Shown here: piece by piece, positions 1-64,000 of the stretch
Layout: each line of letters opens with the position of its first letter
Position numbering within the stretch: position 1 is the first letter of the stretch
DNA from: Chlorobiota bacterium
GTDB lineage: Bacteria; Bacteroidota; Ignavibacteria; Kapaibacteriales; UBA2268
Length of the DNA stretch: 64,000 nucleotides
Assembly: GCA_046290495.1 (NCBI GenBank)
Contig: JBKAGT010000005.1
Span: 1,602,270-1,666,269, forward strand
Direction of reading: 5' to 3'
Notes under the pieces: model-generated
Told to the model about the DNA's origin: nothing
Database searches by the model: none
What the model saw: only the letters and a program-made list of their open reading frames with translations
Position numbers and translations under genes: made by a program

Positions 1-235
1 GGATTCTCATTTTATCTTTACCCGAAATTGTATACGATATATTTAATTCTCTAAGTAAGTTTGATATAAATTCAAACCCTTCAAATTCCAATTCTGATAC
101 ATATTTAGAAATAATATCTAATTTTAGAGTTGAATCAATATATTTACTTATAAATGAATTATCATATAATTCTAAAAATTTAAAATTTTTTAAATGTGGC
201 CTTATTAAGGATGGCAAGGTGAAATTTGTCTTCAT
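1..235 (-). CDS. hypothetical protein, partial (N-terminal part; gene runs off the window start)
   Basis: ATG at 235..233 on the minus strand opens a frame (MKTNFTLPSLIRPHLKNFKFLELYDNSF...) that stays open to position 1. It is absent from the ORF track because it is truncated. No recognisable domain. Confidence 0.3.
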   Translation of the reverse strand, partial: MKTNFTLPSLIRPHLKNFKFLELYDNSFISKYIDSTLKLDIISKYVSELEFEGFEFISNLLRELNISYTISGKDKMRI

Positions 236-344
236 ATCATTTGTTGAATTTTATTATTAACCTTTTTATAATCGTTCTAAATAGTATAGATATTAGAAAT
301 ACATTTTTTTCAGTGATTAATGGTGGAGTTTCGTAAGATAAAAA

Positions 345-415
345 CGGCTGGATACCTAGTGAGGTTTGTATATGTTGTCATAATGTGGATATTGTCAGTA
401 CCAGCCGAATTTTTT
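345..415 (-). terminator. putative rho-independent terminator downstream of the phytase-like gene
   Basis: Inverted repeat cggctgg (345..351) / ccagccg (401..407) with a long loop. On the minus strand the stem is followed by a T-run (complement of aaaaa at 340..344). It lies just 3' of the stop at 443. Confidence 0.35.
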
Positions 416-442
416 ATCTTTTTAAAGAACAACAAAAGAGTT

Positions 443-1534
443 TTAATTACACTTTATTTCAAGCTTAGAAAATAGCTTTTCTAAATCAAACTTACTAACT
501 CCGCCATCGTCGTGAACCATAATAAAGATACCATCATCATGACCTTCAAATTCATTTTGAGTTAACCATACACCATCAGTATTCTGAGTAGTTTTAGTTT
601 TGAACGAAGTCAGATAGTTTATAGACTTACGCTCAAACACATGAACAGTGTTATCACCTTTACTTTGGTCTGTAGCAAACCAAAAACCATCTCCATTACC
701 ACAGTCGTATAGGGCTATACCCTCGACTTGGTGGATGAACTGACCTGAACCTATGCTTTTAATAAATTTGCCAGAGTTTATATCATAGATCTTGATATTT
801 TTATTCAGATTACTCTCGTCAGCAATTAACAACACATTGTTTTCAGGGTCAGCAAAAATTGATTCAACTACAAACAACCTCCCTTCACCATTTGTTTCGC
901 CTATGCTTCTGATATACTTAGAAGTCAATTTTCCATTTTTGTAATCAAAGACATATTCTTTCACTCTTTCATCTAATATCTTATTATTCGTAGGAGCTAC
1001 TTCATCATCTGACTCATAGTCATCTGTTACAAACAGTGAATATCCATTTTCGATCTTATGTACCGAGAGACCGTAAGGTTTCTTCAGTTCTTTTTCTCCG
1101 ATAAATCCAACAGATTTGAAATCAGGAACAGTTAAGACTTGCACTCTTTGGTTGTCTCTCTCGACAACTAAAGCCAAATCATCTATCACCCATATACCAT
1201 TGGGTCTGCTGAACTCATACCCCTCTTCTTTACCTAGCTTCTTCACCTTGCTCAAATCATTAGCATCATAGATTTGTAAGAAATCTTTGTGCTTAGAAGT
1301 AGCAATGATATATTCTTTGTCACCCTCATTGAAAAAAGCTGGTGAATCAATATTATCATTGTCGTCCCACTCAGATACTGCATCTTCACTTATAACAATG
1401 TAATCCGTCTCTTTGCTTTTGTCTTGTTCTTTTTGTGTTACAGTTTCAGCTTGTTTTTCTACCTTTCCTTCATTTTTACAAGAAGTGAATGCCAAAAACG
1501 CCGCTAATACAGTTATCTTAATCATATTTTTCAT
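443..1534 (-). CDS. beta-propeller phytase-like lipoprotein (3-phytase family)
   Basis: 363 aa with signal peptide and lipobox (LAFTSC). Blocks resembling Bacillus-type beta-propeller phytase: ..EGIALYDCG.., DQSKGDNTVHVFER, NTDGVW, GIFIMVHDDG. Lies 20 nt downstream of a TonB-dependent receptor, a known pairing for this phytase class. Confidence 0.6.
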   Translation of the reverse strand: MKNMIKITVLAAFLAFTSCKNEGKVEKQAETVTQKEQDKSKETDYIVISEDAVSEWDDNDNIDSPAFFNEGDKEYIIATSKHKDFLQIYDANDLSKVKKLGKEEGYEFSRPNGIWVIDDLALVVERDNQRVQVLTVPDFKSVGFIGEKELKKPYGLSVHKIENGYSLFVTDDYESDDEVAPTNNKILDERVKEYVFDYKNGKLTSKYIRSIGETNGEGRLFVVESIFADPENNVLLIADESNLNKNIKIYDINSGKFIKSIGSGQFIHQVEGIALYDCGNGDGFWFATDQSKGDNTVHVFERKSINYLTSFKTKTTQNTDGVWLTQNEFEGHDDGIFIMVHDDGGVSKFDLEKLFSKLEIKCN

Positions 1535-1554
1535 ATTGTTATCGCCTCATCTTA

Positions 1555-4344
1555 TTAAAGATTATACTTCATACCAAAAGTGAATCTGCTATTGTAATAT
1601 TCTAATTGCATTACTCTACTGCTAACACCTTGGTAATATCTTAAAGGTTGATTAGTTAGATTGTTAGCTTCAAAAAACACACTGAATTGATCATCAAACT
1701 TGTAAGAGCCATTTACATCCAAGAAAAACTGTTCATCGTAGTAGCTATCATTTCTTGCTTCGTCGCCAAGTTCATCAATATAATCCGATGCATAATTCCC
1801 AGAAACTCTAAGAGTCAGATCCTCATTTTCCCATGAAATTGAAGCATTGAAAGTATGCTCTGCAGTACCTGGTAAACTCAAATCTTCATCATCTCTATCT
1901 TCTAAACTTAAACCGTCAACAGTTGAGTTTGTAAAAGTATAATTAGTATACAAGTTTAAATATTTCAAGAATGAAGGTAAGAAGTCCAATCTTCTTTGGA
2001 ATGCTATTTCAGCCCCCATAATTGTTGCTTCAGCACCGTTTCTTGTAGTTGTATACTCATCATAAGTAAAACCATCAGTTGGGTCAGTGTAGTCGTTTAA
2101 GTTGTAATCATAGATGAAATCTGTTAGACCTTTGTAGAATGCCCCTATTGACAATATACCAACAGACTCATAGTAATGTTCGAACATCAAATCAAAATTC
2201 ATTGCTTTAGTTGGTTCCAATGCAGGGTTACCTTCTTCTAATTCTCTTTGGTCTCCATCTAATACTATAGATCGGTAAGGAGCAATATCATAGTAATTTG
2301 GTCTTGCTATCGAATTTGACCAAGCAAACCTTAGTATATCATACTGACTAAATTTATACTTAGTATGGATAGAAGGAAGTATATTTACATAATCATCAGT
2401 ACCCTGAGTAGGAGTGATAGTAGTTGTTTCGCTTTCTTCATCTATAACTAATTTATTTGCATTGTAAGTCAATGAAGTTGCTTCTAACCTAACTCCATAT
2501 AGTAAGTTAAACTTGTCCGAAAACTCATGTCTAGACATTATATAACCAGCATAAATATCTTCATTTGCATCGAAATTACCTGGTACATATTCTTCAATTA
2601 CATCTTCTTTATCAAACTTCGATGCATCTTGTAAGTCTAAATTACCAAGTACCTCACGAGAAACGAAATCACCCGCAACATAGTCACCCGGCAAGAAATT
2701 ATCTTTAGTTTTATTAGCCGCACCATTTTTAAACAATGTTTCAAACTCAGACTCATAAGCATCAGTAGGTGAATATTCGAAGAAATCATTGTCTCTTAAT
2801 TTTGATTTCAATCTGAATCTACCACCAAAGCTAACTTTTGTATTATTCCAGTTAATAGGAACTTTAAAATCAATTCTACCATTGAAATCTACATCTTCTG
2901 TGTATTGGTTTGTTTCTTCTATTTTATCGAAACCATAGCTGCTAAAATTGTCGAATTGGTTGTCATAGCTTACATTAGGCTTTTCAAGAGAACCTAAAAG
3001 TTGACCTACTGGCACATCTTCAATATTAACATCTATATATCTTTCATTTGGTCTGTCCTCGGAAGCTAATGCATAGTTTGCTCCCCAGTTCATTTCGACT
3101 GAGTTAAATAGAAGATGCTCACCATTGATAGCATAATTCATTGTTTCTTGAGCTTCCAACCTTGCAAAGTCAGTTCTGCCTTCGCCACTACCACCTTTAG
3201 TTTGTCTTACTATTTCGGTGATATATCTGCCATCTTCCAAATCATCGAATCTGTATCTGGTTCTATATCTATTTTCCCAATCATCTCTATGATTGAATAT
3301 ACCATTAATATTTATGAAATTATTAGCATCGAATTCATAATCAAAACCTAATGAAACGGAAGAACGAACACGTTGCACCTCGTACTGTCTGATTTGGAAA
3401 TCACTAAGAAACTCATTTCCATCATCATCGAAGTCCCACTCTGCTTCTATATTGTCTGAACCAAGTGTGTGGTTGTTATAAGAACCACTAACTACAAATC
3501 CAAGTTTTCCATCCAAATATCTATCACCATACACCAAAGCACCATTCCAAATAGGAACTTCACTTAATGCATTATAACCAGAGCCCAATGTTACAGATAG
3601 TCTCTCTTTACTTGGTGAGTTACGAGTAACTAAGTTAATAGAACCACCAATCGCATCAGCATCCATATCTGGTGTTAGTGCTTTACTAACTTCGATTGAC
3701 TCTACCATGTCTGCAGATACTAAATCTAACTGAACCTCTCTATTTTCTGCTTCAGCAGATGGGATTCTATTGCCATTTATTGTTACAGAATTTAGACGAG
3801 CAGAAGTACCCCTAATTAAACCAAAACGAGCCTCGCCTTGGTCGTTTTGCACTGTTATACCTGCTACTCTTTTTAATGCGTCCCCAACATTTGCATCTGG
3901 GAATCTACCAACTTGGTCTGCAGAAATTATATTCGTAATATTTTGTTTGTTTTTTTGAGTGTTAAGTGCTTTAGATTGGCCTTTTAGACCATCACCTAAT
4001 ACTACTAATTCATCTGTTTGAACCGCACCCACTGAAAGGGCAAAATCTAAAGTTTTAGTAATATTATCTGTAAGTGTAACAGTATCTTTTTGGGTCAAAT
4101 AACCAATATAACTGACAGTTATTACTTGCTCACCTTCAGGTGCTTTGACTATAGTATATTTTCCAACTTTGTCAGTTATTGCTCCGAACTTTGTTCCTTC
4201 TATTTTAACAACTGCCCCTGGCAAATAGAATCCAGTTTGTGCGTCAATAACTTGACCAGTTAGTACACCCTTTGATTGGTTTGCTGTTGCTAAGGTCACA
4301 CTTACTACTAATAGTAACATCAGTTTTAGTAATACTTTACTCAT
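1555..4344 (-). CDS. TonB-dependent outer-membrane receptor with N-terminal carboxypeptidase-regulatory-like domain
   Basis: 929 aa with signal peptide. CarboxypepD_reg-like segment GVLTGQVIDAQTGFYLPGAVVKIEG, plug-like segment NIISADQVGRFPDANVGDALKRVAGI, and a long beta-barrel region. Confidence 0.9.
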   Translation of the reverse strand: MSKVLLKLMLLLVVSVTLATANQSKGVLTGQVIDAQTGFYLPGAVVKIEGTKFGAITDKVGKYTIVKAPEGEQVITVSYIGYLTQKDTVTLTDNITKTLDFALSVGAVQTDELVVLGDGLKGQSKALNTQKNKQNITNIISADQVGRFPDANVGDALKRVAGITVQNDQGEARFGLIRGTSARLNSVTINGNRIPSAEAENREVQLDLVSADMVESIEVSKALTPDMDADAIGGSINLVTRNSPSKERLSVTLGSGYNALSEVPIWNGALVYGDRYLDGKLGFVVSGSYNNHTLGSDNIEAEWDFDDDGNEFLSDFQIRQYEVQRVRSSVSLGFDYEFDANNFININGIFNHRDDWENRYRTRYRFDDLEDGRYITEIVRQTKGGSGEGRTDFARLEAQETMNYAINGEHLLFNSVEMNWGANYALASEDRPNERYIDVNIEDVPVGQLLGSLEKPNVSYDNQFDNFSSYGFDKIEETNQYTEDVDFNGRIDFKVPINWNNTKVSFGGRFRLKSKLRDNDFFEYSPTDAYESEFETLFKNGAANKTKDNFLPGDYVAGDFVSREVLGNLDLQDASKFDKEDVIEEYVPGNFDANEDIYAGYIMSRHEFSDKFNLLYGVRLEATSLTYNANKLVIDEESETTTITPTQGTDDYVNILPSIHTKYKFSQYDILRFAWSNSIARPNYYDIAPYRSIVLDGDQRELEEGNPALEPTKAMNFDLMFEHYYESVGILSIGAFYKGLTDFIYDYNLNDYTDPTDGFTYDEYTTTRNGAEATIMGAEIAFQRRLDFLPSFLKYLNLYTNYTFTNSTVDGLSLEDRDDEDLSLPGTAEHTFNASISWENEDLTLRVSGNYASDYIDELGDEARNDSYYDEQFFLDVNGSYKFDDQFSVFFEANNLTNQPLRYYQGVSSRVMQLEYYNSRFTFGMKYNL

Positions 4345-4426
4345 TATTAATCCTATAATAGTTTGAATATTTGTTTAAATTATTAAGCTAAACTATAATT
4401 CAATTGTTAGAATTAATGAAGTATTT

Positions 4427-4443
4427 GGTTAATGTTTTGTTAA
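4427..4443 (-). promoter_or_regulatory. candidate Pho-box-like direct repeat (TTAACA-N5-TTAACC on the minus strand) upstream of the receptor gene
   Basis: Plus strand ggttaa (4427..4432) and tgttaa (4438..4443), 11 bp start-to-start, about 85-100 nt upstream of the receptor start codon (4344). Resembles the 11-bp-periodic TT(A/T/C)ACA repeats bound by PhoP in Bacillus. Confidence 0.2.
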
Positions 4444-4478
4444 ATAGCTTCTATTATTTATTTAGTAAAGGGGGATTT

Positions 4479-6173
4479 CTAAAGAAAAGCAATTCTTCTC
4501 AAATTATTAAGTTTTACAATTAAATCACCAGTTATTGCAATTACAGCTGGTTTAGGTATATTATCTTTATCAAAAGGCCACTTACTAGTCGGGTTTTCTA
4601 AATCAGTTGTTTCGCTGCCTGGGTGTTGTACACTTAGGAATAATGTTTTACCGTCAGGCGAGAACCAAGGCCCAGTTAACTCGGCATCTCTTGGTGCAGA
4701 TATAACTCGTATTATCTTTCCAGCATCTTTGCCGTATCTAGGAATAACAAACAGACTATTATTTTTGAATGACATATATGGCTTATCTTCTTTGTTCATA
4801 GCGCTACCCGAAATATCGGTAGTCATCCATAGATTTCCTGAGTGATCGAATGCTAGGTTATCAGGACAAGAGAAACCATTTTCATCTCCACCTGCTAAAT
4901 AAGTTGAAGCTTTGAAAGTAAGAGAGTCAAATTTGCCGTCAGCTTCTTCTATTTTTAGAATAGAACCGTGATAGTCTCCTTTTGGTTTGTTGTTTGTCAA
5001 TGTAACTAATATATGCCCAGTAATTGGGTCTATCTCTATGTCCTCAGGTCTGTTTAGCTCAGTAGCACCAATTACTTTTGATGCTTCCCTTGTCCGAATA
5101 AGTACTTCAGTTTGGTTAGCAAACTTATCTTTCAATAAGGGTTGACTTTCCCAGTCAAGAGGAAGCCATTTGCCATTAACAGTATCCGCTACATAGAGAG
5201 TACCCTCTTTCAGAGAACCTGGACTTGAAGAAATGAACTTATACAAATGTTCATCATTTGAATCATCACCAGTATAGGCGACTACTCTTTTGTCCTCTAA
5301 CTCATATATTGTGCAACACTCATGAGAGAATCTACCCAATGCTATATGCTTTTGAGCTTCACCAGTCATTGGATCAACTTCTACTACCCATCCATAATGC
5401 TCAGGGGGGTAGTCGTAAAACTTTTCCCAACCATATTCGCTATCTATGTGTGTTGGTTTATTATCTGAATCATATTTCGTTTCACCAAAAAAGCCATCAT
5501 AATTTTCTTCGCATGTAAGAATAGTATTCCAAGGAGTAATACCACCAGCACAGTTACTGTTAGTTCCTATTACTGTGTCTTTTCCTTTTATTTTTTTTTC
5601 CCAGTTTAGCTTTATAAGTGTTTTTGCTGTTATTCTTCTGTTGAGTGGGTCATTTTTTACAATATTCCACTCGCCATTTTCTTCTTTTATCCTTACTATA
5701 GTGCCGCCAACATTATACATTTCTTTGTCGATTTGCTCTTTTGTTCTCAGCTCCATTGGGTCGTCATAGCTATCAAAGTCATAATCTGATACAAATAGAG
5801 GATTTACATATTCATGGTTTACCCACAATAATCCGTCTTTGGGGTTCGATTTGTCCAGAGGAATAAAACAGAGATAATCATTATTAAAACCAAATGTATC
5901 TTTTCGGCTAATCTTATCTCCCCATTTAATTATAGTGTGATATTCTAGTCCTTTGGTTAGAACCAAGTCATCCCTATCGGTTGGCTTGAGGTGAACTATT
6001 GGTAGATTTTTCAAACTTTCTAAGTATTCCTCATTAGGAATAGAATTTTCGTCTGGATTGCTGCTGTTCCCACAGCTAGTTAAGAAAGGTGGCACCACTA
6101 AAGCGAATAAACTTGCTTGACCCAAGAATTTTAGAAACTCCTTTCTGCTATATTTTTTTTCTTTATTATTCAT
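4479..6173 (-). CDS. phoX: PhoX-family alkaline phosphatase (DUF839), Tat-signal/lipobox N-terminus
   Basis: 564 aa. N-terminus has a Tat-like SRKEFLKF motif and a lipobox (LTSC). Carries the hallmark PhoX motif GTNSNCAGGITPWNTILTCEEN. Confidence 0.85.
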   Translation of the reverse strand: MNNKEKKYSRKEFLKFLGQASLFALVVPPFLTSCGNSSNPDENSIPNEEYLESLKNLPIVHLKPTDRDDLVLTKGLEYHTIIKWGDKISRKDTFGFNNDYLCFIPLDKSNPKDGLLWVNHEYVNPLFVSDYDFDSYDDPMELRTKEQIDKEMYNVGGTIVRIKEENGEWNIVKNDPLNRRITAKTLIKLNWEKKIKGKDTVIGTNSNCAGGITPWNTILTCEENYDGFFGETKYDSDNKPTHIDSEYGWEKFYDYPPEHYGWVVEVDPMTGEAQKHIALGRFSHECCTIYELEDKRVVAYTGDDSNDEHLYKFISSSPGSLKEGTLYVADTVNGKWLPLDWESQPLLKDKFANQTEVLIRTREASKVIGATELNRPEDIEIDPITGHILVTLTNNKPKGDYHGSILKIEEADGKFDSLTFKASTYLAGGDENGFSCPDNLAFDHSGNLWMTTDISGSAMNKEDKPYMSFKNNSLFVIPRYGKDAGKIIRVISAPRDAELTGPWFSPDGKTLFLSVQHPGSETTDLENPTSKWPFDKDNIPKPAVIAITGDLIVKLNNLRRIAFL

Positions 6174-6639
6174 TTGTTTAAATGATTTATTTAAAAATAT
6201 AAATTTTTGGTAGCTTCAGATTCCAAATTAAGTTTTTACAATCTAAAAAAAAACAATCTCTACTAACTGTTTATTATTTATTTCTCTATTCATATATTTA
6301 TCCCTCGTTTTTATAAGTTGACATAGAATATTAAACAACAATTCTATTGCTAAATCAAAGTAATATGATTAAAGAGAAATAATGACTGGTCTACTAATCA
6401 TATAATTTATAAAGATTATTATTAATAGTCGATTTAATTATTATTGAATAATTTATACAGTAAAATCCAGCTCAACTCTTATACTAATAAAAAATAAGAA
6501 TGGTTGTAAACTGTAGGTTTGCAAAATGAAAGTGAAGATTTAAGAAATGCTAAAATAAAAATGTTAAGTATATTGTTAATTCTAATACTTGTAGTATAGA
6601 TAATTAATTGTAAAATAAGTATTTAGCATTTATACTATT

Positions 6640-6810
6640 CATTCGCTGGCGGAGGTGGCTTTTGCTAATAGCAAAAGACGGAGGTGGACAAATAAGTCAT
6701 TGCGAACGAAGTGTGGCAATCTATTTTGAGACAGCCACGTCCTTTCAGTCCTCGCTGTGACATTCTATTTCTCTCCTGTCAGTACAAGCTCTAGCAATCT
6801 ATTTTGAAAA
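6640..6810. repeat. GC-richer structured island inside a 653-nt AT-rich spacer (REP-like or small-RNA candidate)
   Basis: cggaggtgg occurs twice (6650..6658, 6679..6687), flanking the palindrome cttttgcta-a-tagcaaaag (6659..6677). An imperfect ~75-nt palindrome runs from gtcattgcga to tcgctgtgac (6696..6771). gcaatctattttga is repeated at 6716..6729 and 6794..6807. Confidence 0.35.
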
Positions 6811-6826
6811 GCTGATGATATAGTGT

Positions 6827-7450
6827 CTATCTTGGATTCAGTGACGTCGAATCTCTAACAATACCTGGATTGAGTTCAAAGATATTTTTTATCTCGTTTT
6901 CATTAAGCATTGAAGTCGATATATTAGTTTGAGTAGCTCCTTCCATAACATCAATGAATATCGTATCGCCTTTGAAAATTCTATATTTACCTATATTAGT
7001 AAGATCCTGACATTTAAATGTAGCAACTTGATAATAAAATTTTGCTGTACTATCAACTGTTTCTTTTAGATGATTTGTTTTTATTCTTAAAACAACCTTT
7101 TGCTTGGGTTCAATAATAGCAAGATTCATCTGAAATTCATTTAGCTTGCCTTTGATTGGGTTACCTAAAGCACTAGTATTTTCTTTAAAATCATATTTAA
7201 AACCAGTGTCACTTGCCACAACTAAGTTTAAAAATGGATTATTTATGAATATGCTTAAAAACTCAGAATTTGATGAATGATTATCAACTTCTTTAAAGAT
7301 AATCCAAGAATCTAAGAAAATGAATTTGTCAATTGTATCCGAATTTGTGAATGTTATATCTAACTCTTGGACTGGATTTTCGTCTTCCATACACGATGTA
7401 ACAAGGAGCAGTAGAGGGATTATAACTATATATCTCTTCATTAGTTTCAT
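6827..7450 (-). CDS. hypothetical lipoprotein
   Basis: 207-aa ORF with signal peptide and lipobox (LLVTSC). No recognisable domain. Confidence 0.55.
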   Translation of the reverse strand: MKLMKRYIVIIPLLLLVTSCMEDENPVQELDITFTNSDTIDKFIFLDSWIIFKEVDNHSSNSEFLSIFINNPFLNLVVASDTGFKYDFKENTSALGNPIKGKLNEFQMNLAIIEPKQKVVLRIKTNHLKETVDSTAKFYYQVATFKCQDLTNIGKYRIFKGDTIFIDVMEGATQTNISTSMLNENEIKNIFELNPGIVRDSTSLNPR

Positions 7451-7460
7451 CTTAGAATTA

Positions 7461-8192
7461 TTAAGTAATGATATAATAGACCAAGGCTATTAATAAATTA
7501 AAACTAAGAACTCGCTTAATTGTAACGATATCAATATTGAAGAGATCTCTAATTTGAGATTTGAATAAAATCAATAACAACCCAAGATAAAAGAGTATTT
7601 TTACGACATTCGTATAAAGAGGAGGAATATAGAATAAAAAATCGGCAACCGTAGTAATTTCGTTGTCAGTTTCCCAAAATGGGGTCTGTTCCCAGTAAAT
7701 TATAACAAAAATAAGATTCATAATTACAATATTGGAAAAGTATAACTCAAATATAATCCAACCCCATTTGCGTTTATTCCATAATAGCCACAAAAATAAT
7801 GGGAAAGCGATTATCTCTGCAATTTTCAAAAAAGTAAAAATATCAAATAAACCATCGCTTAGAATAAATAAAGTGAAACTCAAATCATTATAGAGATTAT
7901 ATAAGTAAGAAAGTAATAGGAATACAGTCATAACACCTATAATTTTTTCATACTTTCCTTTCCTAACTATAGATAGGTGAATGTCATGAGCAAAACCTTT
8001 TAACTTGGATATAAATTTATTAGGTGCATTATCGTTAGCTGAACTTTTAGATTTACTTGCTTCTATTCCCCTTTCACTTAGCTCATTTTCAGCAGCTTCT
8101 ATGGCAACTTCGTCGAACTGATTTCTATTCTGAATTATTTCGATCAGCTCTGAATCTTTGAGGTTTTTAAACTTTTCTTCGTAAGATTTCAT
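7461..8192 (-). CDS. hypothetical integral membrane protein
   Basis: 243-aa ORF. Soluble helical N-terminus (~80 aa) followed by several hydrophobic segments. Confidence 0.55.
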   Translation of the reverse strand: MKSYEEKFKNLKDSELIEIIQNRNQFDEVAIEAAENELSERGIEASKSKSSANDNAPNKFISKLKGFAHDIHLSIVRKGKYEKIIGVMTVFLLLSYLYNLYNDLSFTLFILSDGLFDIFTFLKIAEIIAFPLFLWLLWNKRKWGWIIFELYFSNIVIMNLIFVIIYWEQTPFWETDNEITTVADFLFYIPPLYTNVVKILFYLGLLLILFKSQIRDLFNIDIVTIKRVLSFNLLIALVYYIIT

Positions 8193-8224
8193 TATTGTTT
8201 GTTTTTAGTAATTCGAGTTCATAC

Positions 8225-8263
8225 TCCAATATAACAAAAAAGCAGTACCTAATTAAAGATACT
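8225..8263. repeat. 39-nt repeat, copy 1 (tccaatataacaaaaaagcagtacctaattaaagatact)
   Basis: Differs at one position from the copy at 9961..9999. Sits 33 nt upstream of the minus-strand start codon at 8192. Confidence 0.8.
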
Positions 8264-8367
8264 ACTTATATTATTTTTCATATATTTGTACAACTTATTA
8301 TTGATTGATTAAGAAAATTACAAATCCAATCTAACAGTTTTATTCTCAAAAGAACCCATTTAATATA

Positions 8368-8916
8368 ATGAATTACAAAATATTTTTTGTCCTATTAATT
8401 ATTTTTAGTCTAACAACTAGCTGCTCTTCTCAAAAGCAAATTAGTAAGAACAAAGAGAAACCCAATTTTAATAAAGATAACACAACATCAATTGTAGAAA
8501 CTTCAGGTGGAATAATCAGAATTCCAGGTTTGTGGGAACCTTTTCATTATGACGAAACGAGCAGACAACACTTTTTGCGGAACCCAAAAGGAGTAATCAT
8601 TGGAATAGCTCAAAATCTTCAAAAAGCCTATCCATTTTTTAAAAAAGGTATGAGTGGTTATAATTTTATAAAGACATATACTAATTGGGATATAGATTAT
8701 CAGAATGAAAATGGCAATAATGCAAAGATAATTAGATCAAATATCGAAGACGAGTATCAAATTTGGACATTCAAAGATAAAGAAGAAATAGTCAATGTCT
8801 TTCTATATGGAATTAATGGAAATTACGTTCTAAATTTACTCGTATATACCAACGATTGGGAAGAAAATAAAACAATAGATTTTCTAAAAGAGACCTATAA
8901 TTTAAATAAAAAATGA
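8368..8916 (+). CDS. hypothetical lipoprotein
   Basis: 182-aa ORF with signal peptide and lipobox (LTTSC). Confidence 0.55.
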   Translation: MNYKIFFVLLIIFSLTTSCSSQKQISKNKEKPNFNKDNTTSIVETSGGIIRIPGLWEPFHYDETSRQHFLRNPKGVIIGIAQNLQKAYPFFKKGMSGYNFIKTYTNWDIDYQNENGNNAKIIRSNIEDEYQIWTFKDKEEIVNVFLYGINGNYVLNLLVYTNDWEENKTIDFLKETYNLNKK

Positions 8917-8936
8917 ATAAGCATAATGCATAGATT

Positions 8937-9149
8937 TCACTCAGACTCAAAGAAATCTAAATCAATTTCTCTAACTTTGTATGTGTTTTTTATTTGAACA
9001 CCGACGTTATATTCGTGCATTAAGTCACTCAACTTTTCTCTATCAATAAGAATTATTGTGTTATTCTTACTATCAGATACATTCTTCTGTTCAGAGCCTT
9101 TTGTCTGGCAACTTATCAAAAAGATTGCTGTTATTAATAATTTTATCAT
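8937..9149 (-). CDS. small hypothetical lipoprotein
   Basis: 70-aa ORF with lipobox (FLISC). Its start overlaps the stop of the upstream gene as ATGA (9146..9149). Confidence 0.4.
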   Translation of the reverse strand: MIKLLITAIFLISCQTKGSEQKNVSDSKNNTIILIDREKLSDLMHEYNVGVQIKNTYKVREIDLDFFESE

Positions 9150-9928
9150 TGCTCAGCAAATTTTAGTGAAAATTCTAATCTCTTTAATTTATAGTGTATA
9201 TTTGACTCTAGTTCAAAACTGTAAAAGTTTAAAGTTTTTCCTCTATCTAATACTTCTAATGCAAACTTGTCATTCAATCCAGAAGAATTAATAAATTCGA
9301 TAACGTTGAAGGGAATTCTTCTGCCATTGAAATCAGCACTTCTATCACCAGTTGTTATTTTATAGTCTGAGTATAATTCAGATTTAACTTTATCATTATA
9401 ATAAATATGAAATTCTGAACCGTCATTATCTTTAGTATAGTTTCCAATAATTACTAACTTTAAGTTATCATAGCCACTTAAAGCAATCGTATCATTATAC
9501 TGACTTGTAAAGACTTGTGTTTTTACTAAATCTCCATTTTTATTAAATACTTTTAAATCTATTCTTTTGGATAGCTTTATAAACTCATACTTATAATCGG
9601 ATCTATATTTTTTATACACATCTTCAGAAATAAATCTCTTCACATGCGAATAAGAATTAAATGGTATTTTTTCATTGAGAGTAATTATTGAACAGTCATT
9701 TTCTACTCTAATATTACAATCAACATCTAAAAAGTCAGAAGATATCGGTCTCAGATACATCTTATCACTATTATCGAACAATATACCTAATAAAGGCATA
9801 TAACTTTCAAAATCTAATTCAGACTTACTAATTAGAGCATCTCTATAATCAATAGGTATAAAAATCTCATTAGATTTTAGAACATTCACTTGCACTGACA
9901 ATAGAAATATACATATAATGTATTTCAT
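9146..9928 (-). CDS. hypothetical secreted protein
   Basis: 260-aa ORF with an N-terminal signal peptide. No recognisable domain. Confidence 0.55.
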   Translation of the reverse strand: MKYIICIFLLSVQVNVLKSNEIFIPIDYRDALISKSELDFESYMPLLGILFDNSDKMYLRPISSDFLDVDCNIRVENDCSIITLNEKIPFNSYSHVKRFISEDVYKKYRSDYKYEFIKLSKRIDLKVFNKNGDLVKTQVFTSQYNDTIALSGYDNLKLVIIGNYTKDNDGSEFHIYYNDKVKSELYSDYKITTGDRSADFNGRRIPFNVIEFINSSGLNDKFALEVLDRGKTLNFYSFELESNIHYKLKRLEFSLKFAEQ

Positions 9929-9960
9929 TTTATCTATCTAATTATTTTATTCAGCAATTA

Positions 9961-9999
9961 TCCAATATAACAAAAAAGCAGTACCTATTTAAAGATACT
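9961..9999. repeat. 39-nt repeat, copy 2 (tccaatataacaaaaaagcagtacctatttaaagatact)
   Basis: Near-identical to 8225..8263. Sits 33 nt upstream of the minus-strand start codon at 9928 and overlaps the hslU terminator hairpin. Confidence 0.8.
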
Positions 10000-10002
10000 G
10001 CT
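9971..10002 (-). terminator. rho-independent terminator of hslVU
   Basis: Stem agcagta (9977..9983) / tactgct (9996..10002). On the minus strand it is followed by TTTTTT (complement of 9972..9977). Lies 70 nt after the hslU stop. Confidence 0.5.
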
Positions 10003-10071
10003 TTCGATACTTCTTAATCAGCTTTTTTGCCTGGACTCTTCGGTCGCTATGCTCCCTCTGAGTGACGATCA

Positions 10072-11436
10072 CTAAAGTATATACTTACTCAAATCTGTGC
10101 TAGTAGCAATCTCGTCCAGATGATCTTTTACGAATTGGGCATCTATGGAAAGTGCCTCTTCGTCTATGTCAGCTGGAGCATTGTATAGTATATCTTCGAG
10201 CAATGTAGTGAGTATAGTGTGTAATCTACGTGCACCTATATTTGTTACTTCCTCGTTTACATTGGCAGCTGTTTTAGCTATTTGGCTAATGCCACTATCG
10301 TCAAATTCTAACTTCACACCTTCTGTTTCCAGTAATGCTTGATATTGCTTTATCAATGCATTCTTAGGCACTGTTAATATCTTAACAAAGTCTTCCTCAG
10401 TTAGTGAGTTCAGCTCTACCCTGATTGGGAAACGCCCTTGCAATTCGGGAATCAAATCAGATGGTTTAGACACGTGGAATGCACCTGAAGCTATGAACAG
10501 GATGTGATCCGTATGCACTATTCCATGCTTCGTGTTCACCGATGAGCCCTCGACTATTGGGAGCAAGTCACGCTGAACACCCTCGCGTGACACCTCGCCA
10601 CCACCAGACTTCGAGTTGTTTACTGCTACCTTATCAATCTCATCTATGAATACTATACCAGAGTTCTGGGTACGAGCAAGCGCCTCTTTAACAACAGCAT
10701 CCATATCAATCAGCTTGTCCGCCTCTTCTTTAATCAAAAGTGGAAGAGCATCTTTAATTTTTATCTTCCGCTTCTTGCGTTTTTTGGGCATCATATTGCC
10801 GAGCATTTCTTGTATGTTAATGCCCATATCGTCCATACCCATTGGCCCCATTACTGCCATTCCAGATGGCCCTTGCTGAGTCAACTCAAGCTCTATTTCG
10901 CGGTCATCCATTACGCCATTTTTCAGCATAGCACGGAATTTTTCGCGAGTGTCTTTGTTGTCCTCTTCCTCTGCATCATCATCTTTGACAGGTGGGATAA
11001 GTATGTCTAATATCCTATCCTCGGCATTCTTTTCTGCCTTAGTTTTTATCTTCTCTTCTTGCTCTTCTTTCACCATCTTAACAGCAGATTCCATCAGGTC
11101 ACGAATCATCGATTCCACGTCACGACCTACATATCCAACTTCAGTGAACTTAGTCGCCTCTACTTTAATGAATGGAGCACAAGCAAGGCGAGCCAATCTT
11201 CGTGCTATCTCTGTTTTACCAACACCAGTTGGCCCGATTAGGATAATATTATTAGGCATTATCTCATCACGGATTTCCGTTTGTACATTCTGGCGACGCC
11301 ATCTATTACGAAGAGCAATAGCAACTGCCTTCTTGGCGTTGTCTTGTCCAATAATATATTTATTAAGTTCAGTGACTATTTGCTTAGGAGTAAGTATATC
11401 CTGAGGTATAGCCAGTTTTGGTTCGTTGTTACTCAT
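10072..11436 (-). CDS. hslU: ATP-dependent protease ATPase subunit HslU
   Basis: 454 aa with full-length HslU-like sequence. Walker A motif [15 protein letters not shown] and the characteristic acidic I-domain insertion. Lies 9 nt downstream of hslV. Confidence 0.95.
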
Positions 11437-11445
11437 TTTTCTCTC

Positions 11446-11988
11446 TTATATTTCTTCTATTGTTAGGTTAGTGTTGGTATAAATACAGATTTCACCAGCT
11501 ATATTCAGACCGTTTTCTACTATCTCTTTTGCAGTCATATCGGTGTTGTTGTACAGTGCCCTTGCAGCCGATAGTGCATAAGGCCCACCGGAGCCAATAG
11601 CTAATATATTGTCATCTGCTTCTATCACATCGCCAGTACCGCTTAGTAGCAAACCTTGTGTGTCATCCATTGCTATCATCATAGCTTCCAACTTACGTAA
11701 GTATCTGTCCGTTCTCCAATCTTTTGCCAGCTCAATCGCAGCACGCTTCAAGTTACCACTGTGTGCCTCTAACTTCGATTCAAACCTTCCCAAAAGAGTG
11801 AAGGCATCTGCTGTAGAGCCCGCGAACCCCACCATTACTTTTCCATTGTACAGCTTCCTGATTTTTGCAGTGCTGTGCTTCATTATTGTATTGCCAAGCG
11901 TTACCTGACCGTCAGCACCAAGTGCAGTTTTACCATTGCGCACTACACCGAGCACAGTGGTCGATCTTATTTTTTTATCATCATTCAT
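11446..11988 (-). CDS. hslV: ATP-dependent protease subunit HslV
   Basis: 180 aa. N-terminal catalytic Thr context (..[11 protein letters not shown]..) and [14 protein letters not shown], typical of HslV. Confidence 0.95.
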
Positions 11989-12139
11989 TGTTTTCTTTTT
12001 CTATTTTTAATCTATAAAACATTCTATTTTCTAACAGAAAAATACAGACGAGCGTGCGAGATAATTGTTTAAAATGGGTGTGAAAAAAGTTGGGGGGGGC
12101 TTTTGGCTAAAGTAGAGTTACTTTGTCAATTTGAGCGAA

Positions 12140-14107
12140 CTACTTGTTATGTAATAAATAATTTGACAACTCATTAAGAAAATATTTATTATCGAAAAAT
12201 CTAGCATACAGACTATTTTGGGGAATACAATTATTAATAAACTTTGAAAATGAAACATCATAAGAATAAAAATATTTATTTTTGAATTCAAATATCCAAG
12301 GTAGATTCCATGGCGCAGAATTTAGATAATACTCTTTTGAGATGTTTAATGTGTCATTATTATCATTTACAATTGAAATTCTGAACCAATTATTAATTGT
12401 TGCATTTATATCATAGACATTATCAATGTAAGCTTTTATCTTTGAACTTTCTGTTTTATCTATTGTATCTATTAGGTTTTTATAATTTTCTCTTATACTA
12501 TCTATTTGATCTGAAGTTCTTTTTGTATCTTCTATTAGCTTATTATTTAGATATTCTAAAAACTCGCTTTTTACTTTTTCAGTAATTTTAAATTCTTTTA
12601 TTCCTGGTATTTTATAAGGGTTGTTGTTTATAGTTTTAAGAATTTCAACTAAATTTTCTTTTTTAAAGCTGTTGTTAAAAATAATTTCATTTGAATCAGA
12701 TGTTATATGAACATACTGCTCACTGTTAAACAAATTATGATTATCTTTTTTAAAATCTATTTTATGCTTTGACTTTCTATAACAACTTCTAAAACCAAAA
12801 TCAATGTTCAGGCTTTTAATATCGAAATTAAACAATTCTGAAAAGGGGTTTTTATGGAAAAACTGACTCAATTCTTTTTTCTCTAATTCATATTTATAAT
12901 TATTTCCATAACCATCCCAAAGTATCACATTATTCTTATTCTCAAAATAGAAATCATTAATATTAAAAGCTGTTGTTAATTCTCTACTCCATCTTCCGTT
13001 GCTATATCGTAGCAAATCTCGCCCACTTGCACCGTATTTATAACTGTCAATAACTCTAATGATATCTGGTTCTGGTATGCTATAATCTAATGTATAAGGT
13101 ATAACTTCTTTAAAGGTGTGTTCATTTATATAGAAAATCATATTATTCTGTGTAAGTACATACAACGAATTATTTACACTTTTTAAATCTTTTGGATAGC
13201 TTTGTAACTTTCTATTACTGATAATAATGCACTCTTTCATATTTTTAAATCTACAAATTTCTAAACTATCAGTAATTGCGAAAATTGTGTTGAGATGATT
13301 GTCTAATGCTATGTCAATAATATTTTTGTCAAAAAATCTCCAATTAATACTGTCTATATCAGAATAAAAAACTAATCCAGACTGTTTAACAATAATAGTC
13401 TCGTTCCAAATAAGAATTTTTTCAATTTTATCATTGGAGATATAATCTGCTTCTTCTGAGAACTGGTCTATTGGAGTCATTATATTTTCAAACGTATTCC
13501 AATTATCTCTTGTTTTGTACAACTCATTGTCTAAAGCACCAGCAAATCCATATAAGCTGTCAGACATAAAAATACTGTTAACCCTAGTAGAAGAATTAAA
13601 TGGTGATTTTAATTTTTTCCAATTTTTTCCAAAGTCTGATGTATAAAAAATATTGCCTGATGATCCGCCCATCCAGGCTTGACCATTATTATTAGTATAA
13701 ACGTCATATATCCACTGTCTACCACCAAAATCAGATTTAACCCATGTCTTACCTGCATCTGCAGTTAGATAATAACCATTTTTTCTAAAATCATTCTCTT
13801 TTGCAGAAATATACCCCGTCAATATCGCTGTATCTTTATTAAAAAATGAAATTCTATCAAGATTCGGATTTCCAGCACTATAAATATCTAAAGTATCATG
13901 AAAAGAATCGCCTTTATACCATAATGAATCAATTCCCCTAGTATAATAGGTTCTACTCATCGAAGTTGTAAGCCATATATTTCCATCAGGAGAAACTGAT
14001 AATTCATTCACTCCTCCAATTACTTCTAAATTAGCTCTTTTATCTTCTTTACTTTTTAAAATTAATATATGAGTAAGAAGTAATAAAATAGAAACAATTA
14101 CCCTCAT
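12140..14107 (-). CDS. secreted protein with N-terminal Asp-box/BNR-like beta-propeller region; C-terminal half unknown
   Basis: 655 aa with signal peptide. Asp-box-like motifs TADAGKTWVKS, TSDFGKNWKKL and KTRDNWNTF resemble Sortilin/Ycf48-like propellers. No domain recognised after ~aa 330. Confidence 0.5.
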   Translation of the reverse strand: MRVIVSILLLLTHILILKSKEDKRANLEVIGGVNELSVSPDGNIWLTTSMSRTYYTRGIDSLWYKGDSFHDTLDIYSAGNPNLDRISFFNKDTAILTGYISAKENDFRKNGYYLTADAGKTWVKSDFGGRQWIYDVYTNNNGQAWMGGSSGNIFYTSDFGKNWKKLKSPFNSSTRVNSIFMSDSLYGFAGALDNELYKTRDNWNTFENIMTPIDQFSEEADYISNDKIEKILIWNETIIVKQSGLVFYSDIDSINWRFFDKNIIDIALDNHLNTIFAITDSLEICRFKNMKECIIISNRKLQSYPKDLKSVNNSLYVLTQNNMIFYINEHTFKEVIPYTLDYSIPEPDIIRVIDSYKYGASGRDLLRYSNGRWSRELTTAFNINDFYFENKNNVILWDGYGNNYKYELEKKELSQFFHKNPFSELFNFDIKSLNIDFGFRSCYRKSKHKIDFKKDNHNLFNSEQYVHITSDSNEIIFNNSFKKENLVEILKTINNNPYKIPGIKEFKITEKVKSEFLEYLNNKLIEDTKRTSDQIDSIRENYKNLIDTIDKTESSKIKAYIDNVYDINATINNWFRISIVNDNNDTLNISKEYYLNSAPWNLPWIFEFKNKYFYSYDVSFSKFINNCIPQNSLYARFFDNKYFLNELSNYLLHNK

Positions 14108-14221
14108 TTGAAATACCTAACGCTTATAACCATTTGTGAACCATAATTTGAGTTAATATTTATAGGAGTAATTAATTTACAATTTTCCACATACCTTTAC
14201 AACAAATTAGAACACAATTCG

Positions 14222-14229
14222 TATTTTTG
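14222..14229 (+). promoter_or_regulatory. Bacteroidetes-type -7 promoter element (TATTTTTG, consensus TAnnTTTG) for groESL
   Basis: Exact match to TAnnTTTG, immediately abutting the CIRCE operator and 84 nt upstream of the groES ATG. Confidence 0.45.
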
Positions 14230-14256
14230 TTAGCACTCTAATTGCAAGAGTGCTAA
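14230..14256 (+). promoter_or_regulatory. CIRCE operator (HrcA binding site)
   Basis: Perfect TTAGCACTC-N9-GAGTGCTAA inverted repeat (ttagcactc taattgcaa gagtgctaa) upstream of groES. Confidence 0.9.
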
Positions 14257-14312
14257 TAGTTTTAAAAATCAATTTTTAATATATTTAAATAAGTTAATCG
14301 GAGGTTGTTAAA

Positions 14313-14600
14313 ATGGCTTTAACTCCATTGCACGACAGGGTGTTAGTTCGCCCACAAGCACCAGAAGAAAAAACAGCTGGTGGAATTATTATACCTGACA
14401 CTGCTAAAGAAAAACCACAAGAAGGTGTGGTAGTAGCAGTTGGTAACGGTAAAGTAAATGACGAAGGTAAAGTATTGCCTTTGGCTGTGAAAGAAGGAGA
14501 CAAAGTACTATACGGCAAGTATGGTGGCACTGAAATCAGTGTTGACGGCGAGGACTTACTTATCATGCGCGAGAGTGATATCTACGCAGTTATTTCATAA
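14313..14600 (+). CDS. groES: co-chaperonin GroES
   Basis: 95 aa. [12 protein letters not shown]...[16 protein letters not shown]...[13 protein letters not shown] is canonical Cpn10. Confidence 0.97.
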
Positions 14601-14617
14601 TTTTAATTAGAATATAA

Positions 14618-16285
<1,668 letters not shown>

Positions 16286-16356
16286 TTTAGTCCCAAAAGC
16301 TCTGAATTTGGTCACTGAGCTTGTCGATGTGCCCAAAATTCGATCCCAAAACATAC

Positions 16357-16390
16357 AAACCCACTATCTAATCGGTAGTGGGTTTTTTTT
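16357..16390 (+). terminator. rho-independent terminator of groESL
   Basis: Stem acccacta (16359..16366) / tagtgggt (16376..16383), followed by a T8 run. Confidence 0.8.
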
Positions 16391-16432
16391 GTGCAAATAA
16401 TATTATTTCTGTAAATTAGTCTATTATTACAT

Positions 16433-16457
16433 TGTAGAGACGCATTGAATGCGTCTC
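16433..16457 (+). repeat. REP-like hairpin (tgta-gagacgcat-tga-atgcgtctc)
   Basis: Perfect 9-bp stem. It overlaps the first ATG of the transposase ORF. Confidence 0.75.
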
Positions 16458-17021
16458 CTTGCAAAACCAATAATGAAAGAGAAATATCAAGATAAATATA
16501 GGATACAATCTAATCGATTAAAGGGTTGGGACTATTCGGATGTTGGATACTACTACATCACAATATGCACTAAGGATAGAACCAATTATTTTGGTAAAAT
16601 TACAAACGGTTTGATGCAGCTTTCGGAAATCGGAATCATTTTAAAAAGCGAATGGCTCAGAACTCCAATTATTAGAAAAGATATGAATGTTGGGCTTGAC
16701 GAATTTATAATAATGCCTAACCACATACACGGAATAATAATTATTAATGGTGATGGTATGGAAAGTAAAAGAGACGTATGCAATACGTCTCTACAACCTG
16801 CATCAAATAGCATATCATCAATTGTAAGAGGTGTAAAAGCATCAGTAACATCTAAAGCAAGAAAGATAAACCCCAAATTTGGTTGGCAAGCTAATTACTA
16901 TGATCACATAATCAGAAATGAAAAATCATTATATGAAATAAGAAAATATATTATTGATAACCCGTTAAAGTGGGAATTGGATAAATATAATAATTCCAAT
17001 TATAATCATGAAAACACTTAG
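16449..17021 (+). CDS. REP-associated tyrosine transposase (RAYT; IS200/IS605-like Y1 HUH transposase)
   Basis: 190 aa. HUH motif in MPNHIHGIII, catalytic Tyr context WQANYYDHIIRNE, N-terminal GWDYS..GYYYITICT. The true start may be the ATG at 16473 (MKEKYQ...), because the first ATG lies inside the upstream hairpin. Confidence 0.85.
   Translation: MRLLAKPIMKEKYQDKYRIQSNRLKGWDYSDVGYYYITICTKDRTNYFGKITNGLMQLSEIGIILKSEWLRTPIIRKDMNVGLDEFIIMPNHIHGIIIINGDGMESKRDVCNTSLQPASNSISSIVRGVKASVTSKARKINPKFGWQANYYDHIIRNEKSLYEIRKYIIDNPLKWELDKYNNSNYNHENT
16771..16795 (-). repeat. REP-like hairpin inside the RAYT coding sequence (gagacgtat-gca-atacgtctc-taca)
   Basis: Perfect 9-bp stem plus the taca tail, in orientation opposite to the upstream copy. 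It encodes ..KRDVCNTSLQ.. in a segment between the HUH and Tyr motifs. Confidence 0.75.
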
Positions 17022-17057
17022 AGTGCCATTGAATGCGTATTATTTAAAAATAGATTA

Positions 17058-17084
17058 AGAGACGTGCTCAGCACGCCTCTACAT
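17058..17084 (-). repeat. REP-like hairpin downstream of RAYT (one mismatch in the stem)
   Basis: agagacgtgc-tca-gcacgcctct-aca. A half-copy (gccattgaatgcgta) lies at 17024..17039. Confidence 0.65.
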
Positions 17085-17147
17085 ACTGGTAGTAGGTTTT
17101 TTTTTGTGGGATGGTGTAAGATTCCAGAAAATTGTTAGTTTAATTAC

Positions 17148-17540
17148 ATGGTAAGCGCTAATAAAAAAATAATCCTCACATTTCTCTCTACATTTATAAT
17201 TCTATTAGCTGGAGGTCATGGTATAATTTCATTACCATTGGCTTTTATATACTATATAAATGATTCCAATTATACTAACATTCCTAATTTATTCTTCATT
17301 CTGTCCTATCTGCTAGGTTCATTATTTCTTATTTCAACTTTATTTACAAAAATCAATCTAAAAAAGAGTCTATTTTTAAAAGGTATATTATTCTACTCAC
17401 TTTCAATAATATTGATTCTGTTTCAAAGTGATGCACCTTTTATAACCTTTGTAACTTCAATTCCCTTTGTCTTATTAGCAAGAAGTACACACAAAAATCT
17501 ATCAAGTGATTCTGACTACAATTCTGATATAGATAAATAA
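17148..17540 (+). CDS. hypothetical small membrane protein
   Basis: 130-aa ORF with 3-4 hydrophobic segments. Confidence 0.45.
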   Translation: MVSANKKIILTFLSTFIILLAGGHGIISLPLAFIYYINDSNYTNIPNLFFILSYLLGSLFLISTLFTKINLKKSLFLKGILFYSLSIILILFQSDAPFITFVTSIPFVLLARSTHKNLSSDSDYNSDIDK

Positions 17541-17687
17541 TCTAGTCTCTTGTTTTCGAGAAACTCAAATGAGCTATCATAAATTTTATATCACACATAT
17601 CCACCACCAAATAGATAGACTTTTTTGTGGGAATTACGATTTTTCGCTATATTAAATTTCCATAAATCAAAAACTTAAAGGAGACCG

Positions 17688-18356
17688 ATGAAAATTGTAA
17701 AAATTCTATCGCTTATAGCGATACTAGTATTCTTTGCCTCATGTAAAGATGACACTACAAACCCTTCTGACAACACCACTCTTGACGCAGAAACAGGAGA
17801 ATTCTTCCCAGCGAGTCTCAATACAAAATGGACTTACGAGTTTGTTCAAAATGGCACTACTACAACTATGACTAGTACTATCACTGGAACAGAAGAGTAT
17901 AATGGGAAAACATATATTGTTGCTGAATCTGACTATAATGGCCAAATACAAAAAGGCCACATGAGAGTCGAAGATGGTAAATATTATTCACTTATCAAAG
18001 ATGGTACAACTTCAATAAAAGGCGATTTTGAATTGCTTCACGTAGATGAGAATGCAAATGAAGGTGATACTTGGAATATACCAACAGAAGTTAAAGTTCA
18101 AGGAACATCACAAACAATATCAACTTATTACGATGTAAAGCTAGAAGAGAAATTAGATAGCTATGAGGTAAGAGGTAATACCTACAATGACGTAATGGTA
18201 ATGCACTTGGTTCTGTCTGTTGATTATCCAAATGGTTTCACATTTTATATGGCAAATCAGAAATACTACTATGCACGAGGTGTCGGGGTAATCAAAAGTG
18301 TTTCTGTTGGTGGTGGCCAAACCATTACTCAAGAGTTAATTGAATTTGAAAAATAA
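17688..18356 (+). CDS. hypothetical lipoprotein (family with 18370..19029 and 37658..38377)
   Basis: 222 aa with lipobox (FFASC) and a Ser/Asp/Asn-rich linker. Shared blocks with its neighbour: GDTWNIP, KLDSYEVRGNTYNDV, YYARGVGVIK. Confidence 0.6.
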   Translation: MKIVKILSLIAILVFFASCKDDTTNPSDNTTLDAETGEFFPASLNTKWTYEFVQNGTTTTMTSTITGTEEYNGKTYIVAESDYNGQIQKGHMRVEDGKYYSLIKDGTTSIKGDFELLHVDENANEGDTWNIPTEVKVQGTSQTISTYYDVKLEEKLDSYEVRGNTYNDVMVMHLVLSVDYPNGFTFYMANQKYYYARGVGVIKSVSVGGGQTITQELIEFEK

Positions 18357-18369
18357 TATATATATAAAT

Positions 18370-19029
18370 ATGAAATACATTAAAGTCCTTTCCATCCTTT
18401 CAATTTTCCTATTATTCTCTGCTTGTAAAGAGAATTCATCGTCACCATCGGACAATGAAGATGACCCAAAGCCTGGTAGATATATTCCGTTGCAAATTGG
18501 AGCAGAATGGGAATATGAGATAACTCAAGCTAGTAGTAACTCGACTTATACTCTTAGAAATATAGGTGAAACAGAAAAAAACGGACATACTTGGACCGAA
18601 CAAATCACAACAGCAGCAAATGGCTCACAATCGTCTATTATCAGATTTGAGAATGGAAAATATATACAGTTTATAGCTAGCGGTACAGGAATAATCGTTA
18701 CAGATATGAACTTCATAGCATTAGATGAAAATGCAGAAATAGGTGACACTTGGGAAATCCCTCATAAAGTGATGTTTGCTGGGTCGAGTCCAATTGATGC
18801 TGCATATACTATGAAGATAGTTGAAAAATTAGAAAGTTATACTGTCAGAGGTACTAAGTACGAAGACGTAATTAGTGTAGATTTGAACTTAAGCTATTTC
18901 CCAAATGGTGGTACTGTTAACAGAATAAATCAAAGAACTTATTATGCTTCTAACGTTGGTGTAATAAAAGTTGAAGGATTTGGTCCCAGCACTGCTTATA
19001 CTCAAGAACTAATTAACTATACACCTTAA
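18370..19029 (+). CDS. hypothetical lipoprotein, tandem paralog of 17688..18356
   Basis: The ORF track starts at 18340, but the ATG at 18370 gives MKYIKVLSILSIFLLFSAC (signal peptide plus lipobox). Shared blocks: GDTWEIP, KLESYTVRGTKYEDV, YYASNVGVIK. Confidence 0.6.
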   Translation: MKYIKVLSILSIFLLFSACKENSSSPSDNEDDPKPGRYIPLQIGAEWEYEITQASSNSTYTLRNIGETEKNGHTWTEQITTAANGSQSSIIRFENGKYIQFIASGTGIIVTDMNFIALDENAEIGDTWEIPHKVMFAGSSPIDAAYTMKIVEKLESYTVRGTKYEDVISVDLNLSYFPNGGTVNRINQRTYYASNVGVIKVEGFGPSTAYTQELINYTP

Positions 19030-19050
19030 AATTTTATAAATTTATATCAC

Positions 19051-19082
19051 AAACCCACTATCGAAAGGTAGTGGGTTTTTTT
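19051..19082 (+). terminator. rho-independent terminator (same stem family as the groEL terminator)
   Basis: aaacccacta-tcgaaagg-tagtgggttttttt. Confidence 0.8.
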
Positions 19083-19172
19083 GTTGACTATTCTTTCCAT
19101 ATTTCAAAAACTCAAAACCTTATTTATTCGTATCTTTGTATAAATTTAGAATAACAAAAAAACAGAATAGAT

Positions 19173-19934
19173 ATGAATCCGAATGGCGATGTAAACATAC
19201 AAATTGAAAGCAACATAGCTACAATAGAATTTTATCACCCATCGAGCAACGCGCTACCTGGTAACGTACTTAGAAAATTGGCAGAAACGATAGACGAAAC
19301 TGGTAAAAATGATGATGTAAGAGTGATTGTGCTAAAATCTGGTGGCGATAGAGCATTCTGTGCAGGTGCATCATTCGATGAGCTAATTGCGATTACAGAT
19401 TACCCAACAGGTAAAAATTTCTTTATGGGATTCGCCTTAGTAATAAACGCTATTCGCAAATGTCCTAAATTCGTGATTGCAAGAGTACAAGGCAAGGCCG
19501 TAGGTGGTGGTGTAGGTGTACTTTCTGCTGCAGACTATACATTGGCTACCAAATACTCATCCGTCAAACTGAGTGAGTTAGCTTTGGGAATCGGACCATT
19601 TGTTGTAGGCCCAGCTGTGGAGCGTAAGGTTGGCAAGTCGGCTTTCTCACAGATGTCAATAGACTATGATTGGTACGATGCTGAGTGGGCAAAAAACAGA
19701 GGATTCTATGCTGAAGTTTACGAAGATATTGATGCGTTAGACAAAGCAGTTGCAGAATTCGCAACAAAGATGGCAAGCAACAGCCCTGAAGCTATGGCTG
19801 AGCTGAAGAAAGTTACTTGGTCTGGTACTGAAGATTGGGATAAGCTGCTGGAAAGTAGAGCAGAGATAAGTGGAAGATTAGTGCTATCTGATTTCACAAA
19901 AAATTATATCAAACAATTTAAAGAAAAGAAATAA
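19173..19934 (+). CDS. enoyl-CoA hydratase/isomerase (crotonase) family protein
   Basis: 253 aa. VIVLKSGGDRAFCAGASFDEL and GKAVGGGVGVLSAADY are typical crotonase-fold motifs. Confidence 0.85.
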   Translation: MNPNGDVNIQIESNIATIEFYHPSSNALPGNVLRKLAETIDETGKNDDVRVIVLKSGGDRAFCAGASFDELIAITDYPTGKNFFMGFALVINAIRKCPKFVIARVQGKAVGGGVGVLSAADYTLATKYSSVKLSELALGIGPFVVGPAVERKVGKSAFSQMSIDYDWYDAEWAKNRGFYAEVYEDIDALDKAVAEFATKMASNSPEAMAELKKVTWSGTEDWDKLLESRAEISGRLVLSDFTKNYIKQFKEKK

Positions 19935-20596
19935 TGTACCTCTTTTTTGATACAGAGACCAGCGGGTTACCCAAAAACTATGACGCCCCAATTTCCGATT
20001 TGGACAATTGGCCATACATAGTTCAAATAGCTTGGTTAGAGCAAGATAAATATGGCAATGATATCTCTACAGGTAACTATTATGTTACACCAGAAGGTTT
20101 TGACATCAGCCCTGATTCTGAGAAAATACACAGAATTAGCAAAGAAAAAGCAACCGATTTGGGATACCCAATAACTGATGTTCTGGAAGTATTCAATGCC
20201 ATTATCAAAAAATCGAAGTATATAGTCGCGCACAATGTTGAGTTCGACTACAATGTGCTCAGTGCAGAGTTTGCTCGCCACTATATGAAAAGCGATATCG
20301 CGGAAAAGAAGAAAATATGTACAATGCAGGAAACGATAGAATTCTGCAACTTACCAGGTAGCAATGGACTGAAATACCCACGACTATCAGAATTATACTA
20401 CAAGCTATTCGCCAAAAACTTTGACAATGCGCACGATGCAAAAGCTGATATAGATGCTACTGCAGAGGCGTTTTGGGCGCTGAAGCAACGCGGTGTGATA
20501 GACGAATACAACCTAAGAACTCAGCAAGAAATAGGCGTTAAGAAAAAGCAAGAAGAGGAATCAAACGATGATGATTCGAGTATGTCGTTGTTTTAG
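19934..20596 (+). CDS. DEDDh 3'-5' exonuclease (DnaQ/epsilon-like)
   Basis: 220 aa. Exo I FFDTETSG, Exo II IVAHNVEFDYNVL, Exo III HDAKADIDATAEAF. Its start overlaps the upstream stop (TAATG). Confidence 0.8.
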   Translation: MYLFFDTETSGLPKNYDAPISDLDNWPYIVQIAWLEQDKYGNDISTGNYYVTPEGFDISPDSEKIHRISKEKATDLGYPITDVLEVFNAIIKKSKYIVAHNVEFDYNVLSAEFARHYMKSDIAEKKKICTMQETIEFCNLPGSNGLKYPRLSELYYKLFAKNFDNAHDAKADIDATAEAFWALKQRGVIDEYNLRTQQEIGVKKKQEEESNDDDSSMSLF

Positions 20597-20605
20597 GGTG
20601 TATTT

Positions 20606-21778
20606 ATGGCAAAAATAGCAATCGGATTATCAGGTGGAGTTGACTCTGCCGTAGCAGCACACATACTCAAAGAGCAAGGGCACGAGGTCATTGCTCTGTT
20701 CATGCAAAATTGGGATGACCCAACAGGAACACTCCGCGGTGACTGTGAGTGGGAAGAAGACTTCGAAATCGCACAACTGGTTGCGCGTCATTTGGATATT
20801 CCTATTCACCACATTAACCTAAGCAGTGAGTACAAATCACGTGTAGCAGACTATATGTTTGCCGAATACGAAGCTGGTCGCACTCCCAACCCCGATGTGC
20901 TTTGCAATCGTGAGATAAAGTGGGATGTATTTCTCAAGGCTGCACTCGAATACGATGTAGATTTGGTAGCAACGGGTCACTACTGCCAGAAAGATGAGTT
21001 AGATGGCGAATACCGCTTGCTCATGGGTAAAGATAGCAATAAAGACCAAAGCTATTTCCTATGCCAGCTTGACCAAGAAATGCTCCGCTATGCTCACTTC
21101 CCAATTGGTGGACTTTCGAAGCCAGAGGTAAGAGAGATAGCTAAATCCCTCAAATTGCCGAACTATGATAAAAAGGATTCTCAAGGACTCTGCTTTATCG
21201 GTAAGATTGACTTGCCTACATTTCTGAAGCAGAAGTTAGAACCCAAGAAGGGAGACGTAATAGAGATTCCAGATAAAGAGCACAATTGGAATATTGGTAG
21301 TGACTTGTTAGACCAATGTATACTCGATGATATCTGCTACCCTGCTCCTATGTGGGCAAGCGATGGACATAAACTAGGCCAACATGACGGAGCACATTTC
21401 TTTACTGTAGGACAAAGAAGAGGACTTGCCATAGGTGGAACTAAGTTGCCTCTATTCGTAATTGGTACAGATGTAAAGAACAATATAATCTACACTGGTC
21501 AAGGCGAAAACCATTATGCACTCAATCGTCCAGGCATACATATCAAAGCTGATGAAGTTCACTGGGTTCGTCCATCGCAAGAGATGGAAATAGACGAAAT
21601 CCGCGAGTATGATGTAAAAATCCGATATCGCCAGCCAAACCAAAAGGCGAAGTTGATTCGCAAAGAGAATGGTATGTATATTGTCTTCGATGAGTTGCAA
21701 AAAGGAGTCGCAGCAGGGCAATTCGCAGTTTGGTACGATGGCGAGGAGCTAGTTGGCTCAGGCGTTATATTTGCATAA
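20606..21778 (+). CDS. mnmA: tRNA-specific 2-thiouridylase MnmA
   Basis: 390 aa. PP-loop GLSGGVDSAVAA, NPDVLCNREIKW, KDQSYFL, and a conserved C-terminal barrel region. Confidence 0.95.
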   Translation: MAKIAIGLSGGVDSAVAAHILKEQGHEVIALFMQNWDDPTGTLRGDCEWEEDFEIAQLVARHLDIPIHHINLSSEYKSRVADYMFAEYEAGRTPNPDVLCNREIKWDVFLKAALEYDVDLVATGHYCQKDELDGEYRLLMGKDSNKDQSYFLCQLDQEMLRYAHFPIGGLSKPEVREIAKSLKLPNYDKKDSQGLCFIGKIDLPTFLKQKLEPKKGDVIEIPDKEHNWNIGSDLLDQCILDDICYPAPMWASDGHKLGQHDGAHFFTVGQRRGLAIGGTKLPLFVIGTDVKNNIIYTGQGENHYALNRPGIHIKADEVHWVRPSQEMEIDEIREYDVKIRYRQPNQKAKLIRKENGMYIVFDELQKGVAAGQFAVWYDGEELVGSGVIFA

Positions 21779-21830
21779 TTACACCACTCTTTCATTCTAA
21801 TTTTTATTATGCTTAAGTTTGTAAGTAATC

Positions 21831-21854
21831 AATCCCACCAGTTGGGATTTTTTT
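21831..21854 (+). terminator. putative terminator after mnmA
   Basis: Stem aatccca / tgggatt with a short loop, followed by a T-run. Confidence 0.55.
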
Positions 21855-21878
21855 ATTTAATCACAGCAGAGTAAATTA

Positions 21879-22475
21879 ATGGACGGACTTTCAGCTTCAA
21901 TATGGTCATCGGCAGTAGTGCTATTTTTCCTAATGGATCCTTTGGGGAACGTGCCTGTGGTTCTATCTGTACTCAAAGATATAGACCCCAAAAGACAGAG
22001 AGTAATAATAGCTAGGGAGCTATTGATAGCATTGGTAATATTACTAATCTTCCTATTCTTAGGCAAACCGATGCTCAACTTCCTTCATCTGCAGCAAGAA
22101 GCCGTTACAATCTCTGGTGGAATTATACTACTCATAATAGGGCTAAGAATGATATTCCCATCTCCTGAAGGTATAGTAGGGCAACAGCCCGATGGAGAAC
22201 CATTCATAGTGCCGCTGGCTATACCACTAATCGCTGGACCATCTGTACTAGCTATGCTAATACTAATGACACAGAGTGGCCCAAACAAAATGACTGATTG
22301 GCTTTTTGCCTTACTCATAGCTTGGGTGCTAACAGCCATTATTCTACTCTCAGCGCCATTACTACTCAAACTACTTCGCCGCCGTGGACTAACGGCACTA
22401 GAAAGACTAATGGGTATGATATTAGTAATGATATCAGTACAGATGCTAATAAATGGTCTGAAGTTATTGTATTAA
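21879..22475 (+). CDS. MarC-family (UPF0056) integral membrane protein
   Basis: 198 aa with six hydrophobic segments. N-terminal FFLMDPLGNVPVVLS is typical of the family. Confidence 0.8.
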   Translation: MDGLSASIWSSAVVLFFLMDPLGNVPVVLSVLKDIDPKRQRVIIARELLIALVILLIFLFLGKPMLNFLHLQQEAVTISGGIILLIIGLRMIFPSPEGIVGQQPDGEPFIVPLAIPLIAGPSVLAMLILMTQSGPNKMTDWLFALLIAWVLTAIILLSAPLLLKLLRRRGLTALERLMGMILVMISVQMLINGLKLLY

Positions 22476-22583
22476 AAAACTCGATTTGGGTTTTTAGGTT
22501 TGTAAAGTTACTTTCTAGTCAACAAAAAAACTATTCAGAAGTATAATTGTTTCTTTTAATGGTCTCCTTTAGTTGGCACACCA

Positions 22584-23348
22584 TTATTCTATTTTAAATT
22601 TTGCATTGATTTCAAATCTCAATTTGATTTTTTTACCATTTTCGGTATTAGGATTATCACTTGAGTTCATAATTGTATTACTTGTAGTAATTGAAGGTCC
22701 CCAATAATAATTATTTGAACTTAGTTCCGTAATTGAAATTATATCTCCAAGTTTTCTATCAATAGTTTCTAAAAGATATTTAGCCTTTTCTTTCGCCGCA
22801 ATTAGAGCTTGCTTTTTTACTTCTTTACGCAATGTAACTAGATTTTTATTTTTCAACTCTCCTATTCGCATATATGCGATCCCTCTTCTGTCAAGAATAT
22901 TGAGAATCTTGTTCATTTGCTTAAAGTCAGATAATGAAATTTCAAGCTTTTTACTTATTAAAAATCCTTCAACTGTGGATCTCCAATAATTGCCAACCTC
23001 TGTTGTTCTGATGCTTTCTGATTTAATTCCTAAATCATTTAAATCTTTGAAAATCTGCTCTTCTATTTCATTAATATTTACTTTATTTTTATAATGTTTA
23101 AAATCTTTTTCTTCATCAAATTCATCTTCCAAATATTCTTTTATTCCAATAATAAAAATGAATTCATCTGGTTCAATCAATATCTCAGCACTCCCTGTTA
23201 CTTCGATGAATTTTGACTCTTGAGCTGTAATATTAGACCCGATTAAGATTAAACAAAGATATAAAAGTAACTTAATTTTCATTTGATTTTTGTATTGATT
23301 GTAAACTAACTTCAAAATAACAAAAAGAATACTAACTAAAAAGCCCAA
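22584..23348 (-). CDS. SIMPL-domain (DUF541) periplasmic protein
   Basis: IEVTGSAEILIEPDEF is typical of SIMPL/DUF541. The likely true start is the ATG at 23282 (MKIKLLLYLCLILIGSNITAQ signal peptide). Confidence 0.7.
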   Translation of the reverse strand: MGFLVSILFVILKLVYNQYKNQMKIKLLLYLCLILIGSNITAQESKFIEVTGSAEILIEPDEFIFIIGIKEYLEDEFDEEKDFKHYKNKVNINEIEEQIFKDLNDLGIKSESIRTTEVGNYWRSTVEGFLISKKLEISLSDFKQMNKILNILDRRGIAYMRIGELKNKNLVTLRKEVKKQALIAAKEKAKYLLETIDRKLGDIISITELSSNNYYWGPSITTSNTIMNSSDNPNTENGKKIKLRFEINAKFKIE

Positions 23349-23391
23349 CTAGAACTAGCCAGGCTTGGTAAAAGATTAATTGATTCTTTTA

Positions 23392-26300
23392 TTATTCAAC
23401 TTTTGTAATAATAAATACTGAGTTTTCACCAACTATGAAATCATCTGTACTAACACCATCTCTCCTAGTTTGAAATTGGAACCCTGTTCCACTATTGTCT
23501 GTTTTAAAAACTCCATCAATGTCAACTGCCAGATTATTTGAAAACACGTCAAAACTATCATCATATTCATTGTCATAAATCATTGTTTTAGATCCATTAT
23601 GGTCTGTAAAAGATAAGAAAATTAACCCTGAAGTCGGAAGACCCACGAATTGAAAATTGGCCTCAGCATTACTTGAGACTCTACGTAATAACACGAAGCC
23701 TTTTATTCTGTAGGTACTATTGGCATCTAAAGATGTAGTGAAATCAGTTACAGTCGTATAAGTGTTTGAACTAATAGTCTGATCCGAAGACTTGGTTAAT
23801 ACCGTCACTTCTGGCAGGCCGCTACCACCACCTCCTCCACCAGTGATTATTTTACCATCATTATCTACTTGTATATTTTGTGTGCCACCACCAGCTAAGT
23901 CCATTAGTGTAACACCTCTCATTTGAGTTTCAGTTATGCTTCCATTGCCTATCACAACTTGGTTGTCAGCAGTAGTGTGTGTGCCTTCTCCGATTGCAAT
24001 AGAATTAGTAGCGGTAGCTAATTGTGGCGTAGCAGTTGAGCCAGCATTCCTTCCTAGAAAAACATTTTCTGTTCCAGTAGTAATTGCTTGACCTGCCCTA
24101 AAACCAACAGCTGTGTTATTACTCCCGGTAGAACCTTGTAGAGCAGTACCACCTATAGCAATATTTTGTTCGCCTGTTTGGTTTGAAAATAAAGCTGCTT
24201 GACCTACTGCTGTATTATTTTGTCCAGTAGTGGTACTATTCATAGCTATAGAACCTATTGCCGTGTTTTGACTTGCAGTAGTGTTTGAAGATAGTGCACT
24301 GGCACCGATTGCTGTGTTTGCACCTCCTGAAGTATTTGCTAATAGAGCATTGTTTCCAAAAGCTGAGTTATCTGAGCCCGTATTATTCATTAACGCTTGG
24401 AATCCATTAGCAGTATTACTACTCCCGGTTATATTATCTCTTAGTGCACGTGAACCTGTAGCTGTATTTCTTGTACCTGTTGTATTATCTTCTAATGCAT
24501 TATTACCAATAGCAGTATTTTCACCCCCAGTAGTGTTACTACTCAAAGCACTCATGCCAGTCGCAGTATTATTAGTACCTGTAGTGTTTTCACGTAAAGC
24601 AAACGCTCCCGTTGCAGTATTGTTACTAGCAGAAGTGTTATTAGATAAAGCTTGAACACCATTTGCAGTATTGTGATTTCCAGATGTATTATCAAATAAC
24701 GCAAATCTTCCAGTCGCTGTATTCTTATCACCACCGATATTTTTATTCAGAGCATTTTGTCCAATTGCAGTATTGTCTTCTCCATCTATATTATTTGTCA
24801 TAGATCCAGAGCCAATTGCTGTATTATATCTAGCAGTTGTATTACTGTTTAATGAATTATATCCAATTGCTGTGTTAGATGTTCCACTTGTATTATTTTC
24901 TAATGCATTATTACCAATAGCAGTATTAAAAACTACATTACCACCACCTTGACCGATTGTTAGTCCGTCTATAACTGCGTGCTGAGGTACATTAAGTACA
25001 CCTTGTAGGTTAGTTTCTGTAATAGAACTGTTACCAATTACCACTTGATTATCAGCATTAGTAAATGTATTAGCACCTATTGCAATTGAGTTTTGTGCAT
25101 CTACTTTTTGTGAGCCACTTTCACCCGCTCTATTTCCTAAGAATACATTGTTGCTCCCAGATGTTACAGTATAACCTGATCTAACACCAAGAGAAAGATT
25201 ATAACTACCTGTTGCATTATTCCTCAATGCTTCATCTCCAGCTGCAGTGTTAAAACTACCAGTAGAGTTAATGAATAATGAACCCCTTCCTATTGCTGTG
25301 TTGTTATTACCTGCCGTATTATTAAATAAAGACCCCTCACCATTAGCAGTATTATAATTTCCTGTGTTGTTATTATATAGTGAATTTATTCCATTGGCAG
25401 TGTTATTATTTCCTGTTGTGTTAAATAGTAAAGCATTCTTACCAGTTGCAGTGTTGTTATTTCCTGTTGTGTTTGCTATCAAGGCATTGGTACCAACAGC
25501 AGTGTTGTCTGTACCACTTGTATTAAATCTCAAAGAGCTAGTCCCAAATGCAGTGTTATTATTTGCATTATTTACACTCAAGCTCAAATATCCTACAGCT
25601 GTGTTACTAGTTCCTGATGTATTAGTTATCAATGCATCTACACCAACTGCTGTGTTTTGAGAGCCAGATGTGTTATTTCTCAAAGAACTAGTACCAATTG
25701 CTGTGTTATTATCACCGCTTGTATTAGCACTCATGCTCAGATAACCTACTGCTGTATTGCTGGCACCTGAAGATGTTCCATTGAAAGCAGTATTCCCAAA
25801 AGCTGTATTGTTACCTGCAATCACTTGACTAACTCGTTTATTAAAAGTAAAAACATCATCTGTCGATTCGAACACATCCTCACCCGCTACAGTCATAGTT
25901 GCTGTGTTTGTAGCATCGTCATAGCTAAAGGATAGCTCATCACCTGCCATTCCTAGTGGTGGTCCTATGTGTACTGTATTGCCTTCTACAAATAACTCAC
26001 TCCATCTATTGCCATCTGTACCAAGTGAAGCTCCCGTTTGTGTTGGGTTGAAATTACCATCATTATCAAATACACTGGCTTGTGCTTGTGCTAATATTAG
26101 GGCATCTAATCTATACTGTGCATACAGACTACCATTCACATATATATCCAAAGTATGATATGTTGTTATATCACTAGCACTATAGTCTGACCAAGTTGTA
26201 CCCGAACCAGCGTGGTCTTGTACATTTACTAATATTATTCCTGAGCCACTAGGTGTGATTCCACTAGTTAAATTTTCCCCAACAAATAGGGAAGAGCTAG

Positions 26301-26436
26301 TATTGTCTGCCATTTGTACCCTTACACTAGTTGGCGTACCAGCCGTGTAAACGAATGCCACTTTCATTGGCTCCAACGATACCCCTGTAGAGATTGCTAT
26401 TAGTGCCGTTACGGCTATTAGTAAAATCTTTTTCAT
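23392..26436 (-). CDS. large secreted repeat protein with YadA-head/Hep_Hag-like 14-residue repeats
   Basis: 1014 aa with signal peptide. Dozens of repeats of the form NTA(I/V)G..AL..NT.G. Two super-modules each end in ..NSIAIG..T.TTADNQVVIGN.SITET... These are followed by a Gly run (GGGGGGSG) and a ~170-aa C-terminal domain. No YadA anchor and no T9SS CTD seen. Confidence 0.7.
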   Translation of the reverse strand: MKKILLIAVTALIAISTGVSLEPMKVAFVYTAGTPTSVRVQMADNTSSSLFVGENLTSGITPSGSGIILVNVQDHAGSGTTWSDYSASDITTYHTLDIYVNGSLYAQYRLDALILAQAQASVFDNDGNFNPTQTGASLGTDGNRWSELFVEGNTVHIGPPLGMAGDELSFSYDDATNTATMTVAGEDVFESTDDVFTFNKRVSQVIAGNNTAFGNTAFNGTSSGASNTAVGYLSMSANTSGDNNTAIGTSSLRNNTSGSQNTAVGVDALITNTSGTSNTAVGYLSLSVNNANNNTAFGTSSLRFNTSGTDNTAVGTNALIANTTGNNNTATGKNALLFNTTGNNNTANGINSLYNNNTGNYNTANGEGSLFNNTAGNNNTAIGRGSLFINSTGSFNTAAGDEALRNNATGSYNLSLGVRSGYTVTSGSNNVFLGNRAGESGSQKVDAQNSIAIGANTFTNADNQVVIGNSSITETNLQGVLNVPQHAVIDGLTIGQGGGNVVFNTAIGNNALENNTSGTSNTAIGYNSLNSNTTARYNTAIGSGSMTNNIDGEDNTAIGQNALNKNIGGDKNTATGRFALFDNTSGNHNTANGVQALSNNTSASNNTATGAFALRENTTGTNNTATGMSALSSNTTGGENTAIGNNALEDNTTGTRNTATGSRALRDNITGSSNTANGFQALMNNTGSDNSAFGNNALLANTSGGANTAIGASALSSNTTASQNTAIGSIAMNSTTTGQNNTAVGQAALFSNQTGEQNIAIGGTALQGSTGSNNTAVGFRAGQAITTGTENVFLGRNAGSTATPQLATATNSIAIGEGTHTTADNQVVIGNGSITETQMRGVTLMDLAGGGTQNIQVDNDGKIITGGGGGGSGLPEVTVLTKSSDQTISSNTYTTVTDFTTSLDANSTYRIKGFVLLRRVSSNAEANFQFVGLPTSGLIFLSFTDHNGSKTMIYDNEYDDSFDVFSNNLAVDIDGVFKTDNSGTGFQFQTRRDGVSTDDFIVGENSVFIITKVE

Positions 26437-26602
26437 AAATCCTCTTAAATGATTTTAAATATTATATGCAATATAATTAAATTCCTTCTTTACTCAAACA
26501 ATGGACTATATGTAACTGTCTGCTAATCAGTTGTTTTTATTGAATAGTCGTACCTATTTATTAGCTTTATAGAATTATAAAAAACTAAATTGATAAATAA
26601 CA

Positions 26603-27868
26603 ATGATGAATAAATCACCAGAAGAAGCCGTAAAGCACATAAAAAGTAATGATAACGTATTCATTCATTCGGCGACAGCAGTTCCTACTCTATTAGTCAA
26701 TGCTATGAGCGAAAGGCATGCTGAGCTAAAGAATGTTAGTATATATCAGATACACACTGAAGGCCCTGCTCCCTATTGCAACCAAGGTATGGAGGACTCC
26801 TTCAATGTTAAAGCTTTGTTTGTTGGGTCTAATACTCGCGAGTCCATCCGTAGAGGGAAAAATAGCTATATACCTATCTTTCTGAGCGAGGCACCAAAGC
26901 TCTTCAGGAAGGGAACAATTCCAATAGATGTAGCTTTAATTTCTGTTTCACCACCTGATAGACACGGCTATTGTTCGCTAGGTACTTCAGTCGATATTTC
27001 TTTGGCTGCTGTTGAGTCTGCGAAGTTTGTAATAGCACAAGTCAACGATAGAATGCCAAGAACTCATGGAGATGGAATTATTCATGTAAATGACATCGAC
27101 ATACAAGTAGATGGAAATAAGGAATTATATCAAATACACTACTCAGAGTTGTCTGATGAAAATAAAGCCATAGGTAAGAATATAGCTGAACTGATTGAGG
27201 ACGGTTCCACATTACAAATGGGTATAGGAGCTATCCCAAATGCAGTTCTATCCTTCTTGGGTAATCATAAAAATTTAGGAATACATTCCGAAATGTTTTC
27301 AGACGGAATTTTGCCATTGGTCGAAAAGGGAGTGATAAATGGTGTAAATAAAAAGAAGCACACAGGTAAGATTGTATCTTCTTTTGTAGTAGGTTCAAAA
27401 AAGCTGTATGATTTTATAGATGACAACCCTGTGGTGCATATGTTGGATTCCGATTATGTCAATAGTCCAACCGTAATACAGAGAAACCCCAAAGTAGTTG
27501 CTATCAACAGCGCGATAGAGATAGACCTTACAGGACAAGTTTGCGCTGATTCAATAGGTTCACAAATATATTCCGGCGTCGGTGGTCAAATGGACTTTAT
27601 TCGTGGTGCATCACTTTCAGAAGGTGGTAAACCAATAATTGCTCTTAGTTCAATAACAAAAAAAGGAGAGTCTAAGATTGTCCCATTTTTGAAGAAGGGA
27701 GCAGGTGTAGTAACTACTAGAGCACACATGCATTATGTAGTAACAGAATATGGGGTAGCAAACCTATATGGAAAGACAATAGACGAAAGAATAGAAGAGT
27801 TAATTAGAATCGCACACCCAATGCACAGAGAAGAATTAGAAAAATCTAAAAAATTGCTCCATTGTTAA
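26603..27868 (+). CDS. acetyl-CoA hydrolase/transferase family protein (4-hydroxybutyrate CoA-transferase-like)
   Basis: 421 aa. EIDLTGQVCADSIGSQIYSGVGGQMDFIRGA and VTTRAHMHYVVTEYG are typical of the family. Confidence 0.85.
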   Translation: MMNKSPEEAVKHIKSNDNVFIHSATAVPTLLVNAMSERHAELKNVSIYQIHTEGPAPYCNQGMEDSFNVKALFVGSNTRESIRRGKNSYIPIFLSEAPKLFRKGTIPIDVALISVSPPDRHGYCSLGTSVDISLAAVESAKFVIAQVNDRMPRTHGDGIIHVNDIDIQVDGNKELYQIHYSELSDENKAIGKNIAELIEDGSTLQMGIGAIPNAVLSFLGNHKNLGIHSEMFSDGILPLVEKGVINGVNKKKHTGKIVSSFVVGSKKLYDFIDDNPVVHMLDSDYVNSPTVIQRNPKVVAINSAIEIDLTGQVCADSIGSQIYSGVGGQMDFIRGASLSEGGKPIIALSSITKKGESKIVPFLKKGAGVVTTRAHMHYVVTEYGVANLYGKTIDERIEELIRIAHPMHREELEKSKKLLHC

Positions 27869-28103
27869 TCTCTCAAACTTTTTCTTTAAAAGTTTAATAA
27901 TGAACTAATCACTAGTTATTCTGAAAAGGTCTTTTTCCTACCTTATGCAGACACTCTACGACTGTGGGAATCTATCTTGACTATGGCATACCATCAAAGA
28001 GGACTGAAAAGATTAAAAAATACAGCTCAGTTATTATAATTTTGATTATTTGTTTATATTCAACTATCTATAATCATCAATTCTGAACTATATATGAGAA
28101 AAT

Positions 28104-28496
28104 CTATTCTTTTTGCTTTAGCTGCTTTTTACCTTCAAAGATAAGAAATATGAAACATACTATATTTGATAGTATGTAGGGAAACAATAATATCATAAAA
28201 TCTATTAAAAAGTACGGTTCTTTTATATCATTGAAAATATTTGCACTATTTACATGATTAAAAAATAAAATAATTGAACTAAGTGAAATAAAAAATGAAA
28301 TAAAATATTTTAAAATATCACTAGTTATCTTTGTGAGCTTGAGTAAGAAGGCAATGCAAGTCATAATCAAAAATGCCAGAAGATGCATAAGACCAATTAT
28401 AAATATAAACCCCGAATACTTTCCGAATATATTTATAAATACTATAGATAAAATAAAGCATAGAATTGATGACACCCATATATACTTGTAAGTCAT
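28104..28496 (-). CDS. hypothetical 4-TM membrane protein, paralog of 30766..31173
   Basis: 130 aa. The N- and C-terminal ends match the paralog (M.YKYIW.SSILCFILS... / PYILSNIVCFIFLIFEG). The middle is diverged. Confidence 0.55.
   Translation of the reverse strand: MTYKYIWVSSILCFILSIVFINIFGKYSGFIFIIGLMHLLAFLIMTCIAFLLKLTKITSDILKYFISFFISLSSIILFFNHVNSANIFNDIKEPYFLIDFMILLFPYILSNIVCFIFLIFEGKKQLKQKE
28141..28193. repeat. 53-nt perfect direct repeat, copy 1 (3' end of membrane paralog)
   Basis: accttcaaagataagaaatatgaaacatactatatttgatagtatgtagggaa is identical to 30808..30860. Confidence 0.9.
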
Positions 28497-28531
28497 AGTT
28501 TTTTCATTTTCTATATTTTAAAACTTATTCA

Positions 28532-28858
28532 TTAGAGAAATGGAACATAATGTTTGACTTTTTCAATATTCTTCAACTGCTTTTTCATTAATTTCTTACT
28601 CCATTTTTTTGCTGGTCGCTCTTTGCTGAAATATGTATAACCATTATCTATCCATTCTTTTCTATAATCTTCAAATGTCTTTTTCTTACTTGAGTCATCA
28701 AAACCAAATTCAAATCCACAGCAAGGACATATTTCATAAGATGGATAGCCAAAAGTATCATATGGAGGTTCAAATAAGTTATCATATCCACATACAGGAC
28801 AAATATTGATTAACTCACTTGGTTCGTATCTTTTTCTCATTTCTTCCTTAGTCAACAA
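28532..28858 (-). CDS. Cys-rich CPCC-type small protein (zinc-ribbon-like)
   Basis: 108 aa. CPVCGYDNL...YEICPCCGFEFGFDD matches the CPCC cysteine-rich domain pattern. Confidence 0.55.
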   Translation of the reverse strand: MLTKEEMRKRYEPSELINICPVCGYDNLFEPPYDTFGYPSYEICPCCGFEFGFDDSSKKKTFEDYRKEWIDNGYTYFSKERPAKKWSKKLMKKQLKNIEKVKHYVPFL

Positions 28859-28867
28859 TTGTGTCTT

Positions 28868-29332
28868 TTAAATTTCCTTCAATCGCTTGTAATTATCCAT
28901 GTACATATAAAGATTAAAGTTTGAATTACGTACAGTGACATCAATGTTTACTTTGTTATTCTCTTTTTTAAATAATACTTGCGCAAATTTTTGCCCCAAA
29001 TCCTCATCTATTCTAAATATAGTTTCCCCATTGATAGATATACAAATTTGCTTATTAATAAGTGATATTGGCTTAAATTTTAGAGTTGCTCTATCGTATT
29101 CTTTTTCTTTAACTAATTCTATATTTGTTTTTGTACTATCGATCTCGTTAAAAAGATAAACATTATTGTCTTCGCTAATGTTATCTAATCCAATTATATA
29201 TATTGTAATTTCTTTATTGCTCTTGATGCTTCCTGAATAATCATTAAATCGCACTTCTCCAATTTCTAAGTCAGAAGTACAGGATGAAAATAACAAAATT
29301 AATAGTATTACTAATATTATTTTCCTATTCAT
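28868..29332 (-). CDS. hypothetical lipoprotein
   Basis: 154-aa ORF with lipobox (LFSSC). Confidence 0.5.
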   Translation of the reverse strand: MNRKIILVILLILLFSSCTSDLEIGEVRFNDYSGSIKSNKEITIYIIGLDNISEDNNVYLFNEIDSTKTNIELVKEKEYDRATLKFKPISLINKQICISINGETIFRIDEDLGQKFAQVLFKKENNKVNIDVTVRNSNFNLYMYMDNYKRLKEI

Positions 29333-29358
29333 GAACTAATTACCTTGATATTTTCATA

Positions 29359-29613
29359 TTAAAAACCATTTTTCTCTTCAAGTTTATATATTGCTAATGG
29401 ATGATCATTTTGATACTCCCAAAAATATAGCCTTTTGCAGCTAGGGCATTTCCAAAAAGTTATTTCATAACCGTCAAAGTCATGTATTCTCTCTCCTTGG
29501 TCTATTCGATCGAGAGCAGAAATCCATTCTTCATCACTAAAAACAATATATTGTATTTCAGGATTACTTGAATTACTCATTGCTTTTCCACACTTACACA
29601 AAATCCCAGACAT
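29359..29613 (-). CDS. small zinc-ribbon-like protein
   Basis: 84 aa. CKCG near the N-terminus and CPSC near the C-terminus form a four-Cys arrangement. Confidence 0.45.
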   Translation of the reverse strand: MSGILCKCGKAMSNSSNPEIQYIVFSDEEWISALDRIDQGERIHDFDGYEITFWKCPSCKRLYFWEYQNDHPLAIYKLEEKNGF

Positions 29614-29654
29614 GATTTCTCCTATGTTGGTTTACGGATTTTAATCATTTCTTA

Positions 29655-30281
29655 TTACTTCTTTTTACTCCACTTTTCTACCATTGCAAAGAAGTCTTTT
29701 TGTTTGCCAAGAAAACTATTTTTAGTATGGTTATGTGCCTCAAGAAGAAAATCTTCTTTGATATTACCCTTCTGTACTCTAAGAGCCATAACATAAAATA
29801 CAGCCACTGGATTTACATCTTTTCTAATCTCTTCTTTAATCAGAATTGGCCTCCCATAATGTGCCATTTTCGGGTCTTTTTCTATTTCCCATCTTAGACC
29901 TTCTATCTCCTTTATCAAAAGTTCTCCATAATATATACCTGCATCAATCATAAGTGTAATAGTAGGTTCTATAAATTCATAGTCTGGTATTTCGTGTATC
30001 TTTTGTATATGCTTCGGTAGTTTGGCCCTCTCTGCCTCTATTTCTTCTGGTGTTTGTTCCCTTGTTGCAATATTCTTCTTAAAAAAATAGTAAATGGTTT
30101 GTAACTTATCTACCGATAATTCTACTTGGTCCGACTTAAAAACCTGCTCATAAAATATACGCAACCGCTCTTCTTTAATGGCAATAAACCAATCAAAGTA
30201 ATTTCGTACATCTTCCAAACTCATTTTCGAGTTGTCTTGTACAATATGCTTGGGCACTTTTATTTCTGGATAACTGCTCAT
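29655..30281 (-). CDS. hypothetical protein
   Basis: 208-aa ORF, no signal peptide, no recognisable domain. Confidence 0.5.
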   Translation of the reverse strand: MSSYPEIKVPKHIVQDNSKMSLEDVRNYFDWFIAIKEERLRIFYEQVFKSDQVELSVDKLQTIYYFFKKNIATREQTPEEIEAERAKLPKHIQKIHEIPDYEFIEPTITLMIDAGIYYGELLIKEIEGLRWEIEKDPKMAHYGRPILIKEEIRKDVNPVAVFYVMALRVQKGNIKEDFLLEAHNHTKNSFLGKQKDFFAMVEKWSKKK

Positions 30282-30402
30282 ATTATTTAGTTGCTTGCTC
30301 TACTGCTTCGTCCGAAAGTTCCAGTATTTGTGTACTTATATTATACCCTGCCTGTTGGGCTATTTAAACCTAAAAATATACTCATAATGAATCAAATAGG
30401 CT

Positions 30403-30765
30403 TTAATATTTGTCTTCTGAAATTGGGTTATAAAGATCAATTTTTTTACTTATTACCATCTCCTTGAACGCGGCATTAAATAGAAACTGTTTTTTCCCAT
30501 CTTTGTTTTCAGAAATAAGCCATAAGGAGTTAAATTTCGAAGGGTCAATAGAACGTTTTTGAGTTATGAAAATATGTACCATACCAAGTTCTTGAACTTT
30601 GTAATCATCTATAACTTTCCCTATTATACCATCGTCATTGATGAAGAAACAATCTATTAAATTAATACCTAATTCCTCTTCTTTCGAAACAAGAAAAATA
30701 GTAAATATATTATTACCCCAATATTGCACTCTTTCTACAGTATACCCAATCATTTCTGAATTCAT
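30403..30765 (-). CDS. hypothetical protein
   Basis: 120-aa ORF. Its start codon directly abuts the stop of 30766..31173. Confidence 0.5.
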   Translation of the reverse strand: MNSEMIGYTVERVQYWGNNIFTIFLVSKEEELGINLIDCFFINDDGIIGKVIDDYKVQELGMVHIFITQKRSIDPSKFNSLWLISENKDGKKQFLFNAAFKEMVISKKIDLYNPISEDKY

Positions 30766-31173
30766 TTAACCCTCATCGATTAAAAATGGTTGTTTTCGCT
30801 GTCTTCTACCTTCAAAGATAAGAAATATGAAACATACTATATTTGATAGTATGTAGGGAACAAGATTAATCATAAATGGCACTAAATACTGTTCTTCATT
30901 CAAATTAGCAAAAATGTTTTTACCAGTGAGAATATATACAATTAGAATAATTGAAATAAATGAAAGAACAAATGAAAATAGATATATTAAAGTATCATTA
31001 ATTTTATTCAGGTATTCTAGGATGAACGCTACGCATATCATTATTAAAAAAGCAGCAAGGTGAATAAAAATAAATAGAAGAAGAAATAAAGAACCATCGG
31101 CAAAGATTTTAATAAGTATTAAAGACAAAATAAAGCATAGAATTGAAGATATCCATATATACTTGTAAATCAT
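30766..31173 (-). CDS. hypothetical 4-TM membrane protein, paralog of 28104..28496
   Basis: 135 aa. See 28104..28496. Confidence 0.55.
   Translation of the reverse strand: MIYKYIWISSILCFILSLILIKIFADGSLFLLLFIFIHLAAFLIMICVAFILEYLNKINDTLIYLFSFVLSFISIILIVYILTGKNIFANLNEEQYLVPFMINLVPYILSNIVCFIFLIFEGRRQRKQPFLIDEG
30808..30860. repeat. 53-nt perfect direct repeat, copy 2
   Basis: Identical to 28141..28193. Confidence 0.9.
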
Positions 31174-31203
31174 AGTTTTTGCTTAAAATTAGGAAATCAA
31201 AAA

Positions 31204-32067
31204 TTATTCCTTCCAATTTTTCTCTATTTCTTTAACAATCCTTACATATCTAGAATTTTCATCTGCGAACTCTCTTGTCAATTTTGCCCATTCATCAAAT
31301 TTTTCCCTGTTCTTTAGTTCAAAATAGGCTATAACCATATTTATAGCCATTTGACCCTTTTCAAAATCATTATCTGATAACTCTATACCTTTTCTATAAA
31401 TCTTTTCAGCCTCATCAACTTTATTCAAATACTTGAGTGAAAATCCTAATTCCCTATAGAAATAGAAGTTATCTGGGTTACTCTCTATCGCTTTTTCAAG
31501 TATTACTCTAGCTTCATCAAATTTACCAATGGCATTATAAGCATAAGAAAGCTCGAATTCAAGTCCCTCATGATGAGGTTCTTCCTTGTAGGCTTCTTTC
31601 AGTGGTACTAACGCTAACTTACTAGCACCTACATGATTATAATGATAACCTATATTGGTTAAGTAAGAAACGCTTTCACTGTCAGTTTTGTAAACTTCTA
31701 ACCATTCAGGAACTACAGGTAGTCCCAATTCTTTAAGTTTATCATCTGGAATTACAGCTATTGGCTTCCATTCTGTATCAATCCTAACTTTAACCATGAA
31801 AGTAGTAGAGTCTGATTTTTCGGGTATAAAGTTATTTTCACTATCAATAGTAAAGCTTCCGCCCATATGGTATGTAAAACCTGCTTGTTGGTCAATATAT
31901 ATAAACCCATAATAATATGAAGTATCATTACCACTGTTTGGAAATGCTACCCACTTATCTACTGCTTCATAATATGCTGTATTGAAAGACATCTCATCTT
32001 GACTTTTTAGTAAACTTGAAAAACTTACTATTAATATTACGATACCTATTTTTACTACTCCTCTCAT
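31204..32067 (-). CDS. secreted TPR-repeat protein
   Basis: The ORF track extends to 32319, but that extension overlaps the upstream gene. The ATG at 32067 gives MRGVVKIGIVILIVSFSSLLKSQ (signal peptide) and overlaps the upstream stop as ATGA. The C-terminal half contains TPR-like repeats (AYNAIGKFDEARVILEKAIESNPDN, ...). Confidence 0.65.
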   Translation of the reverse strand: MRGVVKIGIVILIVSFSSLLKSQDEMSFNTAYYEAVDKWVAFPNSGNDTSYYYGFIYIDQQAGFTYHMGGSFTIDSENNFIPEKSDSTTFMVKVRIDTEWKPIAVIPDDKLKELGLPVVPEWLEVYKTDSESVSYLTNIGYHYNHVGASKLALVPLKEAYKEEPHHEGLEFELSYAYNAIGKFDEARVILEKAIESNPDNFYFYRELGFSLKYLNKVDEAEKIYRKGIELSDNDFEKGQMAINMVIAYFELKNREKFDEWAKLTREFADENSRYVRIVKEIEKNWKE

Positions 32068-33332
32068 TTCCCATCTCCCATTATGTTTCTTTTCAAAAAT
32101 ACGGATAGCAGTATAGAGAATATAACATAGGCAACGAACACATAGAATCCAGGTTGGAGCGATGTGTAGTTGGTTGTTATTGCCGTCATGGTCTCTGTGC
32201 TGCGGTTCAGCGTAGTTAGCTGATTGTCCAAAATTCCTTGGAATCCCACATAGGACATAAATATTGCCACCACCATCACATCTGCCATTGACCATTTGCC
32301 TGAGTTGAAAGTAAGCCAATCAGCTATCTTCCACTCTCTATACCTCTCACTTATATTATACAACACCATGGATGCCAATTTAGTTACAGGTAGCAACACA
32401 CTAAACGCCAATATAAGCCCACCAACTATCTTCGAATCTAGTTTGCCAGTGCTCATCATTATACTGATTATCTCAATTATGCTTTTGCTCCTGTAGAATA
32501 TAAACTGATCGGAGAATTCGATGTCTGAGCCCAATATCACAAATTTCATAGTCTGCAATCTGGCGTCTATCTCTATCATTGGCGATGCTACACCAGTTAG
32601 CAATATTATCACACCAAAAGCAATACAAAAGCTAAGAATAGGGGAATGCAGATCTTTGTTTTTCCTATTTATATATATTATCACCAGAAACACAATGCCA
32701 ATAGCCAATACCCCAATAGAGTGATACATAGCCTTGGTCTCTAACTCACTAGCTTTTGCTATCAGCATTTCGTTCAGCTCTTTTCGAGTCTCTACTTTGT
32801 GTTTGACTAAGTATTTACCATATCCACCAAGACTTTTAGGGTCGTGAGTAACTTTCGATAACTCTTCAATTTTTATCTTTATTATTTTCTTTACTCTTTC
32901 CTTGCTCTCATCGCTAGTTATTTTCTCCATTATAGCATCGGTCAGCTCAGGGGTCTTTTTCTTGAAATCCTCCACATCGAAGAATAGATTGACTGCATGC
33001 TTCCGAACAAATTTCAATATCGAATCATCATCTTCTTGAATTACTTTGTCCGTCTCCATAATCAGATTGTTTAGCACTTCTGTTACTGTTACCCGGATTA
33101 TACTGTCTTGCTCGTGAGTCAGCTCAAAATCATCTATTTCTTTTATGGCTATTGCCTTCAAGTCTTTTTCCCATTCGTTTACAGAAAGCATACCATATAG
33201 AATATCATTTGCTTTGCTGATATCGTCTTTTATCTCGGCTCTGGTGTGCGACAATTCGTAAATATGCCAACATGAGTAGGCAGTCACCCCCAAAAGAGCC
33301 ACAGAAACAATATATATTAGAAGTTTATTCAT
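32064..33332 (-). CDS. PqiA-like (paraquat-inducible protein A family) membrane protein with long N-terminal extension
   Basis: 422 aa. The C-terminal ~200 aa are hydrophobic and contain ..LPVTKLASMVLY.. and GKWSMADVMVVAIFMSYVGF, which resembles the PqiA WSM(L/A)DVF(V)VA signature. Confidence 0.55.
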   Translation of the reverse strand: MNKLLIYIVSVALLGVTAYSCWHIYELSHTRAEIKDDISKANDILYGMLSVNEWEKDLKAIAIKEIDDFELTHEQDSIIRVTVTEVLNNLIMETDKVIQEDDDSILKFVRKHAVNLFFDVEDFKKKTPELTDAIMEKITSDESKERVKKIIKIKIEELSKVTHDPKSLGGYGKYLVKHKVETRKELNEMLIAKASELETKAMYHSIGVLAIGIVFLVIIYINRKNKDLHSPILSFCIAFGVIILLTGVASPMIEIDARLQTMKFVILGSDIEFSDQFIFYRSKSIIEIISIMMSTGKLDSKIVGGLILAFSVLLPVTKLASMVLYNISERYREWKIADWLTFNSGKWSMADVMVVAIFMSYVGFQGILDNQLTTLNRSTETMTAITTNYTSLQPGFYVFVAYVIFSILLSVFLKRNIMGDGK

Positions 33333-33485
33333 AAGCAGGAAGTCCCATTGTTACAGCAATAATACGAATATAATTAGACCTAAAAAATATTTATTTTCAT
33401 TAAATGTAATAAATATTTGCTATTCTGAACAGTGTTCAATAAATTAGCATTGTTATATATTAATGATTTAAAAAAATATATTGTC

Positions 33486-34073
33486 ATGAAAAATAAAGAA
33501 TTACAAGAAAGCCGAATGCGTGGCTATTTCACTCAGGCCACTAAGGAAATGATACTTGCAGAGGGTACGAAATCGCTAAGCGTTAGATCAATAGCAGAGA
33601 AAGCTGGCTACTCATTTGCGACAATGTACAATTACTTCAAAGATGTAAATGAGCTAATATCATATTGCATTCTGGACTTTGCAGATGAGTGCGAAAGCTA
33701 TATCAACGACCGAGTAAGCAACAAAGAAAAAGGTCTATCAAGCATAGAAGCCAAAATAAAAGCATATACTGAATATATGGTACAATATCCTGGTATATTC
33801 GAGCTATTCTTCATCGAGAAGCTATCTATATCAAGCAACTCTGCAGATAGGGTAGAGCCAGCTGTTTCCCTTATCGAAAAAGTCTGCCAACCAGATGTGG
33901 AGCATTGCATAGAGCAGGGACAAATGAGTGTAGAGGAAGCTGTGGTTCTTATGCTCAACTTGCGCAATAATATAAACGGTGGATTATTGCTCTATATGAA
34001 CAGACAATACCCCAAATCCTACACTAGCTTTATGGCAAATATGGACAAAGTAGTTGGTTCGTTGTTGAGGTAA
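33486..34073 (+). CDS. TetR-family transcriptional regulator
   Basis: HTH region SVRSIAEKAGYSFATMYNYFKDVNELI. The ORF track starts at GTG 33432, but ATG 33486 (MKNKELQ...) is more plausible. Confidence 0.8.
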   Translation: MKNKELQESRMRGYFTQATKEMILAEGTKSLSVRSIAEKAGYSFATMYNYFKDVNELISYCILDFADECESYINDRVSNKEKGLSSIEAKIKAYTEYMVQYPGIFELFFIEKLSISSNSADRVEPAVSLIEKVCQPDVEHCIEQGQMSVEEAVVLMLNLRNNINGGLLLYMNRQYPKSYTSFMANMDKVVGSLLR

Positions 34074-34156
34074 AATGAGGTAATTACTATATAGTATGTG
34101 CTTTTTTTATTCATTAGCTGTCTTTCATTGTAAGGTTAAATAACAAGGAGTGTAAT

Positions 34157-35812
34157 TTGAAATATTCATTACTGTTTTCATTTTTAATTTTTACCACCTC
34201 AACAGCTTTCTCCCAGACTGTCACAATTGATACCGCTATTTCTCATCAAACAATACAAGGGTGGGAAGCAGGTACGGGGACATTAGTAATAGAAGGTGAA
34301 AGTATATATTCTGATACAACACTACCATACATAAGGGAAGATCTGGCAAAGTTAATGGTAGATTCTTTAGGGATAAATCGTGTGCGGCTAGAGGTTCGTT
34401 CGGGTTCTGAAAATCTGGTTGATTATTATGACAAGCACTTTATAGAAGAGAGTATCCCCTATGAAGAATGGAGAGCAAATAGATATGCAACAGTGAATGA
34501 CAATGATGACCCCAATGATTTGGATATGAGCAAATTTCAATTTACTGAGCTGGCCATCAAAATAAGGAATGCCGTATTGCCACTGAAAAAAAGGTTGGAA
34601 GAAAAGGGTGAGTTTCTTTATATAAATCTATGCTATGTGGCATTTACAGGGCAGATTACTGAAGGCGAATTTCATCATCGTGACTCACAAGAATATGCAG
34701 AATTTATACTAGCAGTATTCAAACACATGGATGAAACTTACGGTTTTTACCCTGACGGAGTAGAGGTAATATTGGAGCCAGGAGTAGCTGATTTTGGCAA
34801 TGGCAAATTGGTAGGTGAGTGTATGGTAGCAGCTGGCGATAAACTAAAAGCCAATGGTTATAATCCAGAGTTCATAGCCCTTTCAAACACGAATTTGTTT
34901 GGTGCAAATAACTCAAATATGATTGGAAAGTTTTTAGAAGTTCCTAGAGTATTGGACTATTGGTCGGAACAATCATATCACTGCTATGCTGGTAGAACAG
35001 ATGAAAATTTGAAACAAGTTGCTGACAGAGCTAAAGAATATGGAATCCGTACTTCTATGCTCGAGTGGTGGACAAATGGAAATACTTACGAAAGACTACA
35101 CACAGATTTGACTATAGGCAACAACGCTGCGTTTCAATTTAGGTTCAGTCTAACCTCTCCTAATGAGACTGGAGGTCTTTCGCACACAAAATTCATTAGC
35201 CCTGATGATTACACTATAGAGTTAAATGAATATGTAAAGTATATACAACCATATTTCAACAATATTAAGCGAGGTGCAGTAAGAAAAGAAGCAACTAGCG
35301 ATAGTGAAATACTTAACCCTGCTATATTCAAAAACCCAGATGGAAATTTAGTCCTAATAGTTACTTCAGCCGAAGAGTCTGATATTACTATTCAAAATCT
35401 TCCTGCTGGAACGTATGAAATATCATACACGACTGGCGATGGAAGAAGGGAACCAAAAGCATACAATGAGTATTTGCCAACACAAGCTATAAGCTCAGGT
35501 GAAGACTTAACAGCCAGTATACCAGACAAAGGATTCATGGTTATAAAGCAAATAGAAAGTGAAACAACTTCAGTTAGTAGTAGCAAAAGTGAATTACTTA
35601 AAGTGTTCCCAAACCCTTCGACAGGAATAATAAATATTGATTATTACAATTATTCTGAAATAGTTGTTGAAGTATATAATTCTGCTTCCAAATTAATTAC
35701 AACAATCAGAAACAGTACCGAAATAAACCTTAGCCATTTACCAAAAGGTGTTTATTTAATAAAATTGAAAGACAAAGAAAATCAATACACTAAGAAAATA
35801 GTATTGAATTAA
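34157..35812 (+). CDS. secreted putative glycoside hydrolase-like protein with canonical T9SS C-terminal sorting domain
   Basis: 551 aa with a TTG start preceded by aaggag, and a signal peptide. N-terminal QTIQGWEAG / LGINRVRLEV blocks are reminiscent of GH30-type TIM barrels (weak). The C-terminal ~75 aa is a typical T9SS CTD: LKVFPNPSTG...GVYLIKLKD...KKIVLN. Confidence 0.6.
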   Translation: MKYSLLFSFLIFTTSTAFSQTVTIDTAISHQTIQGWEAGTGTLVIEGESIYSDTTLPYIREDLAKLMVDSLGINRVRLEVRSGSENLVDYYDKHFIEESIPYEEWRANRYATVNDNDDPNDLDMSKFQFTELAIKIRNAVLPLKKRLEEKGEFLYINLCYVAFTGQITEGEFHHRDSQEYAEFILAVFKHMDETYGFYPDGVEVILEPGVADFGNGKLVGECMVAAGDKLKANGYNPEFIALSNTNLFGANNSNMIGKFLEVPRVLDYWSEQSYHCYAGRTDENLKQVADRAKEYGIRTSMLEWWTNGNTYERLHTDLTIGNNAAFQFRFSLTSPNETGGLSHTKFISPDDYTIELNEYVKYIQPYFNNIKRGAVRKEATSDSEILNPAIFKNPDGNLVLIVTSAEESDITIQNLPAGTYEISYTTGDGRREPKAYNEYLPTQAISSGEDLTASIPDKGFMVIKQIESETTSVSSSKSELLKVFPNPSTGIINIDYYNYSEIVVEVYNSASKLITTIRNSTEINLSHLPKGVYLIKLKDKENQYTKKIVLN

Positions 35813-35821
35813 GGAGAATTT

Positions 35822-37582
35822 ATGAACAGACTTATACTAATAACATTTATGATTGCAATCCTATCAGCTTATTCAAAAGATAGGTATTCGCACACGTACT
35901 CCACTTACTTAGGTGGAAGCAACTTCGAACAGGCCAGAGATATAGCTGTCGACAAAGATGGCAATATCTATATAGTTGGTGGCACATCTTCATCGGATTT
36001 CCCAGTAACTAAAGGAGCAGCTATAACAGAATACAATGACGCTGGTTCACCTAGCGTAGGTAACTGGGGCCCAATGATGGCATTCGTATCCAAATTTGCT
36101 CCTGATGGTTCACTCATTTGGTCTACTTATGTAGGAGGTCCAAGCTATGACCGGGCTTATGCTGTAGAAGTTGATAATGAGGGATATGTGTACATAGGTG
36201 GTCGAGCTGGAGAAGATTTCCCTACCACTACTGGAGCTGCTCAGGAGATTTTTGACGATGATAGAGATTGGAAGAACAACCTATACGGAAAGCAGAACGG
36301 CTTTGTAACTAAGCTGGCACCAGATGGAACTGAGATAGTATGGTCAACATATTATGGTGATGATAGCTGGGGTTTTTTCCGAGATATAGCAATTGACGAC
36401 GAAGGGTACGTTTACGGCATCTTGAACGCTGTTGTGGGGAAGCCAATTGGAATAGATGAAGATTCATTCGACGACACACACAATGGCAAAAAAGATATGG
36501 TGGTTGTAAAATTCGACAAGGACGGATCTCAAGTTTTGTGGGCGTCGTTCATCGGTGGCTCTGAAGATGACACTGGTGGTCCATCTATCAAAGTTGGTGT
36601 TGATAAATCTGTTTATGTCTGCGGAGGTACACAGTCAGCAGATATGCCTACAACTATAGGGGCAGTGCAAGAAACTTACGGTGGTGAAGGAGACATATAT
36701 GTTGCTAGGTTTTCACCTGATGGCAGCTCATTAATATATTGCTCCTATTTTGGCGGTTCTGAAACTGAAGCAACTGAGACGCATGGCCTATATGTTGATC
36801 ACCTTGGTGAAGCATACGTTGCTTGTGGAACAAGCTCAATTGATGCTACAACTACATTGAATGCATACAAGCCAATAACAGATAACCGCGATTGCTTGCT
36901 CTTCAAATTCTCTGCTGATGGAAAAACACTTATGGCATCAACATATTTCGGAGGAAGTGAAGGCGATCATCCCGAAGGACTGTATGTAGATAAAGAACAA
37001 AATTTATACTTCGGTGGCGAAACTGTATCAACTGATTTGCCTATTACCACAGGAGCAACTTTCACAACGTTTCATGGTGAGACAGAAGCATACGTAGCAA
37101 AATTGAACCCTGACTTCTCTGAAGTAGAATTTTGTACATACTATGGAGGTAGTGGTCGCGATGCAGTCAGAGCATTCAACCTTTCTGATGATGGTGTAAT
37201 CTGTATCTCAGGTCAAAGCCATTCGTCAGATCTGCCAACGACTGATGGGGCATACCAAGAAAATCATATACCACCTATCGATATGGCAAATGTGTACTTA
37301 GCACTATTCCAACCAGAGGAAAAAACAAATGTAAATGCTTTTGATGAAAGCTTAACTATATACCCAAATCCCGCTACTAGCAACATTAGCATAGAGTCTG
37401 AAAACATTATAGAATCAATCACAATTGCAGATACTGAGGGGAGAGTAGTGTACGATAGTATAAATCTTAGAGTTTCTAATTTGAATCTAGATGTCAGTAG
37501 CTTTTCTACAGGTAGCTATACTGTTACTATTAGAAGTTCAAATGAGACAAGCGAAACAAAAAACTTAGTGATAGTAAAATAG
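35822..37582 (+). CDS. SBBP beta-propeller-repeat protein with canonical T9SS C-terminal sorting domain
   Basis: 586 aa. Repeats of the form YLGGS..D.A..IAVD..GN.Y..G.T.S.DFP.T.GA. C-terminal CTD: LTIYPNPATSNISI...GSYTVTIRS...NLVIVK. Confidence 0.7.
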   Translation: MNRLILITFMIAILSAYSKDRYSHTYSTYLGGSNFEQARDIAVDKDGNIYIVGGTSSSDFPVTKGAAITEYNDAGSPSVGNWGPMMAFVSKFAPDGSLIWSTYVGGPSYDRAYAVEVDNEGYVYIGGRAGEDFPTTTGAAQEIFDDDRDWKNNLYGKQNGFVTKLAPDGTEIVWSTYYGDDSWGFFRDIAIDDEGYVYGILNAVVGKPIGIDEDSFDDTHNGKKDMVVVKFDKDGSQVLWASFIGGSEDDTGGPSIKVGVDKSVYVCGGTQSADMPTTIGAVQETYGGEGDIYVARFSPDGSSLIYCSYFGGSETEATETHGLYVDHLGEAYVACGTSSIDATTTLNAYKPITDNRDCLLFKFSADGKTLMASTYFGGSEGDHPEGLYVDKEQNLYFGGETVSTDLPITTGATFTTFHGETEAYVAKLNPDFSEVEFCTYYGGSGRDAVRAFNLSDDGVICISGQSHSSDLPTTDGAYQENHIPPIDMANVYLALFQPEEKTNVNAFDESLTIYPNPATSNISIESENIIESITIADTEGRVVYDSINLRVSNLNLDVSSFSTGSYTVTIRSSNETSETKNLVIVK

Positions 37583-37657
37583 AAAATATTACTATTCTGT
37601 AATGATAACTTTTTCTATTTTTGATATTCTAAAACCATTAAACATTTAGGATTTTTT

Positions 37658-38377
37658 ATGAAAAAGTTATTTTTACTATTCGCATTCGTTTCCCTTGCCT
37701 TAATTGGGTGTAGCGATGATGACAGCGATGACAACACAACTGGCCCAAGCGATGAAAGCATTTCATTCCCGCTAGCAGTTGGCAATTGGTGGACATACAA
37801 CGAATATAGCTACGATGCTGAAACTGAAACTCAGGGCGAATTACTAAGCAGTTCAAAAATTGAGATAGTTGAGAAGACTACATTCAAGGGAAAAACAGCA
37901 TATTTGGTAGAAACTGATGAGGATGATGAGTTCAATGGCTCCTATTTTTCGAATGAAAACAATGATATTTGGATTGGTGGACTCTCGTTCGAAGATGATG
38001 AGTTCGGTATAGCTCCTGACTGGATGCATTTTTATGATTCTGATTCAGATACTTGGGAAGTTATGAATGTTGATTTTACAAACGGAGATTCGGAAGAAGA
38101 AATTTCTATTAAAATCATAGGAACAGGTACAAAAATGGGTGAAACATCTGCTACTATAAACGGTAAATCTTATGACGGAATTAAGTTTAGACATGTACTG
38201 AGCTCCTCTTTTACGTTCACGATTTTTGGAGAAAAAATAAATGAAACAACAACCACAACTTCTGACTATATACTACTAGATGGAGTCGGTTTATATAAAA
38301 TCACAACCGTTAATGAGGATGTAGATGAAGAAGATCCAAATACTGTAGAAGTTTTAACCGATTTTATGGTTAATTAA
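37658..38377 (+). CDS. hypothetical lipoprotein (same family as 17688/18370)
   Basis: 239 aa with lipobox (LIGC), an acidic Ser/Asp linker, and an FPLAVGNWWTY block analogous to FPASLNTKWTY / IPLQIGAEWEY. Confidence 0.55.
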   Translation: MKKLFLLFAFVSLALIGCSDDDSDDNTTGPSDESISFPLAVGNWWTYNEYSYDAETETQGELLSSSKIEIVEKTTFKGKTAYLVETDEDDEFNGSYFSNENNDIWIGGLSFEDDEFGIAPDWMHFYDSDSDTWEVMNVDFTNGDSEEEISIKIIGTGTKMGETSATINGKSYDGIKFRHVLSSSFTFTIFGEKINETTTTTSDYILLDGVGLYKITTVNEDVDEEDPNTVEVLTDFMVN

Positions 38378-38391
38378 ATTATTGCATTTAT

Positions 38392-38431
38392 AAAAAAGCT
38401 CCTTCTTATGACAAGTTGGAGCTTTTTTTTG
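38392..38431. terminator. bidirectional terminator between convergent genes
   Basis: aaaaaagctcc-N14-ggagctttttttt: an A-run and a T-run flank the 6-bp stem agctcc/ggagct. Confidence 0.65.
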
Positions 38432-38455
38432 ATAGTTTAATAAAGTACTAGTGAT

Positions 38456-40234
38456 TTAATACCTATAGCCAAGACCTAGTCCTATTTGATAAAGCTCATC
38501 AATCTCACCAAACCCAAGTAAAAATTGCATGTCAAGCCATATTCTAGAACTATAAATCTCTACAGCATGACCAAAATTAACTGCAAAATCGGTATCAAAG
38601 CTGTTGTCATAGCCACCTATACCAAAATAAGAATATGAATCAACTTCTCCGTAAGCATCACCTGGCATTTGTGAAACATACTCAAATGACCATTGACGAG
38701 CTAGGACATTCCTAACATCTGTTACATTATATCTAGCTCTCATATTATAAGCGAACAAACCTAATTTTATAGGTGTAGACTCAGCATCTTCAAACTTTAA
38801 ACCCTGATTACTAAATGATGTGTTATCATTTTCAACTATCTGAGTAGCTACAACCCCAAAACTCAAAAGAACTTTCAATTCATTTATTGGTTCTATCTCC
38901 AATTCGATATTAGATACTGTAGAAGTAACATCACTTTCTCCAGTTATACCCTGTACACTTATATAATTATTGAAAGTAACCGCTAATGGAATCTCATTGA
39001 CTAGTGCATCATACTTCTTATACTTAGAGTGTTCCCATGTCGGATTTACTAATGACTCACGCAAATATCTAGGAGTAGATCCGTATCTGATATAACTTTC
39101 GAACTCTTCTCTTCTCACATAACTAGCTATTGCGTAGATTGAATAATTTGCTACCCTGTCTCTCCATCTATAACATGCAATATCATCAGCATCTGCAAGA
39201 CTATATATCTTGTATTTAATATTTGAATTTATCTCATCTGCAAAATCTTCACCAGAAGCATCTTGACGTGCTATTTCCCAATGATATTGAAACTCTTCTA
39301 TTAACTTATCGGCTTTTTCTTCATCCATTTCAGTGTCAAATTCACAGTGTAACTCGGCTTTTTTGAAAAGATAATTAACCAAATAATATCTAGCTATTGC
39401 ATAGTCTGGCTCTAATTCTACAGCTTTCGTTATCATATCAATCGCTTTATCAACATGTTCCATTTTCTGTACAGAATCCTCAGTCTCATTAATCTTTATA
39501 TATTCTGCATCGGCAAAACACATTTGCTTATAAACTTCATAGTTATCTGTACCAATAGCTCTCTTAAGAGGAATCTCATTGCTTTCTGCATCTTCTAGTG
39601 CTTTAACCAAGTGTTCACGATTTCGCAAGAAACCAGTAGATTCTACATTGAGCCCAACCAACTTAGCGTAGACTTGCCCAACTATATCACCTTTATAATT
39701 TATAGCCGGCCCTCCACTATTTCCAGGGTTAATTGGAGCTGTTGTCATCAGTGAACTATCTTTGGTGCTACTACTTAGAATTCCTGATGTAACTTTTATC
39801 TCATCATCATTCAGATCTGACCCAGGGAATCCCATTATTAAAACTTCATCCCCTTGGTTTATACTTGCGTCCTTGTTCATTTTTAGTGTAGGTAAATTGA
39901 GGTCTTCGGTTTTTAATATGGCAATATCAAGATCTTCATCTTCCCATATTACATAGGCTGCACTTGTATCTGGTTTATCTGTGTCTGTTCTACCTACTAC
40001 ATACAAACCCATAGCATCTTCTACTACATGATGATTAGTAAATATCCATCCTTTGTCGTTAACGGCAAATCCTGACCCAGTTGAATAATAGTAACTATTA
40101 CCTGCTCCAGGAACTTGCATATTATAGATTCTCACTACTGCGTCTTTATTTTTTTCAAACGCTTCAATTTTCGTTTGTGAGAATAGAAGTTGTTGGCTTA
40201 ATAATACTAATGATAATATTAGAGTTAATTTCAT
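38456..40234 (-). CDS. secreted trypsin-like (S1C/DegP-type) serine protease fused to helical middle region and beta-barrel-like C-terminus
   Basis: 592 aa with signal peptide. Catalytic triad contexts are intact: FTNHHVV (His), DLDIAILK (Asp), GNSGGP (Ser). The C-terminal ~180 aa show an alternating hydrophobic pattern and end in GLGLGYRY. Confidence 0.75.
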   Translation of the reverse strand: MKLTLILSLVLLSQQLLFSQTKIEAFEKNKDAVVRIYNMQVPGAGNSYYYSTGSGFAVNDKGWIFTNHHVVEDAMGLYVVGRTDTDKPDTSAAYVIWEDEDLDIAILKTEDLNLPTLKMNKDASINQGDEVLIMGFPGSDLNDDEIKVTSGILSSSTKDSSLMTTAPINPGNSGGPAINYKGDIVGQVYAKLVGLNVESTGFLRNREHLVKALEDAESNEIPLKRAIGTDNYEVYKQMCFADAEYIKINETEDSVQKMEHVDKAIDMITKAVELEPDYAIARYYLVNYLFKKAELHCEFDTEMDEEKADKLIEEFQYHWEIARQDASGEDFADEINSNIKYKIYSLADADDIACYRWRDRVANYSIYAIASYVRREEFESYIRYGSTPRYLRESLVNPTWEHSKYKKYDALVNEIPLAVTFNNYISVQGITGESDVTSTVSNIELEIEPINELKVLLSFGVVATQIVENDNTSFSNQGLKFEDAESTPIKLGLFAYNMRARYNVTDVRNVLARQWSFEYVSQMPGDAYGEVDSYSYFGIGGYDNSFDTDFAVNFGHAVEIYSSRIWLDMQFLLGFGEIDELYQIGLGLGYRY

Positions 40235-40254
40235 GCTTATTGCTCAATTTAATT

Positions 40255-42093
40255 TTAATAATACGCTTCTAAACCTAAATTTAAGGTTTTAATATTGTTA
40301 GGGTTGTCAGTTAAAGATAGCTTACTCAAAAAGTAGTAGTTTTTATAAAATCTTATTCCTAGGCCGATACCAAACATAGATGTTTCTTCATCGGATAAAT
40401 ATACTTCATTACTATAACTAACTGTATTAACTCCACCTAAAACACTTACACCCATTGTAATATAGTAGTCTGTTAATCCATCTATATCATTTGGTCTGTT
40501 TAAAACCATATTAAAATCTATTAGTTTACTATAGTATAATTTATCAGAAGTTAGGTAGAAATTAGCTTCAAAAATTCCATACATAGTCAAACCAATTATT
40601 AGACTTTGCTCATTTCTATAAGCATCTGATTCTATTTCCTCCTCTTCTAGCAAGATACTTGGTAAAGGTCTTTGATAATTTTGAAATCCTAATCGAATAC
40701 CATAACCACCTATACTATAGCCAACTAGAAAGTAATTACTAATTGGAATAACATTTTTATTATCTCTATAAGGGTCAGTCATTAGTTCAGTAGAATTCGA
40801 TATAGTAATTGGACCTGGCAACCAAAAACTCCCAATTGACTCAAGACGAGTTCTTTCTTGTAACCCAACGGATCTTCTTTTGTTTTTAAAAGCTCCTATG
40901 GCATCATCTAGTTCTCGTGGTGTGGTCCCGTAATTTAACCATTGATTGAAATCCTTTGATCTTTCTTCTTTTTCATCATATTGTTCTATGAAATATTCCC
41001 AAGATCTTCTGAAGTAGTCTGTGTAAAAATCATAGTAATTAAATTTCTCATCCCCACTTCGTTTCAATTTGAAAAACACACTAGCATTTAGGCTTGCGTA
41101 TTTTATTCTCTCTTGATAATTTGAATCAGCTAACTCATATGCGTCATTAAGATAATTACTATATAACGTCGAGTATTGAGAAATATCACCACCATTTAAC
41201 TCTACAGCATCTACATATATCTTTAGTAAGTGAGCGTAAGCCAAGTTAAAGTATGTCCTTGGATTTTTCTCAAAACTCTCTGATTTTTCATTGAGTGAAA
41301 TATATTCTTCTAACCCCTCTTCTATTTCGCTAGCATCTCGTGGTTCCAAATCTTTGTAGATTTTTGTTGCTGCTTCTGCGAACTTCTTATAAGCTGATAA
41401 GTTTTCGTGGTATTGGTAATCTGTATCGTTTGTGTCTAATTGATAAGTTTCTGAGTTAGAACTATCTATCAAGCTATTAATAAATTCGTTTCTTACAAAG
41501 AAGCCTGTTTTTTCATATTCGGGTTTGTCTTTACCTGTTATTAGACCTATTAACTTACCATCCATATTAAGTGCAGCACCACCTTCCATACCGTAGTTGA
41601 GCGGAGCTGATGTTTGGACCACTGTATCTCTAATAGAGCTACTTACTATACCTTCTGTTATTACATAGTTAGAAGTTTTCATTCTATCTGCCAACCAACC
41701 AATCAGTACTATATCTTGTGCCTGCCTTATTGGCTCTTCTGTTAATTTAATTGGTTCGAATGTTGGATTCTCGGTCTTTAATAAACAAAGATTGCGAAGT
41801 GTATCAGTAGCTATCACCCAAGCTGGTGTTGGTACAGAATCATTAGCTTTATATATCGAAATGGCTTCAGCTTTAGGTAAGTTTTTTAGAGCAGTGACAA
41901 TTAGTGAACCATCACCTAATGCAAATCCACTTGATTCATAATAAGTTGGTGAAAATGTAAAACTCTGAGAATAATTATACCTAATCTTTAGAATCGAATT
42001 AGAGTAATCTGTAACAAATTTTTCAAGCTTATTTTTTGATTGAGCTGAGAATGATAGTACTAGTAAAAAAAAGAAAGTCGTTATATATTTCAT
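40255..42093 (-). CDS. catalytically dead paralog of the adjacent trypsin-like protease (pseudoprotease) with the same architecture
   Basis: 612 aa with signal peptide. Aligned triad positions are all replaced: VTALKNL (His lost), RNLCLLK (Asp to Asn), YGMEGGA (Ser to Glu). The C-terminus ends in NLGLEAYY. Confidence 0.65.
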   Translation of the reverse strand: MKYITTFFFLLVLSFSAQSKNKLEKFVTDYSNSILKIRYNYSQSFTFSPTYYESSGFALGDGSLIVTALKNLPKAEAISIYKANDSVPTPAWVIATDTLRNLCLLKTENPTFEPIKLTEEPIRQAQDIVLIGWLADRMKTSNYVITEGIVSSSIRDTVVQTSAPLNYGMEGGAALNMDGKLIGLITGKDKPEYEKTGFFVRNEFINSLIDSSNSETYQLDTNDTDYQYHENLSAYKKFAEAATKIYKDLEPRDASEIEEGLEEYISLNEKSESFEKNPRTYFNLAYAHLLKIYVDAVELNGGDISQYSTLYSNYLNDAYELADSNYQERIKYASLNASVFFKLKRSGDEKFNYYDFYTDYFRRSWEYFIEQYDEKEERSKDFNQWLNYGTTPRELDDAIGAFKNKRRSVGLQERTRLESIGSFWLPGPITISNSTELMTDPYRDNKNVIPISNYFLVGYSIGGYGIRLGFQNYQRPLPSILLEEEEIESDAYRNEQSLIIGLTMYGIFEANFYLTSDKLYYSKLIDFNMVLNRPNDIDGLTDYYITMGVSVLGGVNTVSYSNEVYLSDEETSMFGIGLGIRFYKNYYFLSKLSLTDNPNNIKTLNLGLEAYY

Positions 42094-42224
42094 AAAGTCA
42101 AAATGTTAATTTTTGAAAAATAAAAATTTAAATAGTAACAAAAAAACTCAATTTTAAACAACATCAATTTTGTTAAAAGGAAACAACTTAGAAAAATTTT
42201 AAACTTCGAAAAATAATTTTGTTG

Positions 42225-43463
42225 TTACCGTACAATTATTTTGGCTGAATTGATTTTATCATCTATTGAGTAAACCACTATATGAAGCCCAGGTGGCAAG
42301 TAATAAGCATTATCAATCTTGTATTTGTAGTCCACTCTTCTTCCCATGTAATCTGTGATGTATAGTAGCTTCGCATTGCCAATTAAGCTAAACTTATTAT
42401 TAAGCAATAGCACATTCTTATTGCCTACTTGTGAATAACCCTCCCTGTTAAACACCTTATAGATGGTAGAGTTGTTCGATGCTATATAGAAGACATTTTC
42501 TTTATAATCACTTGTAAAATTATTGATTCCAATTTCAAGGTCTATTGGTTCTATATCCCTGTAAGAAACTATTAAACTAAGACTATCTGGATTAATGCAG
42601 TATAAATAGCCATCCTTTGTAAATACAAATAATGTGCTATCTTGGACTGTTGCATGAGTAATTGATTTATCAGTATATAGCCCTTCTGTATAAGTATAAA
42701 GTGTATGGCTAATACTCTCACGAAATGTGAGCCCATTTATACCTGACAGGTTTTGCCCAGTCCTTATTGCACCGATTGGAGATGAATATAGTTTCAAATA
42801 CTTAGCCATATTCCTTTCAATATAGTCTTTAGTTGCATCGATATAATAATGCTTATTTTTGATAACAGTTTCACCATTGAAAGAAAATTCAGGGAGATAA
42901 TATTCATAATAATCAGTACCTCTGAAGTAATAATCATAGATAAGACTATAACCACCTCCGAATATATATACTGAATCTTGGAAAATTATACTACTCTGTT
43001 CTATCTCACTCAGGGTACTAATTTTTTCATAGTCCATATCTGTAGCTTCGTGGTAGAACCCAAGTTCCTTATTTGTAAGTGTCAGATAATCTATAGCATC
43101 TTTTGCCGCCATAGTTACCAAATCTAAATCCGTATCTACACTTTCGTCTATCCACGTTGCCCCATAGTCCATAGTTCTATATACCAATCCCGAATCACCG
43201 ATAGCAAATACTGTATGCGGGTCTTTGGAGTAGAGTTGGTTCAGCTTGGTGCTGCTCTCTAGGGCTATATCCCAGCTGGCTCCATCATCGGTGGAGTGGT
43301 ATATGCTATTTCCTGAGCGAGCAATGATTGTAGCGCCATAGCCATAGACCTCGTCTATGTTCAAGCTGTCATAGGGCAGAACAATAGGGGTGAGTTCTAT
43401 TTGCTTATCGGCAAATAGCTGAGTAGTAAATATGATTATGAGTATTATTATATGCTTTTTCAT
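42225..43463 (-). CDS. array family A member 5: secreted Asp-box/BNR-like propeller protein with T9SS-CTD-like tail
   Basis: 412 aa with signal peptide. Invariant N-module DKQIELTPIVLPYDSLNIDEVYGYGATIIARSGNSIYHSTDDGASWD...YRTMDYGATW. Diverged middle. Tail LLYITDYMGRRV...GLHIVVYSIDDKINSAKIIVR resembles a T9SS CTD without the PNP motif. Confidence 0.7.
   Translation of the reverse strand: MKKHIIILIIIFTTQLFADKQIELTPIVLPYDSLNIDEVYGYGATIIARSGNSIYHSTDDGASWDIALESSTKLNQLYSKDPHTVFAIGDSGLVYRTMDYGATWIDESVDTDLDLVTMAAKDAIDYLTLTNKELGFYHEATDMDYEKISTLSEIEQSSIIFQDSVYIFGGGYSLIYDYYFRGTDYYEYYLPEFSFNGETVIKNKHYYIDATKDYIERNMAKYLKLYSSPIGAIRTGQNLSGINGLTFRESISHTLYTYTEGLYTDKSITHATVQDSTLFVFTKDGYLYCINPDSLSLIVSYRDIEPIDLEIGINNFTSDYKENVFYIASNNSTIYKVFNREGYSQVGNKNVLLLNNKFSLIGNAKLLYITDYMGRRVDYKYKIDNAYYLPPGLHIVVYSIDDKINSAKIIVR
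43081..43175. repeat. 95-nt perfect-identity tract shared by A5 and A4 (other copy at 45951..46045)
   Basis: gtcagataatctatagcatcttttgccgccatagttaccaaatc...ccatagtccatagt is identical in both genes. Flanking coding sequence differs at many synonymous sites. Confidence 0.85.
43183..43322. repeat. 140-nt perfect-identity tract shared by A5 and A1 (other copy at 53046..53185)
   Basis: accaatcccgaatcaccgatagcaaatactgtatgcgggtc...tttcctgagcgagc is identical between the first and last array genes, ~9.9 kb apart. A2, A3 and A4 differ at numerous positions in the same stretch. Confidence 0.85.
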
Positions 43464-45071
43464 CTACTCAGAAACAATAACTTTCTTTGGCTGAACAAAT
43501 ATACTATACTCCTCATTCTCATCGAATGCTGTTAGTGATACGCTGTACTCCCCAGGTATAGTGTAGGTATGAGCTGGTTCCATTTCATAGCTGTATGTAC
43601 CATCACCGAAGTTCCAGATGTACCTCACCGCATTTTCTGAGGAGTAATTCTTGAACTGAACGGTAAATGGTGCTTGACCACTGAATTCACTAAAGTCAAA
43701 AGATGCTTTCAATTTCTGAGTTACTTCCACTTGCTTTGTTATAGTGTCCATATTTCCATATTCATCTGTTACAATTAGCTCAACTTCGTAATTCCCAGCT
43801 GAAGCAAATTTGTGCACTGGATGCCTTTCTGAAGATGTATTACCATCACCAAAGTCCCATTCCCACTCAGTCACTGCACCAAATGATTCATCTGAAAATT
43901 GAAGCTCATAATTTGCTGTATTTTTAAAACTGAAATCTGATTTTAACGAATCTGTTTCAAACACACTCAAATCATGCTTATAAAGATAACCACCATGACC
44001 TACAGAAAGCGTATATCCATCGCCAGTATTCATTACAAATCTTCCTAGATAGGGGGCAATCACTTTTTCATTCTTTATCAAATTTTTCGATGGGTAGTGT
44101 ATTGACATTATCTTTGTGCTATCACCATTTACACCAAAAGCCACATTCACGGTGTTTCTTCCTTCATCCCAATAAGCGCCTATTAGGTTTTCATAACCCT
44201 GTGTTGGGTGGATTGCATATCTTTCATGGATATTAAAATTATACAAAACTACTGTGTCCTTATACATAGTTACGCAAATGGAATCATTTATTATTTCTTT
44301 GAACCAACTTGATTCATCAATATAAATTTCACCTGTTTGTTGGAATCCATTTTCATTATTTAGATAGAAATTGTGTGTATCAGCTTTATCATAAGTCCTA
44401 GCTTCCTGATACGTTATATTGTCATTTGAATAAATAAAAATACTGTCGTTATTATGAGTAATCATTGAATTTAGATTCAAAATCTTCACATCTGCCACAC
44501 TTTTTTGGTTAGTATTTATCAGCTCCCTTCGCTGAAACCATATCTTATCCCTGCGACTTATATCAGCAAGAAAAATTTGAGCTAGAAATGTACTATCGCT
44601 CAAACTGTAAAAATTATTTTTAGAGTTATTATCATGATATGTGAAATCACGAGTGTTTACCCAATGCATTAGAGTGTCAAATTTGTTCGACTTTTTAGTA
44701 ATAATAAAGTTTGTGTCATTCGTATAATTTCCGAACTCCATTACAACAATTTTGGCCGTATCAGAAATAGACAAATCCCACATACCATACTCAGGTATAT
44801 TATCCGAATTGGTATTTTCTTGATTTATTATTCTTATAGCATTACCATTATTTTTATCGATAATCACTCCATAGTATCTATACTTCCAAAGCACTACATC
44901 ACTATAATCACGAAGGAAACCATCTTTAGATGCATTGATATCAGAGATAAAAAAATCATTATTCTGTTTCCATTCTGTATTGACTTCTTCTATCTTAATA
45001 TCATCCCATATTGGCACAGCATGTGTGAAATAGCAAATTGCAAAGAACAAGAATATCATCACATTTCTCAT
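43464..45071 (-). CDS. array family B member 3: secreted protein with variable N-terminal domain and two C-terminal PKD domains
   Basis: 535 aa with signal peptide. PKD signatures WEWDFGDGNTS...HKFASAGNYEVELIVTD and YIWNFGDGTYS...HTYTIPGEYSVSLTAFD. The stop TAG abuts the next ATG, and the start overlaps the upstream stop (ATGA). Confidence 0.75.
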   Translation of the reverse strand: MRNVMIFLFFAICYFTHAVPIWDDIKIEEVNTEWKQNNDFFISDINASKDGFLRDYSDVVLWKYRYYGVIIDKNNGNAIRIINQENTNSDNIPEYGMWDLSISDTAKIVVMEFGNYTNDTNFIITKKSNKFDTLMHWVNTRDFTYHDNNSKNNFYSLSDSTFLAQIFLADISRRDKIWFQRRELINTNQKSVADVKILNLNSMITHNNDSIFIYSNDNITYQEARTYDKADTHNFYLNNENGFQQTGEIYIDESSWFKEIINDSICVTMYKDTVVLYNFNIHERYAIHPTQGYENLIGAYWDEGRNTVNVAFGVNGDSTKIMSIHYPSKNLIKNEKVIAPYLGRFVMNTGDGYTLSVGHGGYLYKHDLSVFETDSLKSDFSFKNTANYELQFSDESFGAVTEWEWDFGDGNTSSERHPVHKFASAGNYEVELIVTDEYGNMDTITKQVEVTQKLKASFDFSEFSGQAPFTVQFKNYSSENAVRYIWNFGDGTYSYEMEPAHTYTIPGEYSVSLTAFDENEEYSIFVQPKKVIVSE

Positions 45072-46333
45072 TTTACCACCATCACTTTTATTGTTCTCAA
45101 CCTATTATCCTTGTCTTTGTACGTTATAAAATTCAATCCCAATTCTAGTTGATATGTATTTGCTCTTATCATATTAGCTTTTATTTTTCTACCCATATAA
45201 TCAGTTATATGAAGTAGTTTTGACCTATTACTTAACTCTAATTTCCTTCCGGATATGTTTACAGAGTTATCTGTTTCTAACTCAACAGATGAAGGTAAAT
45301 TTACTAACTTGGCTTTATATATAATGGAATTATCAGATGCAATGTAATATTCGTTTGTTCTTAAATTAGAAATGAAATTAATAGCGTCTATGTCAAATTT
45401 AACAGGCTCTAGATATTTTTCAGAAACCACTTCATCTTCAATATCTTTAGGGTTTAATATAAAGAGGTTCCCTTCCTCAGTAAAGACAAATAAAGAGTCA
45501 TTTTGCACTGTAGCGTAAGTTATTATATTATTATGAAGATATAGCCCATTTACATACAAGTAAAGAGCATGCCCTATATAATAACTAAACACCAGACCAG
45601 AGTGACCTTTACCCTCTAATCTTCCTGATTTAATAAGACCTAAAGGTGAATTAAAATACCTAATTTCATCAATTAGATAATTTTCTATATAATCAGCAGG
45701 AATGGTTTCAAAACGGTGAGAATCAATCCTTTTTACTGATTTACCATCGAAAGTGAAATCTGGTAGATAATAATTATAGTAATCTTTACCTGCAAACGTT
45801 TCTGCATATTTATAACTGTAACTACCACCAAATATATAAATTGAATCTTGGTAAAGAGCACTACTTATTTTTGTATTGCTTTCATTACTTATTCTCTCAT
45901 ACTTACTTTCTATTCGTTCCCTATGAAAACCTATACAATAGGAAGTTAGAGTCAGATAATCTATAGCATCTTTTGCCGCCATAGTTACCAAATCTAAATC
46001 CGTATCTACACTTTCGTCTATCCACGTTGCCCCATAGTCCATAGTCCTATACACCAACCCCGAATCACCAATAACAAATACTGTATGAGGATTTTTGGAG
46101 TATAGCTGATTCAACTTAGTAGAACTCTCTAAAGCGATATCCCAACTGGCTCCATCATCGGTAGAGTGGTAAATTGTATTTCCTGAGCGAGCGATTATAG
46201 TAGCTCCATAGCCATAGACCTCATCTATATTCAAGCTGTCATACGGCAGCACAATAGGGGTAAGCTCTATTTGCTTCTCGGCATATAGTTGAGTAGTAGC
46301 TATGATTAATAATATAATTGTAAGGTTTCTCAT
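45068..46333 (-). CDS. array family A member 4
   Basis: 421 aa with the same N-module as the other A members and a CTD-like tail (LLHITDYMGRKI...LNFITYKDKDNRLRTIKVMVVK). Confidence 0.7.
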   Translation of the reverse strand: MRNLTIILLIIATTQLYAEKQIELTPIVLPYDSLNIDEVYGYGATIIARSGNTIYHSTDDGASWDIALESSTKLNQLYSKNPHTVFVIGDSGLVYRTMDYGATWIDESVDTDLDLVTMAAKDAIDYLTLTSYCIGFHRERIESKYERISNESNTKISSALYQDSIYIFGGSYSYKYAETFAGKDYYNYYLPDFTFDGKSVKRIDSHRFETIPADYIENYLIDEIRYFNSPLGLIKSGRLEGKGHSGLVFSYYIGHALYLYVNGLYLHNNIITYATVQNDSLFVFTEEGNLFILNPKDIEDEVVSEKYLEPVKFDIDAINFISNLRTNEYYIASDNSIIYKAKLVNLPSSVELETDNSVNISGRKLELSNRSKLLHITDYMGRKIKANMIRANTYQLELGLNFITYKDKDNRLRTIKVMVVK

Positions 46334-47950
46334 CTATTCTGTTACCACAACATTCTTTGACTGAACAATGGTATGGAACTTCTCATTCTCATCAAACACT
46401 GTTAGTGAAATGCTATATTTCCCTGGTATAGAGTAGGTATGAGCTGGCTCCATCTCATAGCTATATGTTCCATCGCCGAAGTTCCAGATATACCTCACAG
46501 CATTATCTGATGAGTAGTTTTTGAATTGAACGGTAAATGGAGCTTGACCGCTGAACACACCAAAGTCAAAAGACGCTTTCAATTTCTGGGTCACTTTCAC
46601 TTGCTTTGTTATAGAGTCTTTATTTCCATATTCATCAGTAACTATTAGTTCAACATCATAATTCCCAGCTGAAGCAAATTTGTGCCCTGGGTGCCGTTCA
46701 GTCGACACACCTCCATCACCGAAATTCCATCGCCAGTCAGTCACTGCACCAAATGATTCGTCTGTGAAATGCAGCTCATAATTGGCTGTGTTCTTATAAC
46801 TAAAATCTGCAGTAAGAGAGTCTGTTTTGAATACACTCAAATCATGTTTATACAATAATCCATCTTGCCCAACTGATAGTGTATAGCCATCGCCAGTATT
46901 CATTACAAATCTACCGAGGTATGGGGCGACTACTCTCTCTCTTTTGACAACATTTTTTGAAGGATAGTGAATAGACATAATATTACAACTGTCACCTTCT
47001 CGTACAAATGCTACATCGACAGTTTTTTTATCTTCACTCCAATAAATTCCTATCGGGGTTTCATTACCATTTGTTGGATGTTTTGTGTACGTGTTTTTAT
47101 TGTTATGGTCATAAAGGACTAAAGTATCTTTATACATTAGGGCTAGCACAGAGTCATTGATTAACTCTGTAAACAAGCTAGATTCACCAGTTGTAAGTCT
47201 TACCTTTCGCTCAAATGTAGAGTTAGTGTAAGTCATTATGTCAATAGAGTTTTCGTTATTATATTTACCTTCATGATCATACACTATATTATTATCTGTG
47301 AAAACAAACAAGTCTTTACTTATATTTGTTCTTAACCCCAACAAATTTATTTCATTCATATGTCTTATTCTAATGCTGTCTGGCTTAGTTAAATCTATAA
47401 AATTTTTTGCTGTTACTCTCCAATCGTACGAACCATCTATTCTAATGTGATCATGCTGATCCAAAAACTGTTCATCTGTCAATGCATAGAAAAAGGGATT
47501 AGCATCTGAATCCGGAAATAAATCTCTCCCATCAGTAACCCACGTAAAGAGTGTTTCTGACTCATTATTTTTGTAAGCAATAATTGAATTTGTATGCCCG
47601 GTACGATGACCATATTCTATGGCTATTATCTTTGAACTGTCCGTTGGCGATAAATCCCAGTTCATATGGTAAAAAAAACCAGGAACAGAAACTGGATTTT
47701 GTTCTATTTTTTTAAAAACATTACCCGTTTCTTTATCTATAAACCAACCCCAAAATTGATATTTCCAAAAGATGTAATTTCCATAGTCTCTGGGCACACC
47801 ATAGCCATGGATATTGACATCAGATTTGAAATAATCATCAATTTCAGTCCAATTGGTTTCAACTGATATCTTATGAATATCATCAATCATTTCATATCCC
47901 AATACAGAGCTGTAGCTGATAAGTATTATATTTAACAATAAGTATTTCAT
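46334..47950 (-). CDS. array family B member 2 (variable N-terminal domain + 2 PKD)
   Basis: 538 aa. The C-terminal ~215 aa are close to member 3. The N-terminal ~320 aa are only distantly similar. Confidence 0.75.
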   Translation of the reverse strand: MKYLLLNIILISYSSVLGYEMIDDIHKISVETNWTEIDDYFKSDVNIHGYGVPRDYGNYIFWKYQFWGWFIDKETGNVFKKIEQNPVSVPGFFYHMNWDLSPTDSSKIIAIEYGHRTGHTNSIIAYKNNESETLFTWVTDGRDLFPDSDANPFFYALTDEQFLDQHDHIRIDGSYDWRVTAKNFIDLTKPDSIRIRHMNEINLLGLRTNISKDLFVFTDNNIVYDHEGKYNNENSIDIMTYTNSTFERKVRLTTGESSLFTELINDSVLALMYKDTLVLYDHNNKNTYTKHPTNGNETPIGIYWSEDKKTVDVAFVREGDSCNIMSIHYPSKNVVKRERVVAPYLGRFVMNTGDGYTLSVGQDGLLYKHDLSVFKTDSLTADFSYKNTANYELHFTDESFGAVTDWRWNFGDGGVSTERHPGHKFASAGNYDVELIVTDEYGNKDSITKQVKVTQKLKASFDFGVFSGQAPFTVQFKNYSSDNAVRYIWNFGDGTYSYEMEPAHTYSIPGKYSISLTVFDENEKFHTIVQSKNVVVTE

Positions 47951-49200
47951 TCTATCACCATCACTTTTATTGTTCTTATATTATAGTCCTTATCAGAGAA
48001 AGTGACAAAATTCAGCCCTCTTTCTAAGATATATTTATTACTACCAACCTTAATCAATTCTTTTTGCTTTCCTAAGTAATCTGTTATAAAAATTAGTTCC
48101 GTATTATTTATCAGTTCTATCTCATTGTTGTATAAAAGAATCGAGTTGTTAGATTCCATTTCTACTGATGTTGGTAACTCTGCCAGCTTAGTCCTATATA
48201 TTGTTGAGTTGTTTGATGCAACGTAATAGTCATCACTTCCTATTGTATGTACATTATTGATTGGTGAAACACCTAAATTATAATGAGGTAAATATTCGTA
48301 ATCATTTTGATTTTCAAAGTTTTCTAAGGTATTCTGCACTAAATAGCCCTCTCTTGTGAAAATATTAACTGTGGAATCATTTTTGTTTACATAAATAACT
48401 CTTTGGTTAGGAAGTGTAACACCTGGAATTTTGAAATCAAAAATTTCTCCCCATCTACTGTTAATCATAATTGCTCCTACACCGCGGTTTACAACCGAAT
48501 AATATAATTTATTTTCGAGACTAAATATTAATAATGAATCCGTATTGTATCCATCTCTTTTTTCGGATAATCCATCTTTGGCATCTGCAAGATGTTTTGA
48601 TATTCTCTCTCCATCATAACTATAATAATAAAGTCTAAAATTATACCATCTATCATCGAACATATTATAATATTCATATAAATAGTATCTACCTCCAAAG
48701 AAATACTTTTGTTCATTTTTAACAATCGATAATAATTCAACATCATTCTCATTTGTCAAAGTAATAACCTCTTCTCCTAATTCTTTTGCTCTGAATTGAA
48801 ATCTTCGCGGCGTTATAATCATATACTCCGAATAATCACCCGCAGACATGGCTCTTAGTTCCAAATCCGTATCAATACTCACATCTACCCAACTAGCCCC
48901 ATAGTCAAAAGTACGATACACCAACCCCGAATCACCTATAGCAAATACTGTATGCGGGTCTTTGGAGTAAAGTTGGTTCAGCTTGGTGTTGCTCTCCAGT
49001 GCTATGTCCCAGCTGGCTCCATCATCCGTGGAGTGGTATATAGTATTTCCAGAGCGAGCGATGATAGTAGTTCCATAGCCATAGACCTCATCTATATTCA
49101 AGCTATAGTACGGCAGCACAATAGGGGTGAGCTCTATTTGCTTTTCGGCATATAGCTGAATTGTAGCTATGACTAATAATATAATTGTAAGGTTTCTCAT
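47947..49200 (-). CDS. array family A member 3
   Basis: 417 aa with conserved N-module, unique middle and CTD-like tail (LIFITDYLGKQK...LNFVTFSDKDYNIRTIKVMVIE). Confidence 0.7.
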   Translation of the reverse strand: MRNLTIILLVIATIQLYAEKQIELTPIVLPYYSLNIDEVYGYGTTIIARSGNTIYHSTDDGASWDIALESNTKLNQLYSKDPHTVFAIGDSGLVYRTFDYGASWVDVSIDTDLELRAMSAGDYSEYMIITPRRFQFRAKELGEEVITLTNENDVELLSIVKNEQKYFFGGRYYLYEYYNMFDDRWYNFRLYYYSYDGERISKHLADAKDGLSEKRDGYNTDSLLIFSLENKLYYSVVNRGVGAIMINSRWGEIFDFKIPGVTLPNQRVIYVNKNDSTVNIFTREGYLVQNTLENFENQNDYEYLPHYNLGVSPINNVHTIGSDDYYVASNNSTIYRTKLAELPTSVEMESNNSILLYNNEIELINNTELIFITDYLGKQKELIKVGSNKYILERGLNFVTFSDKDYNIRTIKVMVIE

Positions 49201-50817
49201 CTAATCTGTTACCACTACTTTTTTGGGTTGGACAAATGTATTGAAGTTTTCGTATTCATCTACTGCAGTAAGCGATACACTATATTGACCAGGGATAGTG
49301 TAAGTGTGAGCTGGCTCCATTTCATAGCTATATGTACCATCGCCGAAGTTCCAGATATACCTCACGGCATTCTCTGATGAGTAGTTTTTGAATTGTAAGG
49401 TAAATGGCGCTTGCCCACTGAACACACTAAAGTCAAATGAAGGTCTTAAGAACTTCCTGACTATTACTTTTTGAGTTGTTGTGTCACTCAGATTATATTC
49501 ATTTGTTACTATCTGCGTTACATCGTATTCACCACTTTCTTCGTAAGTGTGAATTGGATTCCTTTCTTCTGATATATTACCATCACCGAAATCCCAACGC
49601 CACTCTTTTATAGCACCATAAGATGAGTCAATGAAAGCGATAGTATTATCATCTAGTAAATGATAGTCAAAACTGGCAGCTACACTATCGAATGTTAATA
49701 TATCAAAATTGTGTTTATACAAATAATTGTTGTCCCCTATAGATAGGAATGAACCATCTTTCAGTTGCCCGATTGGTTGACCCAGATAGTAGTTCTTTTT
49801 ATACCCATCAAAAAGTAATTTGCCTGTTTTATAATGAGAAGTTAATATATTATCGCCACTGATAATCGAAAATGTATGGTATGTTGTATCCACATAAACC
49901 GACATAACATCTGCTCTTCTCTTGAATTCATGCTTATATACAGATTCTAAAGTTCTGTAATTGTAAACATTGATTGAGTCTCCATTGCTCATTACAACTA
50001 AAGAGTCATTTATGATTTTGTTAAAAAAGTTGCTTGTATATGAAGGAATACTTTGAACATGTTCAACTGTATCATATCTCAACCTATATATTTCGTGGTC
50101 TCTTGTTTCATCATCATAACGTTCTGTATATACCTTAGCTATCAAATAATCACTCGTATTATTAATTGAGTAACTATGCAAATTTGGTAACTGAGCATCA
50201 ATAATACTATCTGTTGAACCTTGATATAGTTGCATTCTTCTAGATTTGAGATACCACCCTCTAATTGGAAATCTGCAGTCGAACTGAGTAAGAATTAAAT
50301 TCTCATTCAATACTGATAGATTGCAATAAAACTCATCGTCAAATACTCTATTATCAAATTTACTGTACCATTCTTTGGTTAACTCAGTTTCACCATAGTA
50401 CTTTGTGAGTAATCTACCTTTGATTCCTGAGATAGAATCGTGTAAAAAATACTCTATTATATATAGCTTGTTGGTATCATTTTTTGATAATTGCCAATTT
50501 GAATATTGAATATCAGAATACCAATCACTTTTACCTTTGTTATACTCCATAATGGGCATACTTCTTTTTCTAAATAATGAGCCATCATTTTTGTCAATGT
50601 AATACCCATCAAATCCAACCTTATAGAAATAAAAATTTGTATATTCAGTTATCGATCCATCTCTGGGTAATTTCAAATCACTTCTCTGATGATCCTCTTC
50701 AACTGCCCATTCAGTACTTAGAGAAGAATCTGTCATCACCTCATGAAATATGAAATCTTCAGCACAATAAAGACTACAATATGATAAAAATACTATTATA
50801 AATGCTATTCTATTCAT
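49201..50817 (-). CDS. array family B member 1 (variable N-terminal domain + 2 PKD)
   Basis: 538 aa. The last PKD domain is nearly identical to members 2 and 3. The first PKD and the N-terminal domain are diverged. Confidence 0.75.
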   Translation of the reverse strand: MNRIAFIIVFLSYCSLYCAEDFIFHEVMTDSSLSTEWAVEEDHQRSDLKLPRDGSITEYTNFYFYKVGFDGYYIDKNDGSLFRKRSMPIMEYNKGKSDWYSDIQYSNWQLSKNDTNKLYIIEYFLHDSISGIKGRLLTKYYGETELTKEWYSKFDNRVFDDEFYCNLSVLNENLILTQFDCRFPIRGWYLKSRRMQLYQGSTDSIIDAQLPNLHSYSINNTSDYLIAKVYTERYDDETRDHEIYRLRYDTVEHVQSIPSYTSNFFNKIINDSLVVMSNGDSINVYNYRTLESVYKHEFKRRADVMSVYVDTTYHTFSIISGDNILTSHYKTGKLLFDGYKKNYYLGQPIGQLKDGSFLSIGDNNYLYKHNFDILTFDSVAASFDYHLLDDNTIAFIDSSYGAIKEWRWDFGDGNISEERNPIHTYEESGEYDVTQIVTNEYNLSDTTTQKVIVRKFLRPSFDFSVFSGQAPFTLQFKNYSSENAVRYIWNFGDGTYSYEMEPAHTYTIPGQYSVSLTAVDEYENFNTFVQPKKVVVTD

Positions 50818-52067
50818 TCTATTATCACCTTCTTAATTATGTATTTATTACCTTCAGCGAATTTGAGTATATGCATACCATCCTCTAGTTCAATTGTCCT
50901 CTCATCAATTTGCTTTAAGCTACTTTTTTGTCCCAGATAGTTCGTTGCATTTATTAACTCATATCTATTTTCAAATATTACTTTATTTCCACTGATTGAG
51001 ATTGATGTTTCATTTTCTTGATTTATATTAGTTTGAATGCTTACAAATTTTGCTTTGTAAACTCGTGAGCTATCACATGCTAAATAATACTGGTTGTCAA
51101 AAGTTTGGAATACATGATTTATGAAAGGTATCTCTAAATTTTGGTGTTCTATATTTGTTAACCCTAATTTCGTATTTAAATCATTATAGTCCAACCATGC
51201 CCAATTACCATTTCTAGTCACTATTACCAGTGAACTATCTTTTACCCCTACATACTGAATTGTATCCGAATTAAAGATTATACCTGGGTAGTTTGAGAAT
51301 TCATATAGAACTCCAAGAGATTCAAAAGTGAGACCAGCAGAGTTAATTCTAGGATTATTTCCAGTAAAAATAAGTCCTAATTTGCTAGGAAATATTTGAA
51401 AATTGTAAGATACTTTATACTTAAAAAGTTTATCAGTCACACCAAAATCATCGTATTCAAAACAAAACAATGAGTCTCCGTTGAATGTATAATAATTTAA
51501 CCAATAATCATATGTGTATTCATCGTCAACAAAACCATCTAACACTTTATAGTGACTGGTAGAATACCAATAGTTGCTTTCAGAGTATTTGACAGAATTT
51601 ATAGATCTAGAGTTATAGTTACTAATTGCTTTATATTCAGAAATCATGTCTTTCTTAAAATAACCTATAGTATGCTTTGTTACCACATAATACTCACTGT
51701 AATTTTTCGCTGCCATTTTATTCATACTTAGGCTTGTCTCGTGACTTACATCAAACCAAGTCGCACCATAGTCAAAAGTACGATAAACCAATCCCGAATC
51801 ACCTATAGCAAAAACCGTGTGTGGATCTTTAGAGTACAGTTGGTTCAACTTAGTCTCACTCTTTAGAGCTATGTCCCAGCTGGCACCATCATCGGTGGAG
51901 TGGTAGATTGTATTGCCAGAGCGAACGATTATAGTAGCGCCATAGCCATATACCTCGTCTATGTTTAAGCTGTCATAGGGCAGAACAATAGGGGTGAGTT
52001 CTATCTGCTTCTCGGCAAATAAACCAGAATTAGTTAAAAGAATTGAAACAAAGATTATATACTTCAT
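50814..52067 (-). CDS. array family A member 2
   Basis: 417 aa, similar to member 1 over most of its length. CTD-like tail LINATNYLGQKS...GMHILKFAEGNKYIIKKVIIE. Confidence 0.7.
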   Translation of the reverse strand: MKYIIFVSILLTNSGLFAEKQIELTPIVLPYDSLNIDEVYGYGATIIVRSGNTIYHSTDDGASWDIALKSETKLNQLYSKDPHTVFAIGDSGLVYRTFDYGATWFDVSHETSLSMNKMAAKNYSEYYVVTKHTIGYFKKDMISEYKAISNYNSRSINSVKYSESNYWYSTSHYKVLDGFVDDEYTYDYWLNYYTFNGDSLFCFEYDDFGVTDKLFKYKVSYNFQIFPSKLGLIFTGNNPRINSAGLTFESLGVLYEFSNYPGIIFNSDTIQYVGVKDSSLVIVTRNGNWAWLDYNDLNTKLGLTNIEHQNLEIPFINHVFQTFDNQYYLACDSSRVYKAKFVSIQTNINQENETSISISGNKVIFENRYELINATNYLGQKSSLKQIDERTIELEDGMHILKFAEGNKYIIKKVIIE

Positions 52068-53329
52068 TCTATTATCATCTTTTTAATAAGACACTTATTA
52101 CTCTTGGCGAACTTGAGTATATACATACCTTTTTCTAATTCTATTGTCTTTTCATCTATTTGCTTATAAATGATTTGTTGTCCAAGGTAGTTGTATGCAT
52201 TTATTAACTCATAACCATTTTCCAATACAACACTATTACCCCTGATTGAGATTGATTTTTCATTTTCTTGATTTATACTGGTTGGAATACTTACAAATTT
52301 TGCTTTGTAAACACGAGAACTGTCACATGCTAAATAATATTGATTGTCATAAGTTTGGAATACATGGTTGATATTAGGAGTACCGAGTTCACTATATTCT
52401 ACCTCATCTGGAGAAACAAAATCTTCTTCAATTTCTGTGTAGTGCATCCAAACCCAAAGGCCATGTTTAGTGATCACATTCAAAGTATCATTTGTTAAAT
52501 CTATATGATTGATAGTATCTCCTTTTATCATCATACCTCCAGCATCACCATAATGCTCATACAGCGAAAATAATCTACCGAAAGAAATTCCTGCTGAATG
52601 AACGTCAGGACTATTTCCTGTGAAAAGTATTCCATATTCTGTTGGAAAAATATTAAAGTTATAGGAAATATATCTATCAAATTTATCCTCTGGCACCCTA
52701 TATTCGTCATGCTTGAAAGAATGAAGTACTTCTCCCGTAAATTGATAGTATGGCAACCAAAACTCATTATAAGTTTCCCTTACTAAATCATCATATTCAC
52801 AGTACTTATAAAAATCTGTACAATACCAATACCCAGTTTTAGCGTATTTTAAAGAAAAGATAGTTTTATAACTATAATTACTAATTGCTTTATATTCCGA
52901 AAACATGTCTTTCTTGAAATAACCTATAGTATGCTTAGTTACAACAAAATACTCGCTGTGATCTTTCGCTGCCATTTTATTCATACTTAGGTTTGTCTCG
53001 TGACTAACATCAAACCAAGTCGCTCCATAATCAAAAGTACGATACACCAATCCCGAATCACCGATAGCAAATACTGTATGCGGGTCTTTGGAGTAGAGTT
53101 GGTTCAGCTTGGTGCTGCTCTCTAGGGCTATATCCCAGCTGGCTCCATCATCGGTGGAGTGGTATATGCTATTTCCTGAGCGAGCGATTATGGTCGCTCC
53201 ATAGCCATAGACCTCATCTATGTTCAAACTGTCATACGGCAGCACAATAGGGGTAAGCTCTATTTGCTTTTCGGCACTAGATGTTGAAAAGGTAAGAATA
53301 AATAAAAATGTAAGTAGTGTAGTCTTCAT
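52064..53329 (-). CDS. array family A member 1 (first gene of the array)
   Basis: The ORF track starts at 53374. The ATG at 53329 gives MKTTLLTFLFILTFSTSSA|EKQIEL..., matching the signal-peptide starts of all other A members. Confidence 0.7.
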   Translation of the reverse strand: MKTTLLTFLFILTFSTSSAEKQIELTPIVLPYDSLNIDEVYGYGATIIARSGNSIYHSTDDGASWDIALESSTKLNQLYSKDPHTVFAIGDSGLVYRTFDYGATWFDVSHETNLSMNKMAAKDHSEYFVVTKHTIGYFKKDMFSEYKAISNYSYKTIFSLKYAKTGYWYCTDFYKYCEYDDLVRETYNEFWLPYYQFTGEVLHSFKHDEYRVPEDKFDRYISYNFNIFPTEYGILFTGNSPDVHSAGISFGRLFSLYEHYGDAGGMMIKGDTINHIDLTNDTLNVITKHGLWVWMHYTEIEEDFVSPDEVEYSELGTPNINHVFQTYDNQYYLACDSSRVYKAKFVSIPTSINQENEKSISIRGNSVVLENGYELINAYNYLGQQIIYKQIDEKTIELEKGMYILKFAKSNKCLIKKMIIE

Positions 53330-53449
53330 ATTTTTAAAGACACATGAACACCAAAAACGTCTCCAAGATGACAAAGTTTTTTTAATCCATCCTATTTCTA
53401 TAATAATTTTCTTTTTGTAGTTTGTGTGCTTAGATAAACATATTTAATT

Positions 53450-54211
53450 TTGAATATGAAAGTTATTACACTACTTGTCATGTTAATATTACCATTTAGT
53501 ATCTTTTCAGAAGAGCAAGATTTGGTAGAGCACACAATCACGTTCAAGTCTCAGTTTAACCAATACAAGGATGAGCTAAACTATGGGTTAGTTTATAGTG
53601 GTGTTAACTTGGGAGTGGGCTATACCTATCTTCAAAGTAATGAAAATGCTCTTTTTGAATACTCACCAGAGCTTGGTTTCGGTGCTAGTTTTAATAAAGG
53701 TATCGGCGTAGCTTGGAGGCTCAGACCTATAGATATAAACTATGGTTGGACTGTTACTGATATTGATAACAAACCATTCTATTTGGGGATGTATGTTCAG
53801 ACTAATTACGGCGTACAACTCTATCCAGAGCTACGTAGTGGTCATTCTGCCTGGATGACTAGTTTCGAAATTGGGCCTATGGTATCATTCATACTCAATA
53901 TTCTAGAAAGAGATATTAATATAAACTTCACTACTTCTGTAGCAGGTGTAACTTCCAGACCAGAGCTACAGCCTGAGAGCCATTTTTATTCTCTTTCTCT
54001 AAATGATTTTATCAAAGATGCTCATAGCAATCTTGAGTTCGGAATGTCTAACAAATTCTACCATACACAATTGGGACTGACTTTATTAAGGGAAACAGAT
54101 GAAAGATTTTCTTTCGGATATGAGCTAGAAATTTTCTCCTATTACCAAACACCATCTTTTCACTTTGTTAACCATTCGTTGAATTTTAACCTGATTATAG
54201 GTGAATTATGA
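53450..54211 (+). CDS. hypothetical secreted protein (possibly outer-membrane beta-barrel)
   Basis: 253 aa with signal peptide and an alternating Gly/aromatic-rich pattern. Its stop overlaps the next start (ATGA). Confidence 0.5.
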   Translation: MNMKVITLLVMLILPFSIFSEEQDLVEHTITFKSQFNQYKDELNYGLVYSGVNLGVGYTYLQSNENALFEYSPELGFGASFNKGIGVAWRLRPIDINYGWTVTDIDNKPFYLGMYVQTNYGVQLYPELRSGHSAWMTSFEIGPMVSFILNILERDININFTTSVAGVTSRPELQPESHFYSLSLNDFIKDAHSNLEFGMSNKFYHTQLGLTLLRETDERFSFGYELEIFSYYQTPSFHFVNHSLNFNLIIGEL

Positions 54212-55302
54212 AACTAAGTAAGTTATATTTACTCCTTCTATTGGTACTAATATCTAATGGTTGCTTGGTAAATGATGAGCTAAACAAACCTTATGAAAGT
54301 TTTGTTCCTCAGGACATTGGTGATGGCTTAGAAATTTCAACTCCATCTGAGGAAAATATTGACCCAGATGCTCTAGAACAAATATACATAGAATTATATG
54401 ATGCTGAAGATTTATGGTCATTGAGAAGTATGTTGGTTTTCAGAAACGGTAAATTAGTTGCCGAATCATATCTGAAGGACGAAAACCACATTGTCGAAAA
54501 GAACTTAATATGGTCATGCACAAAACAAGTAATGGGAGTCTTGACTGGAATAGCACTCGAGCAACAATTAATATCAAGACTTTCGGATTCAATAGGTACT
54601 TATCTCAATTTCACTGAATCTTCTCAGTCAGAAAAGTATGGCATTACGATAGAGGATTTACTAACTATGAGATCAGGCATTGGATATAGTAATGATGGAT
54701 TAGGAGGAGAGACTGACTTGCTATTAAGAAAGATTCCGGAAAAAATGACAGAATTCATACTTGATTTGCCACAGAAATATATACCAGGAAAGGAATTTGA
54801 TTATAAAGATGGCGACCCAAATCTACTCTCTGCAGTAATACAAAATATGGCAAAAAAACCTACCGACGAGTGGGCTAACGAAGTGCTGTTTAGCAAAATT
54901 GGTTTCAAAAATTATGATTGGGTGAGATACAAAGACGGAACTACTTTTGGTGGCTTCGGTTTAGTTACTACTCCACGTGAATTATCAAAAATCGCACAAT
55001 TAGTAGCTGACAGTGGGCGATGGAAAGGAGAACAAATAGTTAGTTCAGACTGGATTAACTCTATGCTTAGTGAGCAAGCCAATGTAAAAGACTCTGACTT
55101 TTCATTTGGATATTATTGGTGGTTAGATAAAACAAGGAATATTCAATTCATGTGGGGACACGGTGGTCAATTTGCATTCATTGTGCCAGATAAAGATATG
55201 ATTGTAGTGATGACATCTATACCAAACACACAAGGCGATTACCAAATAGATGCAAACGAAGCACTAAAAGTTGTAGATAAGATAATAGAAATTAGTCAAT
55301 AG
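54208..55302 (+). CDS. beta-lactamase-family serine hydrolase lipoprotein
   Basis: 364 aa with lipobox (ISNGC). S-x-x-K motif (SCTK), Y-S-N motif, and an HGG motif near the C-terminus, as in PF00144-type hydrolases. Confidence 0.8.
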   Translation: MKLSKLYLLLLLVLISNGCLVNDELNKPYESFVPQDIGDGLEISTPSEENIDPDALEQIYIELYDAEDLWSLRSMLVFRNGKLVAESYLKDENHIVEKNLIWSCTKQVMGVLTGIALEQQLISRLSDSIGTYLNFTESSQSEKYGITIEDLLTMRSGIGYSNDGLGGETDLLLRKIPEKMTEFILDLPQKYIPGKEFDYKDGDPNLLSAVIQNMAKKPTDEWANEVLFSKIGFKNYDWVRYKDGTTFGGFGLVTTPRELSKIAQLVADSGRWKGEQIVSSDWINSMLSEQANVKDSDFSFGYYWWLDKTRNIQFMWGHGGQFAFIVPDKDMIVVMTSIPNTQGDYQIDANEALKVVDKIIEISQ

Positions 55303-55308
55303 GAATTA

Positions 55309-56109
55309 TTAGGACTTAACCTTTCCAGCTATATACATTTCTTCCATAGTAGGTGATTCTACACCACCAGCTTTTTCCAAAGTAACTGCAAACATAACGG
55401 AGGTGTTTGCTGAGCCAATTTTACGGATTTCTTTTCTGCCATCAGCATCGAATACACCGACACTAATTGGTTGACCTCTATCAGAGATTGTCCATAACTG
55501 ATATTGCTTGCCTTCAGGGTTTTTAGGAAGAGCTTTCACGTCTAAGTACACTTCATCATTCTCTTTGTCCCATATCGCGTAGGCAACCGATTCAGGTGAT
55601 TTATCTTTTAGTCCACTTAGCTTCACAATTTCAGAATTTGGTAAGGAATAGATTTCATTGTTTTGGTTTAGTATATCCTTCAGCTCAGTGAAATCTTGCA
55701 CTATATTTTGATTCATAGAGTTCAGCTCAGCTATCTCTTGTTCAGCATTGCTAAGTTGATTGCTAGTATCAACTGCCCAGAATATAGCTCCAGCCGCAAC
55801 AAATACAAACACGGCAGCAACCAATGTGCTCACACTAAACCCACTAGATTTAGCTTCATCAATTGATATGATTTTGCTCTCTTTCTCTGCTATTGCGGTC
55901 CAAATCTGATCTTTCAATTTTGGATCCGGAGGAGTAGCACCTAGCTCAGCCATTATACTCAAACTAGCAGCTGCACTCTCAACTTCACTAGCTAACTGCG
56001 GATAAGTCTTTGCAAGACACTCCACTTCAGCGCGTTCTTGCTTAGTAATCTCACCGAGTACATATCGCTCTATTGCTCCTGATTCTATGTATTGTTGTAT
56101 ATCTATCAT
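55309..56109 (-). CDS. anti-sigma factor (RskA-like C-terminal domain)
   Basis: 266 aa. N-terminal anti-sigma helix region, one TM segment, and a C-terminal KQYQLWTISDRGQPISVGVF block. Overlaps the ECF sigma gene stop (ATGA). Confidence 0.75.
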   Translation of the reverse strand: MIDIQQYIESGAIERYVLGEITKQERAEVECLAKTYPQLASEVESAAASLSIMAELGATPPDPKLKDQIWTAIAEKESKIISIDEAKSSGFSVSTLVAAVFVFVAAGAIFWAVDTSNQLSNAEQEIAELNSMNQNIVQDFTELKDILNQNNEIYSLPNSEIVKLSGLKDKSPESVAYAIWDKENDEVYLDVKALPKNPEGKQYQLWTISDRGQPISVGVFDADGRKEIRKIGSANTSVMFAVTLEKAGGVESPTMEEMYIAGKVKS

Positions 56110-56636
56110 GGATATATTTTTCTTAATTCTCTTAATGCAATTCTAATTTTAGACTTTACTGTACCTATTGGCATATCTAACTTTTCAGATATATCACTGT
56201 GCGAAAAACCATAGTAATAAGATAGCTTCAGCACTTCTTTGTGATCATCGTCCAATTCGTCCAGTGTTTCCCAAAGCTCTTTGTTCGCTCTTTTTATCTC
56301 TGGATTTGTCTCTGTATCTATATTTACGTTCAAAGTATCAAATTGGATTTTTCTGCTCTCTTGGCCGTAGCGTATCTTATCTATTGCGCCATTTCTAGTT
56401 ATGTTGAGCATCCAGGTAAAAAGCGAGCCTCGGTCTGGGTTGAATCTGTCAATATTTTTATAAACTTTTACAAAAGACTCTTGCAAGACATCCTCTGCTA
56501 TATCTTTCTTCTGAGTGATATGCAAAGCAATACCGTAGAGCTTGTCGGAGTAATTATCATATAGATAATTGTACGTCGCCCTATCTTTGGTTTTTAATCC
56601 TGCTACAATTTCTTTTATATTTTTTTCTTTTTGCAT
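56106..56636 (-). CDS. ECF (RpoE-like) RNA polymerase sigma factor
   Basis: 176 aa. Region 2 (DVLQESFVKVYKNIDRF) and region 4 HTH (SHSDISEKLDMPIGTVKSKI). Confidence 0.9.
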   Translation of the reverse strand: MQKEKNIKEIVAGLKTKDRATYNYLYDNYSDKLYGIALHITQKKDIAEDVLQESFVKVYKNIDRFNPDRGSLFTWMLNITRNGAIDKIRYGQESRKIQFDTLNVNIDTETNPEIKRANKELWETLDELDDDHKEVLKLSYYYGFSHSDISEKLDMPIGTVKSKIRIALRELRKIYP

Positions 56637-56677
56637 TATTAGTCAAACTAACTAAATATATAATGCTAAACAAAAAA

Positions 56678-56700
56678 AAGGAGCTGATATTCAGCTCCTT
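56678..56700 (-). terminator. terminator hairpin aaggagctga-tat-tcagctcctt (after the LamG gene)
   Basis: Perfect 10-bp stem. On the minus strand it is followed by a T8 run. Confidence 0.75.
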
Positions 56701-56725
56701 TATTTGTAATCTAATTAAAATATTC

Positions 56726-57499
56726 TTAGTCAACTTCATTCTCGCAATCATCTCTTGCTAATTTCTGGATTTCATCAATATCTAAAACTCTGTCAAAAAT
56801 ATAAACTTCATCAAGTTTCCCATGGAATGTACTTAAGTTGTTTTGTCTTGCACCAAATGTTAAATCAGTATAAGCATCTGTAGGAGTATCCATATTTTCC
56901 ATAACTCCAACGAGCAAACCATTGATATATAGCATACCTCTGCCATTGTCAAAAGTAGAAGTCAAGTTTACCCACTGCTCCAGAGGCACATCGATGTTCG
57001 AATACACAGTAGTGTTTCTATCATCATAAGTTCCCAAATAGAATTTTCCATTTCCTGTTACACCGTGTACATAAGCCGATTCTGTTCTGTTACCTGCTCC
57101 CCACTTCGAAATAAATTCGTAGTCTTGTACGGAAGAGTTCCCATAAGTTTTTTCTACATATACCCATGATGAAATAGAAAAGGTATTTGTCAAATCAAGT
57201 AGAGGTTGGTCCGCTATTCTTACAGTTTGTATTTCAGCGATGCTTTCGCTATCAAACATTGCTGCCTTGTAGCTTTCGCTATGCATATTTTCTGTGAACT
57301 TTGTATTATATAGTACACCATCTAAATTATTTCCACTAAAATCCAAACCATTGCTATCTAGTGGCCAATATCCGACTAATCCATCAGTTATAATAGGTCC
57401 TGAGTCATCAACTGGGTTGGTTCCATTGTCTTTTTTCCTACATCCAAATGCTAATAATGCAAGAAATAATATTGAGACTATTTTCATAATCCTCTCCAT
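56726..57499 (-). CDS. LamG-domain (concanavalin A-like lectin) lipoprotein
   Basis: 257 aa with lipobox (AFGC). LVGYWPLDSNGLDFSGNN, FSISSWVY and GKLDEVYIFDRVL are typical of Laminin_G_3-type domains. Confidence 0.7.
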   Translation of the reverse strand: MERIMKIVSILFLALLAFGCRKKDNGTNPVDDSGPIITDGLVGYWPLDSNGLDFSGNNLDGVLYNTKFTENMHSESYKAAMFDSESIAEIQTVRIADQPLLDLTNTFSISSWVYVEKTYGNSSVQDYEFISKWGAGNRTESAYVHGVTGNGKFYLGTYDDRNTTVYSNIDVPLEQWVNLTSTFDNGRGMLYINGLLVGVMENMDTPTDAYTDLTFGARQNNLSTFHGKLDEVYIFDRVLDIDEIQKLARDDCENEVD

Positions 57500-57565
57500 A
57501 ATATTGTTGTTATAATAATTGTTATTATCCTAAGATATGAATTTTAAGGTAATTAACAAAAAAAA

Positions 57566-57588
57566 AGGAGCTGAAAATCAGCTCCTTT
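57566..57588 (-). terminator. terminator hairpin aaggagctga-aaa-tcagctcctt (after lysS)
   Basis: Same 10-bp stem as 56678..56700. On the minus strand it is followed by a T9 run. Confidence 0.75.
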
Positions 57589-57614
57589 TCGAATAAATCT
57601 TATTTATACTATCC

Positions 57615-59114
57615 CTATTTCTCTGGCTTCATCTGAGGGAAGAATAGCACATCGCGGATAGATTTTTGAGCTGTTAGTAGCATAACCAATCTATCAATAC
57701 CAATACCCAAACCAGCTGCAGGAGGCATACCGATTTCAAGCGATTGCAAGAAATCTTCGTCCAATACCATTGCCTCGTCATCGCCGCCAGCTTTGGCTCT
57801 TGCTTGCTCCTCGAATCTTTGTCTTTGGTCGCGTGGGTCGTTCAGCTCGCTGAATGCATTTGCCATTTCCGAACCATTGATAAATAGCTCAAACCTCTCT
57901 ACTAAGCCCTCTTCTTCTCTGTGCTTTTTGGCAAGTGGACTCATCTCAAGCGGATAGTCAATAACGAATGTTGGCTGAATCAGCTTAGGTTCAACATATT
58001 CACCAAATATCTCGTCTAATACCTTAGATGATGACGCACCCGGCTCTATATCTACGTTAAGCTCTTTTGCAATTGCTTTTAGCTCGTCTAGTGATTTACC
58101 TTTAAGGTCTTTACCTGTAGCATCTTCAATTAATTGGAAGAATGGTTTACGCGGGAATTTCTCTGACAAATCAATTTCAATATCATCAAAATTGATCTTC
58201 ATCTCACCATTCACCTCATTAGCTATGTGCTTTATCAGCCCTTCGGTCATGTCCATCATCCAGTTGAAATCCTTGTAAGCTACATAGATTTCCATCATCG
58301 TAAACTCAGGATTGTGGCTTCTGTCCATACCCTCGTTGCGGAAGTTTTTGCTTATCTCGTATACACCTTCGAATCCACCAACTAACAATCGTTTTAGGTA
58401 TAGCTCAAGGGCAATACGCATATACAAATCAGTGTCCAAAGTGTTGTGATGAGTAATGAACGGACGCGCTGCTGCACCACCATAAAGCGGTTGCAAGATA
58501 GGAGTCTCAACTTCCAACCAGCCGTGGTCATCGAAGTAACGACGCATAGAAGCAATTATCTTTGAGCGTTTGATAAATACATCTCTTACATCACTATTCA
58601 CAACCAAATCAATATAGCGTTTTCTATATCTAAGCTCTTTGTCAGCAAAGGCATCGTGAACAATCTTATTACCATCTTCATCTATTTCTTCTTTTGCAAT
58701 AGGTAGTGGCATTAGAGATTTGGATAGAAGCACTGCTTCCTTTCCATAAACAGAAGTTTCCTTTGTCTTAGTTTTGAATACATGCCCCTTTACACCGATG
58801 AAATCACCAATATCAAGCAGGTCCAAAATCTCGTAAAATTCAGGAACGTCATTTTTTCTGATATAAAGTTGAATTCTACCACTTTGGTCCATCAGGTGTA
58901 AGAACGACGCCTTACCCATTCTTCTTATGCTCATTATCCTGCCAGCAACTGCTACAGATTCGAATTCCTCTGGCTTTTCTTCATCAAAATTTTCTTTGAT
59001 TTCAGTAGCACTATGAGTTTTATCAAATGAATAGGGGTAGGGATTTATACCTTTTTCTTCTATTTCAACTAATTCTTCTTCTCTACGAAGCTGTTGGTCA
59101 TTTTTCTTTGCCAT
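57615..59114 (-). CDS. lysS: lysine--tRNA ligase (class II)
   Basis: 499 aa with an OB-fold N-domain and class II motifs (..FRNEG.., ..GIGIDRLVM..). Confidence 0.97.
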
Positions 59115-59274
59115 TTAACTAATTTTTTATGTTTTTGTACGTGATTAGATTATGAGGTGCAAAATTAGTAATTATTTTATGTTTTTATAGCTATTTTGCT
59201 TATATTTATTACACAATTTTGTAATTTTACAATCACTTAGCGTAATTATTATTAATAAATCAATTAGGAAATCT

Positions 59275-59835
59275 TTGAGTAGACCAAATTTTGGCAGAAG
59301 AAATATGCCAAACAATAAGAACAAAACTAAAGTAAATGAAGAACTAAGAGGCAAAGAATTTAGAGTTATTTCGCCGACTGGTGAGATGTTGGGCATACTA
59401 ACAAAAGGTGCCGCACTAAAGAAAGCCGAAGAATTTGGGCTAGATTTGGTGGAAATATCTCCAAATGCAAAGCCACCTGTAGTTAAGATAATTGACTACG
59501 GAAAGTACCAGTACGAGCAAGCCAAAAAAGACAAAATGCAACGTAAGAACCAGCAGCAGCAACAGCTGAAGGAGCTTAGGTTCAAGCCAGGTACAGAAAA
59601 GCATGACTTCGATTTCAAAACAAAACATGCTCGTGGATTTTTGGAAAGTGGTAATAAGGTAAAAGCAACCGTTATGTTCCGTGGTAGAGAAATCACCCAC
59701 AAGGAATTTGGTAGAGAAATGCTCGAAAAGTTTATCGAAGAGCTAAGTGATATATCAAAAGTAGATGTAGATATCAAAATGGAAGGTAGAAATATGATGG
59801 TATTACTATCTCCTCTGAAACAAGCGAAAAAATAA
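59275..59835 (+). CDS. infC: translation initiation factor IF-3
   Basis: VNEELRGKEFRVISPTGEMLGI..., canonical IF3 N- and C-domains. The start is ambiguous: TTG at 59275 (preceded by aggaaa) or ATG at 59305. Confidence 0.93.
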   Translation: MSRPNFGRRNMPNNKNKTKVNEELRGKEFRVISPTGEMLGILTKGAALKKAEEFGLDLVEISPNAKPPVVKIIDYGKYQYEQAKKDKMQRKNQQQQQLKELRFKPGTEKHDFDFKTKHARGFLESGNKVKATVMFRGREITHKEFGREMLEKFIEELSDISKVDVDIKMEGRNMMVLLSPLKQAKK

Positions 59836-59871
59836 TTTTGTTAGTTATTAACAATTTGTATAATTTTGAAG

Positions 59872-59903
59872 TTCCAATGTTTAGTGCATTGGAATTTTTT
59901 TTT
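59872..59903 (+). terminator. terminator/attenuator hairpin between infC and rpmI
   Basis: ttccaatg-tttagtg-cattggaa followed by a T9 run. Confidence 0.6.
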
Positions 59904-59928
59904 GCAACAAACATAATTAGAGCTAAAG

Positions 59929-60126
59929 ATGCCAAAAATGAAATCTAAATCTTCTGCTAAGAAGAGATTCAAAAAGACAGCTTCTGGTGAATTCAAAAGA
60001 GCACAAGCTTACACTAGTCACATATTGACTAAGAAAACTCAGAAGAGAAAGAGAAACTTACGTAAGAAAACATTGATCGATCAGTCTGATAAAAAATCAG
60101 TTGAAAGAATGTTACCTAGCGCATAA
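59929..60126 (+). CDS. rpmI: 50S ribosomal protein L35
   Basis: 65 aa. [20 protein letters not shown]... is canonical L35. Confidence 0.95.
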
Positions 60127-60233
60127 GCTAGCAGTAAGTAGTAGATAGAAAATTTAAAAAAATTGCGAACGGGGACGTAGCTCTCCCTAAGCAACCTTAT
60201 AAAAACATATACTAAAATTATTGAGGTATTATC

Positions 60234-60578
60234 ATGGCTAGAGCCAGAAATAAAGTAGCTGCCAAACAAAGAAAGAAAAAGGTCTTTAAACTTGCCAAAG
60301 GTTATTGGGGATCAAGAAAAAATGTTTGGACAATTGCAAAAAACCATGTTGAGAAAGGTCTTTCTCACGCTTATATTGGTCGTAAGTTAAAGAAGAGAAC
60401 TTACAGAAGACTATGGATAACTAGAATCAATGCTGCTGCTCGTTTGAACGGCACTACTTACTCTAAGTTTATGCATGGGCTAAAACAAAACAATATAGAC
60501 ATCAACAGAAAAGTATTAGCTGACTTTGCTATGAACAAACCAGAAGTGTTCAAAGCAATAGCTGACAAAGTAAAGTAA
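60234..60578 (+). CDS. rplT: 50S ribosomal protein L20
   Basis: 114 aa. [26 protein letters not shown]... is canonical L20. Confidence 0.97.
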
Positions 60579-60605
60579 ATACTTATCTAGAGTAAATATA
60601 AAGAG

Positions 60606-60637
60606 AGCCGAGCTATTTATTTAGTTCGGCTTTTTTT
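60606..60637 (+). terminator. rho-independent terminator after rplT
   Basis: agccgagcta-tttatt-tagttcggct (one mismatch) followed by a T7 run. Confidence 0.7.
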
Positions 60638-60651
60638 GTAGGTAGATTATA

Positions 60652-61197
60652 CTAATTAACCAGCTTAAATTTCTTAACTGGTATGGTGTCTTTGTATAAA
60701 CAAAGGTATTTATCCTCATCTGCTAATAAATCTTCGAATGTATCTTGTTCTAGGCTGAGCATAAAAACATTATCATCACCTGAAGATCTTATACCATTGA
60801 TTTTATATTCTACTTTATAGTTATTAAAATGTAATTTGAATAAATAATCAGCGCTTTTGCTTTCTCCCCAAAATTCTGTGTATTTTTGCTCAAATATTTT
60901 ATTATTTGTAAATCTTAAGTTCAAAATATATGAATCTCTATTTACATTTTTTTTAAACCTAAAGTTTGTTCGATACACTAACTGGGAAACCCAACACCCT
61001 TCTATTTCAAAAGTATCTTTTTCAATAATAAATACTTTACTTCCCTCAATTCTAAAAACATGTAGTAATGTATTTAAATCTTTAGAATCTTCTACAGTCA
61101 TCTGATATACTGGGGTACCACCAATATCAAATATTAAAAATAATGTCACTAATAAAAGAAAGAAGATTATTGATATTTTTAGAAATTTCTTTAGCAT
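60652..61197 (-). CDS. hypothetical secreted/membrane-anchored protein sharing only its 5' signal-peptide module with 61331 and 62957
   Basis: 181 aa. The first codons (MLKKFLKISII) and the DNA gatatttttagaaatttctttagcat are shared with the two paralogs. The mature part is unrelated. Confidence 0.5.
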   Translation of the reverse strand: MLKKFLKISIIFFLLLVTLFLIFDIGGTPVYQMTVEDSKDLNTLLHVFRIEGSKVFIIEKDTFEIEGCWVSQLVYRTNFRFKKNVNRDSYILNLRFTNNKIFEQKYTEFWGESKSADYLFKLHFNNYKVEYKINGIRSSGDDNVFMLSLEQDTFEDLLADEDKYLCLYKDTIPVKKFKLVN

Positions 61198-61227
61198 GTT
61201 ATTCTCTTTTTCTTAATCATTTAGTTC

Positions 61228-61326
61228 GGCTTTTCATCTCTACTGTTATACTATCAGCAAAGTGATTGTTATCCGATTTGTATATAACCAATTTTAATTT
61301 ATCTGGAATGATTTCACTTGAGCCAT
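61228..61326 (-). pseudogene. collapsed remnant of a 62374..62952-type gene (start codon fused to the last ~95 nt)
   Basis: 61230..61321 aligns near-identically to 62387..62478 (3' end of the 192-aa gene). 61321..61350 aligns to 62946..62977, which is that gene's start codon region plus the upstream gene's stop. Only MAQVKSFQIN* remains readable. Confidence 0.6.
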
Positions 61327-61330
61327 TGTG

Positions 61331-61888
61331 TTAACGAGTTAACCGGTTTTCGTTATCATTAATATGGTGATAAAAGTCATGATCATTATAAATACATTCA
61401 TTACAGAGTGATAAAATAATTAAATATCTAGGTTGGTCATTAAATGGTCCAAAGCCTGTCATTCTATTATATTTTTCAAAGGTTTCTTTATTAAGCTTTG
61501 GTTCAAGCCCTTCTGTGATCCATTCTAGAGATTTAAATTTCCAGTATTTTGATATTGAAACAATAGAATCAGAGACTTCTTTCCATAAATGACTATCTGC
61601 TTCAATATGAACATTATTAAAGTTAAGTGGATATATATATATTGATCTCACTTTCCCAGCAGTATCCGTAGCAATATCACAAACAAAATTAATCTCTGAC
61701 CAAGTTATAGTTGATAAGGTATCAGGTAAATTTGGGCTTTCATAGTTTACAAAAATAGAATCTATTTGGGTTCTTGAGCTATAAGACATATAGCCACGAG
61801 TGCTGATCCTGATCTGTGAAATGGATGTACTGAACCCTAAAATAAACAGGGTTATTATTATCGATATTTTTAGAAATTTCTTTAGCAT
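61331..61888 (-). CDS. hypothetical secreted protein, paralog of 62957..63523
   Basis: 185 aa with signal peptide. Shared blocks SSRTQIDSIFV.YESPNLPD and a C-terminal LIILS.CNEC...FYHHIN..ENRLTR (Cys/His-rich tail). Confidence 0.55.
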   Translation of the reverse strand: MLKKFLKISIIITLFILGFSTSISQIRISTRGYMSYSSRTQIDSIFVNYESPNLPDTLSTITWSEINFVCDIATDTAGKVRSIYIYPLNFNNVHIEADSHLWKEVSDSIVSISKYWKFKSLEWITEGLEPKLNKETFEKYNRMTGFGPFNDQPRYLIILSLCNECIYNDHDFYHHINDNENRLTR

Positions 61889-61903
61889 AGTATTTTCCAG
61901 AAC

Positions 61904-62371
61904 TTAGTCAGTGTATATATCACTCGCCCACTTTTCGAACATCATGATTTTTGTTGAATCACTAAAGGTTGAGTCTGAATAAAAAACAGCTTTCCATCCA
62001 GAGTTTAAAAATAAGGTCAAATGTTGATAATATCGGTAATCTTTATAAGATTCTTTTTGTGCTTTATAAAATGAATCTCCAACTCTAAGACCATCCTTAG
62101 AAACAAAATTTGTATCAAAAGTGTATAAACCTTTTACAACACCTAATTCTGTTAAACTAGCATAATACACAATACTATCAATTTGTATTCTATAGCTCTT
62201 TTGTAAGCTCATACTAAAGTCCATGATTAATATTGTTTCTGACTTATCTATATGATCGTAACTAATTTCTTTAAACGAATTAACATCATACGATTTACAA
62301 GAGATTGCGATTAACATAAACAACCAAAAATGTTTTGTGTTTTTGATATTTTTCATAAATTTTTTTGGCAT
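61904..62371 (-). CDS. hypothetical lipoprotein
   Basis: 155-aa ORF with lipobox (IAISC). Confidence 0.5.
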   Translation of the reverse strand: MPKKFMKNIKNTKHFWLFMLIAISCKSYDVNSFKEISYDHIDKSETILIMDFSMSLQKSYRIQIDSIVYYASLTELGVVKGLYTFDTNFVSKDGLRVGDSFYKAQKESYKDYRYYQHLTLFLNSGWKAVFYSDSTFSDSTKIMMFEKWASDIYTD

Positions 62372-62373
62372 GT

Positions 62374-62952
62374 TTACTTCAGTCTTTTCATCACTACTGT
62401 TATACTATCAGCATCGTGATTGTTATCCGATTTGTATATAACCAATTGTAATTTGTCTGGAATGATTTCACTTGAATCATTGAAGCTAACTTTTTTTTCC
62501 CAAAAAGTACGAGAGCTACCATACTTTCCATCGTTATTAATCAATTTACATCTATATTTTGAGAAATCTTCATTTCCATAAATATGGTTAAAATATATAT
62601 TTAGATGACTTGATTTAATCTTAAATGATTTTGGATCAACTTCATTGGTATATGGCATAGTGAACCAATATTTTTCCATCCATATTTCTTTTATTTCTAA
62701 TCTTGATGAATCTAATACTATAGATTTATTCTCAGCCAAATACTCTGCTATAAAAACACCTTTTTCTTTGGATTCCTCTATACTTTGTGAAGGACCATAT
62801 AAAACATCGAAGGGGAATCTGCATATCTTATAATTAGAAAATACACAAAACGAAATAAGTAATAGAATTAAAGTAAGAAAGCTTAAGAATATTCTTTTGT
62901 AGATAGTTCCAACAGACAAAGGCAGCTTTGCATTATGTTCAGTTTGAGCCAT
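62374..62952 (-). CDS. hypothetical membrane-anchored protein
   Basis: 192-aa ORF with one N-terminal TM segment. It is the intact counterpart of the remnant at 61228..61326. Confidence 0.5.
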   Translation of the reverse strand: MAQTEHNAKLPLSVGTIYKRIFLSFLTLILLLISFCVFSNYKICRFPFDVLYGPSQSIEESKEKGVFIAEYLAENKSIVLDSSRLEIKEIWMEKYWFTMPYTNEVDPKSFKIKSSHLNIYFNHIYGNEDFSKYRCKLINNDGKYGSSRTFWEKKVSFNDSSEIIPDKLQLVIYKSDNNHDADSITVVMKRLK

Positions 62953-62956
62953 TGTA

Positions 62957-63523
62957 TTAGCGAGTTAAACGGTTTTCATAATTATTAATATGGTGGTAAA
63001 ATAAATGATTATTAAATCTACACTCATTACAAATAGATAGAATTATAAGAAAACTTGCTATACCATTAAAAGGTTTATAACTCGAAATTTTTTCTAGAGC
63101 TTCATACAATTTTTTATCTTCTTTTAATTTAGATTTTTCAAAATCCCATTCTGGCACTTTGAGAATCCATTCTTTTGAAATTGACTTAATTGAGTCAGTA
63201 ACTATATCCCAAAACCTACTATCTGATTCTATATATATATCATTCTTATTAAGTGGATAAGTGTAAATGGATTTTACCCTACCTAGTGTATCTGTCAAAA
63301 TATCACAAATTATATTAATTTCACCCCAATTAAATGAATATAAACTATCAGGCAAATTTGGGCTTTCATATTTTACAAATATAGAATCTATTTGGGTTCT
63401 TGAGCTGTAATTCAAATAACCCTGAAGATCTATTTTTATCTGTGAAATGGATGTACTGAACCCTAAAATAAACAGGGTTATAATTATTGATATTTTTAGA
63501 AGTTTCTTTAGCATGTTATTCAA
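62957..63523 (-). CDS. hypothetical secreted protein, paralog of 61331..61888
   Basis: 188 aa. The likely start is the ATG at 63514 (MLKKLLKISII...), matching its paralogs. Confidence 0.55.
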   Translation of the reverse strand: MNNMLKKLLKISIIITLFILGFSTSISQIKIDLQGYLNYSSRTQIDSIFVKYESPNLPDSLYSFNWGEINIICDILTDTLGRVKSIYTYPLNKNDIYIESDSRFWDIVTDSIKSISKEWILKVPEWDFEKSKLKEDKKLYEALEKISSYKPFNGIASFLIILSICNECRFNNHLFYHHINNYENRLTR

Positions 63524-63977
63524 TTAATATATGTTGAAAATAAGAGCTTCTATGGATTATTTCAAAATCATTATCATTTATTGAAAAAAGGTAACTTATG
63601 ACATAGTTATGTTTTTCACCGCAGTAAATATCAATTACAAAATAATTCTCTTCTATAATATCAAACATTAAAAATAATTCGTAACCATCACCAAAGTGAT
63701 TTAGTTTATTTTTATCTATTTCAATCTCTTCGAAATTTTCAACCCTCAAGGAATCTTCTATGTATAAATTTTTTGCGTTTTTTCTGTCAGAAAGACTATC
63801 ATTCAATTTATGACCAAAAAACTTTTCGAATTTCGAATTTTGTGAGAAATAAAAACTAGAATAATCAAATAAGATTGAATTATACACATAGAAAGTATTT
63901 ACTGAATCAATCCCACATCGTTTTTTTAAATCAATTAAAGACGAATCAACCAAAACCTCTTCTATTATTTGATTCAA
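63516..63977 (-). CDS. hypothetical protein
   Basis: 153-aa ORF, no signal peptide, no recognisable domain. Confidence 0.45.
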   Translation of the reverse strand: MNQIIEEVLVDSSLIDLKKRCGIDSVNTFYVYNSILFDYSSFYFSQNSKFEKFFGHKLNDSLSDRKNAKNLYIEDSLRVENFEEIEIDKNKLNHFGDGYELFLMFDIIEENYFVIDIYCGEKHNYVISYLFSINDNDFEIIHRSSYFQHILIE

Positions 63978-64000
63978 GTAATGTTCAACAGACTCATCAT

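Follow-up and report, generated by a model that had tools for sequence, protein, structure and literature searches.

Two alternating families of exported beta-propeller proteins in an operon-like array, and signs of its diversification by recombination

The locus described here raises the question of why genes for two families of exported proteins should alternate in one unbroken array, with some parts of their products nearly constant and others highly divergent, and of how such an array arises. Within the window (the whole 64-kb stretch of DNA that was analysed), eight intact ORFs on the minus strand follow one another in the order A-A-B-A-B-A-B-A from 53329 to 42225 (Table 1). The reading that we favour, at a probability of roughly 0.55, is a lineage-specific, operon-like set of two co-inherited exported beta-propeller families, diversified by recombination. 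A preliminary description had proposed a cassette system of secreted A/B pairs in which conserved blocks act as homology arms; the secreted alternating pairs, the blocks and the recombination were borne out, while the homology arms and a strict A/B co-variation were not.

The gapless alternating layout was reproduced in full, with its ORFs and every junction coordinate: no intergenic base lies within the array, an ATGA overlap follows every A gene and a direct TAG/ATG abutment every B gene. The extent first given, 42225-53374, holds at its 42225 end only, since A5 likely starts at the ATG at 53329 (MKTTLL...), from which its homologues align, rather than at the TTG at 53374. No terminator-like sites were found in the array region, against 4.7 expected. 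On spacing alone, the eight genes would be predicted to be co-transcribed, and the junctions indicate that B would be translated from the same message as A, by coupling to the A gene that precedes it.

Table 1. Positions of the array genes, their domains, their shared DNA and the regions that differ between copies or strains
Feature	Position	Strand	Remarks
A5	52064-53329	-	421 aa; signal peptide, Asp-box beta-propeller, CTD-like tail; first gene of the array
A4	50814-52067	-	417 aa; start overlaps A5 stop (ATGA)
B3	49201-50817	-	538 aa; signal peptide, beta-propeller, two PKD domains; start overlaps A4 stop (ATGA)
A3	47947-49200	-	417 aa; ATG adjoins B3 TAG; fast-turnover slot
B2	46334-47950	-	538 aa; modelled copy
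A2	45068-46333	-	421 aa; modelled copy
B1	43464-45071	-	535 aa
A1	42225-43463	-	412 aa; last gene of the array
ATGA junctions	52064-52067; 50814-50817; 47947-47950; 45068-45071
TAG/ATG junctions	49200/49201; 46333/46334; 43463/43464
A5 constant N-module	53009-53272	-	two Asp-box blades, HSTDDGASW and RTFDYGATW
N-module of other copies	A4 51750-52013; A3 48883-49146; A2 46016-46279; A1 43146-43409	-
A2 propeller	residues ~20-345		AF2 model
A2 C-terminal beta-sandwich	residues ~358-419 (45071-45298)	-	AF2 model
B2 propeller	residues ~25-370		AF2 model
B2 PKD1	residues ~376-455 (46586-46825)	-
B2 PKD2	residues ~456-538 (46337-46585)	-	abuts next A gene
B3 PKD2	49204-49452	-	terminal, conserved; abuts next A gene
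B1 PKD2	43467-43715	-	abuts next A gene
Repeated DNA across B/A junctions	42870-44210 vs 45740-47080		78.6% identity
Repeated DNA across B/A junctions	43123-43887 vs 48860-49624		77.7% identity
Repeated DNA across B/A junctions	45993-46573 vs 48860-49440		83.8% identity
Gene-conversion tract	53046-53185 (A5); 43183-43322 (A1)	-	140 nt, identical
About one A unit, missing from sister strain L002	51030-52180	-	pairwise alignment, informative sites
A3 variable region and CTD, non-orthologous allele in L002	48005-48844	-	pairwise alignment

Taken together, sequence and model describe family A as a Sec signal peptide, an Asp-box propeller of about seven blades with a Ycf48-like fold and a divergent type-A C-terminal domain (CTD) of the type IX secretion system (T9SS); signal peptides in both families were called by eye and from the model. 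The closest PDB folds to the AF2 model of A2 (pLDDT 84, pTM 0.75) are Ycf48 structures, with a TM of 0.62-0.66 on target. The Asp-box/BNR motifs reported earlier are present, though only two blades keep them; every Pfam propeller match in the profile search of the array proteins was below threshold, and the Asp-box propeller itself is supported by the model. Weak PSII_BNR matches were obtained in all 30 members of the family, besides weak matches to Sortilin-Vps10 and to ‘F510_1955 family glycosylhydrolase’ (E 2e-7, 30 bits against a threshold of 175), and DUF6242_C reached 15.6 bits (cut-off 29), distant members giving weak or faint matches. The remote matches of the A profile are multi-Asp-box proteins, aligned over the N-module only, and homologues of A and B are annotated ‘hypothetical’ in every case.

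Such matches could be expected if secreted proteins that act on carbohydrates or bind them had simply multiplied as paralogues; the constant Asp-box blades would then hold the active or sugar-binding site and the variable blades, together with B, would tune the substrate range. Asp-box propellers are characteristic of sialidases and of GH74/sortilin-like proteins, and PKD domains are frequent companions of secreted hydrolases, among them the collagenase ColH. We nonetheless consider this explanation unlikely, as the enzyme-family scores are all far below threshold, Asp-boxes are retained in two blades only and the closest fold is the non-enzymatic Ycf48. Moreover, no CAZyme or transporter genes were found flanking the array, and allele replacement in one slot between strains, as described below, is commoner in exposed surface proteins.

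The tail of A, previously called T9SS-CTD-like, is indeed a divergent T9SS CTD by profile and structure evidence, even though its curated HMM scores are sub-threshold: Pfam/TIGRFAM thresholds were not reached (at most 17 bits, with a match in one of 30 members), and among the array copies only A5 matched Por_Secre_tail/TIGR04183, weakly (E 0.004-0.01). Five of the top seven PDB matches of the A-tail profile are solved T9SS CTDs, with end-to-end alignment (5hfs, 7pq4, 8glj_D and 8glk_D). Bona fide CTD cargo near the array scores 47-59 bits; aligned with the genuine CTDs of the window by hhalign, the A tail gave a P of 2.4e-4, and jackhmmer seeded with genuine CTDs recovered one A member. In addition, more divergent A paralogues in the relatives L019 and L020 end in canonical YPNP-type CTDs (Pfam PF18962 matches) that can be aligned to the A tail. 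A may be a T9SS substrate, destined for the cell surface or for the medium.

In family B a signal peptide is followed by a second propeller and then by the PKD domains; a sorting domain is lacking. In agreement with the preliminary description, each B protein has two PKD domains (99-110 bits; Pfam PKD_4 in B2, 103 bits) and no CTD was found. The AF2 model of B2 (pLDDT 86) has as its top PDB match 1l0q, an archaeal S-layer protein with a YVTN propeller and PKD. The A-then-B module recurs in relatives, as AB, AAB, AAAB or ABABA, but only in a handful of Kapaibacterium/Ignavibacteria-like MAGs that bear the label Chlorobiota or Ignavibacteriae. The family is thus a rare one: 31 A homologues and about 14 full-length B homologues were found in 5.8 billion proteins searched, about 16 A clusters among 1.84 billion representatives, and seven loci in 185,579 species genomes.

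The alternation of invariant and variable blocks is real. Over residues 19-106 the five A copies share 91-97% identity, against 23-53% in the middle (residues 107-345), and the CTD ranges from 17 to 72%. Among B copies, identity is 23-41% in the propeller, 44-80% in PKD1 and 78-82% in PKD2, so that ‘almost invariant’ fits the core of the last PKD (~30-50 residues, ~96%) and not the whole domain. Even in distant-clade homologues the N-module is ~70% identical. Conserved DNA does span the B/A boundaries, near the coordinates first claimed. Yet invariance is a property of the protein: the DNA of the blocks is 78-92% identical (82-92% between N-modules), with exact matches mostly of 13-42 nt, which argues that the constant block is not simply the product of recent homogenisation. 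Between copies, dN/dS is 0.03-0.09 in the N-module at a dS of 0.37-1.15, 0.04-0.13 in PKD2 and 0.15-0.55 in the variable part. When orthologues are compared, the N-module has an omega of 0.03-0.05, the middle 0.13-0.16 and flanking genes 0.05-0.10; dS is higher in the N-module (0.48-0.87) than in the middle region (0.19-0.28), which we count among the signs of recombination. Mean dN/dS stays below 1 in all parts, and diversifying selection is nowhere directly apparent. Strong purifying selection keeps two parts near-constant: in A the N-terminal strand together with the first two blades, in B the core of the last PKD. As the high dS goes with so low a dN/dS, protein-level constraint is what mainly keeps the constant block. 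The same values, and the short exact matches, indicate that homogenisation into homology arms does not primarily account for the blocks, and one documented crossover falls in the CTD-coding region, outside the constant block.

Recombination has nevertheless left its own traces. A5 and A1 share an identical run of 140 nt, a length reached in none of 200,000 shuffles (permutation test; 24 differences in 267 nt), which marks gene conversion. The sister strain L002 carries a single hybrid gene, A5-like over ~1120 nt and A4-like over its last ~130 nt, the mark of an unequal crossover. Turnover is also seen in the A3/B2 slot, where the variable part of A3 and part of B2 have been replaced by old, divergent alleles. 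Nucleotide identity to L002 falls to 34-58% over the A3 region, with flanks at ~90%, and the A3 middle is 37-60% identical to its positional counterparts in strains otherwise ~90% identical. Against strain L014 the CTD is 92% identical and the middle only 44%, which makes A3 a mosaic gene. The B2 propeller is 58-72% identical to its counterparts (B1 and B3, 92-96%), and the A4 middle at best 50-53% identical to any A of related strains. As dS is high as well as dN (dS 1.4 to ~2.1 or saturated in the replaced A3 region and ~0.7-0.9 in B2, with a background of 0.2-0.9), these alleles are old and not newly mutated; the ‘hypervariability’ comes from paralogues that diverged long ago and from imported alleles rather than from rapid mutation. 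Nor is the locus static, relatives differing in copy number and order (AABABABA, ABABABA, AABABAB, AAB, AAAB, AB, ABABA). The strict co-variation of cognate A and B did not hold: in L002 the B3 orthologue (94% identity) comes after an A5-type gene, not an A4-type one, and an alternative pairing correlates about equally well (r 0.83 vs 0.72), as synteny alone would give.

Variable segments flanked by constant blocks, a conversion tract connecting the first and last genes and mosaic alleles among strains are also what programmed antigenic variation could produce, with silent cassettes rewriting one expressed gene, or a DGR or site-specific invertase, and the constant blocks as recombination sites. 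This is very improbable: each of the eight genes is complete, down to its start codon, signal peptide and coupled junction, there are no cassettes that are truncated or lack a promoter, no template repeat or array-like DNA occurs elsewhere within the window, and neither recombinase nor reverse transcriptase was found in ten scanned genes adjoining the array. The low DNA identity of the blocks, their short exact matches and the age of the divergent alleles also speak against it, and we reject a silent-cassette or DGR system. That the repeats are an assembly artefact or functionless, decaying duplicates is scarcely credible, for the frameshifts in three L014 array genes come from one assembly and may be sequencing errors, while a like organisation is seen in at least five independent assemblies of differing sources, every copy in the window is intact and all parts are under strong purifying selection.

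Under the reading of an operon-like set diversified by recombination, the array grew by tandem duplication of A-B units and is reshaped both by unequal crossovers among paralogues and by gene conversion over short tracts, with import of old, divergent alleles into the A3/B2 hot slot. The constant parts may be docking surfaces for a common partner, the remaining blades serving as specificity or exposed surfaces, and B probably acts together with A, as a predicted complex partner. The intact copies are probably co-expressed, which would give a standing, not switchable, repertoire of variant surface proteins. Perhaps, and we suggest this with low confidence, these variable proteins act in binding or as a coat, and phages, predators or partner cells exert the pressure on them.

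No named system of matching organisation was found, as the preliminary description had also held, and each known relative resembles the array in part. Like the T9SS type-A CTD cargo of Bacteroidota (gingipain RgpB; PF18962/TIGR04183), A combines a signal peptide with a folded passenger and, at its very end, a beta-sandwich of ~70 residues, and its tail profile aligns with solved CTDs and with the canonical CTDs of divergent members; unlike them, its tail is without the YPNP-type motif region and under curated thresholds, its passenger is an uncharacterised propeller, and its genes alternate in an array with those of a partner that has no CTD. Ycf48/HCF136 and other Asp-box (BNR) seven-bladed propellers share with A the fold and two S-x-D-x-G-x-x-W motifs, but identity is ~11%, the motif is kept in two blades only, and A is exported, has a sorting domain and no link to photosystem assembly. 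BamH (DUF6242, Bt3727), a lipoprotein that belongs to the Bacteroidetes BAM complex at the cell surface, is likewise a propeller protein and is exposed on the outer side of the outer membrane (bioRxiv 10.1101/2025.01.31.636011), whereas A is without a lipobox Cys, opens straight into the propeller and has a CTD at its end. For B, the top structural matches, 1l0q and the SorCS/sortilin ectodomains, also place PKD after a propeller, but the global TM is low (0.2) because domain orientation differs, sequence similarity is limited to the PKD domains, and organism and cellular context are other. The Chlamydia pmp, Treponema tpr and Helicobacter OMP genes are tandem variable surface families whose evolution proceeds through duplication, unequal crossover and gene conversion. 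With them the array shares conserved and variable segments, copy-number change between strains, mosaic alleles and short conversion tracts. In contrast to these families of host-restricted pathogens, the array belongs to uncultured Bacteroidota/Chlorobiota-group bacteria, free-living or of unknown lifestyle, its constant part is an N-terminal two-blade propeller sector, and two unrelated families alternate strictly in it with zero intergenic bases.

The array is real and was accurately described from the sequence: it comprises eight intact genes of two families, A and B, with each A stop overlapped by the next start as ATGA and each B TAG directly abutted by the next ATG, so that the claimed absence of intergenic nucleotides holds throughout. 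Its limits needed one amendment; all eight genes are confirmed, but the upper end at 53374 corresponds to an upstream TTG, and by alignment with homologues the ATG at 53329 is the likelier start. Outside the array, the 64-kb window contains no further sequence resembling A or B. Judged from the missing gaps and from the missing terminator-like sites (0 against 4.7 expected within the array), the eight genes are probably co-transcribed. A sigma-70 promoter scan was uninformative because it gave no enrichment over shuffles; these organisms may use other promoter types.

Genes of the array and of its surroundings in the window
Feature	Position	Strand	Remarks
A5	53329-52064	minus	intact ORF, first in transcription order
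A4	52067-50814	minus	intact ORF, second
B3	50817-49201	minus	intact ORF, third
A3	49200-47947	minus	intact ORF, fourth
B2	47950-46334	minus	intact ORF, fifth
A2	46333-45068	minus	intact ORF, sixth
B1	45071-43464	minus	intact ORF, seventh
A1	43463-42225	minus	intact ORF, eighth
ECF sigma / RskA-type anti-sigma pair	55309-56636	minus	near the array; counterpart in related locus L001 at 1492-2840
Tandem paralogue, 592 aa	38456-40234	minus	directly downstream of the array, same strand
Tandem paralogue, 612 aa	40255-42093	minus	directly downstream of the array, same strand
Gene with strong T9SS sorting domain	34157-35812	plus	59 bits, Pfam
Gene with strong T9SS sorting domain	35822-37582	plus	47 bits, Pfam

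Protein A (412-421 aa) starts with a signal-peptide-like segment consisting of a K/R-rich n-region, a hydrophobic core and an L-Y/F-A↓E-K-Q site, modelled at residues 2-17 as a low-confidence helix. The two Asp-box motifs (S-x-D-x-G-x-x-W) read in the preliminary description, HSTDDGASW and RT(M/F)DYGA(T/S)W, occur in every copy, and a propeller fold was modelled. When compared with Asp-box/BNR propeller families (PF02012, PF15902, PF14870), A remained below the Pfam gathering thresholds, with 22-26 bits for Sortilin-Vps10 (cut-off 33) and 15-22 bits for PSII_BNR (cut-off 27), and its Pfam/NCBIfam match to “F510_1955 glycosylhydrolase” reached 30 bits (cut-off 175). The AlphaFold2 model of A2, built from a 30-sequence alignment (pLDDT 84), resolves into two parts, an all-beta propeller of about seven blades (residues ~20-345) and, at the very end of the chain, a beta-sandwich set apart from it (358-419); its best PDB matches are Ycf48 (TM 0.62-0.66 on target), followed by generic seven-bladed propellers. 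Remote matches of the A profile are multi-Asp-box proteins that align only at positions ~50-120, and therefore the constant N-terminal module corresponds to two canonical Asp-box blades, the motif having been lost elsewhere. The strand order of the model suggests that the last blade, which bears the family-invariant motif Y-x-A-x3-S-x-I-Y-K, is completed by the invariant N-terminal strand (20-28). If this is true, the constant parts of A would lie side by side in a single sector, blades 7/1/2, and the variable parts in blades 3-6. Two other assignments were rejected: BamH/DUF6242, a lead from the literature, as A has no lipobox Cys, its propeller starts from residue ~20 and it scores 15.6 bits (cut-off 29), and PorZ, for which the fold match is weak (TM 0.32).

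Protein B (535-538 aa) also has a signal-peptide-like N-terminus, followed by a domain without any family match and by the two PKD domains previously reported, which score 99-110 bits against a cut-off of 27 (PF18911 / PF00801) and match the PKD domains of ColH in PDB. In the B2 model (pLDDT 86) the N-terminal domain is a second propeller (~25-370) that precedes the two PKD domains, the top PDB match being a YVTN-propeller-plus-PKD fragment of a Methanosarcina S-layer protein, with SorCS2 and other propeller proteins coming next. Four proteins of 523-548 aa (P0046, P0050, P0053 and P0054) were discarded as distant B homologues, since in the alignment they proved to carry multiple PKD domains and, at the C-terminus, a hydrophobic tail resembling a membrane anchor.

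Both families are built from constant and variable parts. Among the window copies of A, residues 19-106 are 91-97% identical, the middle (107-345) 23-53% and the tail 17-72%; among those of B, the propeller is 23-41% identical, PKD1 44-80% and PKD2 78-82%, with a core of ~96%. At the DNA level, the repeats spanning the B/A junctions are 78-84% identical and the A N-modules alone 82-92%. The evolutionary proposal made from the sequence is half right: recombination does occur, yet the conserved blocks, put forward as homology arms, are constant mainly through constraint on the protein. Between paralogues, the constant module has a dS of 0.37-1.15, a dN of 0.02-0.05 and a dN/dS of 0.03-0.09, and in A5 versus A4 the module and the remainder of the gene are alike in dS (1.08 and 1.12); such synonymous divergence rules out gene conversion as the sole cause of the constant block. 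Moreover, the module is ~70% identical to homologues from a distant clade whose remaining sequence is ~25-30% identical. This, together with the synonymous divergence at low dN, means that the constant sector is under strong purifying selection on the protein, which is the main cause of its conservation. Orthologue comparisons give a mean omega of 0.03-0.05 for the N-module, 0.13-0.16 for the middle and 0.19-0.23 for the tail, compared to 0.05-0.10 for flanking genes. Constraint on the variable parts is thus somewhat relaxed, and these means carry no overall signal of positive selection.

Nonetheless, recombination has left clear traces. A5 and A1, which lie 10 kb apart, differ at 24 of 267 nt in the N-module, yet a stretch of 140 nt within it (53046-53185 and 43183-43322) is exactly the same in both; an equally long run was found in none of 200,000 permutations, and other paralogue pairs have exact matches of only 13-42 nt. 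The locus itself is turned over among relatives. In the sister strain L002, which comes from a JGI metagenome and matches the window at ~88-91% across the flanks, the array is short of one A unit. Its first gene is a hybrid, resembling A5 over ~1120 nt and A4 over the last ~130 nt, the product of unequal crossover in the CTD-coding region. The positional orthologues of A5, A2, A1, B3 and B1 are 92-96% identical among the window, L002 and the sister strain L014. Against their positional counterparts, however, the A3 middle is only 37-60% identical and B2 only 58-72%; A3 is a mosaic, since its tail is 92% but its middle 44% identical to the L014 counterpart. Synonymous divergence of the replaced alleles (A3/L2b) is high, with an overall dS of 1.4 that rises to 2.1 for the middle, compared with 0.2-0.9 elsewhere; they are therefore old alleles imported by recombination rather than products of rapid mutation. 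Between orthologues, dS is higher in the N-module (0.48-0.87) than in the middle of the same genes (0.19-0.28), as expected if paralogues occasionally overwrite modules. Duplication, unequal crossover, conversion in patches and the import of alleles have all shaped the array. In a distant, Ignavibacteriae-type clade, homologues P0017-P0029 carry two alternative C-terminal tails, ...NYLEFKQGIYYLS... and ...NRIILKKGIYFIS..., with differing middles, a combination that suggests the same kind of modular shuffling. In L014, otherwise collinear, the first A, second A and first B (5753-10000) are broken or truncated by apparent frameshifts, which may stem either from errors in the assembly of this long-read contig or from true pseudogenisation.

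The families are rare. Among 5.8 billion clustered proteins we found 31 homologues of A and ~14 full-length homologues of B, none with an informative name, and a profile run exhaustively against 1.84 billion representatives returned ~16 full-length A clusters. A search of 185,579 species genomes found only seven loci; the MAGs that contain them carry the labels Chlorobiota, Ignavibacteriae and Candidatus Kapaibacterium (Bacteroidota/Chlorobiota group). All loci are tightly packed and have at least one A gene followed by B: AABABABA in the window and L014, AABABAB in L001, ABABABA in L002, ...ABAB in L015, AAAB in L003, AAB in L004-6, L008 and L012, AB in L011, A-B plus a longer PKD/CTD protein in L013, and A-B-A-B'-A in L019 and L020. 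As A precedes B in all of them, the module is ancestral, and it was within the window's clade that it expanded into the long alternating array. The longer protein of L013 (Candidatus Kapaibacterium, 12801-15608, 935 aa) combines PKD similarity with a genuine T9SS CTD, and may be a B-like protein with its own sorting signal.

In the window's clade, all close relatives have the ECF sigma / RskA pair near the array. Regulation of the array by this pair is possible; we draw no regulatory conclusion, because its orientation differs in L001, where it is inverted and directly adjoins the array, and because the association is absent in distant clades. In the window and L002, a beta-lactamase-family gene and a 253-aa gene separate the pair from the array. 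The downstream tandem paralogues are ~24% identical, with an N-terminal Trypsin_2 peptidase domain and then ~400 residues without a family match, and are absent at the corresponding place in L002 and L014. The 35822-37582 gene additionally has SBBP propeller repeats, with a counterpart in L002/L014 for its tail only. The whole neighbourhood therefore looks like a strain-variable island of secreted proteins. G+C is low (27-28%, window average ~34%) at 6001-10000, 12001-14000, 28001-30000 and 62001-64000. A scan of the whole window detected no tRNA, and A and B had no matches in PHROGs, hence no phage link.

The tail of A had been called T9SS-CTD-like in the preliminary description. It misses the curated thresholds of PF18962 / TIGR04183, with at best 16.6 bits (cut-off 27) and 17.1 bits (cut-off 23), scores that A5 alone attains, and just one of 30 family members matches Por_Secre_tail at E<0.1, but its beta-sandwich appears homologous to known CTDs. 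Solved CTDs (RgpB 5hfs, 7pq4, 5ag9; 8glj_D; 8glk_D) make up five of the seven best PDB matches of the family profile and span its last ~67 positions end to end, each being weak singly (E 0.05-0.26). With hhalign, the terminal two strands fall in register with genuine CTDs of the window and relatives (P 2.4e-4), and jackhmmer seeded with two genuine window CTDs recruits the tail of the L013 A member. Divergent A paralogues of L019/L020 have canonical YPNP-type CTDs with Pfam matches that are alignable to the A tail, from which the YPNP motif region was lost. Because several independent lines indicate this homology, we treat A as a probable T9SS cargo with a degenerate CTD, and on these sequence grounds its export would proceed through the T9SS. 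The strong CTDs of two nearby genes (47 and 59 bits) are the only indirect sign that this genome may encode the T9SS machinery by which A would be secreted and processed. B has no T9SS sorting domain.

Two propeller families, both probably exported, form a conserved, translationally coupled module. We infer that A and B are partners and that they may have a surface binding or coat role. The earlier idea of co-varying cognate pairs found no support: mirror-tree correlations are significant for either pairing (r 0.83 as coupled by ATGA, 0.72 for the alternative), which makes the test uninformative on cognate pairing, and in L002 and L001 the B3-type gene comes after an A5-type rather than an A4-type gene. 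Perhaps the array is a combinatorial set for cell-surface recognition, to which we give a probability of about 15%. Each A would then pair with a B in a heterodimer, the invariant N-terminal blades of the former and the conserved terminal PKD of the latter serving as a constant interface; as a T9SS cargo, A would carry B to the surface or hold it there. Distinct binding specificities would reside in the variable propeller sectors, which strains would swap by recombination at the constant blocks. If this is true, small-genome bacteria of the Bacteroidota/Chlorobiota group would possess a variable-receptor system of a new type. A reasonable rival to a surface binding or coat role is that A and B are an enzyme or lectin family.

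Whatever their role, the A/B families and their alternating module are undescribed, and we found no literature on them or on a comparable T9SS propeller/PKD array; as a general phenomenon, tandem families of variable surface proteins that recombine are already known. Two uncharacterised protein families and a conserved A-then-B module are confined to one poorly known uncultured lineage, with ~11 kb devoted to the array in contigs of only ~1.65 Mb. They offer a clean natural example of one propeller with a strongly constrained sector and a freely diverging one, and show a tandem array evolving through unequal crossover, gene conversion in patches and the import of alleles. Should A and B turn out to form a complex at the surface, they would reveal the route by which a protein that lacks a sorting domain gets there beside a T9SS cargo, an open point in T9SS biology.

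Programmed variation of the array, from silent cassettes or by a diversity-generating retroelement (DGR), is unlikely: neither silent cassettes nor template repeats occur within the window, none of the 10 scanned genes adjoining the array encodes a recombinase or reverse transcriptase, and the divergent alleles with saturated dS speak against a DGR. Silent-cassette systems of the vls/pilS type have one expression site and promoterless truncated donors, whereas the array consists of full-length genes throughout, all eight with starts, signal-peptide-like N-termini and coupled junctions. DGR targets, in turn, are accompanied by a reverse transcriptase and a template repeat near-identical to the variable region, a repeat that the window does not contain.
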